A DNA stretch of 64,000 nt from NCBI RefSeq assembly GCF_035456085.1, contig NZ_DATIDY010000040.1, forward strand, positions 7,609-71,608. Direction: 5' to 3'. The translations under genes were made by a program, and so were the position numbers. The DNA is from Flavobacterium sp. Its GTDB lineage: Bacteria; Bacteroidota; Bacteroidia; Flavobacteriales; Flavobacteriaceae. Numbering within the stretch: position 1 is the first letter of the stretch; each line of letters begins with the position of its first letter. Below the pieces are notes generated by a model. It saw nothing but the letters and a program-made list of their open reading frames with translations. It was not told where the DNA came from and did no database searches. Below are positions 1 through 64,000 of the stretch, piece by piece.

Positions 1-2055
1 AGACCCAACCAAGAGGAGATAATCAACTGTATACTTTCTGGAAAAGATACTTTAGCAATTATGCCAACCGGAGGTGGTAAATCGATTTGTTTCCAACTAC
101 CTGCTTTGGTATTTTCTGGAATTACTATTGTTATTTCTCCACTTATTGCTTTGATGAAAGATCAGGTTGATAGCCTGAAAGCCAATGGTATAGCTGCTTG
201 TTTTATTAATAGCAGCCAATCTAATGAAGAGCAAGAAATGCATATTCAAAACTTGAAAGACAATAAAGTCAAACTTGTGTATGTTGCTCCCGAAAGTTTA
301 TCGTTTTTGGAAAATGCTTTTAGCCAAATTACTGTAAACTTAATTGCCATTGATGAAGCTCATTGTATTTCTGCTTGGGGTCACGATTTCAGACCAGCTT
401 ACACCAATTTGGGATATTTGAAAAACCGCTTCCCTTCTACTCCAATTCTAGCATTAACAGCGACCGCTGATAAAGCTACACGTACAGATATTTGTGAACA
501 GCTAAATTTAAACAGTCCCAAAATTTTTATATCTTCTTTTGATAGAAAAAATTTAAGTCTGGAAGTAAGACCAGCTTTGGATCGGGTAAAACAAATTATT
601 GATTTTATAAAAAACAAACGGAATGAATCTGGCATCGTTTATTGTTTAAGCCGAAAGACCACTGAAGAACTTGCAGAAAAATTGCAAAAAATTGGAATTA
701 GAGCCAAAGCATATCACGCCGGATTGGATAATAAAATTCGTTCCAAAACTCAGGATGAATTCATAAATGATGAGTGTCAGGTGGTTTGTGCAACAATTGC
801 TTTTGGAATGGGAATTGACAAATCCAATGTTCGCTGGGTAATACATTATAACTTACCAAAAAATATCGAAGGTTATTATCAGGAAATTGGAAGAGCTGGT
901 CGTGATGGATTACCTTCCGAAACAGTATTGTTCGAAAGTTATGGTGACGTAGTCCAATTACAAAAATTTGCTTCCCAAGGGTTGAATGCTGAAGTGCAGC
1001 TTGCAAAACTAGAGAGAATGAAACAATATGCTGATGCTTTGAGTTGTCGCAGGAAAATTTTACTTTCTTATTTTGGCGAACTAGTTCCAGATAATTGTGG
1101 CAATTGTGATATTTGTAACAATCCGCCTGCTTTTTTTGATGGAACAATAATTGCACAAAAAGCGTTTTCTGCTATTATTCGATTACAAGAATCAGAATCT
1201 TTACCGGTTATTGTTGATTTTTTAAGAGGTTCTAAAAATGCATCTATTTATGACAAACAATATCAAAATTTAAAAACATATGGAGTTGGTGCTGATATTT
1301 CCTGGTATGATTGGAATCATTATATTATTCAATTAATTAATTTAGGATTTTGTGAAATAGCTTTTCATGAAAAAAATAAAATCAAATTAACACCATTTGC
1401 TAAAAAAGTTTTATTTGAAGGTGAAAAAGTACAACTGACCAACGTTCAGAAAAAAATAAATCATTCTGAACAAAGCAAAGTTGAAAAAACTAAAACTACA
1501 ACTAATTCTCTTTTTGAGTTTTTAAGAAAGCTTCGTGCAGAAATTGCAAAAGAAGAAGCTGTGCCTGCTTATGTAATTTTTAATGATGCCACTTTAAGAC
1601 AATTAGAAATTGAAAGACCAATGAATGATGAAGAATTTCTAAGTATTGATGGTGTTGGAAAAGCAAAGCTAGAAAAATACGGCAATGTGTTTATGAAAGC
1701 AATAAGTGAATTTCAAAAAATAAAAAAAGAACGTTCCAAAAAAGAAAGTACTACTTATAAAGAAACTTTAGAATTATTCAAAAGTGGTTTGTCTGCTGAA
1801 GAAATTGCAACTAAAAGAAAATTAGGAGTTCCCACAATAATTTCACATCTAGCAAAATTATACACCGATGGGCATCCAATTGATTTAAGTAAATATATTA
1901 ATAAAGATGAAATCTCTAGAATTGCTGAAGCTAAAATTAAACTTGAATCTCCATCAGCATTAAAACCGTATTTTGATTTTTTTGAAGAACAAATATCTTA
2001 TGATAAAATAAGAATAGCTTTAACCGTCCTAGAAAAAGAAAATGTAAGTATATAA
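1..2055 (+). CDS. recQ: ATP-dependent DNA helicase RecQ (5' end lies outside the window)
   Basis: MPTGGGKS Walker A, AIDEAHCISAWGHDFRP, ATIAFGMGIDK, QEIGRAGRDG, Zn/RQC (CRR..CGNCDIC), HRDC and C-terminal HTH. The frame stays open back to base 1 (RPNQEEII...). Confidence 0.97.
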   Translation, partial: RPNQEEIINCILSGKDTLAIMPTGGGKSICFQLPALVFSGITIVISPLIALMKDQVDSLKANGIAACFINSSQSNEEQEMHIQNLKDNKVKLVYVAPESLSFLENAFSQITVNLIAIDEAHCISAWGHDFRPAYTNLGYLKNRFPSTPILALTATADKATRTDICEQLNLNSPKIFISSFDRKNLSLEVRPALDRVKQIIDFIKNKRNESGIVYCLSRKTTEELAEKLQKIGIRAKAYHAGLDNKIRSKTQDEFINDECQVVCATIAFGMGIDKSNVRWVIHYNLPKNIEGYYQEIGRAGRDGLPSETVLFESYGDVVQLQKFASQGLNAEVQLAKLERMKQYADALSCRRKILLSYFGELVPDNCGNCDICNNPPAFFDGTIIAQKAFSAIIRLQESESLPVIVDFLRGSKNASIYDKQYQNLKTYGVGADISWYDWNHYIIQLINLGFCEIAFHEKNKIKLTPFAKKVLFEGEKVQLTNVQKKINHSEQSKVEKTKTTTNSLFEFLRKLRAEIAKEEAVPAYVIFNDATLRQLEIERPMNDEEFLSIDGVGKAKLEKYGNVFMKAISEFQKIKKERSKKESTTYKETLELFKSGLSAEEIATKRKLGVPTIISHLAKLYTDGHPIDLSKYINKDEISRIAEAKIKLESPSALKPYFDFFEEQISYDKIRIALTVLEKENVSI

Positions 2056-2059
2056 TTTT

Positions 2060-2539
2060 ATGAAAATAAATTCATTTCCATATTTTATTGATTCCGATAC
2101 CGAAATTTTGATTTTAGGAACTATGCCTGGAGCAATGTCTCTGGAAAAGCAAGAATATTACGCTCATCCAAGAAATCATTTTTGGAGAATTCTATATACT
2201 ATTTTTGATGCATTACCCATTGATGTTGATTTTGAAGATAAGAAAAAATTCTTGAAAGCTCACAAAATAGGACTTTGGGATGTATTAGAAAATTGCGAAA
2301 GAAAGGGAAGTCTGGATATTCATATCAAAAATCAAAAAGAAAATGATTTTGAAGTTTTGCTAAAAGAATTCCCAAGAATCACTAAAATTATTTTTAACGG
2401 AAAACAAAGTCATGCTTTCTTCTATAAAATATTTGGACAAATTAAAGGCATTACTTATTTTGTAATGCCTTCAACTAGTCCTGCAAATACTATGAGTTTT
2501 GAGAATAAACTAAAAATTTGGTCAAGTTGTTTTGAATAA
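2060..2539 (+). CDS. DNA-deoxyinosine (hypoxanthine) glycosylase, UDG superfamily (family 6/MUG-like)
   Basis: ILGTMPG, YYAHPRNHFW, IGLWDV, FNG and PSTSPA motifs. Confidence 0.85.
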   Translation: MKINSFPYFIDSDTEILILGTMPGAMSLEKQEYYAHPRNHFWRILYTIFDALPIDVDFEDKKKFLKAHKIGLWDVLENCERKGSLDIHIKNQKENDFEVLLKEFPRITKIIFNGKQSHAFFYKIFGQIKGITYFVMPSTSPANTMSFENKLKIWSSCFE

Positions 2540-2554
2540 ATATTTGATTAAATT

Positions 2555-3070
2555 TTACAAATATCTTTCCGCAAAAACTTTTTGATGATGTTTTAGATGA
2601 CCTAAAAGTAAAAAACCTATTGCTCTCACTGAAATCTCATGATTTGATGCAATTCCAATTCTTCTCAATTGCTCATCAGAAAAACTTTTGAACATTAACA
2701 AATTTGAATGTCTCACTGCTGAAAATTCAGTTAATAAATCCTGAATACTTCTTGATTTTGCATCTGTGTTTGCAACAAAATCATTTTCTTCAAATCCTGG
2801 CAAAGGAGTTTTATCATTTCTGGAAATCCTCAGTGCACGATAAGCAAAAATTCTTTCGGTATCGATTACGTGCTGAATTATTTCTTTTATAGTCCATTTT
2901 CCTTCAGCATAACTGTAATCAAATTTGTCCAAAGGAATATTTTGGACAAATTTGATAAATTCATGCAAACTAATTTCTAATTCTTCGAACAATTCAACAT
3001 TTTCTAACGCTTGTATATAAGTCGCATTAAATTTTGAATATTCATCTACTGGCAACTGATTAGAATTCAT
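2555..3070 (-). CDS. DinB family protein
   Basis: YAEGKWTIKEIIQHVIDTERIF and C-terminal GHLKHH His motif. Confidence 0.85.
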   Translation of the reverse strand: MNSNQLPVDEYSKFNATYIQALENVELFEELEISLHEFIKFVQNIPLDKFDYSYAEGKWTIKEIIQHVIDTERIFAYRALRISRNDKTPLPGFEENDFVANTDAKSRSIQDLLTEFSAVRHSNLLMFKSFSDEQLRRIGIASNHEISVRAIGFLLLGHLKHHQKVFAERYL

Positions 3071-3106
3071 ATGTCAATTTTTTTAGAAATTTTATTTTTT
3101 AATATT

Positions 3107-5692
3107 TTAAGCAGAGTTTCTACTTGCGTTAGTATTTCCAAAAAGAGAACGAGTAACTATCTTTTCATAAACTTTTATTAAGTTTTGGTCTGGATTTTCA
3201 TTCTTATTAAGTTCACTAATTTTTAATAAAGCATATTGTTGTATTGTCAACAGTGGCAATACTATACGTTCTCTCATTTCAATCGAAGCTATACCGTCTG
3301 GATAATTTTCCATCAGTTCTTTATGGCCAGCAATTTTTAATAACAACCTTTTTGTATCTAAAAATTCATCGTAAATAATTTGCCAGAATGCACCAAATTC
3401 AGGATCATTTTTCATGTATGCCGTTAAAGGGAAAAATGATTTTGCCAATGACATCATACTATTTTCAAGTAACGTTTTAAAGAATAATGAATTGTTGTAT
3501 AAATTCTGAACTTTATCCCACTGACCATTATCTTCAAAATGTTTCAATGCTGTACCTACACCAAAAAATCCAGGAACGTTTTGCTTTAATTGGCTCCAAG
3601 AACCCACAAATGGAATTGCTCTTAAGTCAGCAAAATCAAGTTTTTCAGATTTGCTTCTTTTTGAAGGTCGGCTTCCAATATTGGTTTTGGCGTAATATTT
3701 TAAAGTACTCATTTGTTCCAAATACGGAATAAATTTAGGATGATTTTTAAAACTTAAATACTTATCATATCCTAATTCAGCCAATTTGTCCAAAATATTC
3801 TTTTCATCAGAACTTAGTTCATTTTGACCTTGATTAAATACTTGATTGGCAACACCAGCGCTCAAAAGATTTTCTAAATTGTAACGACAAGAATCTAAGG
3901 TTCCAAAATTAGAACTGATTGTTTGCCCCTGAATCGTTATCTGAATTTCGTTATTTTCAATATTTGGTCCTAGTGATGCATAAAATTTATGAGTTTTCCC
4001 ACCACCACGTGCTGGAGGTCCTCCTCTACCATCAAAAAATATTGCATGAATGCCATACTTTCTGGAAATTGCTGTTAAAGCTTCTTTTGCTTTATAGATA
4101 CTCCAATTTGCCATTAAGTATCCACCATCTTTTGTTCCATCAGAAAAACCAAGCATTATTGTTTGCTTATTATTTCTTTTTTCCAAATGCTTAAGATATT
4201 CAGGATTTGAGTATAATTTCTCCATTTCTAAATGTGCGTTCTGTAAATCGTCCACGGATTCAAAAAGAGGAATAATATCTACTGTTGCATTTTCCCAATT
4301 ACATAATTTGAATAACGCATAAGTTTCCATAACATTCAATGCACTTTCGTTGTTACTTATAATGTAACGGTTTGAACCAAATTCACCATTTTTATCCTGA
4401 ATAGTTTTAATGGCATAAATTGATTCAATTGTTGATCTTGTCATTTCGTTATCAAAATCAGTAGGATCTAAATTTCCTTTTAATTTTGACAAAACATTAA
4501 TTTTTTCAGCTTCGGTCAAAGAAAAATAATTTTCAGGGAATACATTTTCTTTAGATTTTGAATAATAATTTACAATATCATAAAAGACACTTTGGTGAAT
4601 TTTACTGTTTTGTCTAATATCTAAAGTAGCAAAATGGAAACCAAACAAATTCAATCTAATAAGTAAAGCATCTATTTGGTCAACGTATAATGATTGATGT
4701 TGTTCAATTATTATAGTTTTAATTTTAATAAGTTGAGATTTGAATTCTTCATGAGTAATAAATACTTCACCTTTAGAATAAAATACAGAACGATATAATT
4801 TTTGTTCCAATTCCATTACTAAAGAATCAACAACTGGGAAAGTAAGCTTTCTTTTTAAGTTTCTTATTTCAAAATAGTAGCATTTTAAAATCGAAGTTCT
4901 CAAGCGTTCAGCTACTTTAAGAGTAATTTCGGTAGTTACAAATGGATTTCCATCACGGTCACCCCCTGGCCAGAAACCAAGTTTGATTAATGGATTGTTT
5001 ATTGATTCACCTTCGAAAACATTTTTTTGCAGATAATGAATCATCTCTCCAGAAGTATTGTAAAATACATTTTCTAAGTACCAAATTAAACTTACCGCTT
5101 CATCAAATGGATTTGGTTTTTCATTTTGGATAAAAGGAGTTTTACCTAATTGAGCCAATAATTGCTTGATTTCAAGCAAATTATTATTTCTAATTGCTTC
5201 TGTCAAATCATTAATGATTCCTAATACAGGTCCAGGATAAAATTGAGTCGGATGTGCAGTTAAAACAGTACGAACGTTGAAATTTTCTAAGAAATTAATT
5301 AACTCTTCCTTATTGTTTTTAACATCTGATTTTTCTTTGATGTCGCGAAGAGAGCCTCTTCCTTCCATATTATTGACTACTGGAAAAGCAGCATCTTCAA
5401 TAGCATCAAACAAAACTATTTGACGTTCAATATATTGTATAAAATGAAACATCAAATTGATTTTGTCCTTTTCAGAATCACTATGCATATATTTATCCGA
5501 AAAGAAATCAAATATTTCTATTGGAGTTTTTTGTTTTTTGAAACCACTATCACATAGTTCTGCAAAAATTGGCAATAAAACACCTGTATTATCCACAGAA
5601 TCAAATGGTAATGTTATAAATACACTATTGTAAATGTGGTATTTAGATAAAACATTTTGATTAAAACGTTCTATTTTAGGTAACGTGTACAT
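3107..5692 (-). CDS. ppc: Phosphoenolpyruvate carboxylase
   Basis: VLTAHPTQ, WPGGDRDGNPFVT, MLGFSDGTKDGG, FDGRGGPPARGGG, LRAIPFVGSWSQ. Confidence 0.96.
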   Translation of the reverse strand: MYTLPKIERFNQNVLSKYHIYNSVFITLPFDSVDNTGVLLPIFAELCDSGFKKQKTPIEIFDFFSDKYMHSDSEKDKINLMFHFIQYIERQIVLFDAIEDAAFPVVNNMEGRGSLRDIKEKSDVKNNKEELINFLENFNVRTVLTAHPTQFYPGPVLGIINDLTEAIRNNNLLEIKQLLAQLGKTPFIQNEKPNPFDEAVSLIWYLENVFYNTSGEMIHYLQKNVFEGESINNPLIKLGFWPGGDRDGNPFVTTEITLKVAERLRTSILKCYYFEIRNLKRKLTFPVVDSLVMELEQKLYRSVFYSKGEVFITHEEFKSQLIKIKTIIIEQHQSLYVDQIDALLIRLNLFGFHFATLDIRQNSKIHQSVFYDIVNYYSKSKENVFPENYFSLTEAEKINVLSKLKGNLDPTDFDNEMTRSTIESIYAIKTIQDKNGEFGSNRYIISNNESALNVMETYALFKLCNWENATVDIIPLFESVDDLQNAHLEMEKLYSNPEYLKHLEKRNNKQTIMLGFSDGTKDGGYLMANWSIYKAKEALTAISRKYGIHAIFFDGRGGPPARGGGKTHKFYASLGPNIENNEIQITIQGQTISSNFGTLDSCRYNLENLLSAGVANQVFNQGQNELSSDEKNILDKLAELGYDKYLSFKNHPKFIPYLEQMSTLKYYAKTNIGSRPSKRSKSEKLDFADLRAIPFVGSWSQLKQNVPGFFGVGTALKHFEDNGQWDKVQNLYNNSLFFKTLLENSMMSLAKSFFPLTAYMKNDPEFGAFWQIIYDEFLDTKRLLLKIAGHKELMENYPDGIASIEMRERIVLPLLTIQQYALLKISELNKNENPDQNLIKVYEKIVTRSLFGNTNASRNSA

Positions 5693-5727
5693 AATTATAC
5701 TGTTATTTGGTTATAGTTAATTTTACA

Positions 5728-5757
5728 TAAAAAAACCTCAAGAGTACACTTGAGGTT
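5728..5757 (-). terminator. Intrinsic terminator after the Lrp gene
   Basis: AACCTCAAG-agtaca-CTTGAGGTT hairpin with an A-run on + (U-tract on -). Confidence 0.7.
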
Positions 5758-5784
5758 ATATTTACATATAAGCAATCAAGATTT

Positions 5785-6264
5785 TTACATTTCTTTGAAA
5801 ATGGTATGCATCAAGCGCTTCTTATCATTGATACTTTCTTCAAGAGAAATCATAGTTTCAGTTCTATAAACGCCATCGATATCATCAATCATAAAGATAA
5901 CATCTTTTGCATGCTTAGTATCCTTTGCTCTAATTTTACAGAAAATATTGAATTTACCAGTAGTAACAGATGCTACTGTTACAAATGGAATCTCATTAAT
6001 ACGCTCTAAAACAAATTTAGTTTGAGACGTATTGTTAAGAAAAACACCTACATAAGCAATAAATGAATATCCTAATTTATCATAATCAAGAACTAATGAA
6101 GATCCCATAATAATTCCAGCATCTTCCATTTTTTTAACTCTAACATGCACCGTTCCAGCTGAAATCAATAATTTTTTAGCAATGTCAGTAAACGGAACTC
6201 TTGTGTTGTCTATCAACATATCTAAAATCTGGTGATCTACTTCATCTAAACGAAACTTACTCAT
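5785..6264 (-). CDS. Lrp/AsnC family transcriptional regulator
   Basis: N-terminal HTH (PFTDIAKKLLISAGTVHVRVKKMEDAGII) plus RAM domain. Confidence 0.93.
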   Translation of the reverse strand: MSKFRLDEVDHQILDMLIDNTRVPFTDIAKKLLISAGTVHVRVKKMEDAGIIMGSSLVLDYDKLGYSFIAYVGVFLNNTSQTKFVLERINEIPFVTVASVTTGKFNIFCKIRAKDTKHAKDVIFMIDDIDGVYRTETMISLEESINDKKRLMHTIFKEM

Positions 6265-6340
6265 AATTCTTTTATTATATGGTTATTTTATACTTAAAAA
6301 GTTAAAATTATAAATTAAAATTAAATAATCTGCAAAAAAA

Positions 6341-7495
6341 TCATTTTTTTATTTTTCCATTAACGAAAAACACTTTATGATCAAAATTAAAATTAGCCAT
6401 TTGTCCAATTTTTGGAGAATTACCTAAATCATCGTGATATAAAGCTCCTTTTGCATCATATTCGAAATGACCGAATTTTTCTTTTAAATCACCAATTTCA
6501 ACTATATAAGAATTAAAATTTAATTTATTATCAATTAACTCTTCTTTATACTGAGCGACAAAATTCGTAATTATTTCAATACCATCATAATTTATTTTGA
6601 CATTTTTATACATAAAATCAAAAAATACAACATTATTCTGAGGAATGTTTAAATATTTATCATTTCTATTATGAACTATATCGTTTTCGTTAAGAATAAT
6701 GAAACTTGAAACTAAAGACATAAATACGAATTTTCTTGTTTTTTCTCTTTCGTAATCATCTTGAAAATGACCAGCTTCAAATAAAATTGTAGGAGTTCCT
6801 AAATATTGAAAAGTATCTCCAATACAATTAATATTAAAAGAATCATCAAATCTTCCAATTTGTCCGGGAATATATTTTTGCAACACTTCATTTATGCCAG
6901 CTATCAAATTAATTGCTTTCAATCTTGATTCATTGACTTCCCTTTCTTCGTTATATGATGGAGCTAAAAAAGAAAGAGTAGCAGGTTTACCAGTATCCGC
7001 AACGCCGAAAATGGTACGCTGATCATGAAGATTGAAACAGAAATCTGGTTTAAATTCTTCATAAACCGCTCTCAGAACTTTACTTTCTGGTTGAGAAAGA
7101 TCTTGTGAATCTCTGTTTAAATCAATATTGTTTGCATTGGCTCTGGTATATAACTCAGCACCATCGGGATTCAACATCGGAATGCAGTAAAATGTAAAAG
7201 TATCTAAAAGTTGATTAGCTAAGTCAGAACCATTATTTAGAAGATTAATAAAATCAAATAATGCTTTTGTAGTTGTACTTTCATTACCGTGCATTTGTGA
7301 CCAAAGATAAATTTTTATCTTACCGTGTCCTTTTTGATAACTATAAATTGGTTTCCCTAAAATTGATTTTCCAATTATTTTTACATCCTTTTTAATGGAA
7401 TCTTTATTTAATAATGGTTCAATTTCATTCAAAGTAATATAACGCCCTTGAATTGTATTTTCTTTATTCTGATTAAATAGTTGTTCTAAATCCAT
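6341..7495 (-). CDS. M14 family zinc carboxypeptidase
   Basis: HGNE, NPDG, DLNR, NLHDQ and ILFE motifs. Confidence 0.88.
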   Translation of the reverse strand: MDLEQLFNQNKENTIQGRYITLNEIEPLLNKDSIKKDVKIIGKSILGKPIYSYQKGHGKIKIYLWSQMHGNESTTTKALFDFINLLNNGSDLANQLLDTFTFYCIPMLNPDGAELYTRANANNIDLNRDSQDLSQPESKVLRAVYEEFKPDFCFNLHDQRTIFGVADTGKPATLSFLAPSYNEEREVNESRLKAINLIAGINEVLQKYIPGQIGRFDDSFNINCIGDTFQYLGTPTILFEAGHFQDDYEREKTRKFVFMSLVSSFIILNENDIVHNRNDKYLNIPQNNVVFFDFMYKNVKINYDGIEIITNFVAQYKEELIDNKLNFNSYIVEIGDLKEKFGHFEYDAKGALYHDDLGNSPKIGQMANFNFDHKVFFVNGKIKK

Positions 7496-7509
7496 GTTAT
7501 TATTATTTG

Positions 7510-7815
7510 GTTTACAAAAGTAAACATCTTTATTTTTACAATTGTAAACAAATGAAATTTATTAAAAATTAGAATTGTAAACACAATCCGTTTAACTTTA
7601 TAAACAGCTATCCATTAAAAGATATAATTGGATCTTTAAATTAATATTTATATTATTATTTCCTAAATATCAACTAATTATATTGTTTATTTAAAATATT
7701 ACTTTAATACTTTATAGAACAATAATTTGTTTTAACATTATAATTTAGCATAATTATTAGCTTTTATTTACTTTTGTAAATACATCAATTTTAAATAAAA
7801 TTTACAATGGTAAAC
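7510..7815. promoter_or_regulatory. Divergent promoter region with repeated TTTAC-N4-GTAAA palindromes
   Basis: Copies at 7511-7524, 7535-7548, 7767-7780 and 7801-7814. Two of them contain the TACTTTTG -7 box (one per strand). Confidence 0.7.
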
Positions 7816-8256
7816 ACAGATGATTTTATAAAAAGATTGGAGATTATACTCGATTATTATAATCTAACAGCTTCTTCATTTGCAGATAAAATTGGGGTTC
7901 AACGATCTAGTATGTCTCATTTATTATCTGGTAGAAATAAACCGAGCCTAGATTTTATTTTAAAAATTGTGGAGTTTTTTCAAGAAGTTGATTTGTATTG
8001 GTTGCTAAATGGAACAGGATCATTTCCTAAAAAAAATGAATCTATTGAAAATTCAAAGCCACCAATTCAAACTTTAAATTCCCCTACTCCAATTGATTTA
8101 TTTTCTGAAATTCAAACTGTCACACAAAAAGAAAAAATTCAGGAAGAAGTAAAACCAAAATCTTTTTTTATTGAAAATGAAAATCCGAAAGAAATAGAAA
8201 AAATAGTTATTTTTTATAAAAACGGAACTTTTAAAGCGTACAATCCAAATTCATGA
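7807..8256 (+). CDS. XRE-family HTH transcriptional regulator
   Basis: ASSFADKIGVQRSSMSHLLSGRNKPSLD HTH followed by YWLLNGTG. Confidence 0.9.
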   Translation: MVNTDDFIKRLEIILDYYNLTASSFADKIGVQRSSMSHLLSGRNKPSLDFILKIVEFFQEVDLYWLLNGTGSFPKKNESIENSKPPIQTLNSPTPIDLFSEIQTVTQKEKIQEEVKPKSFFIENENPKEIEKIVIFYKNGTFKAYNPNS

Positions 8257-8320
8257 GAATTCAATATTTCGCACAAATGATCAGAAAAAATAAAATATGC
8301 GATTCTCAGGCGTTTAGTTT

Positions 8321-8875
8321 TTAAGATACAGAATACCCATTTTCAGGTATTTTCCCTTTCGCACCAACAAAATGTTTGTTCAAAATAATAAAATCTGACT
8401 CTATATTTCCAGTTGGATTGAAAGGATTTCCAAAATGAACCACTTTTTTTTCAAAGTTTATAGAAACTGGAATAATTGGTACATTTGCTTTTAATGCAAT
8501 ATAATAAAATCCCGTTTTAAGTGTTTCAACTTTTTTACGAGTTCCTTCTGGTGACAATCCCAAGCGAAAAGTCTCTTTTGTTTTAAATATATTAGCAATA
8601 GATTCAACTTTATTCAAACCTCCGCTCCTATCAAGTGGAACACCGCCTAATGAGGTGAAAAAATAACTAAAAGGAAAACGAAATAATTCTTTTTTGCCAA
8701 TCCAATTTATTCCGCTTCCAACTGCGCCTCGACAAATAATAGCAATATAGAAATCATGCCAGCTTGTATGCGGCATAACCATTAAAATACTTTTTTTTAT
8801 TTGCTCATCGAAGTTACCTTCTATTTTCCAGCCCATTAAATTCTTAAAAATCCACTTATAGATTTGTTTCTTCAT
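8321..8875 (-). CDS. 1-acyl-sn-glycerol-3-phosphate acyltransferase (PlsC-like)
   Basis: PHTSWHD, SPEGTR and KTGFYYIA acyltransferase motifs. Confidence 0.9.
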   Translation of the reverse strand: MKKQIYKWIFKNLMGWKIEGNFDEQIKKSILMVMPHTSWHDFYIAIICRGAVGSGINWIGKKELFRFPFSYFFTSLGGVPLDRSGGLNKVESIANIFKTKETFRLGLSPEGTRKKVETLKTGFYYIALKANVPIIPVSINFEKKVVHFGNPFNPTGNIESDFIILNKHFVGAKGKIPENGYSVS

Positions 8876-8939
8876 TTCTCATTTCATTTTGTACAAATAA
8901 AACAATTAAAATGTTATTTTTGAAAAAAACACCAAATTA

Positions 8940-9605
8940 ATGCTGAAGAAATTACTGAGTTACCTCATTCCAATTAAAATATTTAAAACCAAATCAACTT
9001 TAAGTAAAACCATTGAAGTAACCTGGGCAAACGGAGAATTAGTACTGGATTCTGAAAATACAAATTATTCTTATGGCAGTTTGCAACGCATTTTAAGATT
9101 AGGACTAAAACATTTTGGCTTTGAAAAAATAGTAGCAATGCAAAACATCCTGGTTCTTGGTGTGGCAGGAGGAAGTGTTATCAAAACGTTAGTTGATGAA
9201 ATTCAATATAAAGGTAAAATCACTGGGGTTGAAATTGACTCAGAAATTATTGAAATTGCTAATAAATACTTCCAACTCAATGAAATTAAAAATCTTGAAA
9301 TTGTTATTGAAGATGCATTTGACTTTGTATTAAAAACAAAAGATAGTTACGATTTAATTATCATTGATATATTTCAGGATACAACGATGCCTAACTTTTT
9401 ATTCGAAAAATTTTTTATTGACAGAATTTGTTTTTTACTCAAAAGTAAAGGAGTTGTCCTCTTTAATACAATGTGTTTAAACAATAATAATAATGTTAGA
9501 AATCAAAATTTCATCAAAGAATTTGATATAATGAATTATAAAATTCAATCTATTCCTAGAGTTGAAGTACACAATGAATTGATTATTATTGAGAAATTGA
9601 ATTAG
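8940..9605 (+). CDS. Spermidine synthase-like SAM-dependent methyltransferase
   Basis: LVLGVAGGS, GVEID, IEDA and YDLIIIDIF Rossmann motifs. Confidence 0.8.
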   Translation: MLKKLLSYLIPIKIFKTKSTLSKTIEVTWANGELVLDSENTNYSYGSLQRILRLGLKHFGFEKIVAMQNILVLGVAGGSVIKTLVDEIQYKGKITGVEIDSEIIEIANKYFQLNEIKNLEIVIEDAFDFVLKTKDSYDLIIIDIFQDTTMPNFLFEKFFIDRICFLLKSKGVVLFNTMCLNNNNNVRNQNFIKEFDIMNYKIQSIPRVEVHNELIIIEKLN

Positions 9606-9635
9606 GCATTGAACAAAAATATTCAATGCCTAATT
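9600..9635. terminator. Hairpin between convergent genes (probable bidirectional terminator)
   Basis: AATTAGGCATTGAA-N8-TTCAATGCCTAATT perfect 14-bp arms. Confidence 0.65.
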
Positions 9636-9642
9636 TTATAGT

Positions 9643-10374
9643 TTATACTGTTAGCATTTTTCTTGCTTTTTCTAAATCTTCAGGAGTATCGATTCCTATT
9701 CCAACATGAGTGGTTTCAACCATTTTGATACGTTTTCCAAATTCCAAATAACGCAATTGTTCTAATTTTTCGGATGCTTCTAATGATTTCATTGGCAAAC
9801 CATAGAAATCCAATAAAGCCTGTTTTCTAAAAGCATAAATTCCGATGTGCTGCATGTAGCGAACGCCAACATTAACTTCTCTAGGATAAGGAATTACCGA
9901 ACGTGAAAAATACAATGCAAATTGATTTTGGTCTACAACTACTTTTACATTATTTGGATTATTGATTTCGGTTTCATCTTTTATTTCACGCATTAAAGAA
10001 GCTAAATCGACTTGTTTTTGAGTATCATTTTTAAAAACTTCAATAACTTTCGCCAAAGGTTCAGCATTTATAAATGGCTCGTCACCTTGCACATTTATGA
10101 CAATATCAACATTGAGATTTTCAACAGCTTCTGCAATACGGTCACTCCCCGACTCGTGTTCTTTGATACTCATTATGGCTTTTCCACCATTTGAAACAAT
10201 TTCATTATAAATTAAATCGGAGTCGGTTACTACAAAAACATCATCAAATAATTGTGTGTTTATTGCTGCTTCATAGGTTTTTAGAATTACTGTTTTTCCT
10301 CCCAAGTCCTGCATTAATTTGGCTGGAAATCGTGTAGATGCGTAACGTGCGGGTATGACTGCTATTATTTTCAT
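9643..10374 (-). CDS. kdsB: 3-deoxy-manno-octulosonate cytidylyltransferase
   Basis: [45 protein letters not shown]. Confidence 0.96.
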
Positions 10375-10433
10375 TTATATTTATTCTTCAATTATAATTT
10401 TAGTTTCCAAATATATGTTTTTTATAATATAAA

Positions 10434-11267
10434 CTAATTCGAAATCTTAATGGAAGTCATACTCAACGAACCTCCAACCAATTTATCATTAAACAAACTC
10501 AACTCTTCTTGATTTTCTTTTAGTCCTAAAGTATAAATTAGAGGTAAATAATGCTCTGGAGTAGGAATTGATAACTGAAATGCTTTGCTCTGTTTTTCAA
10601 AATCAATAAGTGGTTGAAAATTCCCGTCTAACAAATAATTATTGATATTCTCCCTGGCTTCAAAGGCCCAATCGTAGCCATAATTATCGGTATTGATGTT
10701 TCTAAAATCTACCAAACGCAAATTGTGAATAATGTTACCGCTGCCTACAATCAGGATTCCTTTGCTTCGCAATACACTTAATTTTTGCGCCAAATCAAAA
10801 TGATATTGACCAGATTTTGTATAATCTATACTCATCTGAATTACAGGAATATCAGCCGCCGGATATAAATGTTTAATTACACTCCACGCGCCATGGTCCA
10901 AACCCCAATGATGATCTAATTCAACTGCTGTTGGCAACAACAATTCCTGAGTTAATGTTGCTAAATTTGGATTGCCTTTAGCTGGATATTGTACCTCAAA
11001 TAATTCTTTAGGAAAACCTCCAAAATCATGAATGGTTCTTGGCATTTCCATCGCGGTAATTTTGGTACCATTAGTAAACCAATGCGCCGAAATACATAAA
11101 ATTGCATTGGGTTTGGGTAATGTTCTGGCTATATTTCGAAAACCTGTTACAAACTCATTCTCTTCAATGGCATTCATTGGGCTTCCGTGTCCAAGGAATA
11201 ATACAGGCATTTTTTCGGTATTCGAAAAAGTGATTGAAATATTATGTAAATCGTTTAAAGTGTTCAT
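10434..11267 (-). CDS. ygiD: 4,5-DOPA dioxygenase extradiol (LigB family)
   Basis: FLGHGSPMNA, ISAHW, TIHDFGGFP, LDHGAWS, PTPEHYLPL. Start placed at MNTLND rather than the 11333 upstream start. Confidence 0.9.
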   Translation of the reverse strand: MNTLNDLHNISITFSNTEKMPVLFLGHGSPMNAIEENEFVTGFRNIARTLPKPNAILCISAHWFTNGTKITAMEMPRTIHDFGGFPKELFEVQYPAKGNPNLATLTQELLLPTAVELDHHWGLDHGAWSVIKHLYPAADIPVIQMSIDYTKSGQYHFDLAQKLSVLRSKGILIVGSGNIIHNLRLVDFRNINTDNYGYDWAFEARENINNYLLDGNFQPLIDFEKQSKAFQLSIPTPEHYLPLIYTLGLKENQEELSLFNDKLVGGSLSMTSIKISN

Positions 11268-11429
11268 AGACAAATATCTAAAATTTAAAACAGACAAATT
11301 ATTTTTTAAACCATATAAGTCATATAAGGTCATTTAAGTTTTAGCATGATTGTTTTAAAAATTTATAAAAACTTAAAAATTCATCTCAATACTAGCTTCA
11401 ATGAACTTATACGGTTAATTATCAATTTA

Positions 11430-12851
11430 TTACACAAAACTATCATCCTTAAATCCTATCAAATATAGCTTATTTTTGGCTCTAGTCATAGCGGTGTATA
11501 ACCAACGAATGTAATCTCTGTCGATTCCATTCGGCAGATAAGGTTGTTCTATAAAGACTGTATTCCACTGTCCTCCTTGCGATTTATGACAGGTAATGGC
11601 ATAAGAGAATTTAACTTGCAGTGCATTGAAATATTCGTTCTCTTTTACTTTTTGAAACTTTTTGTATTTGGTAGTTTCATTTTCATAATCTTTCATCACT
11701 TCCTGATACAATCTGTTTGATTCTTCAAAAGTTAATGATGGCGACTCACTTTTTATAGTGTCCATTAAAAGTACGGTTTCAAACGGCTTTTGATCAGGGT
11801 AATCAATCATTCGGATTTTTACTTTGGCAAATTTAAAACCGTATAATTCTTTGATTCCGAACATTTCTAAAACTTCGATAATATCACCATTGGCAATAAA
11901 TCCCGCTTCATCCGAATCCTTTAGCCAAAAATAATTATTCTTCACCACCATCAAGAAATCGCCTGTTGATAGTTCACTTTCTTTATCAAGGATTTTGGTT
12001 CTAATTTGTTCATTGTATTGATTCGCTCTTTTATTGGAACGGACAATAAAAGCCGTGTCTTCGATGCTGTAATTACTATAAGCTGAATTAATAGCATCTT
12101 GAATATCATAACCGTCAATCAGCCGGACAATGTCTTTGAATTTTCGGACATTGAACTTGAATTCGGATATGAAAGAATCTTTTAATAATTCTCTTAATTC
12201 GGTGGCGTTGTACAAGATCCCTGAGTTTTCTTCCTGACGCATTACTTCGTCAAGCTCGATATGTTCTACTTCTTTATTATAATGAAAACTTAAAGTTTCA
12301 ATATCCAGAGCTGGGCTTACTTCTAAATTTACCGGTGGTAGCTGAGCAGTATCTCCCAACAGTATCATTTTGCAATTGGTTCCTGAGTATACATAGGAAA
12401 TCAAATCATCGAGCAAAGAGCCGTTTTCATATAATTTGGAATCCGAATTAACATCGGAAATCATCGAAGCTTCATCGACTATGAAAATGGTGTTTTTGTG
12501 TTTGTTTTGCTGTAAAGTGAATGAAACGCCTCCACCTGAATTTTTCTTTGGAAAGTATATTTTTTTATGAATTGTAAAAGCAGGTTTATTCGAATAATTT
12601 GAAATTACTTTGGCCGCACGACCAGTTGGAGCTAACAAAACATACTTTTTATTAATATCCAATAGACTATTTACAATCGTAGAAATCACGGTTGTTTTTC
12701 CTGTTCCGGCATATCCTTTTAGCACAAAAATCGTATCATTATGAATGTCAGTCAAAAAAATGGCTATCTTTTGAAAAAAAATATCCTGATTATACGTGAG
12801 TTGAAAAGGAAACTTTTTTTGTAAATGATTATAAAATGCAGAGGAGTTCAT
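11430..12851 (-). CDS. RecD-like SF1B ATP-dependent helicase
   Basis: GYAGTGKT, APTGRAAK, VDEASM, GDTAQLPPV, YAITCHKSQG, YTAMTRAK. Confidence 0.88.
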   Translation of the reverse strand: MNSSAFYNHLQKKFPFQLTYNQDIFFQKIAIFLTDIHNDTIFVLKGYAGTGKTTVISTIVNSLLDINKKYVLLAPTGRAAKVISNYSNKPAFTIHKKIYFPKKNSGGGVSFTLQQNKHKNTIFIVDEASMISDVNSDSKLYENGSLLDDLISYVYSGTNCKMILLGDTAQLPPVNLEVSPALDIETLSFHYNKEVEHIELDEVMRQEENSGILYNATELRELLKDSFISEFKFNVRKFKDIVRLIDGYDIQDAINSAYSNYSIEDTAFIVRSNKRANQYNEQIRTKILDKESELSTGDFLMVVKNNYFWLKDSDEAGFIANGDIIEVLEMFGIKELYGFKFAKVKIRMIDYPDQKPFETVLLMDTIKSESPSLTFEESNRLYQEVMKDYENETTKYKKFQKVKENEYFNALQVKFSYAITCHKSQGGQWNTVFIEQPYLPNGIDRDYIRWLYTAMTRAKNKLYLIGFKDDSFV

Positions 12852-12885
12852 TGAGTTTTATTTGAATTACAAAGAACGGCTTTTT

Positions 12886-12990
12886 CAATATCAATTTCAA
12901 TATCAATAAAAAATTCAATGCTGTTCACCATTAACTTTTGCAATTGACTTTTGCTATTGTAGTTGATATTGATTTTTGAAATTGATATTG
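12886..12990. repeat. Low-complexity intergenic inverted repeat built from TCAATA-like units
   Basis: CAATATCAATTTCAA (12886-12900) pairs with TTGAAATTGATATTG (12976-12990). Confidence 0.65.
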
Positions 12991-13030
12991 CTATTTTAAT
13001 TTGTAAGTTTGCATTGTTGAAAAAAAATCT

Positions 13031-13837
13031 ATGAATATCACTGACAAGAAATATAAAAAACTTTCAATTCAAGTTTCACTTACGGGGCTTTCGTTTTGTT
13101 GCTTTGACACGCTTCATAACAGAATTGTGTCTATAAATGAAATTCAGTTTGATACTTTTCATAAGTCGATTAAGATTGAAGAATTGTTTTCGGATGCTTT
13201 TAAAAATTATCCAGAGCTGAGTGATAGTTATGATGAAATTCAGGTGATTCACAATAATAATCTTTCAACATTTGTGCCTACTGCCCTATTTGATGAAAAC
13301 TTTTTAGGCAGTTATTTACAGTACAATACCAAAGTTTTTGAAACGGATTTTTTTGCATTTGATGAAATCACTAATTATCAGATGAATGCGGTTTACATTC
13401 CTTATGTGAATATCAATAACTTTTTTATTGACCAGTTTGGTTCTTTTGACTACAAACATGCTAATACTGTTTTGGTTTCTAAGCTTTTGGATGCTTCCAA
13501 AAACAATGACAACAAGAAAATGATTGTTCACTTTAATCCGGGTCATTTTGAAATTATTGTGATTCAGAATCAAAAACTGCTTTTATTCAATTCATTTGAA
13601 TACAAAACGCCTGAGGATTTTATTTACTATCTGCTTTTTACAGCCGAGCAGTTAAATATGAATCCGGAAAGTTTTCACTTAGAATTATTAGGAGCGATTT
13701 CGGAAGAAGATGATTTTTACAAAATTGCGTACAAGTACATTCGCAATGTTTCTTTCTTGGATGTAAGCGATTTACAAAAAAACAACAACTTTTCAGCAGC
13801 ACAAAATCTGCAACATTTTATACTTTTAAACTCATGA
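13031..13837 (+). CDS. DUF3822 family protein
   Basis: LSIQVSLTGLSFC start, FVPTALFD and FEYKTPEDFIYYLLF; position next to rsmD. Confidence 0.8.
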   Translation: MNITDKKYKKLSIQVSLTGLSFCCFDTLHNRIVSINEIQFDTFHKSIKIEELFSDAFKNYPELSDSYDEIQVIHNNNLSTFVPTALFDENFLGSYLQYNTKVFETDFFAFDEITNYQMNAVYIPYVNINNFFIDQFGSFDYKHANTVLVSKLLDASKNNDNKKMIVHFNPGHFEIIVIQNQKLLLFNSFEYKTPEDFIYYLLFTAEQLNMNPESFHLELLGAISEEDDFYKIAYKYIRNVSFLDVSDLQKNNNFSAAQNLQHFILLNS

Positions 13838-14439
13838 GAATCATATCTGGAAAATACAAAGGAAGACGCATTTTTCCGCCAAAAGGTTTGCCCGTTCGAC
13901 CTACAACCGATATGAGTAAAGAGGCATTATTTAATGTTTTGAATAATCATTTTAGTTTTGAAGGCTTGAAAGTATTGGATTTATTTTCGGGAACAGGGAA
14001 TATTAGTTATGAGTTTGCTTCGCGCGGAAGTTCACCAATTACTTCGGTGGATGCTGATTTTGGTTGTGTGAAATTCATCAAACAAGTGGCAGCAGAATAT
14101 GATTTTAATATTGCAGCGACCAAAAGTGATGTATTTACTTTTTTAGAAAAAAACAAAACGACTTACGATATTATTTTTGCTGATCCTCCTTATGGTTTAG
14201 ACCAAAAGACTTTTGAAAAAGTGGTTTTAACGGTTTTTGAAAAAGGATTATTGGATGAGGAAGGCATGATGATTATTGAACATTCTAAATACACTAAACT
14301 GGATCATTTGATTAATTTTTCTTTTCAAAAAAGTTATGGTGGTTCTATTTTTAGTTTCTTCGAATTGAATTCCACTGATGAAGAAGAAGAACTTCCAGAA
14401 AATTTATCAAATAAAGTTACTGAAGACGACGAGCTATAA
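13834..14439 (+). CDS. rsmD: 16S rRNA (guanine966-N2)-methyltransferase RsmD
   Basis: MRIISGKYKGRRI, RPTTD, LDLFSGTG, FADPPY, IEHS; extra acidic C-terminal tail. Confidence 0.93.
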   Translation: MRIISGKYKGRRIFPPKGLPVRPTTDMSKEALFNVLNNHFSFEGLKVLDLFSGTGNISYEFASRGSSPITSVDADFGCVKFIKQVAAEYDFNIAATKSDVFTFLEKNKTTYDIIFADPPYGLDQKTFEKVVLTVFEKGLLDEEGMMIIEHSKYTKLDHLINFSFQKSYGGSIFSFFELNSTDEEEELPENLSNKVTEDDEL

Positions 14440-14440
14440 T

Positions 14441-16567
14441 CTATCGTATTCTATTCGAATTGTCGTCAATATTTTTTTCTTTAAACTTAGAAGCTTTTAT
14501 TTTTCCAAAAGAATATTTAATTGCTATCGAAAATTCATTTGCATCGACCAAATACCTAGCTTTTGATCTAATATTATTTATCGTAAATTTTTCTTCGTAG
14601 ATCGTGTTTTTAAAAATATCATTGTAACTCAAAGTACAATTCCAATTGGTAAATAATGTTTTAGAAACACCTAAATCCATAATGAACCAAGCTTTTCTTT
14701 CAAAAACTCCTTCTTTTTGATCTGTTAAACCATAGGCTGTCAGCACAAACGAATAGCCTTTTGGCAGTTTAAACTCATTGCTTGAATAGTAATATAAATA
14801 CGGTTTTGAGTCCATAAACAATGCAAAATCATCTTCAATTTTATTCAATATGCAACTTAAACTATTAGTTGATGTCCAAATTTTATAAGTAAAAGGCAAA
14901 CTAAATTCTAAATTGAATCCTGATTCTTTTTCGAAATTAATTTCTTTAAAAGTCAATATATTATTTTGATTATCAAATACAAAACTACTATAAACAGGAT
15001 CTGTGTTTACATAATAGCTTAACTTCACCGATTTGTCATTATATTGAAAACTGGACGAAATTTGATTGCTGATAATTGGATTTAAATTAATATTCTTGGA
15101 ATACAGAAAGTACGGATTGATATAAGTGGCTCCCTGACTAGTAGATGAATAATTGGGTCTGGAAATACTTTTTGAATAATTTAAAGTTACAGATTTCGTA
15201 CTGTCAATCGGAATATCAAACTGAACCTTCGGAAAGAAATCGGTGTAATTCTTTTTGATTAAAGGTATATCATCATTTTTGAATTTCCCTTTTATGTCTG
15301 TATTCTCAACTCTAAAGCCAACTGAATAGCCAATCTTTTTTAAACTTCCTGATAACTGCGCATATCCAGCGCTATTTTTTTCATCGAAATCATAAATTGA
15401 ATTGATTGTAGAATTGGTTTCAAAATTTAAAGTTTCGAAATCAGTTTTGGCATCGGCAGACAAATAAAGCCCGCCATATTCCAGCTTCATTTCATTTTTA
15501 AATTTCTTTTCGAAATCAATTCTTCCGGAAAACACATTCACTTTGAATTTTTGATCGCTGTTTTGTACTTTTTCAAATTGAGTTTCATTATAATTATTCT
15601 GCACAAAAGCTTTTGAATCCTGATCAAAAGCAGAATATTGAAAACCTGTAAATAACTGTGTATCTATTGGTTTTATTTTCTTCGAATAGTTGATAAATGA
15701 ATTGATAAAATTCTTCTGGCTCTTATTATCACTGTAAGTCACCACATTATTTTCGACATCGCCATTCTTGTTGTATGATGTGGTATTTATGTCAAAAGGT
15801 TCGCTCTGTAGCTTGCCATTCATATTAATTGAGAAATAATCTTCTTCATTAATTTTATAAAAAAGACCACCACCAAAAAGATACTGCTTCCTTTTGGTAT
15901 TTGCTGTGGCAACATTATAATTTGAAATAATATCCTCATCTGGAATTTGATAATCGATGCTATGGCTTTCCCAAGGACTTAATTTATTGTAATTAAAATT
16001 AGCTTTCCATTCGAGTTTATTCTTTTTGAAACTTGAATTTATCCCGAGATAGTTATTGTATTCTTTTTTAAAAGATGCCACCTCAGATATTGTTGTTTGC
16101 GAACCTTCCTTTTTACTAAATTTTCTGGTAATCAAAATAACGGCTCTCCCTTCAGCTTCATATTTGGAGGATGGATTATTGATTATTTCGATACTTTTTA
16201 TATCATCTACAGACAGGGCATTTAGATCATTCATTCCAATTTTTTGATTGTCCATATAAATCAAAGGAGTTCCTTTTCCAATAACCGTTATGTTTTCCTT
16301 GTCGGCGCTGATGGTAACATTGGGCAATTTGGACATTAAATCCAGTGTATTTGGAACTGAATTTAGTATCGTATTGGCCACATCAACTTTGATATTACCA
16401 TTTTTATTGGTGAACATTTTCTTTTCTTTGGTGACAACTACTTCAGTTAATTTATTGGATATACTGTCATTTTCGGTTGTATTTTGTGCAAACCCAAAAA
16501 CAGAAATCATAAGAAAAATGACAATAATTATATTTTTAAATTCTAATCTGTTTTTTATTGATAGCAT
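14441..16567 (-). CDS. Outer-membrane beta-barrel protein (TonB-dependent receptor-like, plug plus barrel)
   Basis: Signal peptide, plug motifs (LPNV, IEIINNPSSKYEAEG), barrel-like aromatic strands. Confidence 0.8.
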   Translation of the reverse strand: MLSIKNRLEFKNIIIVIFLMISVFGFAQNTTENDSISNKLTEVVVTKEKKMFTNKNGNIKVDVANTILNSVPNTLDLMSKLPNVTISADKENITVIGKGTPLIYMDNQKIGMNDLNALSVDDIKSIEIINNPSSKYEAEGRAVILITRKFSKKEGSQTTISEVASFKKEYNNYLGINSSFKKNKLEWKANFNYNKLSPWESHSIDYQIPDEDIISNYNVATANTKRKQYLFGGGLFYKINEEDYFSINMNGKLQSEPFDINTTSYNKNGDVENNVVTYSDNKSQKNFINSFINYSKKIKPIDTQLFTGFQYSAFDQDSKAFVQNNYNETQFEKVQNSDQKFKVNVFSGRIDFEKKFKNEMKLEYGGLYLSADAKTDFETLNFETNSTINSIYDFDEKNSAGYAQLSGSLKKIGYSVGFRVENTDIKGKFKNDDIPLIKKNYTDFFPKVQFDIPIDSTKSVTLNYSKSISRPNYSSTSQGATYINPYFLYSKNINLNPIISNQISSSFQYNDKSVKLSYYVNTDPVYSSFVFDNQNNILTFKEINFEKESGFNLEFSLPFTYKIWTSTNSLSCILNKIEDDFALFMDSKPYLYYYSSNEFKLPKGYSFVLTAYGLTDQKEGVFERKAWFIMDLGVSKTLFTNWNCTLSYNDIFKNTIYEEKFTINNIRSKARYLVDANEFSIAIKYSFGKIKASKFKEKNIDDNSNRIR

Positions 16568-16619
16568 TACATTGCAAATTTTATAATTGCAAAAATGAGT
16601 TTAAAAATATCTTCTATAA

Positions 16620-16647
16620 GTTAATCGAAGGTTAATGCAGGGTTAAT
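16620..16647. promoter_or_regulatory. Triple GTTAAT direct repeat with 11-bp period; probable OmpR-type binding site
   Basis: GTTAAT at 16620, 16631 and 16642, between the OMP gene and the divergent HK-RR operon. Confidence 0.55.
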
Positions 16648-18058
16648 GACGAATTTGAATAATAAAAGAATTATTTTTGACCACAATTTTCATCGAATGA
16701 ATAAGAGAATCAATTTATTAATAGCATTTTCGGTAGTAGCTTTGATTGCTCTGTCGACTGTGCAATGCTATTTGGTAAAAACTGCCTATGACTACAAAGT
16801 AGCTCAATTTCACTCTGAAATTAAAGAGGATATTGCTAAAATAACGAATGAATTCAGTGATATTGATTCGGCATACGTCAATAAAAAGGAATTACTGTAT
16901 AACCAATTGGCGCAAAACTATGTTATAAATAAAAGGTCAAAGATTGATATTAAAAATACTTTAATTGAAAATGAGTCTAACGACCCATTAACCCGAAAAT
17001 TACAACTTAGATTTAAAAGAGATTTTCCAAATATTGATATTGATTTTGCTATTGTTCTGAACAAATTTGTCATTTATAATAGCTATAAAAAACCCGACAC
17101 TCTTTTTTCAGAAAAGCCTGTTATACAGAATAAAATATATGGTCATTTAAAGTCTTTGGATAATGCCTTTTTGGTCAGAAATTATGTGAGTACCACAAAC
17201 GGGTCTGCAGTACTGAAAGATTATAAATTACTCACTGAGGACTCCATGTACGTTTCTGTAGCTGATTGGGAAATGATCATTTTTGAAAGAATGAGAATGG
17301 TTTTATTACTGTCATTAGCATCCATTCTTACCTTAATAACTCTTTTTGTTATTGCGATTAAAGCACTTATAAAACAAAAGAAAGTAAGCGATGTCAAAAC
17401 CGATTTTATTAATAATATCACCCACGAACTCAAAACTCCTTTGACAACTTTGGGAATTTCCACTAAAATATTGGAACGAAAAGACATTCGTGAAAATGAT
17501 GGGCAATTCGACAGTATTTTGAATACAATTTCACGTCAAAATAGTCGCCTTCAAAATTTAATTGATCAGGTAATGGCTAATTCACTGGGAGAGAACGAAG
17601 TTGAACTGCAAAAAGAAAAAGTTGAAGCAGAAACCTTTTTGAAATCTATTGTTGCTGATTTTAAGGTTGCATTTCCAAAAGTTACTCTTGAAACTCAATT
17701 TAATACTAACGAAACGCTATTGGTTTTGGATAAGTTTCATTTAACGACAGCCATCTTAAATGTATTCGAAAATGCCGTAAAATATGGCAGTAGTACAATT
17801 ACACTCAAAACTGAATTAGTTAAAAATCAATTTAACATCAGTATAAAAGATGATGGAATTGGGATTTCAAAAAGCAAACATTCTCTATTGTTTGATAAAT
17901 TTTACAGGGTTGAACAAGGCAATTTACATAATGCAAAAGGTCTGGGATTAGGACTGTTTTATGTAAAGCAAATCATAAAAGCGCATCAAGGCACAATTGG
18001 TGTTATAAGTGATTTAGGAAAAGGCTCGGAATTTACTATTATGTTTAAAATTCAATAA
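16646..18058 (+). CDS. Membrane sensor histidine kinase (start probably 16697)
   Basis: Two TM segments, H-box THELKTP, N-box ENAVKY, G1 DDGIG, G2 GLGLGL. Confidence 0.93.
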   Translation: MTNLNNKRIIFDHNFHRMNKRINLLIAFSVVALIALSTVQCYLVKTAYDYKVAQFHSEIKEDIAKITNEFSDIDSAYVNKKELLYNQLAQNYVINKRSKIDIKNTLIENESNDPLTRKLQLRFKRDFPNIDIDFAIVLNKFVIYNSYKKPDTLFSEKPVIQNKIYGHLKSLDNAFLVRNYVSTTNGSAVLKDYKLLTEDSMYVSVADWEMIIFERMRMVLLLSLASILTLITLFVIAIKALIKQKKVSDVKTDFINNITHELKTPLTTLGISTKILERKDIRENDGQFDSILNTISRQNSRLQNLIDQVMANSLGENEVELQKEKVEAETFLKSIVADFKVAFPKVTLETQFNTNETLLVLDKFHLTTAILNVFENAVKYGSSTITLKTELVKNQFNISIKDDGIGISKSKHSLLFDKFYRVEQGNLHNAKGLGLGLFYVKQIIKAHQGTIGVISDLGKGSEFTIMFKIQ

Positions 18059-18065
18059 TTTAAAG

Positions 18066-18749
18066 TTGAAAAAAATACTTTTAGCTGAAGACGATGCTGA
18101 CTTTGCAAGCGTTCTCAAACAATATTTAGAATTGTGTCAATTTGAAATCACTTGGGCAGAAAATGGTGAAGAAGCATTACAACTGTTCCAATCCAAGACT
18201 TTTGATATTTGTGTTTTTGATGTAATGATGCCAAAAATGGACGGCTTCACGCTTGCTGAAAAAATCATTACAATAAATCCCGAAATTCCTTTTGTTTTTC
18301 TAACTGCCAGAAAATTAAAAGAAGACAAAATTATTGGTTTAAAATTAGGTGCCGATGATTATATCGTAAAACCTTTTGAGGCTGATGAACTTGTTTTACG
18401 CCTGAATAATATCATAAAAAGAAGCAGTCAAAATCATTTTTCTAAAGTAGCTGATGAATTGCAAATTGGCATTTATGTTTTTGACACTAAAAGGTTATGC
18501 CTCAAAAATGGCGAAACAACTCAACAACTTACAGAAAAAGAAGCTGATTTAATTCATTTCTTTTATACTCATAAAAATCAGATGATAAAAAGAGAGCAGA
18601 TTTTGAAAACGATTTGGGGTAATGACGATTTTTTTTCAGGAAGAAGTATGGATGTGTACATCAGTAAAATACGAAAATATTTCAAAGATGATTCGCGAAT
18701 AAGTATTGAAAGTGTACGGAATATTGGATTGGAATTTAAAATAATATAA
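18066..18749 (+). CDS. OmpR-family response regulator
   Basis: LLAEDD, DVMMP, GADDYIVKPF, winged-helix RSMDVYISKIRK. Confidence 0.94.
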   Translation: MKKILLAEDDADFASVLKQYLELCQFEITWAENGEEALQLFQSKTFDICVFDVMMPKMDGFTLAEKIITINPEIPFVFLTARKLKEDKIIGLKLGADDYIVKPFEADELVLRLNNIIKRSSQNHFSKVADELQIGIYVFDTKRLCLKNGETTQQLTEKEADLIHFFYTHKNQMIKREQILKTIWGNDDFFSGRSMDVYISKIRKYFKDDSRISIESVRNIGLEFKII

Positions 18750-18963
18750 AAAAGCGGTTAGAATGACTTCTTCAAACTATTTGTAAGTTCATCAATTTTA
18801 TAAAGTGGATAAGAAATAGTTATAAATAAATTTTAAATCGTTCAAACAAAAAAATATTAGTAAATTCCGAAAACAACTTCCATAGCGTTAATTTGTTTGT
18901 TACTGTCACAACACGACAAAAACTAAGAATAATGCTTTAAATGGAAAATTACATGCAAAATCA

Positions 18964-19182
18964 GTGATATCAACTATTGAAATCAAACAAAAATTACATT
19001 TTATATCTAGAAGTAATTTTTCGAATGAAGATGTTTTAAATCAGATCAAAAAACAAAGAAATTCAGTCAACAAGATCGAAGAACAGCTTAATAATTATAT
19101 ATCTATGGATGTTAATAAAAAAAGCTATTACAAACTGTTAAAATGCTTTTTTGGGTTCATTAATTTTTTAATTTTAATATAA
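18964..19182 (+). CDS. Hypothetical protein
   Basis: ORF track only; GTG start; no recognisable motif. Confidence 0.35.
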   Translation: MISTIEIKQKLHFISRSNFSNEDVLNQIKKQRNSVNKIEEQLNNYISMDVNKKSYYKLLKCFFGFINFLILI

Positions 19183-19208
19183 AGATTATTAATCTAAAAT
19201 GATGGAAT

Positions 19209-19454
19209 ATGGAAAAAGCAGTACTTTTAAGAATTCGCAAAGACTTAGATAGCCGTCAGCAACAAAATATAATCAAATTGAAGGGAACTTTAATTTCAAA
19301 AGGATATACAGAAATAATCCACATTAAAGATCAAGATGAAGACTTTCATATCAATTCTTTTGAAATCCCAGAAGCCTTCAGCAATGAAGTCCACGAATAT
19401 ATAAGTGATTTTATCGCAGGTCAAAATTTAGGAGATACAATAGTACTTTGTTAA
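19209..19454 (+). CDS. Small hypothetical protein
   Basis: ATG start, 81 aa, plausible composition. Confidence 0.6.
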   Translation: MEKAVLLRIRKDLDSRQQQNIIKLKGTLISKGYTEIIHIKDQDEDFHINSFEIPEAFSNEVHEYISDFIAGQNLGDTIVLC

Positions 19455-19511
19455 ATCTCATCCATTATTGCTTAGTCCCTACTTTTGAACTTAATCCGTA
19501 TTTTTTTAAGC

Positions 19512-19544
19512 AAAAAAAAACGTTTCAATTGCTTGAAACGTTTT
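19512..19544 (-). terminator. Intrinsic terminator of tRNA-Tyr
   Basis: AAAACGTTTCAA-ttgc-TTGAAACGTTTT followed by a long U-tract on -. Confidence 0.8.
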
Positions 19545-19546
19545 AG

Positions 19547-19627
19547 TGGGGAGAGCAGGATTCGAACCTGCGAAGTTCACACAGCAGATTTACAGTCTGC
19601 CCTCGTTGGCCGCTTGAGTATCTCCCC
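19547..19627 (-). tRNA. tRNA-Tyr(GTA), CCA not encoded
   Basis: Minus strand reads GGGGAGA...GCAGA-CTGTAAA-TCTGC...GGTTCGAATCC...TCTCCCC-A: acceptor stem, GTA anticodon, long variable arm and T-loop. Confidence 0.96.
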
Positions 19628-19760
19628 GAGCCTTATTTGGTAATGCTTATTGCGTTATCCGGGTGCAAATATAGAGACACTTTTTAGTTTTACAAACTTT
19701 TTTTGCACTTTATTTTAGTATTATTTTACTATTATTTTTAATGTATTGGTATTGAATAAA

Positions 19761-19790
19761 ATAAAAAATCTCCACTAGGGAGATTTTTTA
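19761..19790 (-). terminator. Terminator downstream of the TlpA domain
   Basis: AAAAAATCTCC-acta-GGGAGATTTTTT hairpin. Confidence 0.65.
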
Positions 19791-19810
19791 TTTTTAAATA
19801 TTACCAAGGC

Positions 19811-20215
19811 TTATTTTCCTAGTAATTCTATGATTTTTGCTTTCAATTCGGCACCTCTTAAATCTTGTGCAACTACATTTCCTGATTGATCAAGGATAAA
19901 TGTTGCTGGAATTGATTCCACTTTGTATTGCATTGCAATTGGTTCTTGCCAACCTTTAAGATTTGAAACCTGTGTCCAAACTAATTTATCTTTTGCAATA
20001 GCTTCTTTCCATTTTACTGGATCTTCGTCTAGAGAAACACCAATTATATTAAGACCTTTTGAATGTAATTCTTTATAAATTGCAACAACATTCGGATTTT
20101 CTTTTCGGCATGGACCGCACCATGAAGCCCAAAAATCAACGATTGTTACTTTTCCTAAACTTTCTTTAAGGCTAATTGTTTTGCCTTCTGTATTAGGAGC
20201 AGAAAAATCTGTTCT
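19811..20215 (-). CDS. TlpA/AhpC-TSA thioredoxin-like domain, in frame behind the UGA of the upstream ORF; not in the ORF track
   Basis: RTDFSAPNTEGKTISLKESLGKVTIVDFWASWCGPCRKENP...IPATFILD...LRGAEL...K*. 405 nt in the same frame; no ATG/GTG/TTG before WCGPC. Confidence 0.88.
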   Translation of the reverse strand, partial: RTDFSAPNTEGKTISLKESLGKVTIVDFWASWCGPCRKENPNVVAIYKELHSKGLNIIGVSLDEDPVKWKEAIAKDKLVWTQVSNLKGWQEPIAMQYKVESIPATFILDQSGNVVAQDLRGAELKAKIIELLGK

Positions 20216-20971
20216 TCATTTAGCTGGAGTACCTGTTGGAGCAGCTGTTGCGCCTACTGAAGGTTGTTTTGCTGCAGCAAGTTTTGTTTTTACATTCTTA
20301 CCGTGTTTAGAATCTTTTAATGAAGCTTCTAAATTATTGAACATCGTTTCAATTTTTTTAGAATCTACAGTTGGATCATTGCTCATCCCTTCAATAATTA
20401 ATAAACTAATGAAAGCTTTTGGATGAGTATTAGCATAATCCACATATTTATTTTTTGAAGTATTACCAATTTCAGTTTGGATTTTAGTGTATTCTTTCAT
20501 TAAGCTATTGATAACAGCAGTATCTTTAGTTTGTTGTGCTGTTTGCATTTTTTGCATGTTAGCATTTTGAAAGTCCATTAAAGGTTTCTGAATTTTTGTG
20601 ATTTCTTCATTAAATTTCACATACTCATCGTTATTGTAAGTACCAGAAATTTTAGATTTTTGAATTGTATCTTTATTTACTACAATTGTAATTTCACCAT
20701 TTTCTAAGATAAATGGAATTTTACCTTGTACTCCTTCAATTTGTAAAGTATGGAAAGCTGGTTCTGTTACTTTTCCTTTAATTTCAAATTTACCGTCTTC
20801 GATTTTTACTGTGTCAACAGGAATTAATCCCATTCCTTTATCATCTTGTGCTTCTAGTACAACTGTTTTTCCGTTTTCAAATCCTTTCGCAGTTCCTGAG
20901 ATAGTGTATTTGTCTTTGCTACAAGAAGTAAGTAAAGCTGTAGCGGTAAGAAATAAAATAATTTTTTTCAT
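20216..20971 (-). CDS. DUF4369 lipoprotein (N-terminal part of an AhpC/TSA-TlpA protein)
   Basis: Lipobox LLTSC, YTISG..DT..GKF..G DUF4369-like start; ends ...PTGTPAK-TGA. Confidence 0.85.
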   Translation of the reverse strand: MKKIILFLTATALLTSCSKDKYTISGTAKGFENGKTVVLEAQDDKGMGLIPVDTVKIEDGKFEIKGKVTEPAFHTLQIEGVQGKIPFILENGEITIVVNKDTIQKSKISGTYNNDEYVKFNEEITKIQKPLMDFQNANMQKMQTAQQTKDTAVINSLMKEYTKIQTEIGNTSKNKYVDYANTHPKAFISLLIIEGMSNDPTVDSKKIETMFNNLEASLKDSKHGKNVKTKLAAAKQPSVGATAAPTGTPAK

Positions 20972-21218
20972 TTTTATTAGTTAATTGTTTTTAAGGTTAC
21001 AAAAGTATTTAAAATTATAAATTAACAATAACTTTAGAACCCTAAATTTATGTTATAATTTTCCTCATTTTAAAGCTATTTGTATAAAGAAATATTGTGT
21101 TTATAATTTTTTTAAATATTATTTTCTTTAAATAGTAATCATTTGAAATTTAATTCCGTGCATGTTTTAAAAGTATTATTTTTTATAGGCTTTTTATTTA
21201 AAAGGTTAGTAAAATAAT

Positions 21219-21437
21219 TTAAAGATTGTATTGATGAAGATATGACTCAATATGCTCAATTTCATTTTGAGTAATTGTAATATCTAAATTTACATCTCTT
21301 AAATCTTTGTTTAAATAAGAACAAACAGGATTATCTTTTAATTTCAAATCGATGTCAGCTTTTATTTGTTTTAGTTTTTCAATTGTTACCAAAGCATTTT
21401 TGTATTGCTTTTGATAGTTTTCAATTTTTTCATTCAT
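21219..21437 (-). CDS. Small coiled-coil hypothetical protein
   Basis: 72-aa ATG ORF with helical heptad character. Confidence 0.6.
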   Translation of the reverse strand: MNEKIENYQKQYKNALVTIEKLKQIKADIDLKLKDNPVCSYLNKDLRDVNLDITITQNEIEHIESYLHQYNL

Positions 21438-21608
21438 TTTGGTTAAGTTAAAATAGTTTGGGATTGCTAATTTATCGAAAACCTTGTTAAATAAATGTTA
21501 ACTATTTTTTGTTTTCAGTTTATCGTTTTTTTTAAAGCGTTTCATCTTCTATGAACAAAAAAAAAGCACCCGGTTAAGAGTGCTTTATAATTATTTGTTT
21601 TTTTTAAA

Positions 21609-22049
21609 CTATTCTTGGTTAGTTGTTTTTCTCCAAGGATAAGCATTAAAAATATGTCTTTTTGCAAAACGACCTGGTGAATCTGCATTGACCATTTTTA
21701 CATAAATAGCTTTAGGAACACTGATATATTCGTAAACACTACCATTTGAGAAATTCACGATTAATCTAGATTCAACATATTTATAGTCAGTGATTGTTGA
21801 AGTAGAGATAGTCTCAGTATATTCAGGTAAAAGTTGTTTGATTGTCTCTGGGTTGATGCTTACCAAGAAGTGGTATGCTTCAATTATTTTTTTACTGTTT
21901 TCTTCAGCTTGTTTTAAACCAGCTTCATCACCTTGAAATTTATCGGGATGCGCATCTTTCATCGCATTACGATAGATGGTTTTCAATTCTTTAAGCTCTA
22001 CTGTTTTTTCTACATTTAGTAGTTTGCGGTATTCAACTATTTTTTTCAT
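21609..22049 (-). CDS. J-domain (HPD) plus KTSC domain protein
   Basis: LKTIYRNAMKDAHPDKF...IIEAYHFL (J-like) then LIVNFSNGSVYEYISVPKAIYVKMVNADSPGRF (KTSC). Start set at MKKIV; TACCTTTG -7 box upstream. Confidence 0.85.
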   Translation of the reverse strand: MKKIVEYRKLLNVEKTVELKELKTIYRNAMKDAHPDKFQGDEAGLKQAEENSKKIIEAYHFLVSINPETIKQLLPEYTETISTSTITDYKYVESRLIVNFSNGSVYEYISVPKAIYVKMVNADSPGRFAKRHIFNAYPWRKTTNQE

Positions 22050-22217
22050 AAATAAGGTAACTACTTGTCTTTTACTATTAAACCAAAAAAACTGGTTGGG
22101 TTTCGACAAATTTTTTGCAAAGGTACACTTTTTTTTAACTTTTCCTTTTCGAGCAAAAAAAAAATCAAAAAATGTACTTTTTGATTTTTTATATTATTCT
22201 AAAACTTTAAACAGCTG

Positions 22218-22460
22218 TTATTCAGGCTTGTTATTTGCCTTATCAAAATTTCTAGATTTCTTAGGGTATTTGTTATAACTGATATCACTAGGGTTTTCAA
22301 TTACACTTTTGATCGTAATCCAATCACCCAGATTGTGTTTTTGAGCCATTTTATAATCTAAAAGATATTCTCCACAAAAATAGTTTTTGTTTTCATCTTG
22401 CTCCATTATTCCAGTAAAAACGCCTTTTTGTAGCATTTTTTGTTCTCCTGATTTGCTCAT
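22218..22460 (-). CDS. Small hypothetical protein
   Basis: 80-aa ORF with its own TACCTTTG box upstream. Confidence 0.65.
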   Translation of the reverse strand: MSKSGEQKMLQKGVFTGIMEQDENKNYFCGEYLLDYKMAQKHNLGDWITIKSVIENPSDISYNKYPKKSRNFDKANNKPE

Positions 22461-22738
22461 ATCTATTTTCTTTAAATGAAAAATTATACCGCAAAGGTAT
22501 GTATTTATTGAGAATTAATTTTATAAAGAGATCACATTACAAATTTAGTGCATGCAAAGATTTTGTTAATGGTAAGTCCTACTGCAAAACTGATATACCA
22601 TTTATACATTTTTAAAACTTAAGTGAATTTCCTTTGAAGCAAGCTACCAAAGTAGCGAAAAGCCCGGCCCAAATAGAATTAACAATTGCTTATTTTGAAA
22701 TACTTTGGTAAGTGATCGTTTGTGAGTACCTTTGTTTC

Positions 22739-23296
22739 ATGGAAAAAATGTTTCGTCCCAGTCCCAAATCGTTTAAAAATACATTTTGTGTTTTTCATGA
22801 AGTTTTACCCGAAAGAATTGCGGGTATGACGGTGCAATATGATAGTCAATCGGGAAGCAAATACTATTATACCACAGAAGGAATGTACCGATTATCCAAT
22901 CATTGGGGGCGTTTGGCAAATAGCAAATGGCGTTTGGAACCGATGGAACCCGAAACGGAATCAAAGTTTAAAATTGGTTTTGCTCGTTGGAATGAATTTT
23001 ATCCGGATAATGCAGAGGATGAATTATATTATTTGGAGGCAGATTTTGAAAAGAAAAAGGTGAATTATCAGCATCGAAATAATCCTAAATATAATGGAAA
23101 ACCAATCCTAAGAACGAGTTTTGAGACAGGGAAAAAGATCAAACAGATTCGGAATTTATTTGAGTTGACTTCTTGGGCAAAGTATTTTGATTATGATGAT
23201 ATTGATGAATTGCGCAAGGAAATTATTAATGAACTGATTTTTACCAACAGAACATTAGAAGAAATAAAAAGAGATATTAACGGTTATACATCATAA
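22739..23296 (+). CDS. Hypothetical protein (start uncertain: 22739 or 22748)
   Basis: Long ORF rich in aromatic residues (YRLSNHWGRLANSKW). Confidence 0.7.
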   Translation: MEKMFRPSPKSFKNTFCVFHEVLPERIAGMTVQYDSQSGSKYYYTTEGMYRLSNHWGRLANSKWRLEPMEPETESKFKIGFARWNEFYPDNAEDELYYLEADFEKKKVNYQHRNNPKYNGKPILRTSFETGKKIKQIRNLFELTSWAKYFDYDDIDELRKEIINELIFTNRTLEEIKRDINGYTS

Positions 23297-23297
23297 A

Positions 23298-23450
23298 ATG
23301 GGCAGAAATAACGAAGGAAATATCAAGAAACACAACGATAAACTGCATAAAGCTCAGGCAAAAGCCAAGAAAGCTGAAATGGATCGTAAGGAAAAATTGA
23401 AACTGATTACTAAAAAATTCAACGAGGATAGAGCTTCGGAGAATAACTAA
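23298..23450 (+). CDS. 50-aa basic small protein (not in the ORF track)
   Basis: MGRNNEGNIKKHNDKLHKAQAKAKKAEMDRKEKLKLITKKFNEDRASENN*; fills the gap between two co-oriented genes exactly. Confidence 0.6.
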   Translation: MGRNNEGNIKKHNDKLHKAQAKAKKAEMDRKEKLKLITKKFNEDRASENN

Positions 23451-23461
23451 AAAATATTGAC

Positions 23462-23695
23462 ATGGATGCAACTAAATTTGACGGATTAAAAAATGGAGTT
23501 CAGGAAATAATTGACTTCATTGCAGCTAAAAATGCTACAGATGCTTATAATAAATTAGCAGATGTTAGCGAGGAATTAGACGAACTTTTGGATCATACTG
23601 ATGAGGATGAAGATCTTATTGAGATTAGTAAATTTCAAGTGTTATTGAATCAATTGCAACAGAAGATAGTTTTGCTTAAAGCACAACTTAATTGA
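23462..23695 (+). CDS. Small acidic helical hypothetical protein
   Basis: 77-aa ATG ORF in an apparent operon. Confidence 0.7.
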   Translation: MDATKFDGLKNGVQEIIDFIAAKNATDAYNKLADVSEELDELLDHTDEDEDLIEISKFQVLLNQLQQKIVLLKAQLN

Positions 23696-23792
23696 GTTTG
23701 TTTTTTTGGAGACGAATTTCACTAATTAACACAAATAAAACGAACAAAATAATTTCACTAACTATTTTGGATGAAAAGCAGTCGATAGTTTT

Positions 23793-24206
23793 GTGAATAT
23801 TATAATTATGACCATGCTTGAAAATATGACAGATAAAAATTGTTACTGCGGTTCTGATAAACCTTTTGCTTTATGTTGCAATCTTTATATTAGTGGAGTT
23901 GAAAAAGCTCCAACAGCTCTGGCTTTGATGAAGTCCAGATATGCAGCTTATGCTACACATCAAGCTGATTATTTATTGGCAACCACTCATAGTTCTGAAA
24001 GGAAATACTACTCGAAAGAGGAAATTCTGAAATGGGCTGTTTCCAATCAATGGCAAAAACTGGAAATTATTGCTTTTAGCGATGATACAGTTGAGTTTAA
24101 AGCTTATTATAAAGATGAAAATAAATTAGATCAAATACATTATGAGTTTTCCACTTTCAAAAAAGAAAATGACTGTTGGTTTTATGTAGATGGGAAGTTT
24201 AAATAA
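23793..24206 (+). CDS. YchJ family protein (SEC-C motif); start likely 23826
   Basis: CYCGS...CC, APTALALMKSRY, YLLATTH, VEFKAYY, STFKKENDCWFYVDG. Confidence 0.88.
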   Translation: MNIIIMTMLENMTDKNCYCGSDKPFALCCNLYISGVEKAPTALALMKSRYAAYATHQADYLLATTHSSERKYYSKEEILKWAVSNQWQKLEIIAFSDDTVEFKAYYKDENKLDQIHYEFSTFKKENDCWFYVDGKFK

Positions 24207-24311
24207 TTTTTTTTGAAATAGTTTCTAAGTTGCTAAGACTTGATTGGTACTTTTTATAAAGCATTAATAAGAGAAAAAATTAGAGACTCGATAACTTGGT
24301 AACTAAAAAAT

Positions 24312-25100
24312 ATGGCAAAAGGAATTCAATTATTAGCAATCACTTTGATTTTTGTTTGTTGTAAAACTCATTTGCCAGCACCAAAGGTTGTTGAAACTAC
24401 TGAACCAACAACTGCTTACAAACAGCAAATAGAAAATTTGGAGAGCGGGATTTATTTTAGAGGCAACGGAAATGAACCTGAATGGGTTTTAAAAATATCT
24501 GAGAAAACCATCACATTTACATCATTAAAACCTGGCTATGAATCTTTGAGTGGAAATCATGTAGAACCAGTTCAAGCGATGGATGCGAATGTAAAAATGT
24601 ATCGTGTTGCTACGGTTGCGGGTTTGATGATCATTCAAATTATGCAGCAAGAATGTATCAATACAATGAGTGGAGATAAAGCATCATATTCAGTTAAAAT
24701 TGAGGTTGTTAAAGATAATAAATCTATATTTTTTAATGGATGCGGAAACTACATTACGAATCCAAGTTTGCATGATATTTGGGTTTTAGAAAAACTAAAC
24801 GGCAAGGAAGTTTCTGTAACAGATTTTACAAAACAGTTGCCAAATCTTGAAATAAATACCACCAAAAATACCTTCATGGGTTTTGCAGGTTGCAATAGTA
24901 TGAGTGGTGATATTTTCTTCGAAAGAGGTTTGCTTCGGTTCACAAATGTTATTACGACCAAAATGTTTTGTGGGGAAAATAATAAAGAAAATAGTTTTCT
25001 TAAAACCTTACAAAACACTACAAATTATAAAGTCGAAAATTTAAGATTGACACTTACCAATTCATCTGGTAGTGAATTAGTTTTCAAAAAAGTAGATTAA
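24312..25100 (+). CDS. META/HslJ domain lipoprotein
   Basis: Lipoprotein signal (FVCC), FRGNGNEPEW, C..MSG domain, GFAGCN and TTKMFC META motifs. Confidence 0.85.
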   Translation: MAKGIQLLAITLIFVCCKTHLPAPKVVETTEPTTAYKQQIENLESGIYFRGNGNEPEWVLKISEKTITFTSLKPGYESLSGNHVEPVQAMDANVKMYRVATVAGLMIIQIMQQECINTMSGDKASYSVKIEVVKDNKSIFFNGCGNYITNPSLHDIWVLEKLNGKEVSVTDFTKQLPNLEINTTKNTFMGFAGCNSMSGDIFFERGLLRFTNVITTKMFCGENNKENSFLKTLQNTTNYKVENLRLTLTNSSGSELVFKKVD

Positions 25101-25177
25101 TCACCCTAAAACCTTTTAACTTAAAATTATAAATTGTTTGTTGTCAGTTCATTTAAAAATAATCTAAATTTATATTT

Positions 25178-26296
25178 ATGAACAATACAGTAAAAAAAGG
25201 ATTTTATTTTAAGACTTACGAAGCTCCGTTTCAATCGCCTTTTGATAAGCTCTTTGCTATTTTCAAAGAACTTATCACACATACTTCAGGTGATTTTGAT
25301 GAAGCTATCAATTGGTTGCGCGAATTAGACAAAGAATACAAATTAACCGATTCGTCCTATACTATTGATGATTTTATTGAGGATTTAAAGAAAAAAGGAT
25401 ACATCCGAGAAGAAATAAAAGATGATGGAACATCTGGTACCGGTATCACAGCTAAAACAGAACGCGCCATTAGACAACAAGCTTTGGAAACTATTTTCGG
25501 AAATATAAAAAAATCAGGGAGTGGAAACCACAAAACCAAGCATGTTGGTAATGGAGATGAACATGCCGGTGAATTTCGGGAGTTTCATTTTGGAGATGCA
25601 TTAGAAAATATCTCTATAACGGAAAGTTTACGCAATGCACAAATCAATAATGGCGTTGGTGATTTTATACTCACAGAAAATGACCTCATTGTTGAGGAAA
25701 CGCAATATAAATCCCAGATGAGCACTGTTTTGATGATTGATATCAGCCACAGTATGATTTTGTATGGTGAAGACCGAATTACTCCTGCCAAAAAAGTAGC
25801 AATGGCGCTAGCCGAATTAATCACAACACGTTACCCAAAAGACACTTTAGATATACTCGTTTTTGGAAATGATGCCTGGCGAATTTCGATTAAGGATTTG
25901 CCGTATTTAAAAGTTGGCCCTTATCATACCAATACCGTTGCTGGTTTGCAATTGGCAATGGATTTGTTGAGAAGAAAGAAAAACACCAACAAACAAATTT
26001 TCATGATTACCGATGGAAAACCTAGCTGTGTGATAGAAAAAGATGGTACTTATTATATGAATAGCAATGGTTTAGATCAATATATAGTTGACAAATGTTA
26101 TACTCAAGCGCAACAAGCTAGAAAATTACATATTCCAATAACCACTTTTATGATTGCAAATGATCCTTATTTGCAAAAATTTGTAAATTATTTTACCGAA
26201 GCCAATCAAGGAAAAGCTTTTTATACTGGTTTAAAAGGTTTGGGCGAAATGATTTTTCAGGATTATGAAACCAATAGGAAGAAACGGATTAAGTAA
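25178..26296 (+). CDS. von Willebrand factor A domain protein
   Basis: MIDISHSM MIDAS, HTNTVAGL and MITDGKPS. Confidence 0.88.
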   Translation: MNNTVKKGFYFKTYEAPFQSPFDKLFAIFKELITHTSGDFDEAINWLRELDKEYKLTDSSYTIDDFIEDLKKKGYIREEIKDDGTSGTGITAKTERAIRQQALETIFGNIKKSGSGNHKTKHVGNGDEHAGEFREFHFGDALENISITESLRNAQINNGVGDFILTENDLIVEETQYKSQMSTVLMIDISHSMILYGEDRITPAKKVAMALAELITTRYPKDTLDILVFGNDAWRISIKDLPYLKVGPYHTNTVAGLQLAMDLLRRKKNTNKQIFMITDGKPSCVIEKDGTYYMNSNGLDQYIVDKCYTQAQQARKLHIPITTFMIANDPYLQKFVNYFTEANQGKAFYTGLKGLGEMIFQDYETNRKKRIK

Positions 26297-26418
26297 TTAT
26301 AAATTATGAATTATAAATTATGAATTATGAGTTTTTGCTGCTTTTTTGCTATTATAAAAACAAACAAAATTAATCAAACTTGATTCTTAGAATTAGCAAC
26401 TTAGAATCTTAGCAACTT
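26295..26418. repeat. Short tandem oligomer repeats (AATTAT[A/G] x5; TTAGCAAC-type x2)
   Basis: Seen directly. The reverse-complement unit TCTAAGTTGCTAAG also occurs at about 24224-24237. Confidence 0.6.
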
Positions 26419-26430
26419 TAAAAAGAATAT

Positions 26431-27894
26431 ATGAAAATTGAAAACATAAATAATCTGGGCGAATTAAAGAAATCCGGATATCAAAGTAAAAGTATAAAAA
26501 ACGAATTACGCCATAATTTGAGAGAGAAAATTAAATCAGGAGAGCCAACTTTTGAAGGCATTCATGGATTTGAAAATACTGTTATTCCTGAATTAGAACG
26601 AGCAATACTTTCTCGCCATAATATTAATTTATTGGGGCTTCGTGGTCAGGCAAAAACTCGATTAGCTCGAAAAATGATTGAGTTGTTGGACGAATATATC
26701 CCATACGTAACCGGATCTGAGATAAATGATGATCCATTGCAACCGCTATCTCGTTTTGCAAAAGATTTAATTTTGGAAAAAGGTGATGATACTCCAATTT
26801 CCTGGTTGCATAGAAATGATCGTTTTTTCGAAAAACTAGCAACACCTGATGTAACCGTTGCCGATTTGATAGGCGATGTAGATCCAATAAAAGCGGCAAA
26901 TTTAAGGTTATCTTATGCAGATGATCGAGTAATTCATTTTGGAATGATTCCTCGTGCTAATCGTTGTATTTTTGTGATTAATGAGTTACCTGACCTTCAA
27001 GCTAGAATTCAAGTAGCTTTATTTAACATTCTACAAGAAGGAGACATACAGATTCGAGGTTTCAAACTTAGATTGCCTCTTGATATGCAGTTTGTATTCA
27101 CCGCAAACCCTGAAGATTACACCAACAGAGGAAGTATCGTTACTCCTTTGAAAGACAGGATTGGCTCTCAAATTCTGACTCATTATCCTGAAAACATTAA
27201 AATCGCACGTACTATCACAACTCAAGAAGCTAAATTAGATACCAATCAAACTGACTTGGTTTATGTTCCTTCTTTGGCAAAAGATTTACTAGAACAAATA
27301 AGTTTTGAAGCTCGTGAAAGTGAATTTATTGATAACAAAAGTGGTGTAAGTGCCCGATTGAGCATTACTGCTTACGAAAATTTATTAAGCACAGCCGAAC
27401 GTCGCGCTCTAAAAGCTGGAGTTGACCGAACTTCAATTCGTTTATCTGACTTCATGGGGATTATTCCATCGATTACTGGTAAGGTAGAATTGGTTTACGA
27501 AGGAGAACAGGAAGGAGCTGCTATAGTGGCAAGTCATTTGATAGAAGATGCCATCCGCACTTTCTTTCCATTATATTTTCCTAAAATTGAAAAATTAGAA
27601 AAGCAAGGTGTTAGAACTGATTATACCGATATTTTGGATTGGTTTTTTACTGAAAATGGTTTTGAAATATTAGACGATTATAGCGATGAGGAATACCAAA
27701 CAACTTTGAATAGCATTCCGCCATTGAATAAACTAATTAAGAAACACCATCCAGATTTAAGCCCGGAAGATCAATTTTTCATGAAAGAATTTGTGCTTTG
27801 GGGATTAGTTGAATTTAAAAAATTGAGTAAAGATCGCTTTTCCGAAGGATATCAATTTAAAGATATGTTTGGGAGCTACATTAATAAATTATAA
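26431..27894 (+). CDS. AAA+ ATPase, magnesium chelatase ChlI/MoxR-like
   Basis: GLRGQAKT Walker A variant, INELPDL, FTANPEDY, LKDRIG. Confidence 0.85.
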   Translation: MKIENINNLGELKKSGYQSKSIKNELRHNLREKIKSGEPTFEGIHGFENTVIPELERAILSRHNINLLGLRGQAKTRLARKMIELLDEYIPYVTGSEINDDPLQPLSRFAKDLILEKGDDTPISWLHRNDRFFEKLATPDVTVADLIGDVDPIKAANLRLSYADDRVIHFGMIPRANRCIFVINELPDLQARIQVALFNILQEGDIQIRGFKLRLPLDMQFVFTANPEDYTNRGSIVTPLKDRIGSQILTHYPENIKIARTITTQEAKLDTNQTDLVYVPSLAKDLLEQISFEARESEFIDNKSGVSARLSITAYENLLSTAERRALKAGVDRTSIRLSDFMGIIPSITGKVELVYEGEQEGAAIVASHLIEDAIRTFFPLYFPKIEKLEKQGVRTDYTDILDWFFTENGFEILDDYSDEEYQTTLNSIPPLNKLIKKHHPDLSPEDQFFMKEFVLWGLVEFKKLSKDRFSEGYQFKDMFGSYINKL

Positions 27895-27915
27895 AGAATA
27901 AACATAGATTTTATT

Positions 27916-27966
27916 TAACCATTAAGAAATTGACAAAAATGATTTAGCTCAATTTCTTAATGGTTA
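27916..27966. terminator. 18-bp perfect inverted repeat between convergent genes
   Basis: TAACCATTAAGAAATTGA-N15-TCAATTTCTTAATGGTTA. Confidence 0.7.
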
Positions 27967-27985
27967 TTTTTATTAAAATATTGAA

Positions 27986-28780
27986 TCAGTGGAAAAACAT
28001 GGCAATCATAATTTCCAAAAAGATTAGAATAATCACGATCCATTCTAATCGAGAACTTTCCCGAACATTTAAAACATCTGTAAATAACCTAAGATTATCT
28101 TCGACAATATCCAGACGATAGTCCAAATCCCTGAAGCGTGGATTGATATCAAAATTAGCTTTTAGTTGCCTGTTTAAAAGGTTGAGTTCTTCATTATCCC
28201 AAACCAAATTAGGATCGTCCAGAATATACAGATTATCAACGATGCTATTTTTGACATTCAGCACTTTTCCAATGTATTTAAGCAAATTACTTTTTGAAAT
28301 ACTGAGTCTTCCTCTTTTCTCCAACTCTAATATATAGACTCTGGAAGAGCTGATAAGCTCATTTGTAAGTTCTTCATAATAATCTAAAGCGACAGATTGC
28401 CCGATGTTGAGCATTATAATTCTCATTACTAAAGGATTTACAAAAGGAACTGTAACATAATCATTCTTGATTACTACTTTTGGAATATTTGGGTTAATTT
28501 CTATTTGGTACTCTTCGGACAAGTCCAAATCAACTATTGTGGTGGCATAATTACGAACAAAATCAATCAATTCCTTTTTTTCAGAAGCAGAATAATTAGC
28601 CAAAACAATAACTCCATAATCGAAAATATAGAGATAACTATTTTTGTCATTTAACGTATAAAAAATTTCAGATGGAGAACTAGAATGTGATTCATGACCG
28701 AATTCGTTGCGTAGTTTTTTAATATTAAATGATTCGGCAATTTGAATAGCTTCGATTTTTATAAAATCAGTTTCGACCAT
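27986..28780 (-). CDS. RMD1/DUF155 family protein
   Basis: YIFDYGVIV, IGQSVALDYYE, LDDPNLVW, SSRLEWIVIILI C-terminal TM. Confidence 0.85.
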   Translation of the reverse strand: MVETDFIKIEAIQIAESFNIKKLRNEFGHESHSSSPSEIFYTLNDKNSYLYIFDYGVIVLANYSASEKKELIDFVRNYATTIVDLDLSEEYQIEINPNIPKVVIKNDYVTVPFVNPLVMRIIMLNIGQSVALDYYEELTNELISSSRVYILELEKRGRLSISKSNLLKYIGKVLNVKNSIVDNLYILDDPNLVWDNEELNLLNRQLKANFDINPRFRDLDYRLDIVEDNLRLFTDVLNVRESSRLEWIVIILIFLEIMIAMFFH

Positions 28781-28876
28781 ATTTTACTATTTGATGCTTT
28801 TTTAAATTTTAATCTTTATAAACGCCTTAATGGTTTTACTGTCTAAAAATTAAATTCAGAGAAAGGTAGCAGACAA

Positions 28877-29188
28877 TTATAAAAAATCTAGTTTTCCATT
28901 GCTTTCAATAATTAATTTTTCTAGAATTTGTGCTGCCTCATTATCAGAATTAGCCGAAAAACCAGAAACAAACACTCCTTTTACACCAAAAATAGAAGCG
29001 ATACCATACACAACCGATTCATCACCTGGGTCTGTTTCACCTTCATAACGATACACATGTTCGACACAATAGTCTTGTGGATTTGTTACAATAATTTCAT
29101 GATGAAGATTAAAATCATGAACGAAACCTTTTTCTTTTAAATCTTCTAAAGCCTCTAGAACTGTGGTATAATGATAGGTCGGTTTCAT
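28877..29188 (-). CDS. Conserved small Bacteroidota protein of unknown function
   Basis: LKEKGFVHDF...YRYEGETDPGDESVVYGI pattern; start set at MKPT. Confidence 0.75.
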   Translation of the reverse strand: MKPTYHYTTVLEALEDLKEKGFVHDFNLHHEIIVTNPQDYCVEHVYRYEGETDPGDESVVYGIASIFGVKGVFVSGFSANSDNEAAQILEKLIIESNGKLDFL

Positions 29189-29276
29189 CTTTAAAATATT
29201 TACAGTTATCATCTAAAGTTAACCATTTTAATTTTAAGTCATTATAAAATGATTGTTAAAGTAAAAAATGTAATTC

Positions 29277-29307
29277 TTGACTTACCATAATTAATATTGT
29301 AAGTTTG
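29277..29307 (+). promoter_or_regulatory. Bacteroidota primary-sigma promoter of rnpB
   Basis: TTG (29277-29279), 20-nt spacer, TAAGTTTG (29300-29307) immediately before the RNA. Confidence 0.75.
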
Positions 29308-29311
29308 CACC

Positions 29312-29623
29312 GCAGACCGCCTTATCGTCGTCCGCCTCGGCGGAGGGAGGAAAGTCCGGACACCATAGAGAAGCATAGCGGGTAACACCCGTCGGTTCCA
29401 AGCAATTGGAATTAGGACAAGTGCAACAGAAAGTATGTACAGGTAATGCTGTAGTGAAACCAGGTAAACTCTATGCGGTGAAATATCAAGTATATCAGCA
29501 TTTAAGGGCTTCTCGTCCGTTGCTGAAGGGTAGATAGCTTGAGCTTATGAGTAATTATAAGTCTAGATAAATGATAAGGTATCGTTAGAAATAACGAGAA
29601 CAGAATCCGGCTTATAGGTCTGC
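29312..29623 (+). ncRNA. rnpB: RNase P RNA (type A)
   Basis: GAGGAAAGTCCGGAC, AGTGCAACAGAAAG, GTGAAAC..GGTAAACTC, TAGATAAATGA and ACAGAATCCGGCTTATAG. 5' GCAGACC pairs with 3' GGTCTGC (P1). Confidence 0.97.
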
Positions 29624-29984
29624 TTTTTAATTTTTTTTAATTTCTCTTCCCTGATAAATATTTTTATTCTTTTCGTTCTAAAGTAATAAAATTCTAGCTG
29701 AAATGCATTTTCACTTCAAATTTTAGTATTTACAATAGAACTCAATAGTGATTTGTTGTGCGGTTGTTTTGCAATCGCTTTTTTTATTATAAGATTAATT
29801 ATTGAGTTTTATTTTTCTTAGCGTTTTATCAATTCAATATTTTTTTACTTGTTTTTTTAGTAGATATATTTTTTTATACTGAAAAAACATGATAAACACT
29901 TAGCTAAGACTATAATATACCCTAAAACGTACTTTTTTACTCTCTGTTAGAATCAATATTATTCAATTTTGTATCGAAATCATT

Positions 29985-32900
29985 ATGACAAAATGTGATG
30001 GTGATTTTAAAAAAACTAATCTATTTAATAACCAAAAATTACAATCTAGAATGACAAATTTTACTAGAATTAAAAAAGATACTGATTGCGTATCTGGATT
30101 TAATTTGAAAAAGAAAGTGATGATCTTCTGTTTATTGCTTTCTTTATCTCAGATCCATGGATACGCCATTAGTTCTAAAAGCACGGATGTGTCAAAAGAT
30201 TTACAACTCCGAAAAGAAATTAAGGGACAAGTTAATGATGAAAACGGTATACCACTGGCAGGTGTGAATGTTTTAGAAAAAGGAACTAAAAATGCTGCTT
30301 TAACAGATTTTGACGGAAAATTTACTTTAACAGTAGATAACGAAAATTCAGTATTAGAATTATCTTATTTAGGTTATATAACTAAAGAAGTTATTTTAAA
30401 GGGCGAAACTTCAATTACTGTAAAATTGCAAAAAGCAACAACTTCATTGGAGGAGGTTGTCGTAGTCGGGTATGGTAAAATGAAGAAAAAGGATTTAACT
30501 GGGGCGATCGTTCAGATTACGCCAGATAAACTGGCAAACCAAAACCCACAAACCGTTCAAGATATTTTGAGAGGAGTTCCTGGTCTAAAAGTAGGTTATG
30601 ACGCTTCTGCAAAAGGAGGAGGTAAAATGCAAATTCGTGGACAAACTTCTGTTTACAATCCCAATAATGATGGCGTTCATAACTCACCACTTATTATTTT
30701 AGACGGAATGCAATTTTACGGTGAGCTTTCAGAAATCAACCCTGATGATATTGGCCAGATCGATATTTTAAAAGACGCAGCGTCTGCATCTGTATATGGT
30801 GCAAAAGCGGCTGCAGGTGTTATTGTTATTTCAACCAAAAAAGGTAAAACAGGCAAACCTATTATTAGTCTTACTACAAACACTACGGTTAATACTAAGA
30901 GTGCCTATCGTACTGTGTATTCTCCAGAAGGGTATTTAAAATATCGTGAAGATTGGGAGACTGCAGCAACTTATGGACCTAATACAACAACAGGCCAATA
31001 CGAAGCGTGGATATCCGGGACAGTTGCTAATGGTAAACCGGGATATTTCTCAAATCCTAATGATTTAACCAAGTGGGGTATTACTGAAGCTCAATGGTTA
31101 GCTTATCAACCAGCTACGCAAACAGCAGGCAAAAGTGTGAAGGAAGTATGGGGAACTCGTTTGGGTTTAAATTTCGATCCTTCTCTGATGGCCAATTTCT
31201 TAGCTGGAAAAACACAGAATTGGAATGATCTTTCTTTTAGAACAGGAATTAACCATGACAATAATTTGAGTATTTCTGGAGCAGGTGACAAAGTAAATTA
31301 TTATATGTCTTTTGGTTATTTAACTGCACAAGGAGCTATTGTTGGAAATGATTATAAAGCAGCTCGTGCCAATATGAAAATTGATGCTAAAATTACTGAT
31401 TGGCTTGACTTTGGAGCAAACGTCAATTTTCAAGATCGTTCAGATGGAGATATCACACCTTCATTAGGTACTAGATCTGGAGATAATAATATGTTGCGAA
31501 CCAGTCCTTTTGGAACCCTTAAAGATGCAAATGGCAACTATGAAAGACAACCAATGGGAAAAAATGTTTCCGGACAGAATTACAACTATTACTACGAACG
31601 CCAATTTATTGAGAAAGAGACAGGATATGTTACATTGAATTCCATTTTCAATACTAAGGTGACTTTGCCTTTGGGGATCACTTACACATTTAATATTTCT
31701 CCTCGTTATCAATTCTATCACGATCGCTATTTCAAGTCTACAGCGAATCCAAATAATCCTCCTGCTACCAATGGAGCAAATAGAAATAATAATATGAGAT
31801 TTGATTATAGTTTAAATAATACATTAGCATGGGATTATACATTTGCTGAGAAACACCATTTCGTAGCAACTTTTGTTCAAGAAGCTGAAGAACGCCGTTA
31901 TTGGTCAGATGGAATGGATGCATATAATATTCTGCCTAGTGATGCTTTGGGTTTTCACAATGTTGATACAGCAACAATGGCAAATAGCAAGCTTAGATCA
32001 GAAGACACGCATCAAACAGCAGATGCATTGATGGCAAGACTTTTCTATTCGTTTGATAATCGTTATATGTTGACGGCTTCTATCCGTCGCGATGGATATT
32101 CAGCTTTTGGAGCTTCAAATCCTTATGCAGTTTTTCCTTCTCTAGCTGTTGCATGGAACTTTAAAAATGAAAACTGGATTAATTGGGATGCGATGTCCGC
32201 TGGTAAATTACGTTTGTCTTGGGGTGAAAATGGAAATAGATCGCTTAATGATCCGTACATTTCTTTATCAAACTTGGTAAGTAATGGAACAATGGGTTAT
32301 CTCGATGCTTCAGGAAAAGCTCTTGAGATGAAGTATTTATCACTTGATCGTATGGCAAATCCAAATCTAGAATGGGAAAAAACAGGCGCAGTAAATATTG
32401 GTCTTGACTTAGGTTTCTTAAATAATCGCATTTCTGCTACTGTTGACCTTTACAAAACGGCTACCCATGATATGATTATGAGTCAAGCTTTACCTGGGTT
32501 TACAGGTTTTTCATCAATTGCAACCAACCTTGGAGAGGTTCAAAATAAAGGTTTTGAAATAACTATCAGCACTGTTAATATGACAAAACCTAATTTTGAA
32601 TGGCGTACCGGATTAGGAATATCTTATAACAATAATACTATTATATCATTATATGGCAATATGGTAGATATTAAAGATGCAAATGGCAATGTTATTGGAC
32701 AGAAAGAAGGCGATGATTCAAACAATGGATGGTTTATAGGTAAATCGATCACTGAAATTTGGGATTACAAAGTATCTGGAATTTGGCAAAAGGATGAGTG
32801 GAAAGAAGCTGAAAGATACGGACAACGTCCTGGTGATCCAAAAGTCGAAAATAGCTATACTGGAGACGATGTTGATGCCGTAGACAGAGATGGTGTTGCT

Positions 32901-33440
32901 TATAAAAAAGCAGTTTATAATGAAAAAGACAAGCAGTTTTTAGGCGATAAAACTCCTCCTGTACAGTGGTCGTTGCGAAATGAGTTTAAGATTTATAAAA
33001 ATTGGGATCTTACTATAAATATGTATTCTAATATGGGTCAAAAATCACTTAATTCAAGCTATGTGAATACTTTCAACGATAGTAGTTTGTATAAGTTCAA
33101 CTTCAATCCATATGTAAATCCATATTGGACACTTGACAACCCAACCAATGATTGGGCGCGTCTTGATGGTAAGGGTCCTGCTGGAACTCCAGCTGCACCA
33201 GGGAAATTGTATGACCGTAGTTTTATCCGTCTTGACAATATTTCGTTGGCCTACTCTTTTCCAAAAGATCTTACAACAAAACTAAAAATTAAAAATTTAA
33301 AAATTTATACTTCGGTTCAAAACGTAGCAACATGGTGTGCTTCTAAAGAATGGAAATATTATGGAGATCCAGAAGGAGATACTGATAACGGGGGATTGGC
33401 CACACGAATGTTTAATTTAGGTTTGAATGTACAACTTTAA
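29985..33440 (+). CDS. SusC/RagA TonB-linked outer membrane transporter (start may be 30051)
   Basis: CarboxypepD_reg-like N-terminus, EEVVVVGYG, DLTGA, PLIILDG, INPDDI..LKDAASASVYGAKAAAGVIVISTKKG, NPNLEWEKT, FNLGLNVQL. Confidence 0.95.
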   Translation: MTKCDGDFKKTNLFNNQKLQSRMTNFTRIKKDTDCVSGFNLKKKVMIFCLLLSLSQIHGYAISSKSTDVSKDLQLRKEIKGQVNDENGIPLAGVNVLEKGTKNAALTDFDGKFTLTVDNENSVLELSYLGYITKEVILKGETSITVKLQKATTSLEEVVVVGYGKMKKKDLTGAIVQITPDKLANQNPQTVQDILRGVPGLKVGYDASAKGGGKMQIRGQTSVYNPNNDGVHNSPLIILDGMQFYGELSEINPDDIGQIDILKDAASASVYGAKAAAGVIVISTKKGKTGKPIISLTTNTTVNTKSAYRTVYSPEGYLKYREDWETAATYGPNTTTGQYEAWISGTVANGKPGYFSNPNDLTKWGITEAQWLAYQPATQTAGKSVKEVWGTRLGLNFDPSLMANFLAGKTQNWNDLSFRTGINHDNNLSISGAGDKVNYYMSFGYLTAQGAIVGNDYKAARANMKIDAKITDWLDFGANVNFQDRSDGDITPSLGTRSGDNNMLRTSPFGTLKDANGNYERQPMGKNVSGQNYNYYYERQFIEKETGYVTLNSIFNTKVTLPLGITYTFNISPRYQFYHDRYFKSTANPNNPPATNGANRNNNMRFDYSLNNTLAWDYTFAEKHHFVATFVQEAEERRYWSDGMDAYNILPSDALGFHNVDTATMANSKLRSEDTHQTADALMARLFYSFDNRYMLTASIRRDGYSAFGASNPYAVFPSLAVAWNFKNENWINWDAMSAGKLRLSWGENGNRSLNDPYISLSNLVSNGTMGYLDASGKALEMKYLSLDRMANPNLEWEKTGAVNIGLDLGFLNNRISATVDLYKTATHDMIMSQALPGFTGFSSIATNLGEVQNKGFEITISTVNMTKPNFEWRTGLGISYNNNTIISLYGNMVDIKDANGNVIGQKEGDDSNNGWFIGKSITEIWDYKVSGIWQKDEWKEAERYGQRPGDPKVENSYTGDDVDAVDRDGVAYKKAVYNEKDKQFLGDKTPPVQWSLRNEFKIYKNWDLTINMYSNMGQKSLNSSYVNTFNDSSLYKFNFNPYVNPYWTLDNPTNDWARLDGKGPAGTPAAPGKLYDRSFIRLDNISLAYSFPKDLTTKLKIKNLKIYTSVQNVATWCASKEWKYYGDPEGDTDNGGLATRMFNLGLNVQL

Positions 33441-33453
33441 AGATTACTCAAAA

Positions 33454-35466
33454 ATGAAAAAATATATAAAAAATAAAATTTCAAGACTGGTGCCTTTGGC
33501 AGTATTGGCCGCTATGTCTGTTTCTTGTTCCAAAGATTTTCTTGAAGCAGATCCTCTTTCATTTTATAAACCTGAAAATACATTTAACACCGAAGCTGGG
33601 TTGCAGGCAACATTAGCACTATGCGATAAACAGCTTCGTAATAATTATGTTCATTATAATTTTTCTGGTGTTAGTGTTCCTATTGGTACTGAGTATCTTT
33701 TTTCTGATATGGCGCAATATGGAAAAACGGATACGAATGGTAGTATTGCTGATTATGCTAATACTATCGTTCCTTCTGCCGGTACAGATGTGTTCCGAAG
33801 AGATGCAGGTGGTGAGTCAATTTATCTTGGGTTTCTTTGGACTGAAGCCTATACAGGGATTAAGAATGCTAATACCATATTAACGTATATTGGTGATGTG
33901 AAAAGTTTATCCGAGGATGTTAAAAATAAATATATTGGACAAGCTTATTTTCATAGAGCTTACCGCTATCTTAATCTTGTGTATGAATTTGGAGACATAC
34001 CATTGATTACTAAAATTTTGGAAGTTCCAAAGCAGAGTTATTACTCTACTAAAAAAGAAGCCATCATAGAAATGATTACAGCTGATATGGAGAAAGCTGT
34101 ACAATGGGTACCAGACCAATCAAAAATTGGGTATGTAGGTATGGTTAGTAAAGGAGCATGCCGTCAGTTACTGATTAAGTGTTATTTGGCGTCGGGCAGA
34201 TTTGCTGATGCTGAAGCACAAGCAAACATTCTTATTAATCAATCAGGTTACTCTTTGGTGCAAAACAATTTGGGAATTTTTGATCCGGGAGGAAATCCTA
34301 CGGCATGGCCTATTACCAGAAATGTGATCTGGGATTTACACAGACCTGAAAACAAAGTTATAGGTTCTAATACTGAAGCTATATTGGTTGCACCAAATGG
34401 AGGAGCACAATCATTTTTAGCATTTGCTTCGATGAGAATTTTTGGGCCTAACTGGAATGATGCTAATTTAATTACTCCTGATGGTAAGACTGCAGCACCT
34501 CGTTTCCCATTGACTGATAAAACTAATTATAATGCAAAATATGATTATCAAAGAGCATTAGGACGCGGTATTGGTACCATAAGTGCTTCTTATTATTCAC
34601 AACATCCTATGTGGGTTGTAAACGGTGTTGAGGATAATCAAGATCTTAGACATAATAGCACTGTCGGTAACTGGGTGCATATGAAAGATCTAAAATATGC
34701 TTCTGGTGCAGGTGGTAGTGTTACATGGGCTGGACAAAATTTTAGAATGAAAGATGCAAATGGAAAACTGTTAGCATTGGATTCTATTCGTGATTGGTTT
34801 GATTTTCCTCATTATAAAATCTTTTATCATGATGTTGTAGCTGAAACCACCCCAACTGCTAATGATTTTCAGGGAGCTACTGCTGGAGCCAGTGCACATA
34901 TGTACATATATCGTTTGGCTGAGACCTATCTATTACGTGCAGAAGCTCGTTTTTATCAAGGGAATGTTGCAGGTGCAGCTCAGGATGTGAATGTTGTAAG
35001 AACAAGAGCAAAAGCTTCACAAATGTATACCACTGTAACTATTGGTGATATTTGTGCTGAAAGAGGAAGAGAACTTTATCTAGAAGAATGGAGAAATGTG
35101 GAGTTAAAACGTATTTCGCACTGTCTCGCTCTTAGCGGAAAACCGGATGAATGGGGTAATATTTACAGCAAAACCAATTGGGATAAGCAATCTGGAAGAG
35201 ATGCATCTGGAGGCAGTTATTGGTGGCAACGTATTGTGCATTATACCCTTTACAACAAATATCCAGCTGGTATTTCTATTAAACCAGGTGTAAAGTTTTA
35301 TACTATGGATAAGCGTAATAATTACTGGCCAATTCCATACAAACTTGCTATAGAACCTAATATTAATGGACAATTAAGTCAAAACTTTGGGTACGATGGT
35401 TATGATGCGAATGTGAAGGTTTGGACTAAATGGCAGGATGCTGTTGAAGATGAAAGCAAAATTTAA
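33454..35466 (+). CDS. RagB/SusD nutrient-binding lipoprotein
   Basis: Lipobox SVSC-SKDFLE, GQAYFHRAYRYLNLV..FGDIPL, YRLAETYLLRAEA, ERGRELYLE, WPIP. Confidence 0.95.
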   Translation: MKKYIKNKISRLVPLAVLAAMSVSCSKDFLEADPLSFYKPENTFNTEAGLQATLALCDKQLRNNYVHYNFSGVSVPIGTEYLFSDMAQYGKTDTNGSIADYANTIVPSAGTDVFRRDAGGESIYLGFLWTEAYTGIKNANTILTYIGDVKSLSEDVKNKYIGQAYFHRAYRYLNLVYEFGDIPLITKILEVPKQSYYSTKKEAIIEMITADMEKAVQWVPDQSKIGYVGMVSKGACRQLLIKCYLASGRFADAEAQANILINQSGYSLVQNNLGIFDPGGNPTAWPITRNVIWDLHRPENKVIGSNTEAILVAPNGGAQSFLAFASMRIFGPNWNDANLITPDGKTAAPRFPLTDKTNYNAKYDYQRALGRGIGTISASYYSQHPMWVVNGVEDNQDLRHNSTVGNWVHMKDLKYASGAGGSVTWAGQNFRMKDANGKLLALDSIRDWFDFPHYKIFYHDVVAETTPTANDFQGATAGASAHMYIYRLAETYLLRAEARFYQGNVAGAAQDVNVVRTRAKASQMYTTVTIGDICAERGRELYLEEWRNVELKRISHCLALSGKPDEWGNIYSKTNWDKQSGRDASGGSYWWQRIVHYTLYNKYPAGISIKPGVKFYTMDKRNNYWPIPYKLAIEPNINGQLSQNFGYDGYDANVKVWTKWQDAVEDESKI

Positions 35467-35546
35467 GCCGCTTTTAAATAAATTATTCAAATTAATTGAG
35501 CGCTTAAGGCTAAACCATTAAGCTATACACTTAGCTTTTACATACT

Positions 35547-35597
35547 AAAAATCCCTAACAATCAAGATTTAAATTCTGTTTGTTAGGGATTTTTTTT
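35547..35597. terminator. Bidirectional terminator between the SusD and CHRD genes
   Basis: AAAAATCCCTAACAA...TTGTTAGGGATTTTT arms. Confidence 0.7.
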
Positions 35598-35674
35598 AAA
35601 TAAAAAGTATATCATCTTACATTCGTTTGAATTAAAGAGGTCATTTTAATAACATTTTTTTGTTTTGTTTGCTA

Positions 35675-36148
35675 TTAATATGGACCACCTCCTCCTCCAC
35701 CAGTTCCGGTAGTTGAGCCTTTCATAAGTATTCCGCTGATTTCTCCACCAGGATTACTTGTGGTATGTAAGTTAACATAATAATGATTAGCCATAAGCTC
35801 CAAAATTTGAGCATCAGTTATAGTACCAGTAACAGTAAATGGTGAGGTTGCAATAGTTGCATCAGGAAAAGGAATTACAACTGCTCCATCGGCTCCATGA
35901 ATATGACCATGGGTCGGTGTTAGTCCTGTGTAAGTTACGGTAATTTCAAATGTTTTTTTGGTTTGATTTAATTTAAGTACTGCAGTTCCAGATGCTGATG
36001 AAGTGACACCAGTTGCAGCGGACAAAGTAGCATTAAAAACAGTAATGACATCAGTTGGAGGATTTGTATCCTCATTATCATCATTGGAGCACGAAGGAGT
36101 TATCAAAACAAGAAAAAACATTGCGGGAATAATTAATAATCGTTTCAT
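35675..36148 (-). CDS. CHRD domain lipoprotein
   Basis: Lipobox TPSC, SASGTA, YTGL.PT.GHIH and YYVNLHTTSNPGGEISG. Confidence 0.88.
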   Translation of the reverse strand: MKRLLIIPAMFFLVLITPSCSNDDNEDTNPPTDVITVFNATLSAATGVTSSASGTAVLKLNQTKKTFEITVTYTGLTPTHGHIHGADGAVVIPFPDATIATSPFTVTGTITDAQILELMANHYYVNLHTTSNPGGEISGILMKGSTTGTGGGGGGPY

Positions 36149-36295
36149 AATTGCAATTTTTTATTAGTTAATAATGAATTTAAAAGGTTCAGTAATAATT
36201 GGATTATTCCAATTGTAATTTTGGTAGAAATAAGTAGAAATAAATACTACTATTTCACTTTAATTTTTAATTAAAAGTGTGGCAAATTTTTTAGT

Positions 36296-36697
36296 CTATA
36301 CTCCAACATTCAAATTAAAATGTTGCAAAATTTGTTTGGGCGGCATTATTACTTCTTTACAAGCATTGTCAAACCACTCTACTTCTATCGTTACTTCTGC
36401 ACAATGTTCTCTTTTGGAATTTAAAAAGTAACTTTTAATACTGATTTTATTATCTATATAACATTGTTTCAACTCAACCGAAAAGCGTTCGGTAAACATT
36501 AGATCTTTATAACAAACTAATGCTTGATTTTTTTCCTGCAAACCTAAATTCAAAATGTTGAGTTTCTCTTTAGAAAATCCTTTATCAAACAAAAAATGAT
36601 ATAATAATCGAAGTGTGTATGAAATATAGGCTTTGCTTTCCATTACCATATAATCATTCACATCTTCTCCGGTAACACTATAGTTTTTACTGAACAT
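36296..36697 (-). CDS. Hotdog-fold thioesterase-like protein (degenerate)
   Basis: VTGEDVNDYMVM...Y and YKDLMFTERFSVEL resemble the 4HBT/YbgC fold. Confidence 0.55.
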   Translation of the reverse strand: MFSKNYSVTGEDVNDYMVMESKAYISYTLRLLYHFLFDKGFSKEKLNILNLGLQEKNQALVCYKDLMFTERFSVELKQCYIDNKISIKSYFLNSKREHCAEVTIEVEWFDNACKEVIMPPKQILQHFNLNVGV

Positions 36698-36792
36698 ATA
36701 AATTTGTTTAAGGTTATAAAAAAATAAATATTGAATTATTAATTAAATGATAAAGAGCATTTATTTAAACTATTACATCAATTAAAACTAAA

Positions 36793-37347
36793 TTATTTAA
36801 CCAATAAAAAATTGTAATTGATTTTCACTTTGTCCGCCACTTTTTGTCTGACAATGCTTGGAATTTTAATATCAAAATCTTCAGGTTTTACTTCAAAGGA
36901 ACCTATAATAGTAATCCCATTTGCAACTTTAGAAGCTCTCACAATTACTGCTAACGGCTGTATTTTTCCATGTATGGTAAGCTCACCTTTTAAATTAAAA
37001 TCTTTAGAGATGTTTGTGATTTTTGAAATATCAAAATCTTCAATTTTACCTTTTAGAGTTGCTTTTGGAAACTTTTCAGATTCCATATAGTTTTCATTGA
37101 AATGTTCTTCCATTAGAGCAACTTTAAACCGAAAACCTTTTACAAGAACCAAAGCAGCAAAATCTCCAGTTGATGATTCCAAAACCGCCGAAACACTTTT
37201 GCTTTCTGCTGCCACTTCTTCATACCCTGGCACAGAAGCCTGAAATTTTATAGTTCCCGTTTTTGTTATTAATTTTTGGGCAAAACCATTTGTATGTACA
37301 GCAGCAATCAACAGTATCAGAAAGATTTTTAGAACTGATTTTTTCAT
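36793..37347 (-). CDS. YceI family protein
   Basis: Signal peptide, TGTIKF, LMEEHFNENYMESEKFPKATLKG, GELTIHG, FDIKIP. Confidence 0.9.
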   Translation of the reverse strand: MKKSVLKIFLILLIAAVHTNGFAQKLITKTGTIKFQASVPGYEEVAAESKSVSAVLESSTGDFAALVLVKGFRFKVALMEEHFNENYMESEKFPKATLKGKIEDFDISKITNISKDFNLKGELTIHGKIQPLAVIVRASKVANGITIIGSFEVKPEDFDIKIPSIVRQKVADKVKINYNFLLVK

Positions 37348-37352
37348 CACTA

Positions 37353-37730
37353 TTAATTTTTTAATCCATCTGTATTCCATTTTAGAATCAAATCAATATT
37401 GGCTTGAGACATTCTTCCAGTTTTAGGCATAAGACCTTCCTGACCATTTTGCAACTGAATTCTATCTAATAATTGTGCGGTTTGTACAGCTGCTTTTACT
37501 TCAGCATATGTAGTTAGTGGTCTGAAAGATGCAGCCCCTCCACTTTTGTGACAACCTATACAATTAGCATCAATAACTGCTTTTACATCTTTGGTATAAG
37601 TTATTATCGATGGGTCAGTTATAGGTGGCGTAACAGTTTCTGGTGGTGTTGAGATATCGTCATAGGTATCAGAATTACTACAACTTGCTAATGAGGCTAA
37701 TAAAATTGTGAGTGCGATTGCTTTTTTCAT
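37353..37730 (-). CDS. c-type cytochrome lipoprotein
   Basis: Lipobox LASC, ITYTKDVKAVIDANCIGCH (CxxCH), distal LMP (possible Met ligand), LILKW. Confidence 0.8.
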   Translation of the reverse strand: MKKAIALTILLASLASCSNSDTYDDISTPPETVTPPITDPSIITYTKDVKAVIDANCIGCHKSGGAASFRPLTTYAEVKAAVQTAQLLDRIQLQNGQEGLMPKTGRMSQANIDLILKWNTDGLKN

Positions 37731-37750
37731 CGTGTATATATTTATAGTTA

Positions 37751-38593
37751 TTAAAATACTCTGTATATGTTAAATCCGAAGAAGAAATCTCCTTTACCCC
37801 AATTTCCGGCTGCATTTGTGAGATACCCGCTTTCGCTCATGGATTGTGAATTGGTAAATAATAATTGAAAAACATGCCCTCCAGTTTCAATATCCAAACC
37901 TACTGACAATGGATTTTCATAAAAACTAGGTTGATCAAAATTGTACATATATTCTAAGTTTACGGACAGCCTCTTAGTGATTTTATAGCGTCCTCCCCCA
38001 CCAAACGAAAACTGATTATCATTTTCTAAAGCTGGATCGTAAAGATTTCTATGTATAAAAGAAGGGATCACTTCTAATGATAATTTTTTATTGACTTTTC
38101 TTGAAATCAACAACTGTTGAATGCCTATATTCCGATGCTTAAATTCTAAACCCGGATATTGATCCGTGTCTAGAAATGTGTTGATATCCCACACACTATA
38201 CCCAACAATATCCAGAGGAAAATTATCGTCTTGTCTCATCAATCGGTATTTCAGTCCGATTTCGTACATTTTGTTTAATGTATGTCTGGAAAGGCTAACA
38301 GACAACCAATCGGTAATTCCGTAAATACCACCCAATTTTGTAGTCGCATTATCAAGACCAAAAAAGCCATCCAAACCATCCTTGACAGAACCGAAACGAT
38401 GTGATATCACAAAATAGAACTCCTTTTTGGCTGGTAATTTTGTGGATTGTAATGTTACCAATTGCAAAGCTTTGAAAGTGGCTGTTGCATAGCTGTCTTC
38501 TACCTGCGTAGAATCAATACTTTTGAGTAAATCATCTTGGGAATACGCTATCGTGGCCAAGAAAATACAGACTGTGACAAATAATTTCTTCAT
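37751..38593 (-). CDS. DUF5777 family beta-barrel protein
   Basis: ATFKALQLVTLQSTK, ISHRFGSV..FFGLD, GLDIETGGHVFQLLFTNS, FGFNIYRVF (C-terminal Phe). Confidence 0.85.
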   Translation of the reverse strand: MKKLFVTVCIFLATIAYSQDDLLKSIDSTQVEDSYATATFKALQLVTLQSTKLPAKKEFYFVISHRFGSVKDGLDGFFGLDNATTKLGGIYGITDWLSVSLSRHTLNKMYEIGLKYRLMRQDDNFPLDIVGYSVWDINTFLDTDQYPGLEFKHRNIGIQQLLISRKVNKKLSLEVIPSFIHRNLYDPALENDNQFSFGGGGRYKITKRLSVNLEYMYNFDQPSFYENPLSVGLDIETGGHVFQLLFTNSQSMSESGYLTNAAGNWGKGDFFFGFNIYRVF

Positions 38594-38600
38594 AAATTCA

Positions 38601-38999
38601 TTAATTGTTTTGTTTACTAATAATGCATTGATCCAATTTAACTTCCTGAAATAAATCATCGTAACCGATACATTTTCCTTTAATGGTTACTATATTGTTT
38701 TTAGGAATATTTTTTATTTTTTTAGTAAAAAGACAGAAAACTGTATTTTCAAGAATAAGTACCGAATCTGTTTTTTTGGTTATTAGTCCCGTTATTTCAA
38801 TAGTTTTATTGAGATAAACTAAATCCGCTTCTTTCGGATTTGCATCATACTCTTTAAGTAAAGTTGTTGCTGTAATGTTGGAATCAGGCATTTCTAAGGC
38901 TATATTGCGTGCTTCTTTAAAAACAACTCCGTAATACAGATAAATACCTACGGAAATCATTAATAACAAGACGATTACAAAAACTATTGATTTTTTCAT
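38601..38999 (-). CDS. Membrane-anchored OB-fold protein (tRNA_anti-like)
   Basis: N-terminal TM, A..L...Y..N...AD..YLNK.IEITG, VTIKGKCIGYD. Confidence 0.8.
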   Translation of the reverse strand: MKKSIVFVIVLLLMISVGIYLYYGVVFKEARNIALEMPDSNITATTLLKEYDANPKEADLVYLNKTIEITGLITKKTDSVLILENTVFCLFTKKIKNIPKNNIVTIKGKCIGYDDLFQEVKLDQCIISKQNN

Positions 39000-39025
39000 T
39001 TTTTTCTTATAATGAGATTCAATAG

Positions 39026-39054
39026 TAAAACAGTCTTGTAGTAGATTACCCTAC
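39026..39054 (-). promoter_or_regulatory. Putative ECF sigma promoter, copy A
   Basis: Minus strand GTAGGGTA-atctactacaagac-TGTTTTA, 27 nt before the 38999 start. Confidence 0.75.
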
Positions 39055-39100
39055 CAAAAAATTGTTATTTTTTTTGGAAAAAAATATATGAATTTTATTT

Positions 39101-39185
39101 TGACACGAATTACACGAATTAGCACGAATTGATTGTTTTTAAAAATTTCACAAATCAATTAATGGAATTATGTATAATCGAGTCA
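39101..39185. repeat. CACGAATT tandem repeat with a decayed inverted arm
   Basis: CACGAATT at 39104, 39113 and 39123; a related reversed unit lies at 43548-43567. Confidence 0.55.
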
Positions 39186-39190
39186 TACTT

Positions 39191-39352
39191 CACAATCTGG
39201 TCATTCTGACGAAGGATGAATCCCAGTGCCGTATATCCATATCGTATTTCCATCATCTAATAGTAAGAATTACAAAACTATTTTGATATTGATGAATTAC
39301 TTTGTCGAGCTACTTGCGGAGATTCTTCCTTCGTCAGAATGACAAGATTGTG
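39191..39352. mobile_element. REP-doublet/MITE-like element with about 34-bp imperfect inverted arms
   Basis: CACAATCTGGTCATTCTGACGAAGGATGAATCCC (39191-39224) vs GGAGATTCTTCCTTCGTCAGAATGACAAGATTGTG (39318-39352). Confidence 0.7.
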
Positions 39353-39396
39353 TCAATATTTTGTGAAGCAATGAAGTAATAATGTAACATAAAACC

Positions 39397-41928
39397 TTAA
39401 AATGAAGCTCTAAAACTCACATTTGGAGTTCTTCGGAGTGCGAAAGTTTCGACTTGTTCGATAGAATTTGTTATTGAGCTGATTCTGTAATATTCGCCTA
39501 TTGCATTCTTTCTGTTAAGGATATTTAAGATAGAAACCCCTATTTTGAATTGATTTCCATTTGCCGTTTCCCACTTGTAAGTCGATGAGAAATTAATTTG
39601 AGCAAAAATATTGATATTGGTATTATTGGGTTTATTATAAATCAAAGTAGGATTCGAAAGGTCAATTTGCGAATTATCAGGAGTCGTGGTAGGTTTTCCG
39701 GAGGACCATTTTGCACCCAAAGCAATTTTGAAATTGTTCTTTTCATAAATTCCTGCCCAAGATAAAGTGTGAGTCAACTCAAAGTTGTTTGGAAAAGTCG
39801 GAGGTATATAATTGGAAAAATTATAATTATTGTTATTGTAGGTATAACTAAACCAGGTCAGGAAGGAGTTAATTTTTTTCTGAACAAGCATTTCTGTCCC
39901 AAAAACTTCGTAATCGCCTGCCATTCGGATAAACTCTAATTGGTTTTGAAAACCTTGGCTTGAAGTCGTAATTCCGCTTACTTTTTTATAAAAATTCTCT
40001 ATGTCTAACAACCAATCATTCTTTTGGTAGATTAGATTTAAAGATAGCTGTTTACTTCTTTGAATAGGAATTGTGGAGTCATTTGAGATAATCCAACGCC
40101 TTTTTTCAATGCCAAAATAATCTTTTTGCAAATCAATAATTTGTTGAGAATTTTGGCTTTTTAATTCGCCCAAAAGTTCTAAATTCAAGCTTTTACTAAC
40201 TCCATAAACCAGTTGCACGCGCGGTTCTACAATGTACTTTTTAAATTTTTCGATATAATTAATTCGGGTTCCGACTTTAGCATACATTCTGGATAGTGTG
40301 TCATTGTATTTTCCTTCCAAAATTAATGCATGAGTTCTCAAAACATCTTTGACTTTGCGGTAGAATTGAGGAGTATTTACCTGCTCAAAATTTGTAATCC
40401 CAATTTCGTCAAATTGATATCCATTGTTAAAACTCAATTTAGGGCTCAGAATATGATTGTTTTCTAAATTTACTCCATTATTATTTACTTTATTTTCCTG
40501 AACAGCTACTTGGTCATTGACAGTGCTGTTTTGATTAGCCAGAAGTTCATAGGAAGAATTATAGATATTAATTTTGGTCGAATTGAAGCTGTTCCAGTCT
40601 CTTTTCCAAGACAGATTTCCGCCATAATTTTGTTGTTGCAACGTATTGTTTTCCGTTTTGTATGTGTCGTCTGAAGTGGCGCTTTGAAAAACTTCCAGAT
40701 TGTCTTTTATTGTTATTAAATCTAATACTAGCTGGTCTTTGTTTCCTATTTTTTGCGCAAATTTTAATGTTGCATCATAAAAATCAAATTTTTTATCGCT
40801 TTTATAATCAATATTTTGCGGAAGCGAAAAATCAGTAATGGTAGTGTTTTGAAATACTTTATTAAAATATTCTTTGTATGTAGGAGTTTCTACAAAATCT
40901 GTGATGGATTTACGAGCTGAAATTTCGATATAATTTTTTTTCGAAAGATTGTATTTGCCATAAATATCAGCATTAATCATATTGATTCCTGCACTAAAAG
41001 AGTTCTTTTCCGGTATTTCGGGAGTAGATGAGATAGCAACTACGCTCGAAACACTTTCGCCATAAAAAGCAGAACTTCCGCTTTTATAAATAGAAATCGT
41101 GTGCGCCAAATTGGGATTAAAGACTGATATTAAACCAAAAAAATGTCCCGTTTGGTACATTCGTATTCCATTCCATAAAAACAAATTTTGATCATGTGTA
41201 CCACCACGAACATTAATGCTTGAAACACTTTCGTCAATACTGTTTACACCAGGAATTTGTTGCATGGTTTGTAATGCATCTGGCTCAATAAGTCCAGGCA
41301 AAATACCAAATTTCTTAGGTTTGATTTCAAATGAACCATCTTGTTTTTTTGAAATACCCGAAGCCAAGATTGCATTGGTTTTAATTTCTTCTAGTTCGGT
41401 TATTTCTGGTTCTAAAATTATTTCGAGACAATCGGAGTCTGAATTATCCACTTCAATTCTTTGGGATTTGAATCCTACATGGCTAATCAAAAGTGTATTT
41501 TGATCTTCTTTTTTAAATTCAAAATATCCTTTTGGATCAGTTGTAATTTGTGATTTATCATTCAAATTAATATTTACGTTTTCGATAGGTTTTTTATCAG
41601 AAATGGAAAAAACGTAACCACAAATTGTTTCCGTGTGATTTTCTTTTTTATAAATATTAATGAATTTGTTATCTAGATTTTCAAAAGACAAATTAGTTTT
41701 TCTGGCAAGATATTCGAGTTTTTGCTCTAGAGAAAGTGTTTTTTTGGGTGGAATTAATTGCAGTCCGGCAATTGTATTTTCGGTATAATTGAAAGTAACC
41801 TGATGTTGTTTTTCAATATCGTTTATGATTTTTTTGAAAGGCACAAGTTTCCCCGAGTCCTGGGCAGAAAGATGCAGAACACAGAAAAATATAAAAAGCA
41901 AAAAACGAAATCGTTTGGGGAGCAACAT
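39397..41928 (-). CDS. TonB-dependent receptor with N-terminal signalling-like domain (FecA-type)
   Basis: STN-like N-terminus, CarboxypepD_reg-like domain, plug (LPG..EPD..QTMQQIPGV, NVRGG..DQNL), C-terminal Phe. Confidence 0.9.
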   Translation of the reverse strand: MLLPKRFRFLLFIFFCVLHLSAQDSGKLVPFKKIINDIEKQHQVTFNYTENTIAGLQLIPPKKTLSLEQKLEYLARKTNLSFENLDNKFINIYKKENHTETICGYVFSISDKKPIENVNINLNDKSQITTDPKGYFEFKKEDQNTLLISHVGFKSQRIEVDNSDSDCLEIILEPEITELEEIKTNAILASGISKKQDGSFEIKPKKFGILPGLIEPDALQTMQQIPGVNSIDESVSSINVRGGTHDQNLFLWNGIRMYQTGHFFGLISVFNPNLAHTISIYKSGSSAFYGESVSSVVAISSTPEIPEKNSFSAGINMINADIYGKYNLSKKNYIEISARKSITDFVETPTYKEYFNKVFQNTTITDFSLPQNIDYKSDKKFDFYDATLKFAQKIGNKDQLVLDLITIKDNLEVFQSATSDDTYKTENNTLQQQNYGGNLSWKRDWNSFNSTKINIYNSSYELLANQNSTVNDQVAVQENKVNNNGVNLENNHILSPKLSFNNGYQFDEIGITNFEQVNTPQFYRKVKDVLRTHALILEGKYNDTLSRMYAKVGTRINYIEKFKKYIVEPRVQLVYGVSKSLNLELLGELKSQNSQQIIDLQKDYFGIEKRRWIISNDSTIPIQRSKQLSLNLIYQKNDWLLDIENFYKKVSGITTSSQGFQNQLEFIRMAGDYEVFGTEMLVQKKINSFLTWFSYTYNNNNYNFSNYIPPTFPNNFELTHTLSWAGIYEKNNFKIALGAKWSSGKPTTTPDNSQIDLSNPTLIYNKPNNTNINIFAQINFSSTYKWETANGNQFKIGVSILNILNRKNAIGEYYRISSITNSIEQVETFALRRTPNVSFRASF

Positions 41929-42828
41929 TTATTTTTCTTCAAAAATTATTTTGTCTTTTGAAACTTTTTTTGCTTCTAAATGATAAGTTGTACTGATAAT
42001 TTGCAAAGCCACATCTAGATCTTTACTTGGCAATTTTCCAGTGAATAACGAAACTGTATCTTTTGCTTTCAATTCGACTTCGATATTATATTGTCTTTCA
42101 ACTTCATCTAATAAAGTTCTGATGTTTTCTCTGGAAAAACTGATTTGATTGTCTATCCATTCTGGTCTTGCTGAATTGATAAGCATTTTAACTTGTTTTC
42201 CATTTTCAAAACTAACACCTTGTCCGTGAGTCAATAGAATTTGAAAGTTTGAATAATTCACCTTAACACGACCTTCATAACACACAACATCAAACCTGTT
42301 TTTTCGGGTTTTGACATTAAATTGCGTTCCTAAAACAGAAACTTTTCCAAGGCTGGTTTGTACTTCAAAACGTCTGCCTTTTGCAACTTTGAAATAAGCT
42401 TCTCCTTTAAGTTCTAAACGCCGATTGTTATCCCAATTCCATTTTTTATACTGAATTTCAGAGCCTGAATTTAGCACCACTTCCGAATTATCAGGTAATA
42501 AAAACATTGTTTTTTCTCCAAAGTTTGCTGTTTCTGTTTGTGCCACTAAAACCTTCAAAGCATATGTAATTCCAAGCGCCAGAACCAAAACAGCTACTGC
42601 TTGAAAAATCCATTTTTTGTATAAAGGAACGACTTTGACAGGCTTTTTTTCCTGTTTGAGAATATTAAATAACATGGCATTTTCATCCAAATCATCTACT
42701 TCTAAATGATCTGTATATGCTTTTATTTTTTGGTATTTCTCAAAATCAGGACTTGCTCTAAATTCAACTAATTCAGCCTCCGATAAATCGTTGTCGAGCC
42801 ATTTTGCTAATAAGCGATTCTTTTTCAT
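41929..42828 (-). CDS. FecR family anti-sigma factor
   Basis: TM helix, LPDNSEVVLNSGS, LKGEAYFKV, VLGTQFNV, VCYEGRV, VERQYNI. Confidence 0.93.
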   Translation of the reverse strand: MKKNRLLAKWLDNDLSEAELVEFRASPDFEKYQKIKAYTDHLEVDDLDENAMLFNILKQEKKPVKVVPLYKKWIFQAVAVLVLALGITYALKVLVAQTETANFGEKTMFLLPDNSEVVLNSGSEIQYKKWNWDNNRRLELKGEAYFKVAKGRRFEVQTSLGKVSVLGTQFNVKTRKNRFDVVCYEGRVKVNYSNFQILLTHGQGVSFENGKQVKMLINSARPEWIDNQISFSRENIRTLLDEVERQYNIEVELKAKDTVSLFTGKLPSKDLDVALQIISTTYHLEAKKVSKDKIIFEEK

Positions 42829-42847
42829 TGTATTCGTATTACATCAT

Positions 42848-42876
42848 TAAAACAATTGAAACTCCTTGTACCCTAC
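42848..42876 (-). promoter_or_regulatory. Putative ECF sigma promoter, copy B
   Basis: Minus strand GTAGGGTA-caaggagtttcaat-TGTTTTA, between the sigma stop and the fecR start. Confidence 0.75.
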
Positions 42877-42878
42877 TT

Positions 42879-43394
42879 TTATAACTCTACCTCTTTGCGC
42901 AAACTCAGCAAAGCCAAATGAATTCGTTTTTCTACTGCCTTTACGCTAATATTAAGCTCTGAGGCAATTTCGCTGTATTTTTTTCCATCAATTCGATGCA
43001 TCAAAAAGGCAACTCGCTGTTTTTCGTTTAAATTTTCAATAGCTTTCAAAAGCTTTGCTTGATACTGTTTCTCTTCCAAAATATATTCGGGGCTTTCATT
43101 GGTTTTATCCAAACCTGTGAAGTTTTTTTCATACCTCAAAACAACTTTTTGATGTGCAATTTCATTAAGACTGCTATTGTTTGCAATCGTATAAATATAT
43201 GATTTCGCCTTATCTAATGGCACCGAAGCACAGTTTTGCCAAAGTTTTATAAATGCTTCTTGTGCCAAATCCTCGGCTCGACCAATATTGCCGTATTTGT
43301 AAAAAAGAAAATTCCGAAGTGATTTTACATGACTTTTAAAAAAAGACGAGAAAATAACTTCGTCACAAGTATTTGATTGGTTTTTATCTGGCAT
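42879..43394 (-). CDS. ECF-subfamily RNA polymerase sigma factor
   Basis: Region 2 (AEDLAQEAFIKLW, YIYTIANN) and region 4 (RVAFLMHRIDGKKYSEIA..LNISVKAVEKRI). Confidence 0.94.
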   Translation of the reverse strand: MPDKNQSNTCDEVIFSSFFKSHVKSLRNFLFYKYGNIGRAEDLAQEAFIKLWQNCASVPLDKAKSYIYTIANNSSLNEIAHQKVVLRYEKNFTGLDKTNESPEYILEEKQYQAKLLKAIENLNEKQRVAFLMHRIDGKKYSEIASELNISVKAVEKRIHLALLSLRKEVEL

Positions 43395-43433
43395 GTAGGT
43401 TTTTCTATTGGTATAAAAAATATTTTAATTAAA

Positions 43434-43462
43434 GTAGGGTAAAAATCAAGCTGAATGTTTTA
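43434..43462 (+). promoter_or_regulatory. Putative ECF sigma promoter, copy C
   Basis: GTAGGGTA-aaaatcaagctgaa-TGTTTTA, pointing towards the 43652 gene. Confidence 0.7.
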
Positions 43463-43651
43463 TTAGAGTGTCTGGACATTGGTTTATTTCAAACAAACAA
43501 GAACAGATAATTGGTTTAAATTTATTTTGCAATTATAGCAATAGCGTAAATTCTTGTAATTCGTGGCAACAAAACAACTTAAACCCTTGATGTCAAATTT
43601 ATTAAAAAAAACAATTTCTTTTAATTTTATTACATTTGTAAAAATATAAAT

Positions 43652-44671
43652 ATGTCCCCTTTAACAAAATATTTATCAATAGTCATGATTTTGTTCTTAT
43701 TCTCCTGCCAAAACGAGATGGAAGAACAGAGTTATAATGCACCGGAAACCGTTACAAATACTTCTCCGCTGACTTCGTATTTGCAAAGAGTTTCAATGGT
43801 AAAAACGGTTCAGGATAATGTGATTGACGGATCTACTTATTGTACCATTAAACTCCCTTATACAGTTACTGTCAATAATGCTAAAATTGCCGTAAACACT
43901 ACCGCCGATTACCAGAAAGTACAAGACAATATCAATGCAAATAGCTATGACGATGATATTGTAAAAATAGATTTTCCTGTAACTATGGTCTACTACAATT
44001 ACATCGAAAAACCAATTCCAAATCAAGCTGATTTTGATGCTTTAATTGATTATTGGAATCTTTACCCTGATCTTTTATACAAAATCAATGGGTTGAACAT
44101 CAATTATCCAATAACAATTGATACTTACAATAGTGCCAATCAATTCGCAAGTTCAACATCCATTGTGAGTGATCAGGCTTTTTTTAATTTTATAAAAAAC
44201 CTGAACAGTAGTCAGTACATTTCGTTAAAATATCCAATCACCGTTGTTGACTACAATAATCAAACAAAAATAATTGCAAACAATTCCGATTTCGAAGATG
44301 CTATCGAATATGCAATTAAATACTGTCCAGAAAACAACATTGTCACACTTGATTTTGTAAGTGCAATAACAAATGGCACATGGAAAATCCCTTATTTTTT
44401 CTTTGATACAGACCAAACTTCTTCCTATAGTGGCTATTCATTTGTTTTTAAAAATGACTATTCTGTTGTTGCTACCAAAGGAACGATTTCGGAAACTGGT
44501 CAATGGGAAACTAAAGTAAACAATGGTGTTAGGGAAGTAAAATTAAGTTTCAATTCAGACGTACTCAAAAAGTTGAATAATAACTGGGATGTCTACGAAT
44601 TTAATAATTCGCATATACGATTGCGAAATGAAGGCGGTAGTACTGCTAGTTATCTTTATTTTGAGAAATGA
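43652..44671 (+). CDS. Lipoprotein with internal [FY]P[IVY]T repeats and a C-terminal lipocalin-like beta domain
   Basis: Lipobox LFSC; four repeats (LPYTV, FPVTM, YPITI, YPITV); GTWKI..F, GQW, WDV. Confidence 0.75.
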   Translation: MSPLTKYLSIVMILFLFSCQNEMEEQSYNAPETVTNTSPLTSYLQRVSMVKTVQDNVIDGSTYCTIKLPYTVTVNNAKIAVNTTADYQKVQDNINANSYDDDIVKIDFPVTMVYYNYIEKPIPNQADFDALIDYWNLYPDLLYKINGLNINYPITIDTYNSANQFASSTSIVSDQAFFNFIKNLNSSQYISLKYPITVVDYNNQTKIIANNSDFEDAIEYAIKYCPENNIVTLDFVSAITNGTWKIPYFFFDTDQTSSYSGYSFVFKNDYSVVATKGTISETGQWETKVNNGVREVKLSFNSDVLKKLNNNWDVYEFNNSHIRLRNEGGSTASYLYFEK

Positions 44672-44844
44672 CAGACTGTTTGAGTTCTATTTAATAGCAT
44701 AAACTACAAACTATTATATTTCAATAAATTTATTTTTCATTGATAATTTTTTAATACCTCCTAGATTTTTTCTTACCAAAATCTAAATTTTTCATCATCC
44801 AATAATAATTTGTAAATTAGAAATTACAAAAACCAATTATTGTA

Positions 44845-45630
44845 ATGATCATGAAAATAGCCACTTATAATGTAAATGGAATTAACGGACGCTTAAATGT
44901 TTTGCTGCGGTGGCTTGAAGAAAGCGCCCCAGATATTGTGTGTCTACAGGAATTGAAAGCACCTCAGGATAAATTTCCTGAAAAAGCCATAGCTGATGCC
45001 GGATATAACGCCATCTGGCATGGACAAAAACAATGGAACGGCGTCGCGATACTTGCCCGTAATATGGAAATTGAAGAAGTGACCCGTACACTTCCAGGAA
45101 ATGACGAAGATGTTCAAAGCCGATATATTGAAGCGCTTATAAACGGCATTGTCATTGCGTGTTTATATCTGCCCAACGGCAATCCCGCACCAGGTCCGAA
45201 ATTTGAATATAAATTAAAATGGTTCGAAAGACTTTCAGAAAGAGCCGAAGTGCTTTTGAGCTTGAAAACTCCGGTAATTCTCATCGGCGATTTCAATGTT
45301 ATGCCAACAGAACTTGATGTTTATAAACCTGAAAAATGGGTCAAAGATGCCCTTTTCAGACCTGAAGTCCGCAAAGCTTTTAGCGATATTACCGCACAAG
45401 GATGGACAGATGCAATTCGTACTCTATATCCAAACGAAAAGATTTATACTTTCTGGGACTACTTTAGAAATGCCTATCAAAGAGACGCTGGTCTTCGCAT
45501 CGATCATTTTTTGTTAAGTTCGGAGCTAGCACCAAAGCTTCTTTCCGGCCAAGTGGATCGTCATGTACGCGGTTGGGAAAAAACCAGTGATCATGCTCCT
45601 GTGTGGATTGAAATTGATCACAAAATTTAG
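44845..45630 (+). CDS. xth: Exodeoxyribonuclease III / AP endonuclease
   Basis: ATYNVNG, LQELK, YLPNG, GDFNV, YTFWDY, GLRIDHFL, SDHAPV. Confidence 0.94.
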   Translation: MIMKIATYNVNGINGRLNVLLRWLEESAPDIVCLQELKAPQDKFPEKAIADAGYNAIWHGQKQWNGVAILARNMEIEEVTRTLPGNDEDVQSRYIEALINGIVIACLYLPNGNPAPGPKFEYKLKWFERLSERAEVLLSLKTPVILIGDFNVMPTELDVYKPEKWVKDALFRPEVRKAFSDITAQGWTDAIRTLYPNEKIYTFWDYFRNAYQRDAGLRIDHFLLSSELAPKLLSGQVDRHVRGWEKTSDHAPVWIEIDHKI

Positions 45631-45749
45631 CAACGAAGTTTGTTCTTATTATTTGCAAAAATTCAAATCCTGTAACATATCGTATTGATTTTGTAATTAT
45701 TACCCCGATTAGTATTTTAATTTTATCATTCATTTTAAAATAATATATC

Positions 45750-45929
45750 ATGGATAATAAATCAAAAACAGGAAAAAGTGATGATTCACGTATTAATGTA
45801 AATGAATCGTATGAATTGCAATACTGGTCTGAAAAGCTCAATGTGAGCAGAGATCAGTTGAGAAATGCTGTCCAGGCAGTTGGTCCAGATGTGAATGAAG
45901 TTACTCAATATCTTAAACAAAAATCATAG
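45750..45929 (+). CDS. DUF3606 domain small protein (not in the ORF track)
   Basis: MDNKSKTGKSDDSRINVNESYELQYWSEKLNVSRDQLRNAVQAVGPDVNEVTQYLKQKS*. Confidence 0.85.
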   Translation: MDNKSKTGKSDDSRINVNESYELQYWSEKLNVSRDQLRNAVQAVGPDVNEVTQYLKQKS

Positions 45930-45933
45930 CATC

Positions 45934-46146
45934 ATGCCTTGGTATAACGGGGATTATCCTCCATCATATAAGAATCAGCCCATAGCACTGAGGGAAAAAG
46001 CCGTCGAAATAGCCAATGGACTCCTTGGTGATGGAGTTCCTGAAGGCATTGCAATTGCCACTGGACTAAAGCAGGCACGTGAATTATTAAAGAATCATAA
46101 AGAGAAAAATTCAACAACAGAAACCAATGGAAAAAGATCTAAATAA
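45934..46146 (+). CDS. Small protein, MPW..DYP family (DUF2188-associated type)
   Basis: MPWYNGDYPPSYKNQ...KAVEIANGLL..G..EG.AIATGLKQA; start set at the ATG at 45934. Confidence 0.7.
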   Translation: MPWYNGDYPPSYKNQPIALREKAVEIANGLLGDGVPEGIAIATGLKQARELLKNHKEKNSTTETNGKRSK

Positions 46147-46366
46147 AACGGAAAATAATGCCGATGAAAATACCGATCTAAATGCCAATAGCGCCTACAG
46201 TGGTTCTGGAAACTGGCAACCAGGTGGTAATAACGGAGAACCAGACAAATTGGAAAATTACACAGAAAGTGCCTTAAATGATGATAATGATACAACTGAT
46301 ACAGTAAACGAAAACATCAACAAGGCTTCTAATACTTCAAAGCTTTCAGACCTTAAAGGCTTTTAA
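46127..46366 (+). CDS. Small hydrophilic, low-complexity protein
   Basis: N/D/E/T-rich 79-aa ORF. Confidence 0.6.
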   Translation: MEKDLNKTENNADENTDLNANSAYSGSGNWQPGGNNGEPDKLENYTESALNDDNDTTDTVNENINKASNTSKLSDLKGF

Positions 46367-46383
46367 TTTTAAATCGAAACACA

Positions 46384-46611
46384 ATGGAAAATACAAATAA
46401 TAAATTCAGCGAGGATATTTCAAATTGTCCGTATCATAACCAGCAAAATACAGGAGACAAAAACAACAGTAATTCAGCTGACAAAGATGCTAGTAATGGC
46501 GACTGGGACAATGAGCGTGATACGGAGCAAATTGACGAAGGTTATAATACCGACCGAAATGACAATAGCGGCGGATCCGGAAGTTCTGGAAGTGCTAGTA
46601 CAAATAGTTAA
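46384..46611 (+). CDS. Small hydrophilic, low-complexity protein
   Basis: N/D/S/G-rich 75-aa ORF followed by a terminator. Confidence 0.6.
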   Translation: MENTNNKFSEDISNCPYHNQQNTGDKNNSNSADKDASNGDWDNERDTEQIDEGYNTDRNDNSGGSGSSGSASTNS

Positions 46612-46653
46612 AATGATTAATATTCTCATTATAAAAAGAGTAATTATAAATTT

Positions 46654-46680
46654 AAAAGAGCTGTAAAAGGCTCTTTTTTT
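46654..46680 (+). terminator. Intrinsic terminator
   Basis: AAAAGAGC-tgtaaaag-GCTCTTTTTTT. Confidence 0.7.
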
Positions 46681-47059
46681 GTTTTTTATATTACTTAAAA
46701 TTAGATACATAAGTTCAAGCGCAGTCGATAACATAATACTATCTCCACTGCGCTCTATTTTTTAATAAACCAGTTACCAATTCTGATTCATTCATTTTTT
46801 CTTCTCTTAAACTTCATTTTTTTTATAAATAATTGAAAATGAGATTAATTACCTCCTTATTTAAATGCGAAATGTATAACATCAGCTTGTAATGTTATAA
46901 AAAAATGTCCTCTCCTTACATGAAATTTGTTTCTATACGATCAACATCTGTGCTTTAATCTTTTATATAAACTAATTACTAGCAGTTATTAGCACACGAA
47001 CAACATCAAATAGAACAACATTTATATAATCACTGAAGTTTAATTAAATATTAAAAAAT

Positions 47060-48214
47060 ATGCTAGCAATGAATTACCGCGGACCACATAGAGTCCGACT
47101 GGATCGGGACAAACCGATTCCCGAAATCCTTCATCCCGAAGACGCCATCGTGAGAGTGTTACGTTCCTGCATTTGTGGTTCGGATTTGCATTTGTATCAT
47201 GGACTTGTGCCTGATACGAGAGTGGGTTCTACCTTTGGTCATGAATTTATAGGCGAAATTGTAGAAACTGGTTCTGCAGTTGATAAAGTAAAAATTGGTG
47301 ACCGTGTTATGGTACCATTTAATATTGCTTGTGGTAAATGTGCTTTCTGCCGTCAGGAATTATATGGCAATTGTCATGAATCCAACCCCGAAGCTACTGC
47401 TGTTGGCGGAATCTTTGGTTATTCCCACACTGCAGGAGGTTACGATGGCGGTCAAGCCGAGTTTGTACGCGTTCCTTATGCTAATGTTGGTCCGGTTGTA
47501 ATACCTGAATGGATGGATCCTGATGATGCAGTATTATTGACCGATGTTGTTCCGACAGGATATCAGGCTGCAGAAATGGGCGGCATCCAGCCTGGGGACA
47601 CAGTTGTAGTTTTTGGTGCTGGACCAATCGGAATTATGGCGGCAAAATGTTCTTGGCTTTTTGGCGCAGGCCGAGTAATCATAATTGACCATATTGATTA
47701 TCGTTTGGAATTTGCCGAAAAATATGCCCAATGTGAAGCCTATAACTTTAATTCAATTGGAGATCCGGTTGTATTTCTTAAAACCATTACCGATTCTCTC
47801 GGCGCAGATGTCTGTATTGATGCCGTTGGTTGCGAAGCATCAGGAAATACTATTAACACAATAACGGGACGAAGATTACTGCTACAAGGCGGTGCAACGA
47901 CTGCACTTCACTGGGCTATCAATGGAGTGAAAAAAGGCGGAATTGTTTCTATAGTTGGTGTTTACGGACCAATCGACAGCCTAGTTCCTATTGGAAATGT
48001 GGTTAATAAAGGAATTACAATCCGTGCCAATCAAGCTTCTGTTAAAAGACTTTTGCCAAGACTTATTGACCATGTTCAATCGGGAGTGCTTAATCCTAAA
48101 GGACTAATAACACATAGGATTCCGCTTGAAGAAGTTTCTGAAGCATACCACATATTTTCCTCAAAACTAGATAATTGTATAAAAACTGTTTTGATTCCGC
48201 CATCTGCAGACTAA
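47060..48214 (+). CDS. Zinc-dependent alcohol/formaldehyde dehydrogenase (glutathione-independent FDH-like)
   Basis: ICGSDLH, GHEFIG, CGKCAFC..C Zn site, GGQAEFVRVP, GAGPIG. Confidence 0.92.
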   Translation: MLAMNYRGPHRVRLDRDKPIPEILHPEDAIVRVLRSCICGSDLHLYHGLVPDTRVGSTFGHEFIGEIVETGSAVDKVKIGDRVMVPFNIACGKCAFCRQELYGNCHESNPEATAVGGIFGYSHTAGGYDGGQAEFVRVPYANVGPVVIPEWMDPDDAVLLTDVVPTGYQAAEMGGIQPGDTVVVFGAGPIGIMAAKCSWLFGAGRVIIIDHIDYRLEFAEKYAQCEAYNFNSIGDPVVFLKTITDSLGADVCIDAVGCEASGNTINTITGRRLLLQGGATTALHWAINGVKKGGIVSIVGVYGPIDSLVPIGNVVNKGITIRANQASVKRLLPRLIDHVQSGVLNPKGLITHRIPLEEVSEAYHIFSSKLDNCIKTVLIPPSAD

Positions 48215-48234
48215 TTAACTTTAAATTTTATATT

Positions 48235-48774
48235 ATGATAACAGATCAAACAAGTCCCGAAGATTTTTCAAATAAAAGACGGGGCAATCACAACCATATT
48301 AAAGGATGGGGAGTCGATATGAACTTAGAAAACGATCCCACCTACCCTATTAAAAAAAGAAACAATGACGAACATAAAGGATATTCCTGGGAACGTCCTG
48401 ATCAACAAGATGAAACTGTAGAAATACTCCATTCAGTTGAACGACCAAATCTTCCGGCGGTTTATGGCACTTCAAGACCTCCAAGTGGTTTAAGCGGATT
48501 CATTCGAAGAATTGCGTATAAATTTAGTGAATCAACTTATATGAGATGGCTTCCGTTGATGATTGCTGACCGAATTGACATGATCGAAGGTTTCGTTGAT
48601 GATTTGTCAAGAGGACATATTCCGAATGTTCCAAAAGAAATAGGATTAAAATCAGAATGGAAATACAATAAAGAAAAACTTTTAATCAGGACTGCCGTAG
48701 GTATTCTTATTACTGGCGCTGTCTTATTGTTGCTGTTTTCATCTGACAAGAAAACCAGACGAATTAGAACTTAA
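48235..48774 (+). CDS. Hypothetical membrane-anchored protein co-transcribed with the dehydrogenase
   Basis: IKGWGVD..PTYP, S.ERP, PPSGLSG.IRR.AY..SE, C-terminal TM; start set at ATG 48235. Confidence 0.7.
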   Translation: MITDQTSPEDFSNKRRGNHNHIKGWGVDMNLENDPTYPIKKRNNDEHKGYSWERPDQQDETVEILHSVERPNLPAVYGTSRPPSGLSGFIRRIAYKFSESTYMRWLPLMIADRIDMIEGFVDDLSRGHIPNVPKEIGLKSEWKYNKEKLLIRTAVGILITGAVLLLLFSSDKKTRRIRT

Positions 48775-48809
48775 CCACACACTATTTTTAATCATTTAAA
48801 ACTAAAGTC

Positions 48810-49181
48810 ATGAAAATTATTGATACCAAAACCCACGGATATATCGATTATATAATGGGAATATTTTTGTTAGCAGCGCCTTCATTGTTCGGTTTTAACA
48901 TGAATGGGAAGGAGAGTATTGTACTTTATGTAGCGGGTATTGCAGTAATTATTTATAGTCTGCTCACTGATTATGAAGTAAGTTTTTTTAAACTCATTCC
49001 GATGCAATTTCACCTAATACTTGATATCCTTTCAGGAATTTTACTGGCGGCATCACCATGGATTTTGGGTTTTTCAGAAATTGTTTATGGACACCATGTC
49101 ACTTTAGGTGTGATTGAAATTGCTGCTGCACTAATGACCAGAACTGTGCCTGAGCGCACAAGAATTGAAATCAGAGATTAA
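48810..49181 (+). CDS. SPW-repeat membrane protein
   Basis: HGYIDY, TDYE, HLILD, ASPWILGF. Confidence 0.82.
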   Translation: MKIIDTKTHGYIDYIMGIFLLAAPSLFGFNMNGKESIVLYVAGIAVIIYSLLTDYEVSFFKLIPMQFHLILDILSGILLAASPWILGFSEIVYGHHVTLGVIEIAAALMTRTVPERTRIEIRD

Positions 49182-49206
49182 TTTTTCATAAAATCTATTT
49201 ATAAAA

Positions 49207-49233
49207 TAAAGCTGCCTATTGGTGGCTTTATTT
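49207..49233 (+). terminator. Intrinsic terminator
   Basis: AATAAAGC-TGCC-tatt-GGTG-GCTTTATT. Confidence 0.55.
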
Positions 49234-49239
49234 TAATCT

Positions 49240-49953
49240 ATGAATCAAATCCTAAATACATTTACAATGAAAATAACAAATTTCAAATTCATTTTAACAA
49301 CAAGTATATTAGTCACAACTAACGGCTATTCCTGTGTTAACTGCAATAAGCAACTACAAAACTGCATTGCAAAAAGTTATGATCTGCAAGGCTTTAAGAT
49401 GTTTTCTGCATTTATAGTGTTAACAATTGTTTTAATTCTTTTGACCTATTTTTCTTTACGATCATATAAACACGTTTATTCGCAATTGTTTGCTCCACAG
49501 ATTGCCGCTGCATTAATCATTGGGATTGGAATGGGCGGATTTGCAGATGGAATTGTGTTGCATCAAATATTGCAATGGCATCAAATGCTTTCGAACTCAA
49601 TACCTTCAAATACATTGCTTAACAAAAGTGTAAACATGTTTTGGGATGGCATTTTTCATCTGTTCACATTTCTAGCAACAACGATCGGAATCTATTTGCT
49701 TTGGAGATTGCAAAACCAGAATAATATCAATAAATCTGTACAACTTTTAATCGGAGGAAATTTAACTGGCTGGGGAATTTTTAATTTAATTGAAGGAATA
49801 ATAAACCACCAAATTTTAAAACTTCACAATGTGAGAGAAGCAACCGCGAACCCCGAATTATGGAACTATGGGTTTTTAATGTTCGGAATAACTTTACTAA
49901 TTGCTGGTTTTATTTTGATAAAAAATGAAATAAAAAAAGTTGAAAATCTCTAA
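49240..49953 (+). CDS. DUF2243 membrane protein
   Basis: GGFADGIVLHQILQWHQM, WDGIFH, FNLIEGIINHQILKLHNV. Confidence 0.88.
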   Translation: MNQILNTFTMKITNFKFILTTSILVTTNGYSCVNCNKQLQNCIAKSYDLQGFKMFSAFIVLTIVLILLTYFSLRSYKHVYSQLFAPQIAAALIIGIGMGGFADGIVLHQILQWHQMLSNSIPSNTLLNKSVNMFWDGIFHLFTFLATTIGIYLLWRLQNQNNINKSVQLLIGGNLTGWGIFNLIEGIINHQILKLHNVREATANPELWNYGFLMFGITLLIAGFILIKNEIKKVENL

Positions 49954-50006
49954 TAAAAAGATTGTCAACTGATTTGAAACTTATCGAGAATCACTTAATA
50001 GATTCA

Positions 50007-50363
50007 TCAAGCATATTGCACTTCTGATTTTGTTAAAATAGCAATACCTATTTCGATCAAACCTAAAATCACGTGTGGCAAATAAATAGTGTGGTAAAAT
50101 CCAAATATCCAAGGTGATGTCAGTAGAAAAACACCTGCTAGCAAATCCGCAATAAGATGCATTCTCATAGGAAGCACTTTATAAACTCCTAATTCATAAT
50201 CTGTAAGAATACTGTAAAACAAAGTCAAAATTGAAAGAATGTAAAATATAAGACTCTCTAGACTATTACTATCCAATTGCAAAAGTGAAGGAACTAGTAA
50301 TAAAATAAATCCTAATACGTAGTCGAGATATCCATGAACTTTTGTATAAATTACTTTCATCAC
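50007..50363 (-). CDS. SPW-repeat membrane protein (paralog of 48810)
   Basis: HGYLDY, TDYELG, HLIAD, TSPWIFGF. Confidence 0.82.
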   Translation of the reverse strand: MMKVIYTKVHGYLDYVLGFILLLVPSLLQLDSNSLESLIFYILSILTLFYSILTDYELGVYKVLPMRMHLIADLLAGVFLLTSPWIFGFYHTIYLPHVILGLIEIGIAILTKSEVQYA

Positions 50364-50635
50364 ATGCTAAGTTTAATGTTTGAAAAATGTTTATTTCTTA
50401 ATATCCTAATCTTCCTTCCTTCTCATTAAGAGATAATTTTTTATTCAAAAATAAAATTAACAGTAACTCTATCTTTTACATTTATCCATAAATAATTTAC
50501 ATAATTTTTATAACAAATTACCTAATACACTAATTTAAAACCGATTATATCGATATTCTGTAAAAACTAAACAATATTCTATAACAAAAACTGATATAGT
50601 AGAATTAAATTTAGTTAATTAAAAAATAGACAATT

Positions 50636-51013
50636 ATGATACAGATTATTGATAGCCCTTATAATGTGGCAGCTTTTAAAGCAACAGGAGAAGTAACAGC
50701 AGAAGACTATAAAACAGTGCTGATACCAGCTGTAACACAACTTGTGAAAAACATCGATGAAATTAATTTTTTGTTTTTGATTGATACCGAAATTAAAAAC
50801 TTCACTGCTGCAGCTTGGCTTGAAGATGCATTGGTAGGTTTGAAAAATCTGGGCAAATGGAATCGCGCTGCTATCGTGACGGACAATGAAAGCGCAATAA
50901 GTTTTACAAATGGCTTCAGTTATATTGTTCCTGGTGAATTTCGTGGGTTTAAAAAATCCGAGTTTCAGCAGGCTTTAGATTGGGTTCAGGGTGGCGAAAC
51001 AACTAATCCATAA
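50636..51013 (+). CDS. STAS/SEC14 (SpoIIAA-like) protein
   Basis: G.VT.EDY...L.P, AAWLEDA, RAAIVTD, F......ALDWV. Confidence 0.85.
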   Translation: MIQIIDSPYNVAAFKATGEVTAEDYKTVLIPAVTQLVKNIDEINFLFLIDTEIKNFTAAAWLEDALVGLKNLGKWNRAAIVTDNESAISFTNGFSYIVPGEFRGFKKSEFQQALDWVQGGETTNP

Positions 51014-51077
51014 TGATTAAAGCTACTATATTATTGATTGTTTAAATGAATAAATCATAATGCATTAACTTTTCGAT

Positions 51078-51800
51078 ATGGGTAAAATAAAGGAAATATT
51101 AGCAAACACGGATAATAGACAGTTTCCACTTCCACAAAAAAAATGGAAATATTTTCAGGAATGGCATCATACTATTTTTCTACATTGGGAAATTCCTGTT
51201 TATTATATAGAAGAGTTTATACCAAAAACAATTAAGCTCGATACTTTCAATAATATGGCTTGGATTTCGCTAGTCGCATTTGATGTCAAAAACATGCGAT
51301 TGCGAAACCTTCCTCCGTTTCCTTATATTTCCAATTTTCACGAAATAAATGTCCGTACTTATGTTATAAAAGATGGCATACCGGGAATTTATATGTTTTC
51401 GATCGAAACCAATAAGTTGATAGATGTTTTACTAACTAGAGTTTTTATTGGACTTCCCTATCAAAAATCAGATATTAAATGGGAACAAAAGAGGCTGATT
51501 TCTAAAAATACCGAAAACTATCAATCCCTGGACATCAACATTGGAAAAACCAGGCCGCTGGCAGAAAAAACAGCCTTGGATTTGTGGCTTACTGAAAGAC
51601 ACGCTCTTTATGAAACCTCGAACAACAAATTGTACCGATTTGATATTCATCATAAAGAATGGGAACTTCAAAACTTAGATGTTACAATAAATGATATTCT
51701 ATATGATACAGGAAAATACAGCCTCACCAATTTTCCTGATAGAATTCAATATGCAGAAAAACTTGAACTACTAATTTGGGGAAAGCGACTCTTAGATTGA
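51078..51800 (+). CDS. YqjF/DUF2071 family protein
   Basis: QEWHHTIFLHW, FHEINVRTYV..G.PGIYMFS, WLTERHALY, HHKEW. Confidence 0.88.
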   Translation: MGKIKEILANTDNRQFPLPQKKWKYFQEWHHTIFLHWEIPVYYIEEFIPKTIKLDTFNNMAWISLVAFDVKNMRLRNLPPFPYISNFHEINVRTYVIKDGIPGIYMFSIETNKLIDVLLTRVFIGLPYQKSDIKWEQKRLISKNTENYQSLDINIGKTRPLAEKTALDLWLTERHALYETSNNKLYRFDIHHKEWELQNLDVTINDILYDTGKYSLTNFPDRIQYAEKLELLIWGKRLLD

Positions 51801-51862
51801 ATTAATAAAAAGTTGGCTTCATTAACAAACAAAAAAAATAAACAGTTTACAAAATTTGCAAA

Positions 51863-54800
51863 ATGAATGCTTCTGAAAAACAAACTAATCAAAATATAAA
51901 CTCATCATTTCCAGTGGTTGGTATCGGAACCAGCTATGCCGAAATTGATAATTTAAAAACTAGTATTGCCAATCTTCCGCTCGATTCCGGGATGGCTTTT
52001 TTGGTATTTGAAGATTTGGCCGCCAGACAACATCAAAATTTAACCGAAGAAATTAGTTTGCATACCAAACTTCCAGTACATGAAATTGTCAGTACAATAG
52101 ATTTATCTCCGAATCATATTTATGTGATTCCTCCTGGAAATTTTTTAACCTGGGAAAATGGCGACCTTATGCTTAAACCCGCTATCCGAAGTAGCAAAAC
52201 CACAAACAGTCTTGATATATTCTTTTATTCGCTTGCGCAAAAATATTACAGCTATGCCGTAGGTCTTTTGTTGTCATGGTCAACGATGGATGGTGTTTCT
52301 GGGTTAAAAACAATTAGGGAATTTGGAGGTGCGACCATTTCGGCAGTAACCAAAAGCGGGTTTGTTCTCAATAAAACCACTTCAGATTTTATAGATTACA
52401 TTACATCGTCAGAACAAACAACTTCGATACTTCTCGAGATCAATAAAAGTTACTTGGCCAACCATGCCTATCAGGAACAAGAGGTCACTGTAGAGGAACA
52501 GAATATTTTTAACAGCATTGTCAACCTTGTAGTTTTAAGGTCTGGAACTAATTTTCATAACTATAAACCACAAACACTCCGCAGAAGAATTGCCAAGAGA
52601 ATGGTTTTTACCAAACAGGAAACGGGGGAACAATATCTTAATTTATTAAAAAACAGTCCAGCAGAACAGGATTTATTGTTTAATGATTTCCTGATTCCGG
52701 TAACGTATTTTTTTCGTGATCCGCAGTTTTATGATAGCTTGTCACAAATTGTTTTTCCTTCTCTGATCGAAAGATTGAGCGATAACGAATTGCGAATTTG
52801 GTCTGCTGGATGCTCCACAGGTGAAGAGGTTTATTCGCTAGCCATTGTGTTGGATGAATATTTGCAAAAAATTAATAACAGAAATATATCGGTAAAGATT
52901 TTTGCTTCTGATCTTTCGCTCAAATGTATTGAAAAAGCTCGCGCAGGTATTTACACGCTTCAGGATTTAAAAAATATAGATGCCAAAAGAATCGAAAAAT
53001 ATTTTATAAAAAGAGAAAATGGATACCATGTCAAAAAAGCGATACGGGACAATTGTGTTTTTGCTATGCATGATCTAACAAAGGATTTTCCGTTTTCACG
53101 AATTGATTTTATTTCATGCAGAAATGTCCTGATTTATTTTAATACTGAACTTCAAAATCAGGTGCTTACTTCGTTTCATTATGCACTTAAGGAAAATGGT
53201 TTTCTGTTTCTTGGAAAAGCTGAATCGGCTTATAGCCAACAAAATTTATTTACAGCAGTCGAAGAAAAAGAAAAAATTTATATTCGAAAAAATGTAGAAA
53301 GCGACCTTGTTATTCCTAATCTCATTAAAGATATCAATTTCCTCAGAAACCAAACTGCCGAACCAATAACTCCTTTACTGGCTAAAAAAGATTTTAGAAA
53401 AATTATTTCTGATATTCTGCTCGAAAGCTATTCGCCAGCGGCTGTTTTAATAAATGAAGATCTCGAAATCGTGTATTTTCATGGTGACACAAGTCCATTT
53501 TTACAGCCACCGCCGGGCAAACCGAGTTTTAATATTATGAACATGGCACCTCAGGAACTGCGGTTTTCTTTAAGAAATGCCATTTTAAGAGCCCGAAACG
53601 AGAAAAAAAACTTTGCTGCAGACAATATAAAAATCAAAAGTCAGGCGTTTTTAGTTTCGTTTGAGGTGGTGTATTTGGCCGCGCATACAGATTTGTTGAT
53701 GATTATTTTTTATAGAAAGTCAGGCAAAGGAGAAACATTTAATGGTGTGGATATTGATCCGAATAATGAAGAATTAATCATGCTTCAAAATGATTTTAAG
53801 CAGTTAAGCGAAGAACAACAAATTTATTTTGAAGAACTTCAAACCAGTAATGAAGAATTGTCCCGACGTACTGAAGAATTACAGCTTTTGAATGAACAAC
53901 TGGAAGTCGCTGCAGAAGAACTTCGGTCTAATAATGAAGAGCTTTCGTTTACAAACGAAGAACTTAATGACCGCCGTAAAGAATTAGCTTCGATGCGAAA
54001 TTTTTACGAATCAATTGTAAAAACAATTAAAGAGCCGCTGCTTATTATAGATAAAAATTTTATCGTTCACAGCGCCAATCCAGCTTTTTACAGCTATTTT
54101 GAAATGCAAGAAGAACACACAGAAGAATTTTCAATATTTGATTTGGGAAATTCTAATTGGAATACTGCCGAGTTTAAAGAATCTGTTCTAAAAAAAATCA
54201 GCCGCAACGAAACGGTAGACAATATTAAAATTCAATTTAATGAAAGTGGTGGCAAAGAAAAAACTATGCTAGTAAGCACCGCCTTCATTGAAGAATCTAT
54301 ACCGAAAGGAATGGTGCTGCTCGCTTTTGAAGACATTACTGAATCTGAGGAATATAATAAATCCTTACGGGCCAAAAATATCCAGCTTTCCAAACAAAGT
54401 CAACAACTGAAATCATTCACTGCGGCAGCTAGTCACAACCTTTTAGATCCGGTGAGTAAGATTTCGATGTTTGCCAAAAAAATCATTGATAGTGAAAACA
54501 ATTTATCTGAGGTTGGAAGATACAACATCAACAGATTATTGTCTGCGGCAAAAAATCTTAATCTGCTAATGGAAGATCTTATCAATTATTCTAAAATTAA
54601 TTTTGAAGAAAAAAAATTCAAAAAAACCGATCTGAATGTGCTGTTAAAGAAAGCGCTGAATACGCTAAAACCAATGATTAAAGAACGTAACGCTGTTATC
54701 GAAGCCGATTTGTTGCCCACCTTAAATGTTATTCCGTATCAAATTCATATGCTTTTTATCCATTTAATTTCAAATGCCATAAAATATGCAAAACAAGATA

Positions 54801-55132
54801 GTCATCCGCAAATAAAAGTAAACGTCCATCAACTTGAATTAGAGGATTTTGACCTTTTGGATGCTAATTCACACACAGAATATGTCAAATTATCTGTTAG
54901 TGATAACGGAATGGGATTCCAAAAAGATTTTGAAACACTTATTTTCAACCCATTTTATAAACTGCAAGGCAATAATATTCAATACGGTACAGGATTGGGT
55001 TTGACATTTGTTCAGCAAATTGTGTGGAATCATAAAGGTTTTATCAGGGCATCCAGTCTTCCAGGCGTAGGTACTTCTATTTATGTTTATTTGCCTTTGG
55101 AAATTTCGTATGCGGAGAAATTAGTGGTGTAG
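51863..55132 (+). CDS. CheB-like (degenerate)-CheR methyltransferase-coiled coil-PAS-histidine kinase hybrid
   Basis: CheB-like N-terminus; CheR (LIPVTYFFRD, IWSAGCSTGEEVYS, CRNVLIYF); EELQTSNEEL zipper; H-box SHNL; NAIKY, DNGMG, GTGLGL. Confidence 0.9.
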   Translation: MNASEKQTNQNINSSFPVVGIGTSYAEIDNLKTSIANLPLDSGMAFLVFEDLAARQHQNLTEEISLHTKLPVHEIVSTIDLSPNHIYVIPPGNFLTWENGDLMLKPAIRSSKTTNSLDIFFYSLAQKYYSYAVGLLLSWSTMDGVSGLKTIREFGGATISAVTKSGFVLNKTTSDFIDYITSSEQTTSILLEINKSYLANHAYQEQEVTVEEQNIFNSIVNLVVLRSGTNFHNYKPQTLRRRIAKRMVFTKQETGEQYLNLLKNSPAEQDLLFNDFLIPVTYFFRDPQFYDSLSQIVFPSLIERLSDNELRIWSAGCSTGEEVYSLAIVLDEYLQKINNRNISVKIFASDLSLKCIEKARAGIYTLQDLKNIDAKRIEKYFIKRENGYHVKKAIRDNCVFAMHDLTKDFPFSRIDFISCRNVLIYFNTELQNQVLTSFHYALKENGFLFLGKAESAYSQQNLFTAVEEKEKIYIRKNVESDLVIPNLIKDINFLRNQTAEPITPLLAKKDFRKIISDILLESYSPAAVLINEDLEIVYFHGDTSPFLQPPPGKPSFNIMNMAPQELRFSLRNAILRARNEKKNFAADNIKIKSQAFLVSFEVVYLAAHTDLLMIIFYRKSGKGETFNGVDIDPNNEELIMLQNDFKQLSEEQQIYFEELQTSNEELSRRTEELQLLNEQLEVAAEELRSNNEELSFTNEELNDRRKELASMRNFYESIVKTIKEPLLIIDKNFIVHSANPAFYSYFEMQEEHTEEFSIFDLGNSNWNTAEFKESVLKKISRNETVDNIKIQFNESGGKEKTMLVSTAFIEESIPKGMVLLAFEDITESEEYNKSLRAKNIQLSKQSQQLKSFTAAASHNLLDPVSKISMFAKKIIDSENNLSEVGRYNINRLLSAAKNLNLLMEDLINYSKINFEEKKFKKTDLNVLLKKALNTLKPMIKERNAVIEADLLPTLNVIPYQIHMLFIHLISNAIKYAKQDSHPQIKVNVHQLELEDFDLLDANSHTEYVKLSVSDNGMGFQKDFETLIFNPFYKLQGNNIQYGTGLGLTFVQQIVWNHKGFIRASSLPGVGTSIYVYLPLEISYAEKLVV

Positions 55133-55247
55133 TTTCATTTACAATAAAAAGTGGTGAATATTGCAACAATTGAAGATAATCATATAAAAATCAGATAATT
55201 AACTTATTTAAATTCATTCCTTATTAATTTTTATAATTTAAATTGTC

Positions 55248-56048
55248 ATGGAAAATCAACATCAATATGCCCTTATTACAGGTGCTACAGAAGGAATTGG
55301 TTATGAGCTTGCAAAACTTTTTGCAAAAGATAAATACAACTTGGTCATTGTTGCCCGAAATCAGGACGAATTGGATGTGACGGCAGATGAATTAAAGCAG
55401 TATGGAGTTCGTGTATTTACTTCTGCCAGAGATCTTTTTAAAAGTGAAGATGTTTTTGGTTTATGTCAGGAATTAGACGAGAGAGGTATTGAAATCAACG
55501 TTCTAGTCAATAACGCCGGACAAGGAATTTATGGACTTTTTAAGGATACTGATCTCAAAAGAGAATTAGATATTGTGAACTTAAATATTAATGCTACGAT
55601 TATATTAACCAAACACTTTTTAAAAAACATGTTGCTTCGAAACGAAGGGAAAATTCTTTATCTGGCTTCTATAGCAAGTAAAACTCCTGGACCTTGGCAA
55701 TCGGTGTACCATGGAACTAAAGCTTTTGTACTTTCATTTTCGGAAGCATTGCGATCTGAATTAGAAGATACAAATATCACCGTGACTGCTTTACTTCCAG
55801 GACCTACAAATACAGACTTTTTCAATAAAGCTAATATGACAAACAGTAAAATAGTGCAGGACAAAGATTCATTGGCTGATCCTCAGGATGTTGCTCTGGA
55901 TGGTTATACTGCATTAATGGGCAATAAAGACAAAATAGTATCAGGCTTAAATAATAAACTAAAAGTGGGTATGAGCAATGTTCTTTCTGATAGCCTGAAT
56001 GCTGAAATGATGAAGGAGCAGCAAAAACCAGTTGATGGACGAGATTAA
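55248..56048 (+). CDS. SDR family oxidoreductase
   Basis: ITGATEGIG, NNAG, YHGTK, LLPGPT. Confidence 0.93.
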   Translation: MENQHQYALITGATEGIGYELAKLFAKDKYNLVIVARNQDELDVTADELKQYGVRVFTSARDLFKSEDVFGLCQELDERGIEINVLVNNAGQGIYGLFKDTDLKRELDIVNLNINATIILTKHFLKNMLLRNEGKILYLASIASKTPGPWQSVYHGTKAFVLSFSEALRSELEDTNITVTALLPGPTNTDFFNKANMTNSKIVQDKDSLADPQDVALDGYTALMGNKDKIVSGLNNKLKVGMSNVLSDSLNAEMMKEQQKPVDGRD

Positions 56049-56074
56049 TTTTGTGGTAAATTTTAAAATATAAG

Positions 56075-56104
56075 AAAGCCTGTTATGAGTGAATAACAGG
56101 CTTT
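56075..56104. terminator. Bidirectional terminator
   Basis: AAAGCCTGTTAT-gagtga-ATAACAGGCTTT between convergent genes. Confidence 0.75.
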
Positions 56105-56152
56105 TGTTTTATATTTTTTTGAACTTAAAATTAATAGTAGAAACAAAACTTT

Positions 56153-57151
56153 CTAATCATTTTGATTCTGCATTCCGAAAAGATTTCCTTTTTGAAACAA
56201 TTTTGTGTCTTGTTTTAAAGCTTTACTATTGCGATTAGTAAGTTCTTTAGAATCTAAATTACTTAAATCAGGTTTTCCAGCATTTACCCAAGCTGTATAC
56301 CAAAAACTTGCCGTAGCAGTAATTGCTTTTTTCATCTGATTTTCGACCATTCCGTTTAATTGATTGTTCAGCTTTGTAGCATATTCATCTGAAAACACAG
56401 CAGAATTATATTTGTTTTTCACCACTTTCCCATTGGCATCCATAACAAAAATTTGATTTTCTGGAGTTGAAGTTCTTAATTTTTTATCAATTGTTAATAA
56501 TGGTTCAACTAAGCTGTGTGTATCATTAATCATATCCCAAGTAGCTTTATGAACATCTTCATAATAATGCGCTTCTGGAACATTCAATTTGTAGTTTTTG
56601 GCAAATAATTCAGGCAACCTGCTTTCCCATAATGAATGAATTCCCTTTTGATCGCTCAATTGTCCATCGTGATTTGCAGAAGTATGCAACGGCATATGAG
56701 CATCTCCAATATAATGCCCTAAATCGGCAGCAAGAAATAAAATTTCAGCTCTGTTTTTATCTTTGAATGCTTTGGTTAATTTAACCATCATATCTTCAAT
56801 ATACCAAGGCAAAATACCATTATCATTTAGAAATTTAGCATCATATTTTTTTTTGGCTTCTTCTAATGTTTTTGGCATATCTTCTACAGCACCAAAATTT
56901 TCCATATCCAAATAATGTCTCGGATTTTCCTCTTTGTAATTCAATGCGTATTTACGAATATCTGGAACAGAAGCTTCCTGAGTTATAAAATCAATGTGAT
57001 TGTAAAAAAATACTTGAAGCGGTTTAGGCAAAGCCATTACTGCAGCTTTGTTAATTCTTTCATGACCTACAATTCCCCACGACAAAGTGATAAAACCAAT
57101 ACCAATTACAGTGAATGTTAGGATAGTGTGTTTTAATTTAAAATTTTTCAT
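56153..57151 (-). CDS. Secreted S1/P1 nuclease / Zn-dependent phospholipase C family protein
   Basis: Signal peptide then WGIVGH, HYLD, GHYIGDAHMPLH, IHSLWE. Confidence 0.88.
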   Translation of the reverse strand: MKNFKLKHTILTFTVIGIGFITLSWGIVGHERINKAAVMALPKPLQVFFYNHIDFITQEASVPDIRKYALNYKEENPRHYLDMENFGAVEDMPKTLEEAKKKYDAKFLNDNGILPWYIEDMMVKLTKAFKDKNRAEILFLAADLGHYIGDAHMPLHTSANHDGQLSDQKGIHSLWESRLPELFAKNYKLNVPEAHYYEDVHKATWDMINDTHSLVEPLLTIDKKLRTSTPENQIFVMDANGKVVKNKYNSAVFSDEYATKLNNQLNGMVENQMKKAITATASFWYTAWVNAGKPDLSNLDSKELTNRNSKALKQDTKLFQKGNLFGMQNQND

Positions 57152-57248
57152 TATATTTATTTTATTGAATTACAAAAGTATCTTTTTTAAAGATAATTTA
57201 AACAAACTGGGGTTTAATTTTATATTAATTCAAAAGAACTAAATTAAT

Positions 57249-57995
57249 ATGTTTAGGCATCAAGGCAGCAACAGAACATCAAAACATAATTTACGTCTTG
57301 CCATACTATTATCTTTTGTGGCAGGGACTGTGAATATCACAGGAGTTTTGGCTGTAAATACGTTAACAACAAATGTAACCGGCCATTTTGCCTTTTTTGC
57401 AGAAGAAACAACCAAACATAACTATCAATCTGCTATTGTTTTTTTAATTTATACACTGTTTTTTTTAGCGGGTGCTTTCGTATCAAACTTTTTAGCTGAA
57501 TTAATTTCTAAAAAAAATAAAAATCTTTCTCATCTACCCGCAATAGCTATCGAAATTGCCATTTTGATTTCCGTAGGACTTTTTAGTATGCTTCCTAATT
57601 TTTATTTATTCGAAGAAAAATGGATTGCATTTGCCCTCCTTTTCGCGATGGGAATTCAAAATGCATTGGTGACCAAAATCTCAAAATCTACTGTTAGAAC
57701 CACGCATTTAACTGGCCTTTTTACTGACTTAGGAATAGAATTATCTCAATTATTTTTTTACAAAAAAACAGAAGAAAGAATCGCTTTAAAAACTATTATC
57801 TATCTAAGGCTTTCCATTATTTTTTTCTTCTTTCTAGGTTGTTTTATGGGCGGGTTCATATATGGTTTTCTGCTTCTAAAAACGCTGTTTATTGCTGTTA
57901 TTTTTCTCTTTATCGCCCTTTACTATGATTACATCCGATTCCATTTAATCACGATAAAACGAAAAAAATCAATTTTAATTAAACACAAGTACTAG
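57249..57995 (+). CDS. YoaK/DUF1275 family membrane protein
   Basis: LSFVAG, TTNVTGH, FAMGIQNA, RTTHLTGLFTDLG. Confidence 0.9.
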   Translation: MFRHQGSNRTSKHNLRLAILLSFVAGTVNITGVLAVNTLTTNVTGHFAFFAEETTKHNYQSAIVFLIYTLFFLAGAFVSNFLAELISKKNKNLSHLPAIAIEIAILISVGLFSMLPNFYLFEEKWIAFALLFAMGIQNALVTKISKSTVRTTHLTGLFTDLGIELSQLFFYKKTEERIALKTIIYLRLSIIFFFFLGCFMGGFIYGFLLLKTLFIAVIFLFIALYYDYIRFHLITIKRKKSILIKHKY

Positions 57996-58187
57996 TGAAG
58001 TTCAGCTAGTCCGTAAAATTATCCCATTCTGTTGTCATTCTAACCAAGGGAGATGAGCAAGACAATATTCCACAATTTTTTTTTACACAATATCTTGACA
58101 GCGAAATGCTGGAGGCTTTTATCCTATTCTGCAGTTTTAAAGAACATAAAAGAGAAAAGTCATGAACTATGCACAGCAGGCTAAACA

Positions 58188-58760
58188 TTAGTAAAAATTC
58201 GAATAAGCATTATGTTTAATCAATTGGTCACTTATTAAAGTTACTTTTTTTGTTTTGATATTTACTTTGCACCGAAAGTAAGACACACCTACTGACTCCT
58301 TATTGATATCTTCATATCCAACACTATAAACTACATATTCAAATTGTCTTAAAGGTTCTATATAAAGTCTTAGATCATCGAACTCCTCACCACGTTTCTT
58401 TTGCAAGTCAATTACAGTTTTATCTTTTTCCAATAAATCGTGTACAAGCATCCAATTTAATGTTTCTTCAATTACTTCCTGACTATGAATCTCACTCCAA
58501 AATTTCCCGTATCGTTTTTCGAGAATTTCATAGGTCTTTTTATTTAGTTTTTCAGCTACAGATGATCCGCTACAGCCTAACAGTTCGCATTCAATACCCC
58601 ATTTTTTATCAATAACTTTGCTACGTTCAAAAGCTTTCCAATCTGGAAGACCTCCAACATACATTGTAAGAACTTTATTTGTATCATCCTTTTCTTTTTG
58701 ATTGCAACTTGCAATAACAAATAATAGAGCAATTATCAAAGTTTTTAAAATATGTTTCAT
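58188..58760 (-). CDS. Hypothetical lipoprotein
   Basis: Lipobox IASC; KWGI....GC...LNKKTY..LEKRYGK.W segment. Confidence 0.7.
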   Translation of the reverse strand: MKHILKTLIIALLFVIASCNQKEKDDTNKVLTMYVGGLPDWKAFERSKVIDKKWGIECELLGCSGSSVAEKLNKKTYEILEKRYGKFWSEIHSQEVIEETLNWMLVHDLLEKDKTVIDLQKKRGEEFDDLRLYIEPLRQFEYVVYSVGYEDINKESVGVSYFRCKVNIKTKKVTLISDQLIKHNAYSNFY

Positions 58761-58822
58761 GGGGAAATTTTATTCTTCAATTAGTGTTTTTCATTTATAT
58801 GATATATGCAATACGAATTAAA

Positions 58823-59290
58823 TTACTGCATTAAAATGCTATACTTGATGGTTGTAAAAAACATTATCCTGTCTTTATTTAGGGATAGAGGACTGTTGTA
58901 TCTCCTTCTTAATGAAATGGTCTTATTGCCAATATTGGCCGCATAACACCCATATCGAAATTGAATAAGAGGTTGAGACATTTTTTTTTGGATTGATTCC
59001 AAAGTCGTATTTGGAACACCTTCATCCTCTTTCTCAGGAATTAAATTATACACAATGGTCACTATTATTCCGTTTTGAATACCTATAAGGATTTCACCTA
59101 GTTTCCTGTTATATAAATGCGATTCTTTGGGGCCAATGTATTGATAAGTTAAAACACGGGTCATGGGAGAAAAATCCAGTAATTTGAATTGTTTATCTGG
59201 TATTAATCGTTTCCCTATTTCAAATTTTTGAGAAAATGAGTTAGCCGAAAACAAAAAAACTATTGAGAAGATAAATATTTTGATTTTCAT
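58823..59290 (-). CDS. Hypothetical secreted protein
   Basis: Signal-peptide-like N-terminus (MKIKIFIFSIVFLFSANSFSQ). Confidence 0.6.
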   Translation of the reverse strand: MKIKIFIFSIVFLFSANSFSQKFEIGKRLIPDKQFKLLDFSPMTRVLTYQYIGPKESHLYNRKLGEILIGIQNGIIVTIVYNLIPEKEDEGVPNTTLESIQKKMSQPLIQFRYGCYAANIGNKTISLRRRYNSPLSLNKDRIMFFTTIKYSILMQ

Positions 59291-59481
59291 AAAATTATTT
59301 CGCTTAAGCATTGGTGTAATTTAGAATTGAGGGCGATATAAAAAGAGTTCTAAACTGTCGATTTCAACATTTATTATGCCTTTCAGCTTTTTTAACTATC
59401 GAAAAATAGTATTCAGCATGTTTTTTTTAACAGCCATTAATTTCAATCCATCGGAGATTTACTACTTTCAAGAACATTTAT

Positions 59482-59528
59482 AAAAGTTCGAAGGCGAATC
59501 CCGAAAACATTCGGAATCGAAGAGCGGG
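59482..59528 (-). repeat. REP-like palindrome R1
   Basis: AAAAGTTCGAAG...TCGAAGAGCGGG with an internal CCGAA-aaca-TTCGG hairpin; shares flanks with R3. Confidence 0.55.
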
Positions 59529-59600
59529 CTACTAGATCTTTGAGCATTTACTCCGCTCGCCACAATTCCAACTCGAATAAGTGATTTACACATAATATTG

Positions 59601-60002
59601 TTATTCAATTATTATTTGACTGTTGAATAGTGTCTTGAAAACAGCAAGCGATTGTTCATGGATGTCTTCGCAACTGTCAAGCATGATTAAATAAAACATT
59701 TTTCCTTTGAATCTGTCTTGGCTGTCGGTTGCTCTGTAGTAATTTACTTGACCTGGAATTCCTTTCGGCATCGTTGCAGGATTTTCTAAAAGCAGTCCAG
59801 GATATTTGGGCGCGTTTCTTTCAATGCCTATCATATACAAGTGTCCACCTCCCAAATTTTGATACATTGACTTTTCCTGAATTTCGTAAGCAATTATCTT
59901 ATCGTATTTGTCAGAGAAACTGATTTGCTTTTTATTGGAATACTTTGAAACAAAATTGTTAATATAGTCACTCAGTTTATCGTTGTCATTTGCTGTTTTC
60001 AT
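59601..60002 (-). CDS. C-terminal part of the TPR protein (frameshifted from 60853)
   Basis: Adding one A to the A6 run at 60026-60031 joins the ORFs as ...KKDKKITYSVVIFMKTAND... Confidence 0.6.
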   Translation of the reverse strand: MKTANDNDKLSDYINNFVSKYSNKKQISFSDKYDKIIAYEIQEKSMYQNLGGGHLYMIGIERNAPKYPGLLLENPATMPKGIPGQVNYYRATDSQDRFKGKMFYLIMLDSCEDIHEQSLAVFKTLFNSQIIIE

Positions 60003-60007
60003 AAAGA

Positions 60008-60853
60008 TTACAACGGAGTAGGTAATTTTTTGTCTTTTTTATTAGCAATAGATGGCGGTATCATAAGAATCGCTCCTATATTTTTTTTATAATCAGTAGG
60101 CTCTAAATTCCATGTTGAGTCAACTAAAATTTTTATTCCTAATGGCCGTGAAGTGAAAGCTATTTCATCGCTTTGGCTTGCTGTCCAAATATCTTCCTTC
60201 TTGTAAGATTCATTTTTGTCCATCGGAACAATTCTCCTGTATATTGCTTTACCAAGTTGTTGCTGAAAACTTCCTTCCTCTCCTGAAATGCTTTTCACTT
60301 TGTCCATTGCGTAAATGCAATGCGAAGGCATATTGGTTACTGCTGTTGCAGTAGCGTAATCATTCCAAAAGTCAGCAGGTTGTTCAGTTGGCAATAATTT
60401 CTCCGCATTCTTAAATTTTTCAATGGAGAAATTTGGATTTTTTGTAAATACGTAGTGATTACCAAGAAACCAATAACACCTATAATCTGTTGGGTTGCTT
60501 TTTACTGCTGTTTCATAATTTGTAATGGCAATGTTAAAATAAGCATTATCGTCCATGTTGTAGAGATAATGTGCAATGTCGCCAAGAAGCAAATAAGTTT
60601 CCTCGTTTTTTGACCTGAGTACAGAAAAAAATCTGAAGTATTGGTGGAGTTGTCTTACTAAAACCGCTTTCGGTTTGTCGTGACTCCATTTGCTTGTCCA
60701 TTTATCATAATATTTCGTGTTCTCCTTTAAAAAATTAAAAGCACTAACAAGTTTGGGGTCACTACTGATTTTGGAGATGTCAATGTAATTTACATTCGCA
60801 AATCCTTGAACTGACATCATTGTAAATGTTAAAAAAATGATTATCTGTTTCAT
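60008..60853 (-). CDS. Secreted TPR-repeat protein, N-terminal part
   Basis: Signal peptide; TPR-like helices (LLLGDIAHYLY, YETAVKSNP..YRCYWFLG.HY). Confidence 0.7.
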   Translation of the reverse strand: MKQIIIFLTFTMMSVQGFANVNYIDISKISSDPKLVSAFNFLKENTKYYDKWTSKWSHDKPKAVLVRQLHQYFRFFSVLRSKNEETYLLLGDIAHYLYNMDDNAYFNIAITNYETAVKSNPTDYRCYWFLGNHYVFTKNPNFSIEKFKNAEKLLPTEQPADFWNDYATATAVTNMPSHCIYAMDKVKSISGEEGSFQQQLGKAIYRRIVPMDKNESYKKEDIWTASQSDEIAFTSRPLGIKILVDSTWNLEPTDYKKNIGAILMIPPSIANKKDKKLPTPL

Positions 60854-60882
60854 ACTTTGTTTGTCCGTTTATGCAGTCAGTT

Positions 60883-60929
60883 TCGGGTTAGTTTTTACCC
60901 GCTCTTCGAAGTCTCTCGACTTCGAAGAG
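60883..60929 (+). repeat. REP-like palindrome R2
   Basis: TCGGGTTAGTTTTT, then CCCG-CTCTTCGAAGTC-tctc-GACTTCGAAGAG perfect 12-bp hairpin. Confidence 0.65.
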
Positions 60930-60947
60930 TTGTTATATCTCAAAACA

Positions 60948-61238
60948 TTATTTCTTATCTGGAAGACTACCAATAAATTCCTCGCACTCTTTATAAGTAC
61001 CGAAAAATACTATCTCAGGAATACTATCAGCATTTGGGTGTTTTCTTTGAACCAAATGCATTGACACAGTATCATTTGTAGCCTTATCTGTAATGATATG
61101 AGATACAATACTAATATGATGTCCACATAGCGAACCAAATCCTTTATACTTTGTAGTGTAAAATTTACTATGAATGTCTATTTCTTTTTTGTTTACCTCT
61201 AATTCAGCTTTAATTGTTAATTCCATTGTATTTATCAT
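60948..61238 (-). CDS. Small hypothetical protein enclosed by REP copies R2 and R3
   Basis: 96-aa ORF; no recognisable motif. Confidence 0.5.
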   Translation of the reverse strand: MINTMELTIKAELEVNKKEIDIHSKFYTTKYKGFGSLCGHHISIVSHIITDKATNDTVSMHLVQRKHPNADSIPEIVFFGTYKECEEFIGSLPDKK

Positions 61239-61406
61239 TTTAGATTTTATTAAAGTTCTTCTCTCTTTTTATTTCACACCAGCCACTTACAATAAACTTT
61301 AAAATCATTAGAAATTCCCTTCTCTATTGGAAAACATAATCCAACCTTTTAAGAAGAGCAAGTCTCAGCATACTTTTAATAGATTTACTGTTTTCAATAA
61401 TATTTA

Positions 61407-61440
61407 AAAAGTTCGAAGTTCATGAGACTTCGAAGAGCGA
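61407..61440 (-). repeat. REP-like palindrome R3 (inverted copy of R2)
   Basis: AAAAGTTCGAAGTTCATGAGACTTCGAAGAGCG; its reverse complement shares GCTCTTCGAAGTCTC with R2. Confidence 0.65.
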
Positions 61441-61598
61441 TGATTGGCTTATAAAGCTGAAAATTATAGAATAGTAGTGCTATCGATTATTCAGGACAAA
61501 AGGACTAATTGATGATTTAATTATTTTTAGATTTTTTTGATGTTTAGCAAGGTGTGACACACTAAAGATTCTTGCGGCAGCGGGACATATTTCCTTAA

Positions 61599-62426
61599 TT
61601 AGAATGGTAAGTCATCTATCTCATCAATTGGGTTGTTGCGCCTTAAATCCAATAAATTGCCATTTATGTTTGCTTCAATTGAATCAGCTTCTATTAAGTT
61701 GCCTTCTCTAATTTTTTGAGCAATTGTAGAATTTGCAAAATTGAAAGCATGAATATATAATCGTTGAGATGCTCTTGTCATCGCAACATATAATAGCTTT
61801 AGATCTGTTATTCCATCAGCATTAGCCATAATACAAATCCGACTTTCAAGCCCTTTTGATGAATGATATGTTGTAATAATTAATGTATTCTCAATTATTT
61901 CTTTGGTAACTTTTGCGTTAGATTGAATTTGGGGTGATAAGATCGAATAAAACTGTTGTGCATTTTGAAGTGTTGGGAACAAAATCATAATGTCTCCATA
62001 ATTGTATCCAACTATATTTATTAAGTTATGAAGTAAGTCAGCTATAGTGTTTGGTCCTCCCTCAATAAATTGAATCTCGCTCATTAAATTTGTTTCATTA
62101 TCAATCCCGTTCTTTCCTTCATAGAAACGTTCAACTTCTCTTTTTAATGTTTTATCTGTAAGTAATACTTTTAGCGCAAGATCTATGTGACTTTTTCCAG
62201 ACCTATATGTATGCTTAAGTAACTTACTTCTTCCTCTGATTTTAATCCCTAATTGCTCCCAACTGTGTTCTCTTGGATTGTATATACTTTGCAATCTGTC
62301 ACCTGCAAGAAATATGTTTTCCTTTAGTTCATTTTCATGATTATGTTTCTTGCAAATCTTAATACAAAGTTTTATCCAATCGTCATAAAAGTCTTGGTAT
62401 TCGTCAATTAGGACAGCATCATACAT
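61599..62426 (-). CDS. SF1 (UvrD-like) helicase C-terminal half with an SSB-like DDLPF tail
   Basis: IDEYQD Walker B, AGDRLQSIY, TYRS, TYHSSKGLE, LLYVAMTRA; ends IDEIDDLPF*. Confidence 0.85.
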   Translation of the reverse strand: MYDAVLIDEYQDFYDDWIKLCIKICKKHNHENELKENIFLAGDRLQSIYNPREHSWEQLGIKIRGRSKLLKHTYRSGKSHIDLALKVLLTDKTLKREVERFYEGKNGIDNETNLMSEIQFIEGGPNTIADLLHNLINIVGYNYGDIMILFPTLQNAQQFYSILSPQIQSNAKVTKEIIENTLIITTYHSSKGLESRICIMANADGITDLKLLYVAMTRASQRLYIHAFNFANSTIAQKIREGNLIEADSIEANINGNLLDLRRNNPIDEIDDLPF

Positions 62427-63427
62427 GGGACTGCTTTTTGAATTGCCTGATTTGGAAGTTCACCATTCCAAAATACTTCACTTGGATATTGTGGAACGCA
62501 AATATTTGCAATTTCTAGAGCTAGTTTATGAAAGGTGGAAATGAAGATATTTTCTCTTTCAATCCCCATATATAGAAAATCATTGTTCAACATATTCATC
62601 CTATTTTCTAATTTTCTTGCCAATGACCTATTATAAGTGACAATTTTAATTTTCCATGTAGGATTTTCTTTCAGCAGATGAATTGCCCGTGAAAGTAATA
62701 TAACTGTCTTGCCACTCCCGGGAACTCCACTTACCATATAATGCCCATTAGGGATTCTTTTCGCAAATTGTTCTTGGGAAGAATCTAATGCTTTAATTGT
62801 AGATAAGATTTCATCATTGTTACCTATATTTTCAACGTCGAGGTTAGTAGTGTCTAGAATTTTAATTTCAGGGAATAAAATACTTCTTAGAACCAACAGT
62901 TGTCCTTGCTGAATTAAACATGATGAATCACCAAATAACTCATTAAATCCAAGATTTCTTAGTTTTTCACTCAAAATTACTTTTGATGGTGGTTGATGTA
63001 ATACGTCTCCAAGTTTTGAATGTTCGCTTAAAGTCATATTTGGAAGAACAACAATACTGTAAAGATTATAGCACGGATTAGCATTATTATCTAATAATCT
63101 TATATCTGATTCAAAAAGTCCTTTTGAGAGATTGAAGTATTGGTTTGCTTTAAAAGCAGGATTGTCGTCTACCTTTCCTGTTTTAAGATTAACTTTTAAT
63201 CTGTTTATACTAGAGATATAATTCAAACTCCAGTCTTTAACTTCAATTATTGATACACCTTTGTATGGGTCAATTAATATAAAGTCGGGTTCTAGATTTC
63301 TTATTCGTGGTTTTAGGTATAAAAAAGCTTGATAATTTGTTGGGGAGTATAGACTTTTAATTTTACTAAAAACCTTTTCTTCACCCAAAGTAAATTCACT
63401 GTCGTTTCCTATTACTATAATACTCAT
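62408..63427 (-). CDS. NERD (PD-(D/E)xK) nuclease plus helicase N-terminal half; frameshifted relative to 61599-62426
   Basis: EPDFILID..KGVSIIEVKDW, QANQY-like KANQY, SQEQFAK Q-motif, GVPGSGKT Walker A, VTYNRSL. Confidence 0.85.
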   Translation of the reverse strand: MSIIVIGNDSEFTLGEEKVFSKIKSLYSPTNYQAFLYLKPRIRNLEPDFILIDPYKGVSIIEVKDWSLNYISSINRLKVNLKTGKVDDNPAFKANQYFNLSKGLFESDIRLLDNNANPCYNLYSIVVLPNMTLSEHSKLGDVLHQPPSKVILSEKLRNLGFNELFGDSSCLIQQGQLLVLRSILFPEIKILDTTNLDVENIGNNDEILSTIKALDSSQEQFAKRIPNGHYMVSGVPGSGKTVILLSRAIHLLKENPTWKIKIVTYNRSLARKLENRMNMLNNDFLYMGIERENIFISTFHKLALEIANICVPQYPSEVFWNGELPNQAIQKAVPCMMLS

Positions 63428-63450
63428 GGTTTGTATTTGCTAATTTTTGT

Positions 63451-63593
63451 TAATCCGATAGCACGGATTTATAATCAGTGCCCTTTCCAATTGTCAAGTC
63501 CAAATTGATTTTTCTATACTTTTTGTTACTGTGTTCTCTTTATCGATGTTCTGTGTGTACGGATTGCAAATCAGCGCTATCGGGTTAGTTTTT
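63451..63593. repeat. REP doublet R5/R6 (inverted pair)
   Basis: TAATCCGATAGCACGGATTTATAATCAGTG (63451-) vs TACGGATTGCAAATCAGCGCTATCGGGTTA (-63587); each arm is itself a hairpin. Confidence 0.65.
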
Positions 63594-64000
63594 TTATTCA
63601 GTTTCACAAATATATCTGTAAACACTTGACATCACAGAACCTGGAATAATTTTTTCGCCTTGTGTGTCATAATATTCCGGTCGTCGTGTTGGATTTCCAT
63701 TTTTATCATATTTTATTGCGTCAGAAGATGAATATTCTTTTTCTGCACAATCCATTTTAATATATTCAAGAGTATAACCTCCACCAGTTTTTATTAATTT
63801 TCCACTCTTATTTTTAATAGTTTTGATTGGTTCGGTTATTTTTAACCAAAATTCTTTTGTTCCGTAATTATCTTTTTCAAAATGTATATAAAGTTCATTA
63901 CCACTTTTAGAAGATGTTATATATTGAAATTCATCATCAGTTTGAGAAAAGGTTTTGCTTGATATTATTAAAATTAATAAAGTGAATAACGTTTTTTTCA
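63594..64000 (-). pseudogene. Secreted small protein (surface-adhesin-E-like), frameshifted; ATG at the window edge
   Basis: (A)TG KKTLFTLLILIISS...EFWLK...; one extra A at 63788-63791 continues as KTGGGYTLEYIKMDC...IIPGSVMSSVYRYICETE*. Confidence 0.55.

What the first reader, a model, noticed from the sequence alone, without database searches (positions are those of the whole stretch)
19811..20971. In-frame UGA splits a DUF4369-TlpA thiol-disulfide oxidoreductase: candidate programmed stop-codon readthrough
Seen: the lipoprotein ORF ends ...ACT CCA GCT AAA TGA AGA ACA GAT TTT TCT GCT CCT. The same frame continues for 134 codons encoding an intact TlpA domain (WCGPC), with a terminator after it. 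No ATG/GTG/TTG precedes the active site, so the catalytic domain has no canonical start of its own. The stop lies in an Ala/Pro/Thr/Gly linker (SVGATAAPTGTPAK*RT-DFSAP) that looks longer than the usual G..AP-DF junction. Established: DUF4369+TlpA is normally one polypeptide, and UGA followed by A is a leaky context in bacteria. Inference: the gene may make a short non-catalytic lipoprotein plus a 386-aa redox-active isoform by readthrough.
Basis: partly seen in the sequence, partly recalled or inferred. Interest (0 to 1): 0.78.

Follow-up and report, generated by a model that had tools for sequence, protein, structure and literature searches.

The report
Conserved in-frame UGA splits Flavobacterium oxidoreductase
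A stop codon (UGA) in the middle of a Flavobacterium lipoprotein gene is not a mutation or an error: it has been kept at exactly this codon across a whole clade of species while the enzyme domain after it stays under strong selection, so some ribosomes almost certainly read through it, which would be a rare case of programmed stop-codon readthrough in a bacterial chromosomal gene.

Summary
On the minus strand, 20971..19811, a lipoprotein ORF (signal peptide, DUF4369, helical region, Ala/Pro linker) ends at TGA (20218-20216). The same frame runs on for 134 codons through an intact TlpA/ResA-like domain (WCGPC) to TAA.

My first result suggested a one-off TGG>TGA mutation, because 119 of 120 database homologues showed Trp there. 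That was an artefact. Those proteins come from contigs of 4.3 kb or less, and the DNA of two I checked has TGA.

Read at the DNA level:
- 108 of 109 orthologues (named Flavobacterium species including F. johnsoniae, plus metagenomes) carry TGA at this codon. None has TAA or TAG; one has TTA.
- The next base is always A. The consensus is GCU AAA UGA AGA.
- The downstream domain is intact in all 93 complete genes, with dN/dS 0.086 at dS of about 1.3.
- 68 of 85 have no start codon before the active site.
- There is no SECIS-like structure and no Cys homologue at the site, and the window otherwise uses code 11.
- The TGA-bearing genes form one clade. The stop lies in a clade-specific linker insertion.

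Best reading: programmed UGA readthrough, probably inserting Trp, giving a short and a long isoform. Translation through the stop was not shown experimentally. I found no published report.

The parts
19811..20971 (-). Whole recoded gene: ATG (20971-20969) to TAA (19813-19811), 386 sense codons with one in-frame UGA
   Evidence: orthologues
20921..20971 (-). Lipoprotein signal peptide and lipobox (MKKIILFLTATALLTSC)
   Evidence: Pfam LPAM_1 E 3e-5; S16 and C17 are invariant in the 50-sequence alignment
20621..20908 (-). DUF4369 beta-sandwich domain (residues 22-117)
   Evidence: Pfam PF14289 E 1e-21; strands 21-109 in the AF2 model of the 89%-identical P0001
20267..20620 (-). Helical region (about residues 118-235)
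   Evidence: helices 115-235, pLDDT about 80-90; dN/dS of the N part 0.18
20219..20266 (-). Ala/Pro/Gly/Thr-rich disordered linker. It contains the remnant of the canonical VGxxAP junction followed by the clade-specific insertion that ends in Lys
   Evidence: pLDDT below 50 for residues 237-252; alignment with canonical-junction homologues; dN/dS 0.47
20213..20224 (-). Recoding site and its conserved context: GCT AAA TGA AGA. UGA is at 20218-20216 and the invariant +4 A at 20215
   Evidence: position table from 94 unique sequences: TGA 93/94, +4 A 94/94, +5 G 93/94, -1 codon AAA 77 or AAC 16, -4 T 81/94; local peak of synonymous-site conservation
19814..20215 (-). TlpA/ResA-like thioredoxin-fold domain, 134 codons, reachable only by decoding the UGA
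   Evidence: Pfam AhpC-TSA, Thioredoxin_8, Redoxin; PDB 3fw2/3fkf align from residue 251; dN/dS 0.086; intact in 93 of 93 complete orthologues
20108..20122 (-). Redox motif WCGPC
   Evidence: W284, C285, P287 and C288 invariant, G286 nearly invariant
21000..21007 (-). TACTTTTG, a Bacteroidetes -7-type promoter motif about 30 nt upstream of the ATG (position is suggestive only)
   Evidence: the motif is not enriched window-wide (108 found, 111 expected)
19763..19789 (-). Terminator-like hairpin (11-bp stem AAAAAATCTCC/GGAGATTTTTT, loop CTAGT) followed by a T-run, 22 nt after the TAA
   Evidence: read directly; weak hairpin-type Rfam hits at 19758-19827

Best explanation
This is one gene with a conserved, selected in-frame UGA, that is, a programmed stop-codon readthrough site. 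The proposed sequence of events follows. A single mRNA is translated from ATG 20971. Most ribosomes terminate at UGA 20218-20216 through RF2. That releases a 251-aa lipoprotein made of DUF4369, a helical bundle and a linker. A fraction of ribosomes decode the UGA instead, most likely with near-cognate tRNA-Trp (anticodon CCA), as in phage Qbeta. They continue for 134 codons and make a 386-aa lipoprotein that carries a TlpA/ResA-like thiol-disulfide oxidoreductase domain. The signal is local (GCU AAA UGA AGA, with an invariant A after the stop) and does not involve a downstream RNA structure. Shown here: the stop and its context are conserved, the downstream domain is under purifying selection starting right after the stop, the domain has no conserved start of its own, and the TGA-bearing genes have a single evolutionary origin. 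Inferred: that readthrough is the decoding event, that the inserted residue is Trp, the efficiency, and that both isoforms are functional. RF2 is reported to be scarce and UGA the rarest stop in F. johnsoniae (PMC10798248). That could make UGA unusually leaky in this lineage and tie the isoform ratio to RF2 activity.
For: Conservation of the stop:
- TGA is at the identical codon in GTDB genomes of F. chungangense, F. frigoritolerans, F. tiangeerense, F. calami, sp. P21 and sp. FlaQc-57.
- It is in all 97 stop-type junctions of an unbiased metagenome scan.
- Overall 108 genes have TGA, 1 has TTA, and none has TAA or TAG. The true terminal stop of the same genes is TAA in 86, TAG in 7 and TGA in 0.
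- PGAP-annotated genomes of dozens of named species, including F. johnsoniae, list only a DUF4369 protein of about 253 aa.

Selection and decoding:
- The downstream domain has dN/dS 0.086 at dS of about 1.27 in 87 unique sequences, which is lower than the N part at 0.18.
- Amino-acid conservation (R-x-D-F-S-A-P-N) begins at the codon after the stop.
- 68 of 85 sequences have no in-frame ATG, GTG or TTG before the active site.
- Synonymous-site conservation peaks locally at the UGA, and the +4 A is invariant.

Origin and structure:
- The 80 unique TGA-type proteins are monophyletic, and their sister genes have the canonical VGxxAPDF junction.
- In the AF2 model the UGA position is the last residue of a disordered linker, so any near-cognate residue should be tolerated.
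- The one natural sense variant is Leu.
- The window's own base call is confirmed by an independent assembly at depth of about 35.
Against: - There is no direct evidence of translation through the UGA. No Ribo-seq, proteomic or reporter data could be reached. RNA contigs gave only fragments on either side of the stop.
- UGA followed by A is not avoided at genuine gene ends in neighbouring genes (12 of 27), so the +4 A alone cannot explain special leakiness.
- No stimulatory RNA structure was found, so the efficiency may be only basal.
- The identity of the inserted residue is unknown.
Confidence: 0.72

Rival explanations
1. Selenocysteine insertion: the UGA encodes Sec, directed by a SECIS element.
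For: UGA is used exclusively, never UAA or UAG. The protein has a thioredoxin fold, and ResA-like selenoprotein families exist (NCBIfam WAxxUGC and TUGYCR, weak sub-threshold hits).
Against: RNAalifold on 45 diverse sequences (-15..+105) finds no consensus hairpin (E -0.59 against -0.88+-1.45 for shuffles). Synonymous constraint vanishes within about 6 codons downstream. Rfam finds nothing at the site. Canonical homologues have I, M, V, A, K, P or L at the aligned position, never Cys. The redox motif WCGPC is intact and the UGA lies in a disordered linker. The one sense variant is Leu. [quoted passage not shown]
Confidence: 0.04
2. Split gene: two separate polypeptides, with the thioredoxin domain started independently (reinitiation or a non-canonical start) after termination at UGA.
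For: Gene callers annotate a second ORF of 85-110 aa in some genomes. Bacteroidia do not use Shine-Dalgarno sequences, so start-site rules there are unusual (PMC6847099).
Against: 68 of 85 sequences have no ATG, GTG or TTG between the UGA and the active site, and none is positionally conserved. Protein-level conservation and homology to solved TlpA-like structures begin at the residue next to the UGA. A separately started domain would lack the signal peptide and lipid anchor. A mere gene boundary would drift to TAA, which is 75% of stops nearby, but the site is always TGA.
Confidence: 0.08
3. Recent nonsense mutation, pseudogene or base-call error in this genome.
For: At first sight 119 of 120 database homologues have Trp at the site. 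TGG>TGA is a single transition.
Against: The Trp residues are TGA codons translated with code 4 on short contigs. TGA is present in 108 of 109 orthologues over dS above 1. The downstream domain is under strong purifying selection. An independent assembly confirms the base.
Confidence: 0.01
4. UGA is decoded by something other than basal near-cognate reading. Candidates are genome-wide reassignment (code 4 or 25), a dedicated suppressor tRNA, or A-to-I editing of the mRNA (UGA to UGG).
For: The strict conservation of UGA and of the flanking AAA/AGA would fit a specific recognition event. None of these could be tested on whole genomes here.
Against: The window is ordinary code 11. It has 6 other genes that end at TGA, and no other ORF-TGA-ORF pair in 64 kb. 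TGA makes up 7.5% of the stops of neighbouring genes in related loci. No tRNA with a UCA anticodon lies in the window or in 60 related loci, although these cover only a small part of each genome. From my own knowledge, the known bacterial TadA editing motif is UACG in a tRNA-Arg-like loop; it is absent here (AAAUGAAGA).
Confidence: 0.1

Closest known systems
Phage Qbeta coat protein/A1 readthrough (UGA read by tRNA-Trp at a few percent, giving a C-terminally extended minor protein; from my own knowledge)
   Same: An in-frame UGA, continuation in the same frame, no elaborate RNA structure, a major short product plus a minor extended product with an added domain, and Trp as the probable inserted residue.
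   Different: This is a chromosomal gene of a free-living bacterium conserved across a clade of a genus, not a phage gene. The extension is a catalytic redox domain. Readthrough has not been demonstrated.
Canonical DUF4369-TlpA-like thiol-disulfide oxidoreductase lipoproteins of Bacteroidota (e.g. loci L014, L117, L201; PDB 3fw2 and 3fkf for the Trx domain)
   Same: The same domain order (lipobox, DUF4369, helical region, linker, Trx fold with WCxPC), up to 64% identity, and the same neighbourhood (tRNA-Tyr downstream).
   Different: The canonical genes are one uninterrupted ORF with a VGxxAP-DF junction. The clade studied here has an 8-14 residue insertion that contains the UGA.
Bacterial selenoproteins of the ResA/thioredoxin fold (NCBIfam NF041054 WAxxUGC, NF053656 TUGYCR)
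   Same: An in-frame UGA in a thioredoxin-fold protein.
   Different: In those families Sec replaces a redox Cys, a SECIS hairpin follows, and Cys homologues exist. Here the CxxC motif is intact, the UGA is in a linker, no hairpin is present and no Cys homologue exists.
prfB (RF2) programmed +1 frameshift at CUU UGA C, studied in F. johnsoniae (PMC10798248)
   Same: A conserved in-frame UGA whose outcome depends on competition with RF2. It occurs in the same organisms, in which RF2 is reported to be scarce.
   Different: That event is a +1 frameshift on a slippery codon. Here the downstream ORF is in the zero frame and there is no slippery sequence.

Membership tests
Programmed stop-codon readthrough | In-frame stop with a long ORF continuing in the same frame | tested here: met
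   251 codons, TGA, then 134 codons to TAA. It is the only such case in the window.
Programmed stop-codon readthrough | Stop codon identity and immediate context conserved across species | tested here: met
   TGA in 108 of 109 genes, never TAA or TAG; +4 A in 94 of 94. The terminal stop of the same genes varies between TAA and TAG.
Programmed stop-codon readthrough | Downstream region under protein-level purifying selection starting at the stop | tested here: met
   dN/dS 0.086 at dS of about 1.27. The R-x-DFSAPN motif is conserved from codon +1.
Programmed stop-codon readthrough | No independent initiation of the downstream region | tested here: met
   68 of 85 unique sequences have no ATG, GTG or TTG before the active site, and none is positionally conserved. 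Non-canonical starts cannot be excluded.
Programmed stop-codon readthrough | Extended protein actually made (Ribo-seq, mass spectrometry, Western blot, reporter) | not testable with these tools
   Older runs are available only as assembled contigs, and the RNA contigs are fragmentary. No proteomic data were reached.
Bacterial selenoprotein | SECIS stem-loop immediately downstream of the UGA | tested here: not met
   No consensus structure in 45 diverse sequences; no extended synonymous constraint; no Rfam hit.
Bacterial selenoprotein | Cys at the homologous position in non-Sec homologues; Sec in a redox motif | tested here: not met
   Canonical homologues have I, M, V, A, K, P or L there. WCGPC is intact and the UGA lies in a disordered linker.
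Bacterial selenoprotein | selA/selB/selC/selD present in the genome | not testable with these tools
   Whole genomes could not be scanned. No tRNA-Sec in the window or in 60 loci. The trait was not detected in Bacteroidetes in PMC1794560.
DUF4369-TlpA-like lipoprotein oxidoreductase | Lipobox signal, DUF4369 and a thioredoxin fold with CxxC | tested here: met
   Pfam hits, AF2 model, PDB relatives.
DUF4369-TlpA-like lipoprotein oxidoreductase | Single uninterrupted ORF with a G-x-x-A-P-D-F junction | tested here: not met
   Interrupted by UGA within a clade-specific insertion.
UGA-to-Trp codon reassignment (genetic code 4) | UGA common inside conserved genes and not used as a terminator | tested here: not met
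   54 ORFs in the window: TAA 38, TAG 9, TGA 7. Six other genes end at TGA, and there is only one internal UGA.
Pseudogene (nonsense mutation) | Lesion is lineage-specific and the downstream sequence evolves neutrally | tested here: not met
   The lesion is shared by a monophyletic clade of 80 unique proteins. The downstream part is intact in 93 of 93 genes with dN/dS 0.086.

The most novel reading that the evidence does not exclude
Flavobacterium uses a dedicated, context-dependent UGA recoding signal (AAA-UGA-AGA) in a chromosomal gene to set the ratio of a non-catalytic scaffold lipoprotein to its redox-active long form. Because RF2 is scarce and autoregulated in Bacteroidia, that ratio would be a regulated output of release-factor activity, or of a decoding factor not yet known, rather than basal leakiness.
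Probability: 0.25. Interest if true: 0.9.

Novelty: new variant of a known kind. Interest (0 to 1): 0.8.

Why it matters
- To my knowledge, programmed readthrough of a standard stop codon is textbook for RNA phages, viruses and eukaryotes. Apart from Sec and Pyl, it is essentially undocumented for conserved bacterial chromosomal genes. My literature searches found no report for Flavobacterium, Bacteroidetes or DUF4369.
- This case is conserved across a clade that includes the genetically tractable F. johnsoniae, for which Ribo-seq has been published. The question is therefore directly testable.
- It bears on annotation. Reference genomes list the gene as a 253-aa 'DUF4369 protein' and lose the catalytic domain. 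Metagenomic catalogues list a 'full-length' protein with a spurious Trp, produced by calling short low-GC contigs with code 4.
- It gives a natural reporter for UGA termination efficiency in a phylum with unusual translation: no Shine-Dalgarno use and low RF2.

Tried and rejected
1. First reading: a one-off TGG>TGA nonsense mutation at a conserved Trp, because 119 of 120 best database homologues had W. I rejected this when Logan contigs of other metagenomes also showed TGA. An N-terminal search then found dozens of 250-aa 'truncated' proteins in complete genomes, and the DNA of two 'W' proteins showed TGA.
2. Exact look-up of the window's 251-aa product in the assembly index found nothing on record.
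3. A SECIS or stimulatory RNA structure was not found (alifold and Rfam).
4. RNA and Ribo-seq evidence could not be obtained. I used the 96.6%-identical metagenome locus L157 instead. Runs with a high word share laid poorly. The RNA runs gave only 150-nt fragments on either side of the UGA, and none spanned it.
5. I looked for a tRNA-Trp gene (to inspect the D-arm) or a UCA-anticodon tRNA in the window and in 60 loci. Only the syntenic tRNA-Tyr and one tRNA-Arg were present.
6. Avoidance of UGA-A at genuine stops as a sign of leakiness was not seen (12 of 27, small sample).
7. The paper on F. psychrophilum tlpB (PMC1489658) is not held, so I could not check whether this gene relates to tlpB.

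Full report
**1. What is in the window**

The feature is a minus-strand gene, ATG 20971-20969 to TAA 19813-19811. Translated in one frame it gives 251 codons, a TGA (20218-20216), then 134 more codons.
- The first part matches a lipoprotein signal/lipobox (LPAM_1) and DUF4369 (PF14289, E 1e-21).
- The second part matches AhpC-TSA, Thioredoxin_8 and Redoxin (E 4e-21 to 6e-18) and has WCGPC at 20122-20108.
- No in-frame ATG, GTG or TTG lies between the TGA and the active site.
- A hairpin with an 11-bp stem and a T-run follows the TAA (19789-19763).
- A Bacteroidetes-type -7 motif (TACTTTTG, 21007-21000) lies about 30 nt upstream of the ATG. Its position is suggestive only.

The window is an ordinary low-GC (31.9%) code-11 genome. 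Its 54 long ORFs end in TAA (38), TAG (9) or TGA (7). This is the only place in 64 kb where two long ORF pieces are joined in frame by a TGA.

**2. A false start worth recording**

The 120 best full-length homologues in the protein collection (68-89% identity) were all about 386 aa. 119 had Trp and one had Leu at the column of the stop. That looked like a trivial TGG>TGA nonsense mutation. Three things overturned it.
- Logan contigs of unrelated metagenomes matched the window's TGA. One identical 801-nt contig had depth of about 35 (X1). A 93.6%-identical contig, and a contig with a different in-frame linker, came from a phyllosphere run (X4). A 98%-identical contig came from a rhizosphere run (X6).
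- Searching with only the 251-aa N part returned dozens of DUF4369-only proteins of 248-256 aa. They come from large contigs and complete genomes of named species: F. marginilacus, F. aestuarii, F. aquicola, F. gilvum, F. gawalongense, F. faecale and, in a second search, F. johnsoniae, F. pectinovorum, F. aquidurense, F. cupreum, F. soyae and many others. Every 'full-length' protein, by contrast, came from a contig of 4.3 kb or less.
- The DNA behind two 'Trp' proteins (P0001/L081, P0030/L083) has TGA, and the tool itself reports that they do not translate to the database protein.

So the Trp is a gene-calling artefact. My inference is that short low-GC contigs were called with genetic code 4. 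Only P0016 (L082) has a true sense codon, TTA (Leu).

**3. Conservation at the DNA level**

In the GTDB species representatives F. chungangense, F. frigoritolerans, F. tiangeerense, F. calami, sp. FlaQc-57, sp. P21 and three MAGs (62-70% protein identity to the window), the same codon is TGA followed by AGR.

To avoid bias, I scanned the metagenome collection with a pattern that specifies only the downstream DFS[AG]PN..G motif and nothing at the stop. Of 120 loci:
- 97 have [K/N/Q/D]-TGA-A(GA/GG/GT/CT)-x-DF.
- None has TAA, TAG or a sense codon in that junction type.
- 21 have the canonical G-x-x-A-P-D-F junction of other orthologue or paralogue groups.
- 2 are cut by the contig end before the junction.

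Pooling everything gives 109 genes: 108 with TGA and 1 with TTA. Among the 93 complete genes:
- The downstream part is always 134-136 intact codons.
- The genuine terminator is TAA (86) or TAG (7), never TGA.
- So stop-codon turnover occurs at the real end of the gene but never at the internal site. This is despite TGA>TAA being a single transition and TAA making up about 75% of stops in neighbouring genes.

**4. Selection**

For 87 unique nucleotide sequences (64-90% protein identity to the window), median pairwise dN/dS is as follows:

| Region | Median dN/dS |
|---|---|
| N part | 0.18 |
| 25-codon linker | 0.47 |
| Domain after the TGA | 0.086 |

The value for the domain after the TGA was obtained at a median dS of about 1.27. 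The domain after the stop is therefore the most constrained part of the gene, over a divergence at which synonymous sites are near saturation.

Amino-acid conservation (R/S/T-x-D-F-S-A-P-N) and homology to solved TlpA-like structures (3fw2, 3fkf, ResA) begin at the residue next to the stop. Translation in this frame must therefore pass through, or start exactly at, the UGA. In 68 of 85 unique sequences there is no canonical start between the UGA and the active site, and no start is positionally conserved.

**5. The signal**

Per-position counts in 94 unique sequences give the consensus GCU AAA UGA AGA NCA GAU UUU UC:
- +4 A in 94 of 94.
- +5 G in 93 of 94.
- The -1 codon is AAA (77) or AAC (16).
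- The synonymous third base of the -2 codon is U in 81 of 94.

A synonymous-site conservation scan shows a local peak (1.2 times expectation, about +2 SD) within about 4 codons of the UGA. It is exceeded only by the start-codon region, and it returns to background by +7 codons. RNAalifold on 45 diverse sequences (-15..+105) finds no consensus structure (E -0.59; column shuffles -0.88+-1.45). Rfam finds nothing at the site. The determinant is therefore local sequence and not a SECIS-like or pseudoknot-type element.

UGA-A is not avoided at genuine stops nearby (12 of 27), so the +4 A alone is not a sufficient explanation.

**6. Origin and structure**

In a neighbour-joining tree the 80 unique TGA-type proteins form one clade. 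Its sister genes have the canonical junction (L201, L117, L014; up to 64% identity).

An AlphaFold2 model of the 89%-identical P0001 (mean pLDDT 82) shows four regions:
- a beta-sandwich (residues 21-109);
- a helical bundle (115-235);
- a disordered stretch (237-252) whose last residue is the UGA position;
- the thioredoxin fold from residue 253.

The inserted residue is thus unlikely to be structurally critical. This fits near-cognate decoding and the natural Leu variant.

Synteny is conserved. A DnaJ+KTSC gene lies upstream (window 21609-22109; F. johnsoniae L204), and tRNA-Tyr lies downstream.

**7. Mechanism**

The best-supported reading is programmed UGA readthrough giving two lipoprotein isoforms: a 251-aa non-catalytic form and a 386-aa redox-active form.

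From general knowledge of UGA suppression (Qbeta A1, B. subtilis), I propose that tRNA-Trp is the decoder. In F. johnsoniae, RF2 is reported to be much less abundant than RF1, and UGA is the rarest stop at 7% (PMC10798248). That would favour leakiness at UGA and could couple the isoform ratio to RF2 activity. These steps are inference.

Rivals:
- Selenocysteine is disfavoured. There is no SECIS and no Cys homologue, the CxxC motif is intact, the site is in a linker, and the Sec trait was not detected in Bacteroidetes in PMC1794560.
- Independent initiation is disfavoured (see also section 4).
- A pseudogene or sequencing error is refuted.
- Code reassignment is refuted for the window.
- A dedicated suppressor tRNA or mRNA editing cannot be excluded with these tools, but nothing supports either.

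**8. Novelty and limits**

Full-text searches for readthrough or UGA with Flavobacterium or Bacteroidetes, and for DUF4369, found no description of this site. The library does not hold most subscription journals, so absence from it is not proof.

The kind of mechanism is known (readthrough, Qbeta A1). A clade-wide, selected case in a bacterial chromosomal gene that gates a catalytic domain is, as far as I can tell, new.

The missing piece is experimental: no data available here show ribosomes or protein beyond the UGA.

Noticed in passing
protein collection hits P0001-P0120 and P0207 onward; loci L081, L083: More than 100 public 'full-length' 383-407 aa versions of this protein carry Trp at the UGA. 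All come from contigs of 4.3 kb or less. The DNA of the two I checked has TGA, so the Trp is probably a code-4 gene-calling artefact on short low-GC contigs. Reference genomes list only a 253-aa DUF4369 protein instead.
   Followed up: yes
window 19546-19627 (-); about 50 of 60 related loci: A tRNA-Tyr (GTA) gene lies a few hundred bases downstream of this gene in the window and in nearly all related loci, both TGA-type and canonical-junction. The synteny is strongly conserved. I see no link to UGA decoding.
   Followed up: partly
L082:611-1780 (Logan contig of SRR20950789): This is the only orthologue with a sense codon at the site: TTA (Leu), one transversion from TGA, in an otherwise typical member of the clade. 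It is either a natural constitutive long-form allele or an assembly error.
   Followed up: partly
L007:3001-4162 (Flavobacterium sp. P21, NZ_CP192585.1): In this 'complete genome' the orthologue keeps the TGA but has frame breaks near both ends. It is either a true pseudogene or indel errors of the assembly.
   Followed up: no
window 21609-22109 (-): A small DnaJ + KTSC domain protein lies directly upstream, with the same arrangement in F. johnsoniae (L204). A 72-aa ORF without family hits (21219-21437) lies between it and the focal gene.
   Followed up: partly
L009 about 4876 (next gene after the match): A second DUF4369-TlpA-type gene with the canonical GNVAPDF junction lies immediately downstream of the orthologue in a Flavobacterium MAG. 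The family therefore occurs as tandem paralogues in some genomes.
   Followed up: no
window 19517-19544 (-): A strong terminator-like hairpin (12-bp stem, T-run) lies just after the tRNA-Tyr gene.
   Followed up: no

What the first reader, a model, noticed from the sequence alone, without database searches (positions are those of the whole stretch)
36793..38999. OB-fold + DUF5777 barrel + c-type cytochrome lipoprotein + YceI operon: an unexplained envelope system
Seen: four tightly packed minus-strand genes, namely a membrane-anchored OB-fold protein, a DUF5777 outer-membrane barrel, a lipoprotein with CIGCH and a distal Met, and a secreted YceI. They sit behind ECF promoter copy A. Established: YceI proteins bind polyisoprenoid or other hydrophobic ligands, and CxxCH binds heme c covalently. 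Inference: a signal-induced module for outer-membrane electron transfer or for uptake or redox handling of a hydrophobic ligand (quinone, heme or pigment). I know no described function for this combination.
Basis: partly seen in the sequence, partly recalled or inferred. Interest (0 to 1): 0.62.

Follow-up and report, generated by a model that had tools for sequence, protein, structure and literature searches.

The report
Signal-switched outer-membrane cytochrome-barrel-YceI module
A soil Flavobacterium carries a never-studied four-gene envelope unit (small outer-membrane barrel, lipid-anchored one-haem cytochrome, lipid-binding YceI protein, membrane-anchored OB-fold protein) that recurs across the phylum Bacteroidota, probably does redox chemistry at the outer membrane, and here sits under a cell-surface signalling switch that makes it easy to test.

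Summary
Four tightly packed minus-strand genes (gaps of 7, 20 and 5 nt) encode an inner-membrane-anchored OB-fold protein, a DUF5777 barrel modelled with 12 strands, a lipoprotein with CIGCH plus a conserved Met-Pro, and a secreted YceI.

The barrel, cytochrome and YceI are co-conserved phylum-wide. DUF5777 is present in 166 of 401 Bacteroidota genomes. The cytochrome and YceI are each adjacent in 77 of 81 related loci, and in 19 and 15 of 20 loci from distant families.

Three distant lineages fuse the cytochrome domain to the N-terminus of the barrel. One lineage has a Tat-Rieske lipoprotein in its place.

The motif GTAGGGTA(A/C)-N13-TGTTTTA occurs three times in the 4.34 Mb genome: in front of this operon, of FecR-TonB receptor and of a lipoprotein gene (p339). 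The same layout is kept in relatives. The module is therefore the main target of an ECF sigma / FecR / TonB-transducer switch.

Best reading (about 0.45): a split cytochrome-porin that works like Cyc2 but is not a member of that family. YceI may act as a lipid or quinone carrier. The function is inferred, not shown. No paper mentions DUF5777.

The parts
43434..43462 (+). ECF-type promoter copy in front of the p339 lipoprotein gene (GTAGGGTAA-N13-TGTTTTA)
   Evidence: One of only two strict matches in the whole genome. The same position is kept in relatives.
43652..44671 (+). p339: lipoprotein (LFSC lipobox) with no Pfam family; the C-terminal ~95 residues are modelled as a lipocalin-like 8-strand barrel; a member of the ECF regulon
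   Evidence: 367 homologues; all those that carry a source name are from Flavobacterium or Flavobacteriaceae. AF2 pLDDT 75.7. Weak lipocalin/DUF4847 fold hits, E 1e-3 to 1e-2. It lies 5-7 kb from the barrel in 9 of 11 genomes that hold a close orthologue. It is the first gene of the module operon in two other genera (L147, L149).
42879..43394 (-). ECF sigma factor (FecI-like, Bacteroidetes type)
   Evidence: Sigma70_r2 and r4_2. TIGR02985 at 117.7 bits, below its 126.4 cut-off; TIGR02937 sigma70-ECF superfamily above its cut-off.
42848..42876 (-). ECF-type promoter copy (GTAGGGTAC-N13-TGTTTTA), 3 nt after the sigma stop codon and 19 nt before the FecR ATG
   Evidence: conserved in relatives.
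41929..42828 (-). FecR-like anti-sigma factor
   Evidence: FecR and FecR_C domains.
39397..41928 (-). TonB-dependent receptor with an N-terminal extension (probable signalling domain), a CarboxypepD_reg domain and a Plug; abuts the FecR gene
   Evidence: The N-terminal 107 aa match STN (E 0.024) and FecR_C (E 0.0015), both below threshold. No curated TonB-receptor subfamily and no PDB relative by sequence.
39026..39054 (-). ECF-type promoter 'copy A', 26 nt before the OB ATG
   Evidence: An equivalent copy stands before the first gene of the module in L033-L037, L041, L057, L069, L077, L132-L143.
38601..38999 (-). Inner-membrane-anchored periplasmic OB-fold protein (tRNA_anti-like)
   Evidence: PF12869, E 1.8e-14. 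Its profile hits PDB 3f1z, E 0.0045. Present in 52 of 81 related loci. Conserved residues are G71, K107, G108, G112, D114, D123 and C125; no conserved His or Tyr.
37751..38593 (-). DUF5777 outer-membrane barrel: signal peptide, 12 strands, C-terminal Phe
   Evidence: PF19089, 287.5 bits. AF2 pLDDT 87.9 with 12 strands. Best PDB folds are NanC/KdgM/FapF/COG4313/Tsx, TMq about 0.5. F40, H65, F67, G79, D81, P126, P177, H240, F242, G273, F274 and R278 are at least 95% conserved in 134 barrels. Single copy in the genome.
37353..37730 (-). Lipoprotein monohaem c-type cytochrome (CIGCH, distal Met-Pro)
   Evidence: In distant families the motif is CX4CH, with Met-Pro kept. A cytochrome c synthase (system II type) is present in the genome.
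36793..37347 (-). Secreted YceI-family protein
   Evidence: PF04264, 54.3 bits. Its profile hits the solved YceI structures 5ixh, 5ixg, 1y0g and 3hpe. One of 13 YceI paralogues in the genome.
36296..36697 (-). Possible fifth gene: small cytoplasmic hotdog/thioesterase-like protein
   Evidence: Weak 4HBT_2 hit, E 0.0023. It follows YceI in the closest relatives. No terminator-like fold in the 95 nt spacer.
35675..36148 (-). Possible sixth gene: CHRD-domain lipoprotein
   Evidence: PF07452, E 1.7e-21. Not found at this position in any relative. No strong terminator lies before it.
35536..35605 (.). Strong hairpin followed by a U run: the first convincing terminator downstream of the module on the minus strand
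   Evidence: I2. Folds at -27.3 kcal/mol, z -5.35.

Best explanation
The four genes are one copy of a phylum-wide Bacteroidota envelope module. Its constant core is a 12-stranded outer-membrane barrel (DUF5777), a one-haem c-type cytochrome lipoprotein and a YceI lipid binder.

Regulation (well supported): in this Flavobacterium clade the module is the main output of a cell-surface signalling switch.
- An unknown ligand on the TonB-dependent transducer releases the ECF sigma from the FecR-like anti-sigma factor.
- The sigma then fires three promoters that exist nowhere else in the genome. They drive the p339 lipoprotein gene, FecR-receptor, and the OB-barrel-cytochrome-YceI operon.

Mechanism of the module (inferred):
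- It is a split cytochrome-porin. The haem domain sits at the periplasmic mouth of the barrel.
- A small redox-active solute that enters the narrow pore from outside can therefore exchange one electron with the haem. The fused cytochrome-porin Cyc2 is thought to work this way.

Roles of the other two proteins (inferred, weakest step):
- YceI carries a lipophilic cofactor, most plausibly the isoprenoid quinone, between the inner membrane and the outer-membrane cytochrome.
- The membrane-anchored OB-fold protein may serve as its inner-membrane partner.
For: Operon anatomy and domains.

Co-conservation:
- Cytochrome and YceI are each next to the barrel in 77 of 81 related loci.
- Within 1.5 kb in a phylum-wide set of 30 loci, YceI is found in 28 and the cytochrome in 25.
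- In 20 loci from distant families, the cytochrome is adjacent or fused in 19 and YceI is adjacent in 15.

Haem signature:
- C, C, H, M and P are at least 95% conserved.
- The motif is CX2CH or CX4CH across the phylum.
- A cytochrome c synthase is present in the genome.

Physical coupling and topology: three lineages encode the module's cytochrome domain fused to the N-terminus of the barrel, which is the periplasmic end. The fused domain scores 84-90 bits against the module cytochrome profile.

Redox theme:
- A Tat-Rieske lipoprotein stands in the cytochrome's place in L123.
- T9SS-secreted CxxCH (Temptin_C) proteins, a NirK-like enzyme, ApbE and Crp/Fnr regulators lie next to the module elsewhere.

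Barrel:
- The model is confident and has 12 strands.
- Fold relatives are small specific channels.
- Two histidines, an Asp and an Arg are conserved phylum-wide.

Regulation:
- Motif counts in the genome.
- The motif sits at the same three places in relatives, and after gene rearrangements.
- p339 orthologues lie next to the barrel in 9 of 11 genomes.

Comparison with Cyc2: its architecture and its proposed periplasmic haem plug are taken from PMC8406198.
Against: - No experiment exists, and RNA reads were not available.
- Haem attachment is not shown. The Pfam cytochrome score is just under its cut-off (26.6 against 27).
- The Cyc2 signature motifs are absent, and the barrel has a different size and fold class.
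- The three fused forms lack a nearby YceI, so YceI is not obligatory. Its quinone-carrier role is a guess.
- The OB-fold gene was not detected in the distant families.
- The redox substrate is unknown. No E. coli-type Fur box was found and the regulon has no importer, so an iron role is not supported.
- The acidic stretch after the lipid-anchored Cys (CSNSDTYDD) could mean surface export of the cytochrome, which would contradict the periplasmic placement.
Confidence: 0.45

Rival explanations
1. Envelope lipid-radical or oxidant defence, working like the YceI-lipocalin / cytochrome b561 pair (BcnA-LcoA of Burkholderia; yceI-yceJ of E. coli). YceI would bind oxidised or radical-prone lipids or a lipophilic antioxidant. 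The cytochrome would supply or remove the electron. The barrel would serve the outer membrane.
For: - The YceI profile's best solved relatives are 5ixh and 5ixg. I recall these as the B. cenocepacia BcnA/BcnB lipocalins, but the tool output names them only as YceI-like proteins.
- BcnA-LcoA-PsrA is an experimentally supported peroxyl-radical detoxification system (PMC9113575).
- Pairing of YceI with a cytochrome is the shared theme.
- Crp/Fnr and HxlR-type regulators stand next to the module in other lineages.
Against: - No cytochrome b561 is in the locus.
- This reading does not explain a dedicated barrel with conserved residues at both mouths, or the cytochrome-barrel fusions that lack YceI.
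- Control by a TonB-dependent transducer points to an external ligand rather than to internal damage.
Confidence: 0.2
2. A transport module without electron transfer. The barrel is a channel for a hydrophobic or tetrapyrrole ligand that the TonB receptor and the p339 lipoprotein capture. YceI is the periplasmic carrier. The CxxCH protein holds haem as cargo or as a sensor.
For: - Fold relatives of the barrel include channels for specific and hydrophobic solutes: COG4313, Tsx and NanC.
- Two lipocalin-type binders, YceI and the C-terminus of p339, are in one regulon.
- CSS systems classically control uptake (PMC9249621, listed; not read).
Against: - Replacement of the cytochrome by a Rieske iron-sulfur protein, and the neighbouring redox proteins, fit electron transfer better than cargo binding.
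- The strict CxxCH plus Met-Pro signature is that of a matured cytochrome.
- No inner-membrane transporter is in the regulon.
Confidence: 0.15
3. The barrel is itself an outer-membrane enzyme or metalloprotein, with conserved H65, D81 and H240 as catalytic or metal-binding residues. It would modify a lipid delivered by YceI, and the cytochrome would be its reductant.
For: - Conservation is unusually strict for a porin: H65, D81, H240 and R278 in at least 95% of 134 barrels.
- From my own knowledge, outer-membrane barrel enzymes with His/Asp or His/Ser sites exist (PagP, PagL, OMPLA).
Against: - By strand topology, H65 (upper half of strand 1) and H240 (periplasmic start of strand 11) should be far apart.
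- The fold search gave no similarity to known barrel enzymes.
Confidence: 0.08
4. The four genes are neighbours without a common function.
For: Co-transcription has not been measured.
Against: - The gaps are 5-20 nt.
- Adjacency is kept through many rearrangements across the phylum, and domain fusions exist.
Confidence: 0.02

Closest known systems
Cyc2, the fused monohaem cytochrome-porin Fe(II) oxidase (Acidithiobacillus, Mariprofundus PV-1; PMC8406198)
   Same: One c-type haem domain is coupled to a small outer-membrane barrel, and the haem is placed at the periplasmic end of the barrel. In three Bacteroidota lineages the module's cytochrome is fused to the barrel N-terminus, as in Cyc2.
   Different: - Here the two parts are separate genes, and the cytochrome is a lipoprotein.
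- The barrel is DUF5777 with 12 strands (NanC/KdgM-like), not a 16-strand OprO/P-like porin.
- The Cyc2 signature AXPXFAR[Q/K][T/Y] upstream of CXXCH and the PXL downstream are absent.
- The YceI and OB-fold partners are extra.
- The host is an aerobic heterotroph, and the substrate is unknown.
YceI-cytochrome b561 pairs: BcnA-LcoA(-PsrA) of Burkholderia cenocepacia, yceI-yceJ of E. coli (PMC9113575)
   Same: A secreted YceI-family lipocalin is genetically coupled to a cytochrome in the envelope. The YceI fold family is confirmed.
   Different: The cytochrome here is a c-type lipoprotein, not an inner-membrane b561. A dedicated outer-membrane barrel and an OB-fold anchor are added. Regulation is by cell-surface signalling.
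Porin-cytochrome conduits (MtrCAB, MtoAB/PioAB, Pcc)
   Same: A cytochrome paired with an outer-membrane barrel for redox chemistry at the cell surface.
   Different: Those use multihaem (about ten haems) wires threaded through 26-strand barrels (as summarised in PMC8406198). Here there is one haem and a 12-strand barrel that cannot hold a protein.
FecI/FecR/FecA-type cell-surface signalling
   Same: An ECF sigma, a FecR-like anti-sigma factor and a TonB-dependent receptor with an N-terminal extension. Target promoters are confined to the locus.
   Different: - The receptor gene is co-transcribed with the anti-sigma gene behind an ECF-type promoter.
- The regulon has no inner-membrane importer.
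- No E. coli-type Fur box was found.
- The output is a redox-type envelope module.
- The ligand is unknown.
Cbp2D/Cbp2E of Cellvibrio japonicus and the Saccharophagus X158 domain (from my own knowledge and earlier scan notes; not checked here)
   Same: A YceI-like polyisoprenoid-binding domain is combined with a c-type cytochrome domain outside the cytoplasm.
   Different: Those are single secreted multidomain proteins tied to polysaccharide oxidation. They have no barrel, no OB-fold partner and no CSS control.

Membership tests
YceI family (PF04264) | Match to the family profile above its curated cut-off | tested here: met
   54.3 bits against a cut-off of 23.7. A profile of 22 orthologues hits the solved YceI structures 5ixh, 5ixg, 1y0g and 3hpe.
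YceI family (PF04264) | Binds a polyisoprenoid or other lipophilic ligand in the barrel cavity | not testable with these tools
   Needs purification and LC-MS.
Class I c-type cytochrome | CXXCH haem-attachment motif and a distal axial ligand | tested here: met
   C57, C60, H61, M101 and P102 are at least 95% conserved in 77 orthologues. The motif is CX2CH or CX4CH, with Met-Pro kept, in distant families.
Class I c-type cytochrome | Match to a curated cytochrome c profile | tested here: inconclusive
   PF13442 scores 26.6 bits against a cut-off of 27. Matches to c6/c553/c555 chains are weak, E 0.007-0.9.
Class I c-type cytochrome | A cytochrome c maturation system in the same genome | tested here: met
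   One PF01578 (CcsA-type) gene at 137.6 bits.
Class I c-type cytochrome | Covalently bound haem | not testable with these tools
   Needs haem staining or mass spectrometry.
DUF5777 (PF19089) | Profile match and a beta-barrel with an outer-membrane targeting end | tested here: met
   287.5 bits. The model has 12 strands at pLDDT 87.9. The protein ends in ...YRVF.
tRNA_anti-like OB fold (PF12869) | Profile match above the cut-off | tested here: met
   54 bits against a cut-off of 23.5. The profile hits PDB 3f1z, E 0.0045.
Cyc2 fused cytochrome-porin | Cytochrome and porin in one polypeptide | tested here: not met
   They are separate genes in the window. Fusions exist only in distant lineages L127, L128 and L130.
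Cyc2 fused cytochrome-porin | AXPXFAR[Q/K][T/Y] five residues upstream of CXXCH and PXL four residues downstream (PMC8406198) | tested here: not met
   The window sequence reads ...KAVIDANCIGCHKSGGAAS.... The fused forms read ...ELFGRSCVQSGCHAGP....
Cyc2 fused cytochrome-porin | 16-strand OprO/P-like porin | tested here: not met
   12 strands. The best fold hits are NanC, KdgM and FapF.
Porin-cytochrome conduit (MtrCAB type) | A multihaem cytochrome inside a barrel of more than 20 strands | tested here: not met
   One CxxCH per protein in 75 of 77 orthologues. The barrel has 12 strands.
BcnA-LcoA / yceI-yceJ | YceI gene adjacent to a cytochrome b561 membrane protein gene | tested here: not met
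   No b561-type family was found among the neighbours.
Cell-surface signalling (FecIRA type) | ECF sigma plus FecR-like anti-sigma factor | tested here: met
   Sigma70_r2/r4_2; FecR plus FecR_C.
Cell-surface signalling (FecIRA type) | TonB-dependent receptor with an N-terminal signalling (STN) domain | tested here: inconclusive
   The Plug domain is found. The N-terminal extension matches STN at E 0.024 over the whole profile and FecR_C at E 0.0015, both below the cut-offs.
Cell-surface signalling (FecIRA type) | Sigma-specific promoters in front of the target genes | tested here: met
   Three copies are confined to the locus, with 0.006 strict matches expected. The places are conserved in relatives. 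Use by this sigma is inferred.
Cell-surface signalling (FecIRA type) | Iron (Fur) control of the sigma gene | tested here: not met
   The best match to the E. coli Fur box in the sigma-p339 spacer has 8 of 19 mismatches. A Flavobacterium-specific Fur box was not modelled.

The most novel reading that the evidence does not exclude
DUF5777 plus its one-haem lipoprotein would be an independently evolved, split counterpart of Cyc2: a minimal outer-membrane redox gate.

In this reading YceI is a periplasmic electron shuttle. It would ferry menaquinone or menaquinol between the inner-membrane quinone pool, with the OB-fold anchor as loading dock, and the outer-membrane cytochrome.

That would be a lipocalin-borne quinone relay across the periplasm. 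It would be present in about 40% of Bacteroidota genomes and, in Flavobacterium, switched on by an extracellular ligand.
Probability: 0.15. Interest if true: 0.85.

Novelty: new variant of a known kind. Interest (0 to 1): 0.6.

Why it matters
The module is common. It is found in 166 of 401 sampled Bacteroidota genomes and in 59 of 81 Flavobacterium genomes, yet the searched library holds no paper that mentions its barrel family.

If it is a one-haem cytochrome-porin unit with a lipid-carrier partner, it would show how non-metal-respiring aerobes do redox chemistry at the outer membrane. It would also give YceI proteins a concrete role.

The ECF switch found here gives a practical handle. In genetically tractable Flavobacterium johnsoniae, which has the same layout (L041), the module could be turned on by overproducing the sigma or deleting the anti-sigma factor. 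That makes the function directly testable.

Tried and rejected
1. CcmE-like haem chaperone role for the membrane-anchored OB-fold protein. No conserved His or Tyr in 52 orthologues. Dropped.
2. Iron regulation. No E. coli-type Fur box in either spacer. The only literature lead is a 2.2-fold rise of an unrelated-context YceI in iron-limited Riemerella. Not supported.
3. Single-sequence PDB searches. Nothing for the receptor or the thioesterase-like protein, and only chance-level hits for the OB-fold protein and YceI.
4. The AATTCGTG tandem repeats near two of the promoters. They are not conserved in relatives, so they are not part of the regulon signal.
5. Homology between the window's CHRD lipoprotein and the T9SS protein that follows YceI in other species. 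None found (hhalign probability 0.8%).
6. The 'DOMON' label that earlier notes give to that T9SS protein. Pfam and a PDB profile search recognise only its secretion tail. Not confirmed.
7. The p339 fold. Only marginal lipocalin-like matches.
Full report
**Observation**

The four minus-strand ORFs are present.
- 38601-38999: tRNA_anti-like OB fold, PF12869, E 1.8e-14.
- 37751-38659: DUF5777, PF19089, E 9.5e-86.
- 37353-37730: weak cytochrome c profiles, PF13442 at 26.6 bits against a cut-off of 27.
- 36793-37380: YceI, PF04264, E 2.5e-14.

Reading the sequence gives likelier starts:
- The barrel starts at 38593 (MKKLF..., signal peptide ending AYS|QDD).
- YceI starts at 37347 (MKKSV..., ending FA|QK).

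The gaps between the genes are then 7, 20 and 5 nt.

The targeting features are as follows:
- The OB-fold protein has a single N-terminal hydrophobic helix, with no cleavage site or lipobox.
- The cytochrome has the lipobox LLASLASC.
- The barrel ends in Phe.

NCBIfam has no model that names any of the four.

**Organism and copy number**

The closest public loci are Flavobacterium species of the anhuiense/flavipigmentatum/ginsengiterrae group, with the barrel 80-84% identical. The genome holds one DUF5777 gene and 13 YceI paralogues.

**Co-conservation**

DUF5777 occurs in 166 of 401 sampled Bacteroidota genomes and in none of 14 control genomes, which include Bacteroides thetaiotaomicron. It occurs in 59 of 81 Flavobacterium genomes.

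I clustered the proteins of 81 loci with 10 kb flanks: the window plus 80 loci from Flavobacterium, Chryseobacterium, marine Flavobacteriaceae and a few others. Next to the barrel:
- The cytochrome is present in 77 loci.
- YceI is present in 77 loci.
- The OB-fold gene is present in 52 loci.

In Chryseobacterium a Crp/Fnr-family regulator occupies the place upstream of the barrel.

Gene order varies while the set stays together:
- OB-barrel-cytochrome-YceI in the window's clade.
- Cytochrome-YceI-OB-barrel in marine genera.
- Divergent pairs in others.

Two further samples agree:
- In a phylum-wide set of 30 loci with flanks of only 1.5 kb, YceI is found in 28, the cytochrome in 25 and OB in 13.
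- In 20 loci taken from the most distant families that have the barrel, a cytochrome homologue is adjacent or fused in 19 and YceI is adjacent in 15. My profile did not detect the OB-fold gene there.

The invariant core is therefore barrel plus cytochrome plus YceI.

**Is the lipoprotein a cytochrome?**

- In 77 orthologues C57, C60, H61, M101 and P102 are at least 95% conserved, and 75 of them have exactly one CxxCH.
- In distant families the motif is stretched to C-X4-CH, while the Cys, Cys-His and Met-Pro columns stay aligned.
- The genome has a CcsA-type cytochrome c synthase.
- Sequence similarity to solved c6/c553/c555 chains is weak but covers the whole domain.

This is the signature of a His/Met-ligated monohaem class I cytochrome. 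Haem attachment itself is not shown.

**Coupling of cytochrome and barrel**

In three distant lineages (L127, L128, L130) the barrel protein is 408-412 residues long. Pfam places DUF5777 at about residues 160-409. The first 160 residues match the module's cytochrome profile at 84-90 bits, with CX4CH and Met-Pro present.

The N-terminus of an even-stranded outer-membrane barrel lies in the periplasm. These natural fusions therefore place the haem domain at the periplasmic mouth of the barrel.

Other lineages point the same way:
- In L123 a Tat-signal Rieske [2Fe-2S] lipoprotein stands where the cytochrome normally is. One redox carrier has been replaced by a non-homologous one.
- T9SS-secreted Temptin_C proteins with one CxxCH (L118, L120, L121, L124) lie next to the module.
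- A NirK-like copper enzyme with a cytochrome c tail (L131) lies next to the module.

Recurrent companions in Flavobacteriales:
- A secreted ankyrin-repeat protein plus a T9SS-secreted protein (34-37 of 81 loci).
- A T9SS DUF2271-like protein with ApbE.
- A radical SAM enzyme.
- A Lipoprotein_15 (PF03640) protein.
- A small HMA protein.

Regulators differ between lineages: Crp/Fnr, LytTR-Cache, and here an ECF system.

**The barrel**

With a 29-sequence alignment, AlphaFold2 gives a confident model (pLDDT 87.9) with 12 strands and an N-terminal segment before the first strand.

The best PDB fold matches are small specific channels: NanC, KdgM, FapF, the COG4313 channel, Tsx and OmpG. TM-scores normalised to the query are about 0.5, so the fold class is clear but no close relative exists.

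In 134 barrels, including the distant ones, F40, H65, F67, G79, D81, P126, P177, G232, G238, H240, F242, G273, F274 and R278 are at least 95% conserved. By strand topology these fall into two patches:
- HRFG...FFGLD lies towards the outer end of strand 1 and the first loop.
- The ETGGH turn, with R278, lies at the periplasmic rim.

I could not measure distances, because model coordinates are not exposed. Such conservation is unusual for a general porin. It fits a specific site or docking surfaces at both mouths.

**Regulation**

Upstream on the same strand lie an ECF sigma gene (42879-43394), a FecR-like gene (41929-42828) and an 843-residue TonB-dependent receptor gene (39397-41928) that abuts FecR. 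The receptor's N-terminal extension matches STN and FecR_C only below threshold.

I scanned the whole genome. GTAGGGTAA-N13-TGTTTTA occurs exactly twice, against 0.006 expected:
- At 39026-39054 (minus strand), 26 nt before the OB ATG.
- At 43434-43462 (plus strand), before the divergent lipoprotein gene p339.

A third copy, with one changed base, lies at 42848-42876 (minus strand). It starts 3 nt after the sigma stop codon and ends 19 nt before the FecR ATG.

The same three places carry the motif in every relative that has the sigma/FecR/receptor set. Further cases:
- In L036 both the Lipoprotein_15 gene and the OB gene have a copy.
- In L069 ApbE also has a copy.
- In L076 the ankyrin gene that opens the operon has a copy.

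In two other genera of the family (L147, L149) the order is receptor<FecR<sigma< >p339>OB>T9SS protein>barrel>cytochrome>YceI. There p339 is the first gene of the module operon.

In 81 Flavobacterium genomes, 11 have a p339 orthologue at least 46% identical. In 9 of these it lies 5-7 kb from the barrel on the same contig. In the other two, p339 and the barrel lie on different contigs of fragmented assemblies, so adjacency cannot be judged.

This is strong comparative evidence that the module is the principal output of this cell-surface signalling system. That this sigma uses the motif is inferred.

No E. coli-type Fur box is present, and the regulon holds no inner-membrane importer.

**Extent of the transcription unit**

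- The spacer after YceI has no terminator-like fold (z 0.5).
- The spacer after the next gene has none either (z -1.5).
- The first strong hairpin with a U run on this strand lies at 35536-35605 (-27.3 kcal/mol, z -5.35).

The thioesterase-like gene (36296-36697) follows YceI in the closest relatives as well. The CHRD lipoprotein gene (35675-36148) is unique to this genome at this position. Both may be co-transcribed with the module.

**p339**

- It is a lipoprotein with no Pfam family.
- It has 367 homologues, and all those that carry a source name are from Flavobacterium or Flavobacteriaceae.
- The model (pLDDT 75.7) shows repeated beta-beta-alpha units and a C-terminal 8-strand barrel.
- That barrel gives marginal matches to Bacteroides DUF4847 and lipocalin structures and to lipid-binding lipocalins.

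**How it most likely works**

- Shown by sequence and comparison: the gene set, its co-inheritance, the haem signature, the fusions, the barrel fold class, and the locus-restricted promoters.
- Inferred, well supported: the sigma/anti-sigma/receptor system switches the module on in response to an external ligand.
- Inferred, moderately supported: the cytochrome docks at the periplasmic mouth of the barrel and exchanges electrons with a small solute that enters the pore. This is the logic proposed for Cyc2, a monohaem cytochrome fused to a 16-strand porin with the haem domain as a periplasmic plug (PMC8406198).
- Inferred, weak: YceI carries an isoprenoid quinone or another lipophilic cofactor between the inner membrane and the outer-membrane cytochrome, with the OB-fold protein as its inner-membrane partner.

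The fused forms lack a nearby YceI, so YceI is not essential to the core chemistry.

**Comparison with known systems**

- It is not a member of the Cyc2 family. The genes are separate, the Cyc2 motifs are absent, and the barrel is a 12-strand barrel of a different family.
- It is not an Mtr-type conduit. It has one haem and a small barrel.
- It is not a BcnA-LcoA pair (PMC9113575), because there is no cytochrome b561. The YceI part is a true family member.
- The regulatory part is a FecIRA-type system in architecture.

No paper in the searched library contains 'DUF5777' or 'PF19089'. Searches combining YceI with Flavobacterium terms found nothing on this module.

**Earlier notes of this scan**

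Many notes describe the same module in other genomes. They agree on conservation and on a redox reading. The pointer to Cyc2 came from them. I found the fusions independently and tested the Cyc2 motifs here.

**Verdict**

This is a real, tightly organised, phylum-wide and unstudied envelope module. In this genome it is placed under a well-defined cell-surface signalling switch. Its function is inferred to be redox chemistry at the outer membrane. The substrate and the roles of YceI and the OB-fold protein are open.

Noticed in passing
window 35675-36148 (-): CHRD-domain lipoprotein (PF07452, E 1.7e-21). It has an acidic stretch after the lipid-anchored Cys (CSNDDNED) and a Gly-rich tail. It lies downstream of the module with no strong terminator before it. 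No relative has it at this position.
   Followed up: partly
window 36296-36697 (-): A 133-aa cytoplasmic protein with a weak hotdog-thioesterase (4HBT_2) match. It follows YceI in the closest Flavobacterium relatives, so it is a possible fifth gene of the operon.
   Followed up: partly
window 39191-39352: Inverted repeat with 32-nt arms (GTCATTCTGACGAAGGA...) in the receptor-OB spacer. It belongs to a small dispersed repeat family with at least 8 other partial copies in the genome. Relatives have a Lipoprotein_15 or HxlR gene at this place instead.
   Followed up: partly
window 39104-39132 (-) and 43549-43565 (+): Tandem AATTCGTG repeats upstream of two of the ECF-type promoters. They are not conserved in relatives. 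A few other copies exist in the genome.
   Followed up: partly
L112-L131 (distant Bacteroidota families): The module's cytochrome uses a stretched C-X4-CH motif in many lineages. In L123 a Tat-Rieske lipoprotein replaces it. In L131 a NirK-like copper enzyme with a cytochrome c tail is the next gene.
   Followed up: partly
L118, L120, L121, L124: T9SS-secreted proteins with a Temptin_C domain that holds one CxxCH sit beside the barrel. The one in L124 also carries Lipoprotein_15 repeats. That is the family encoded between the receptor and OB genes in the window's relatives.
   Followed up: no
L043-L064 (Chryseobacterium): The module lies directly downstream of rpoB-rpoC and a DUF3467 gene. A Crp/Fnr-family regulator stands immediately before the barrel, and no OB-fold gene is present.
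   Followed up: no
whole genome (G000): There are thirteen YceI-family genes in one 4.3 Mb genome. The one in the module is among the most divergent (54.5 bits).
   Followed up: no
window 29985-35466 (+): A SusC-like/SusD-like pair converges on the module region. It shares the hairpin at 35536-35605 as a probable two-way terminator.
   Followed up: no

What the first reader, a model, noticed from the sequence alone, without database searches (positions are those of the whole stretch)
39026..43462. Exact bipartite motif GTAGGGTA-N14-TGTTTTA in front of three transcription units defines a putative ECF sigma regulon
Seen: three copies with identical 8+7 nt boxes and an identical 14-nt spacer, at 39026-39054 (-; OB-fold/DUF5777/cytochrome c/YceI operon), 42848-42876 (-; fecR-TonB receptor) and 43434-43462 (+; towards the 43652 lipoprotein). 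Each points towards the downstream gene, and I found no other copy by eye. Established: ECF sigmas recognise bipartite -35/-10 motifs and FecI/FecR/FecA-type cassettes activate neighbouring operons. Inference: the sigma at 42879-43394 drives these units, tying an uncharacterised heme-lipoprotein/beta-barrel operon to a trans-envelope signal.
Basis: partly seen in the sequence, partly recalled or inferred. Interest (0 to 1): 0.75.

Follow-up and report, generated by a model that had tools for sequence, protein, structure and literature searches.

The report
Conserved ECF sigma promoter motif, Flavobacterium
Three identical two-part DNA signals around a sigma factor / anti-sigma / outer-membrane receptor gene cluster of a soil Flavobacterium are almost certainly the promoters this alternative sigma factor uses, because the same signals sit in the same places in hundreds of related bacteria. 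It is a clear but fairly ordinary regulatory switch controlling genes of unknown function.

Summary
GTAGGGTA-N14-TGTTTTA occurs exactly three times in the window, at the stated coordinates and strands. None is expected by chance, and there is no further copy at two mismatches or fewer.

- In 80 orthologous loci found through the sigma protein alone, the motif (two mismatches or fewer) sits in the sigma-fecR gap in 77 of 79 loci and divergently upstream of the lipoprotein gene in 73 of 74.
- It precedes the OB/DUF5777/cytochrome c/YceI operon wherever that operon lies.
- GTAGGG and TGTT never vary, while the spacers diverge.
- A truncated scan of all GTDB genomes returned 120 stretches. 89 are Flavobacteriales, and 43 of those carry the sigma ortholog beside the motif.

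Refinements:
- The sigma gene itself lacks the motif and has a sigmaA-type box instead.
- The lipoprotein gene has a 189-nt leader and its own sigmaA-type promoter.
- The receptor's signalling domain is only a sub-threshold match.
- The same motif sits between sigma and fecR in Parabacteroides/Tannerellaceae cassettes whose sigma is only 27% identical. It is therefore a promoter class, not unique to this sigma.

No transcription data could be found. Verdict: a real, new member of a known kind, of moderate interest.

The parts
39026..39054 (-). P1: ECF-type promoter motif GTAGGGTA-N14-TGTTTTA in front of the OB-fold/DUF5777/cytochrome c/YceI operon. Predicted transcription start near 39020, giving a leader of about 21 nt.
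   Evidence: Exact match. The orthologous site directly after the receptor gene has two mismatches or fewer in 38 of 49 protein-selected loci. In loci where the operon lies elsewhere, the motif precedes it there. The start position is inferred from the B. thetaiotaomicron BT_0189 start site, where TGTATTA lies at -12 to -6.
42848..42876 (-). P2: the same motif fills the 50-nt gap between the sigma stop codon and the fecR start codon. Predicted start near 42842. It would drive fecR and the TonB-dependent receptor gene.
   Evidence: Exact match. Present at two mismatches or fewer in 77 of 79 orthologous loci. The motif end lies 17-22 nt before the fecR ATG. No terminator-like site was found in the gap.
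43434..43462 (+). P3: the same motif, divergent from the sigma gene and pointing to the 339-aa lipoprotein gene. Predicted start near 43468, giving a leader of about 184 nt.
   Evidence: Exact match. Present at two mismatches or fewer in 73 of 74 orthologous loci. The leader is 107-306 nt in Flavobacterium and about 30 nt in marine genera.
42879..43394 (-). ECF sigma factor (171 aa), presumed to recognise P1-P3.
   Evidence: Pfam Sigma70_r2 and Sigma70_r4_2. The best NCBIfam hit is TIGR02985 'Bacteroides expansion family 1' at 117.7 bits, below its cut-off of 126.4. Homologous to the solved ECF sigmas SigW and RpoE.
41929..42828 (-). FecR-type anti-sigma factor (299 aa).
   Evidence: Pfam FecR and FecR_C.
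39397..41928 (-). TonB-dependent receptor (843 aa) with a possible STN-like N-terminal signalling domain.
   Evidence: Pfam CarboxypepD_reg_2 and Plug. Residues 1-105 give sub-threshold hits to STN (E 0.023, full-length match) and FecR_C (E 0.0014). No relative in the PDB by sequence.
38601..38999 (-). Membrane-anchored OB-fold protein (tRNA_anti-like), first gene of the P1 operon.
   Evidence: Pfam PF12869. Synteny is conserved.
37751..38659 (-). DUF5777 outer-membrane beta-barrel protein. The true start is probably the internal ATG at 38593.
   Evidence: Pfam PF19089, E 9.5e-86. The N-terminus is shown.
37353..37730 (-). Mono-haem cytochrome c lipoprotein.
   Evidence: Pfam Cytochrome_CBB3. 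One CXXCH at residue 57 and a lipobox.
36793..37380 (-). YceI-like periplasmic protein, the last conserved gene of the P1 operon.
   Evidence: Pfam YceI. Conserved after the cytochrome c gene in orthologous loci.
43652..44671 (+). 339-aa lipoprotein with no recognised domain. It is the commonest gene downstream of the motif in the genome scan.
   Evidence: No Pfam or NCBIfam hit. Homologs are annotated as hypothetical proteins or lipoproteins. It was the first gene downstream of the exact motif in 27 cases. The AlphaFold model is poor, pLDDT 47.
43631..43638 (+). TACATTTG: a sigmaA-type -7 box 13 nt before the lipoprotein ATG, probably a second, housekeeping-type promoter.
   Evidence: Conserved block in the alignment of ten Flavobacterium intergenic regions. 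The TAnnTTTG consensus is taken from PMC9723704 and PMC7366714.
43415..43422 (-). Possible sigmaA-type -7 box of the sigma gene. It is degenerate in the window (TATTTTTT) and reads TACTTTTG in relatives.
   Evidence: Alignment. No ECF motif lies in the sigma-sense orientation upstream of sigma in 75 loci; the best match there has 4 or more mismatches.

Best explanation
The three motif copies are promoters read by RNA polymerase carrying the ECF sigma factor encoded at 42879-43394. GTAGGGTA would be the -35 element and TGTTTTA the -10 element, with transcription starting about 6 nt after the final A.

Proposed working (inferred, not shown):
1. The sigma gene is transcribed from its own housekeeping (sigmaA-type) promoter. 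There is no terminator in the gap, so some read-through into fecR and the receptor gene is likely.
2. FecR holds the sigma factor at the inner membrane.
3. A still unknown ligand at the 843-aa TonB-dependent receptor signals through the receptor's N-terminal extension to FecR, and the sigma factor is released.
4. The freed sigma factor fires P2 (more anti-sigma and receptor, but not more sigma), P3 (lipoprotein) and P1 (OB-fold protein, DUF5777 barrel, cytochrome c lipoprotein, YceI).

The regulon is thus a small set of envelope proteins clustered around the sigma gene, several of them redox proteins. In other genera it also includes DUF4382 lipoproteins, secreted intradiol-dioxygenase-like proteins, Rieske and dihaem proteins.

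Shown: the motif, its conservation, position, orientation and co-occurrence with the sigma gene.
Inferred: the start sites, sigma dependence, the signalling path and the ligand.
For: Motif and chance:
- Exact triple occurrence against zero expected.

Conservation in loci chosen by protein, not by motif:
- Four loci and 80 metagenome loci at 75-95% sigma identity were examined.
- Site 2 is present in 77 of 79, site 3 in 73 of 74 and site 1 in 38 of 49.
- Only four stray 2-mismatch hits were found in 770 kb.
- Positions 1-6 (GTAGGG) and 23-25 (TGT) are invariant in 166 distinct sites, and position 26 (T) differs once. All other mismatches fall at positions 7-8 and 27-29. Spacers are not conserved between site classes.
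- The motif precedes the OB/DUF5777 operon when that operon lies 2 kb further away, or in loci without the sigma gene.

Genome-wide scan:
- 89 of 120 returned stretches are Flavobacteriales. 43 of those hold the sigma ortholog (46-89% identity) next to the motif, and 50 hold at least one gene of the cluster.
- The first downstream gene is the lipoprotein in 27 cases, fecR in 24, and OB, Lipoprotein_15 or cytochrome c in 13.

Geometry:
- Fixed N14 spacing, 17-22 nt to the fecR ATG, and no RNA structure.

Experimental parallels in B. thetaiotaomicron:
- The anti-sigma genes BT_0189 and BT_0753 have their own mapped start sites inside the sigma/anti-sigma gap. BT_0189 has TGTATTA at -12 to -6. 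The sigma genes have TAnnTTTG promoters (supplement of PMC7366714).
- A 'TGTT' element at about -10 is reported for non-canonical promoters proposed to be ECF-dependent (PMC12596196).
Against: - There is no transcript evidence for this organism or any ortholog, so start sites and sigma dependence are untested.
- The boxes do not match the canonical ECF consensus (-35 AAC, -10 CGT).
- The same motif occurs in sigma-fecR gaps of Bacteroidales cassettes whose sigma is only 27% identical. Another ECF sigma of the same class, elsewhere in this genome, could in principle read these promoters.
- The lipoprotein gene lies 189 nt from P3 and has its own sigmaA-type box, so P3's contribution there is uncertain.
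Confidence: 0.8

Rival explanations
1. The motif is an ECF-type promoter, but it is read by a different sigma factor of the same promoter class encoded elsewhere in the genome, or by several of them (cross-talk). The adjacent sigma would not be the only, or the true, driver.
For: The same GTAGGGT-N14/15-TGTNNTA motif lies between sigma and fecR in Tannerellaceae/Parabacteroides SusC/SusD cassettes whose sigma is 27% identical to the window's. Specificity is therefore not unique to one orthologous group. About 39 Flavobacteriales stretches carry the motif without a gene of the cluster in the same 8-kb block.
Against: In Flavobacteriales every sigma found next to the motif belongs to this one orthologous group, at 43-89% identity. 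The motif and this sigma co-occur across many genera. A paralogous sigma/fecR pair on the same contig as a GTAGGGTA-class pair (L214) has a different -35 (tCGGGACt) and a different sigma region 4 helix. That suggests paralogs within one genome are insulated from each other.
Confidence: 0.1
2. The motif is the operator of a conventional transcription factor (activator or repressor), not a promoter.
For: Conserved upstream elements at fixed distance from genes can be operators. The boxes do not resemble canonical ECF -35/-10 elements.
Against: - The motif is asymmetric, neither a palindrome nor a direct repeat.
- It is strictly orientation-dependent relative to the gene, and it ends 17-22 nt before the fecR start codon. 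A downstream promoter would have no room there.
- The only regulator gene conserved with it is the sigma/anti-sigma pair.
- Its -10 half matches the experimentally placed -12 to -6 element of a B. thetaiotaomicron anti-sigma promoter.
Confidence: 0.05
3. The motif acts at the RNA level (a leader or intercistronic element in the sigma-fecR transcript), or it is part of a repeated mobile element.
For: Site 2 lies within a possible sigma-fecR co-transcript. Orientation dependence would also fit an RNA element.
Against: - There is no complementarity between the boxes, and folding energy is no better than shuffled sequence.
- No Rfam family matches.
- Flanks and spacers are not conserved between the three copies, which excludes a mobile repeat.
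- Site 3 lies upstream of a divergently transcribed gene with no upstream promoter to transcribe it.
Confidence: 0.03

Closest known systems
E. coli FecI/FecR/FecA and Pseudomonas cell-surface signalling systems (ECF243-type FecI-like sigmas)
   Same: An ECF sigma gene next to a FecR-domain anti-sigma gene and a TonB-dependent receptor gene. The sigma gene is not autoregulated. The sigma-dependent promoter lies in front of the transport genes, and the regulon is small and local (established knowledge; PMC9249621, PMC7826278).
   Different: - The predicted sigma-dependent promoter sits before fecR and the receptor gene, so the anti-sigma is co-induced. In fec, fecR is co-transcribed with fecI from a Fur-controlled promoter.
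- The sigma scores far below the FecI equivalog cut-off (65.6 against 260 bits).
- The receptor's STN domain is sub-threshold.
- No link to iron is shown.
- The extra regulon members are redox proteins and lipoproteins, not an ABC importer.
Bacteroides thetaiotaomicron PUL-associated ECF-sigma/anti-sigma/SusC systems (original group ECF10; ECF239/240)
   Same: The sigma is of the 'Bacteroides expansion family 1' type (TIGR02985 is the best hit) and is paired with a FecR-like anti-sigma. In B. thetaiotaomicron, start sites are mapped inside the sigma/anti-sigma gap for BT_0189 and BT_0753, the sigma genes have TAnnTTTG promoters, and BT_0189 has a TGTATTA -10 element at -12 to -6. The Parabacteroides/Tannerellaceae cassettes carry the identical GTAGGGT...TGT motif.
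   Different: The receptor here has 843 aa and no SusD partner, and the neighbourhood holds no glycan-degrading enzymes. The regulon consists of cytochrome c, YceI, DUF5777 and lipoproteins. The -35 of BT_0189 and BT_0753 differs from GTAGGGTA.
B. thetaiotaomicron non-canonical promoter motif PM2 (-30/-10), Ryan et al. 2020, with its proposed ECF assignment in BtModulome 2025
   Same: A bipartite promoter that is not of the sigmaA type, with a 'TGTT' element at about -10 of mapped start sites (PMC12596196, PMC7366714).
   Different: PM2 is linked to oxidative-stress and stationary-phase genes and to ECF114/ECF251-type sigmas. Its -30 element is not given in the text I could read, so identity with GTAGGGTA is unknown.

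Membership tests
ECF-sigma-dependent promoter | Two short conserved boxes at fixed spacing (-35/-10 geometry) | tested here: met
   GTAGGGTA-N14-TGTTTTA occurs three times. The spacing is invariant in 194 orthologous sites. GTAGGG and TGT never vary and the following T differs once, which is equivalent to GTAGGG-N16-TGTT.
ECF-sigma-dependent promoter | Located upstream of, and oriented towards, the regulated gene at promoter-like distance | tested here: met
   19, 26 and 189 nt to the start codons in the window. 17-22 nt to fecR in 77 loci. A downstream gene usually starts 15-60 nt after the motif in the genome scan.
ECF-sigma-dependent promoter | Co-occurrence with a cognate ECF sigma gene across genomes | tested here: met
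   43 of 89 Flavobacteriales stretches from the motif scan carry the sigma ortholog in the same 8-kb block. 77 of 79 and 73 of 74 loci selected by the sigma protein carry the motif.
ECF-sigma-dependent promoter | Canonical ECF consensus (-35 with AAC, -10 with CGT) | tested here: not met
   The boxes are GTAGGGTA and TGTTTTA. The -10 half does resemble TGTATTA at -12 to -6 of the mapped BT_0189 start site and the 'TGTT' at about -10 reported in PMC12596196.
ECF-sigma-dependent promoter | Transcription start a few nt downstream of the -10 box, and dependence on the sigma factor | not testable with these tools
   No RNA runs hold the window or two orthologous loci. F. psychrophilum, the flavobacterium with a published start-site map, showed no FecR-type system and no copy of the motif in the supplement text that is held.
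FecI/FecR/FecA-type cell-surface signalling | ECF sigma with sigma2 and sigma4 domains, of the FecI-like clade | tested here: inconclusive
   The domains are present and the protein is homologous to solved ECF sigmas. The best model is TIGR02985 at 117.7 bits, below its cut-off of 126.4. The FecI equivalog NF041727 scores 65.6 against a cut-off of 260. No ECFhub classification tool was available.
FecI/FecR/FecA-type cell-surface signalling | Adjacent FecR-domain anti-sigma factor | tested here: met
   PF04773 (E 2e-18) and PF16344 (E 4e-9) in the 299-aa protein directly downstream.
FecI/FecR/FecA-type cell-surface signalling | TonB-dependent transducer with an N-terminal STN signalling domain | tested here: inconclusive
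   Plug and CarboxypepD_reg domains are clear. Residues 1-105 match STN over its full length, but at E 0.023 and 14.9 bits against a cut-off of 28.4. They also match FecR_C at E 0.0014.
FecI/FecR/FecA-type cell-surface signalling | Iron/Fur control of the sigma operon and an iron-carrier substrate | not tested
   No Fur-box analysis was done and no siderophore or haem uptake genes are in the cluster. The sigma gene has a sigmaA-type -7 box in relatives.
Bacteroidota PUL-type ECF/anti-sigma/SusC-SusD system | SusC-like receptor paired with a SusD-like lipoprotein and glycan-active enzymes | tested here: not met
   There is no SusD gene next to the 843-aa receptor gene. The SusC/SusD pair at 29985-35466 is a separate unit without the motif.

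The most novel reading that the evidence does not exclude
GTAGGGTA-N14-TGT(T/A)TTA may be a promoter class used across the phylum Bacteroidota by FecR-coupled 'expansion family 1' ECF sigma factors. In this reading TGTWTTA is a generic -10 element and the -35 box is the discriminator. Sigma factors as little as 27% identical, in Flavobacteriaceae and in Parabacteroides/Tannerellaceae, would share exactly the same specificity. A short signature in the region 4.2 helix would go with it: K-x-V-E-K-[RHQ], against K-T-V-K-N-Q in a paralog that has a different -35. If so, ECF-controlled loci, including gut Bacteroidales PULs, could be assigned to their sigma factors from sequence alone. The conserved placement of the promoter between the sigma and anti-sigma genes (anti-sigma induced, sigma not) would then be a general design rule.
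Probability: 0.35. Interest if true: 0.6.

Novelty: new member of a known kind. Interest (0 to 1): 0.5.

Why it matters
Promoters of FecI-like ECF sigma factors, and of Bacteroidota ECF sigmas in general, are poorly defined.
- Todor et al. 2020 (PMC7776599) found FecI-like sigmas over-represented among those without a regulon prediction.
- Ryan et al. 2020 (PMC7366714) state that no motif is known for any B. thetaiotaomicron ECF.
- Ravcheev et al. 2013 (PMC3878776) left ECF promoters unpredicted.

Here is a sharply defined, deeply conserved bipartite motif tied to one sigma/FecR/receptor cluster across Flavobacteriaceae, and reappearing in Bacteroidales PUL cassettes.

It provides:
- a concrete, testable regulon for a set of uncharacterised envelope proteins (DUF5777 barrel, OB-fold protein, cytochrome c lipoprotein, YceI, a domain-less lipoprotein, DUF4382, secreted dioxygenase-like proteins);
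- a handle for finding the inducing signal, for example a P2 or P1 reporter;
- a candidate orthogonal promoter/sigma pair for genetic tools in flavobacteria.

It does not change the concept of how such systems work.

Tried and rejected
- **Transcript evidence.** Four searches for sequencing runs found only soil-metagenome DNA runs and no RNA (window, DNA and RNA; L073; L041).
- **F. psychrophilum start-site tables** (PMC9723704 supplement). No FecR-type system appears. The one GTAGGGTA string there lies in a sigmaA promoter and is irrelevant.
- **Literature search for the string GTAGGGTA**. Only primers and unrelated sequences came back.
- **Papers on DUF5777**. None found.
- **ECF reclassification supplement** (PMC7826278). 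Not held, so no ECF239/240 promoter logo could be compared.
- **Rfam** on 35000-46000. Nothing relevant.
- **Structure of the 339-aa lipoprotein.** AlphaFold2 with 25 close homologs gave pLDDT 47, too poor for a fold search. There is no sequence relative in the PDB, and none for the receptor either.
- **More paralogous FecR genes.** A phmmer search in all fetched loci found none beyond the two families, so the -35 discriminator idea rests on one paralog (L214b).
- **Mobile-repeat reading.** Rejected, because the flanks of the three copies do not align.
- **Generic sigma-70 promoter/terminator scan**. At chance level, and not informative for Bacteroidota.

Full report
**1. The observation**

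The pattern GTAGGGTA-N14-TGTTTTA occurs exactly three times in the 64-kb window: at 39026-39054 (-), 42848-42876 (-) and 43434-43462 (+). None of 100 dinucleotide-preserving shuffles gave any match. Allowing three mismatches adds only two 3-mismatch hits, which is the chance level. The window has 31.9% G+C.

Each copy points at the next gene start:
- 26 nt before the ATG at 38999;
- 19 nt before the fecR ATG at 42828;
- 189 nt before the ATG at 43652.

Outside the boxes the three copies do not align, so they are not copies of a repeat element.

**2. The genes**

- an ECF sigma factor (42879-43394, -);
- a FecR/FecR_C anti-sigma factor (41929-42828, -);
- an 843-aa TonB-dependent receptor with CarboxypepD_reg and Plug domains (39397-41928, -);
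- then tRNA_anti-like OB fold, DUF5777, cytochrome c and YceI genes, followed by a 4HBT-like gene and a CHRD gene.

The cytochrome has one CXXCH and a lipoprotein signal. The divergent 339-aa protein (43652-44671, +) has a lipobox and no recognisable domain. Its homologs are all annotated as hypothetical proteins or lipoproteins.

The sigma factor's best NCBIfam model is TIGR02985, the 'Bacteroides expansion family 1', just below its cut-off. The FecI equivalog scores far below its cut-off. By sequence the protein is a genuine ECF sigma, related to the solved SigW and RpoE structures.

The receptor's first 105 residues give only sub-threshold hits to STN (E 0.023, but covering the whole model) and to FecR_C. 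A signalling domain is therefore plausible but not demonstrated.

The window comes from a Flavobacterium genome assembled from a soil metagenome.

**3. Conservation at orthologous loci**

Four loci were fetched through sigma homologs: two for a Flavobacterium sp. KBS0721 sigma homolog, one for F. gilvum and one for F. cellulosilyticum. They show the same gene order with different outer flanks. The motif is at all three positions and orientations, and the spacers have diverged.

To avoid ascertainment by the motif, I fetched 80 metagenomic loci with the sigma protein alone, at 75-95% identity. Among loci that cover the position, the motif is present at two mismatches or fewer as follows:

| Position | Loci with motif |
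|---|---|
| sigma-fecR gap (site 2) | 77 of 79 |
| divergent from sigma (site 3) | 73 of 74 |
| directly after the receptor gene (site 1) | 38 of 49 |

Of the loci that lack the site after the receptor gene, four have the OB/DUF5777 operon about 2 kb further on, and there the motif precedes it; in the others no OB/DUF5777 gene lies downstream of the receptor gene within the stretch fetched. Only four stray 2-mismatch hits occur in 770 kb.

In 166 distinct sites, positions 1-6 (GTAGGG) and 23-25 (TGT) never vary, and position 26 (T) differs once. All other mismatches fall at positions 7-8 and 27-29. The spacer is not conserved between site classes. This is the footprint expected of a -35/-10 pair, in effect GTAGGG-N16-TGTT.

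The motif end lies 17-22 nt before the fecR start codon in 77 loci. No RNA structure is predicted around the sites.

**4. Scan of all GTDB species genomes**

The exact pattern was searched in genome contigs.
- 89 of the 120 stretches are Flavobacteriales, from many genera. These include Flavobacterium, Maribacter, Aquimarina, Tenacibaculum, Aequorivita, Altibacter, Eudoraea, Sinomicrobium, Lutibacter and Arenibacter.
- 43 of these carry the sigma ortholog (43-89% identity) in the same 8-kb block, and 50 carry at least one gene of the cluster.
- Where one site was the exact match that brought a locus in, the other site is nearly always present as well, down to 46% sigma identity.
- The first gene downstream of the motif is the lipoprotein family in 27 cases, fecR in 24, and OB-fold, Lipoprotein_15 or cytochrome c genes in 13.

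Further recurrent downstream genes, in stretches without the cluster, are mostly exported proteins: DUF4382 lipoproteins, secreted intradiol-dioxygenase-like proteins, a Rieske protein, a lipocalin-like lipoprotein, a DUF3575 barrel and a dihaem cytochrome. The regulon is thus local in Flavobacterium but has dispersed, variable members in other genera.

**5. What the sigma gene itself has**

In 75 orthologous loci, the best match to the motif in the sigma-sense orientation within 300 nt upstream of the sigma gene has four or more mismatches. An alignment of ten Flavobacterium intergenic regions shows a sigmaA-type -7 box about 20 nt before the sigma start codon instead. It reads TACTTTTG in relatives (consensus TAnnTTTG) and is degenerate in the window (TATTTTTT).

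The same alignment shows a second perfect box, TACATTTG, 13 nt before the lipoprotein ATG. Two conclusions follow:
- The sigma gene is not autoregulated through this motif.
- The lipoprotein gene probably has two promoters, a distal ECF-type one with a 107-306 nt leader and a proximal housekeeping one.

In marine genera the motif lies about 30 nt from the start of a longer (about 590 aa) homolog.

No terminator-like site lies in the sigma-fecR gap. Basal read-through from the sigma promoter into fecR and the receptor gene is therefore likely.

**6. Experimental parallels**

No RNA data exist for the window or for two orthologous loci. F. psychrophilum, the flavobacterium with a published start-site map, shows no such system in the supplement text that is held.

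The B. thetaiotaomicron dRNA-seq table (supplement of PMC7366714) is informative:
- The anti-sigma genes BT_0189 and BT_0753 each have their own mapped start site inside the sigma/anti-sigma gap.
- The sigma genes BT_0188 and BT_0752 start from TAnnTTTG promoters.
- The BT_0189 promoter carries TGTATTA at -12 to -6.

A 2025 study also reports a 'TGTT' element at about -10 in non-canonical B. thetaiotaomicron promoters and proposes that ECF sigmas read them (PMC12596196).

By analogy, the window's start sites should lie near 39020, 42842 and 43468.

**7. The motif is a class, not a private signal**

One hit of the genome scan, L112 (Tannerellaceae), has the exact motif 22 nt before the fecR gene of a sigma/FecR/SusC/SusD cassette. 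Its sigma is only 27% identical to the window's.

Homologs of that sigma from Parabacteroides and relatives (41-78% identical to it) keep GTAGGGT(A/G/C)-N14 or N15-TGT(T/A/C)(T/C)TA at the same place. One locus is weaker, with GGAGGGTG.

A neighbouring paralogous pair on one of these contigs (L214b) has tCGGGACt instead, followed by TGTCTAT. Its sigma region 4.2 helix reads K-T-V-K-N-Q, where all GTAGGGT-class sigmas read K-x-V-E-K-(R/H/Q). That is a single comparison and only a lead.

The picture that fits is a generic TGTWTTA -10 element for this sigma family, with the -35 box as discriminator. At least two distant sigma lineages share the GTAGGGTA specificity. Within Flavobacteriales, every sigma found beside the motif belongs to the one orthologous group. 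Assigning P1-P3 to the adjacent sigma therefore remains the best reading, but cross-talk cannot be excluded.

**8. Mechanism proposed (inferred)**

1. There is basal sigmaA-dependent expression of the sigma gene, with read-through into fecR and the receptor gene.
2. FecR sequesters the sigma factor.
3. An unknown ligand at the receptor signals through the N-terminal extension to FecR, and the sigma factor is released.
4. The holoenzyme fires P2, P3 and P1.

P2 raises anti-sigma and receptor but not sigma. This combines receptor amplification with negative feedback, and it differs from E. coli fec, where fecR is co-transcribed with fecI.

P3 and the sigma promoter lie back to back, about 16 nt apart in relatives. 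Mutual interference is possible but untested.

The gene products include a cytochrome c lipoprotein, YceI, the DUF5777 barrel and an OB-fold anchor. Relatives add Rieske, dioxygenase-like and dihaem proteins. This suggests an envelope redox or metal- or aromatic-compound-related function. No evidence here identifies the signal.

**9. Comparison and novelty**

The system works like a FecI/FecR/FecA-type or Bacteroides PUL-type trans-envelope signalling unit.
- It is not a FecI equivalog.
- It has no SusD partner or glycan-degrading enzymes.
- Its promoter boxes are not the canonical AAC/CGT.

In the papers I could read, no promoter motif is given for Bacteroidota FecR-coupled ECFs. I could not see the ECFhub logos.

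I rate it a new member of a known kind. The finding is real, strongly conserved, and useful as a defined promoter and regulon, but conceptually expected. Interest is 0.5. The more novel reading (a phylum-wide promoter class with a readable -35 code) gets probability 0.35.

Noticed in passing
window 39200-39343: An inverted repeat with 23-nt arms, GTCATTCTGACGAAGGA(A/T)GAATC, about 98 nt apart. It lies in the unusually long 343-nt gap between the receptor stop codon and site 1. The same arms occur at the same relative place in L125 (closest relative) and L003 (F. gilvum), but in no other fetched locus. It could be a small palindromic insertion or a hairpin terminator.
   Followed up: partly
window 39104-39121 (-) and 43557-43565 (+): The 9-mer TAATTCGTG occurs twice in tandem just upstream of site 1 and once in the leader downstream of site 3. 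That is 3 matches against 0.74 expected. Its meaning is unknown.
   Followed up: no
window 43585-43651: A conserved block, CCTTGATGnCGAATTTATTAAAAAACA...TACATTTG, lies just before the lipoprotein ATG in ten Flavobacterium loci. It contains a perfect sigmaA-type -7 box, so the gene probably has a second, housekeeping promoter. The upstream part of the block could be a regulator site.
   Followed up: partly
L201 (metagenome locus), sigma at 6501-6992: A sigma ortholog (79% identity) with no fecR, receptor or lipoprotein gene nearby and no motif copy within 13 kb. It is either an orphan copy or an assembly chimera.
   Followed up: no
L011 (Aquimarina) 2379-2407 (+): Here the motif precedes a DUF3575 barrel gene, which is followed by the sigma and fecR genes. 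In this genus the sigma gene may therefore be autoregulated by read-through, unlike in Flavobacterium.
   Followed up: partly
L079 2642-3289; L180 12391-12718; L182, L193, L195: Divergent pairs of motif copies start about 300 nt apart on opposite strands (285-620 nt). One drives the OB/DUF5777/cytochrome c/YceI operon. In L079 the other drives a dihaem cytochrome-like lipoprotein gene; the partner gene in the other four loci was not identified.
   Followed up: partly
L004, L014, L017, L022, L051, L060, L063, L116 and others, downstream of the lipoprotein homolog: The lipoprotein gene is followed by ffh (SRP54, about 445 aa) and folD (about 294 aa) in many genera. This is conserved synteny with housekeeping genes that are probably not part of the regulon. 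In the window the next gene is an Exo_endo_phos family gene instead.
   Followed up: partly
window 37751-38659 (-): The DUF5777 reading frame as listed overlaps the OB-fold gene by 59 nt. The signal peptide starts at the internal Met (MKKLFVTVC...), so the real start is probably 38593.
   Followed up: no
L214 363-920 (-) and its gap to fecR: A paralogous sigma/fecR pair lies on the same contig as a GTAGGGTA-class pair. It has tCGGGACt-N16-TGTCTAT in its gap and K-T-V-K-N-Q in sigma region 4.2, where GTAGGGT-class sigmas have K-x-V-E-K-[RHQ]. This is a possible specificity determinant, based on one comparison.
   Followed up: partly
window 29985-35466 (+): A SusC-like (1151 aa) / SusD-like (679 aa) pair lies directly downstream of the regulon. 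It has no copy of the motif and no sigma/anti-sigma pair next to it within the window.
   Followed up: no
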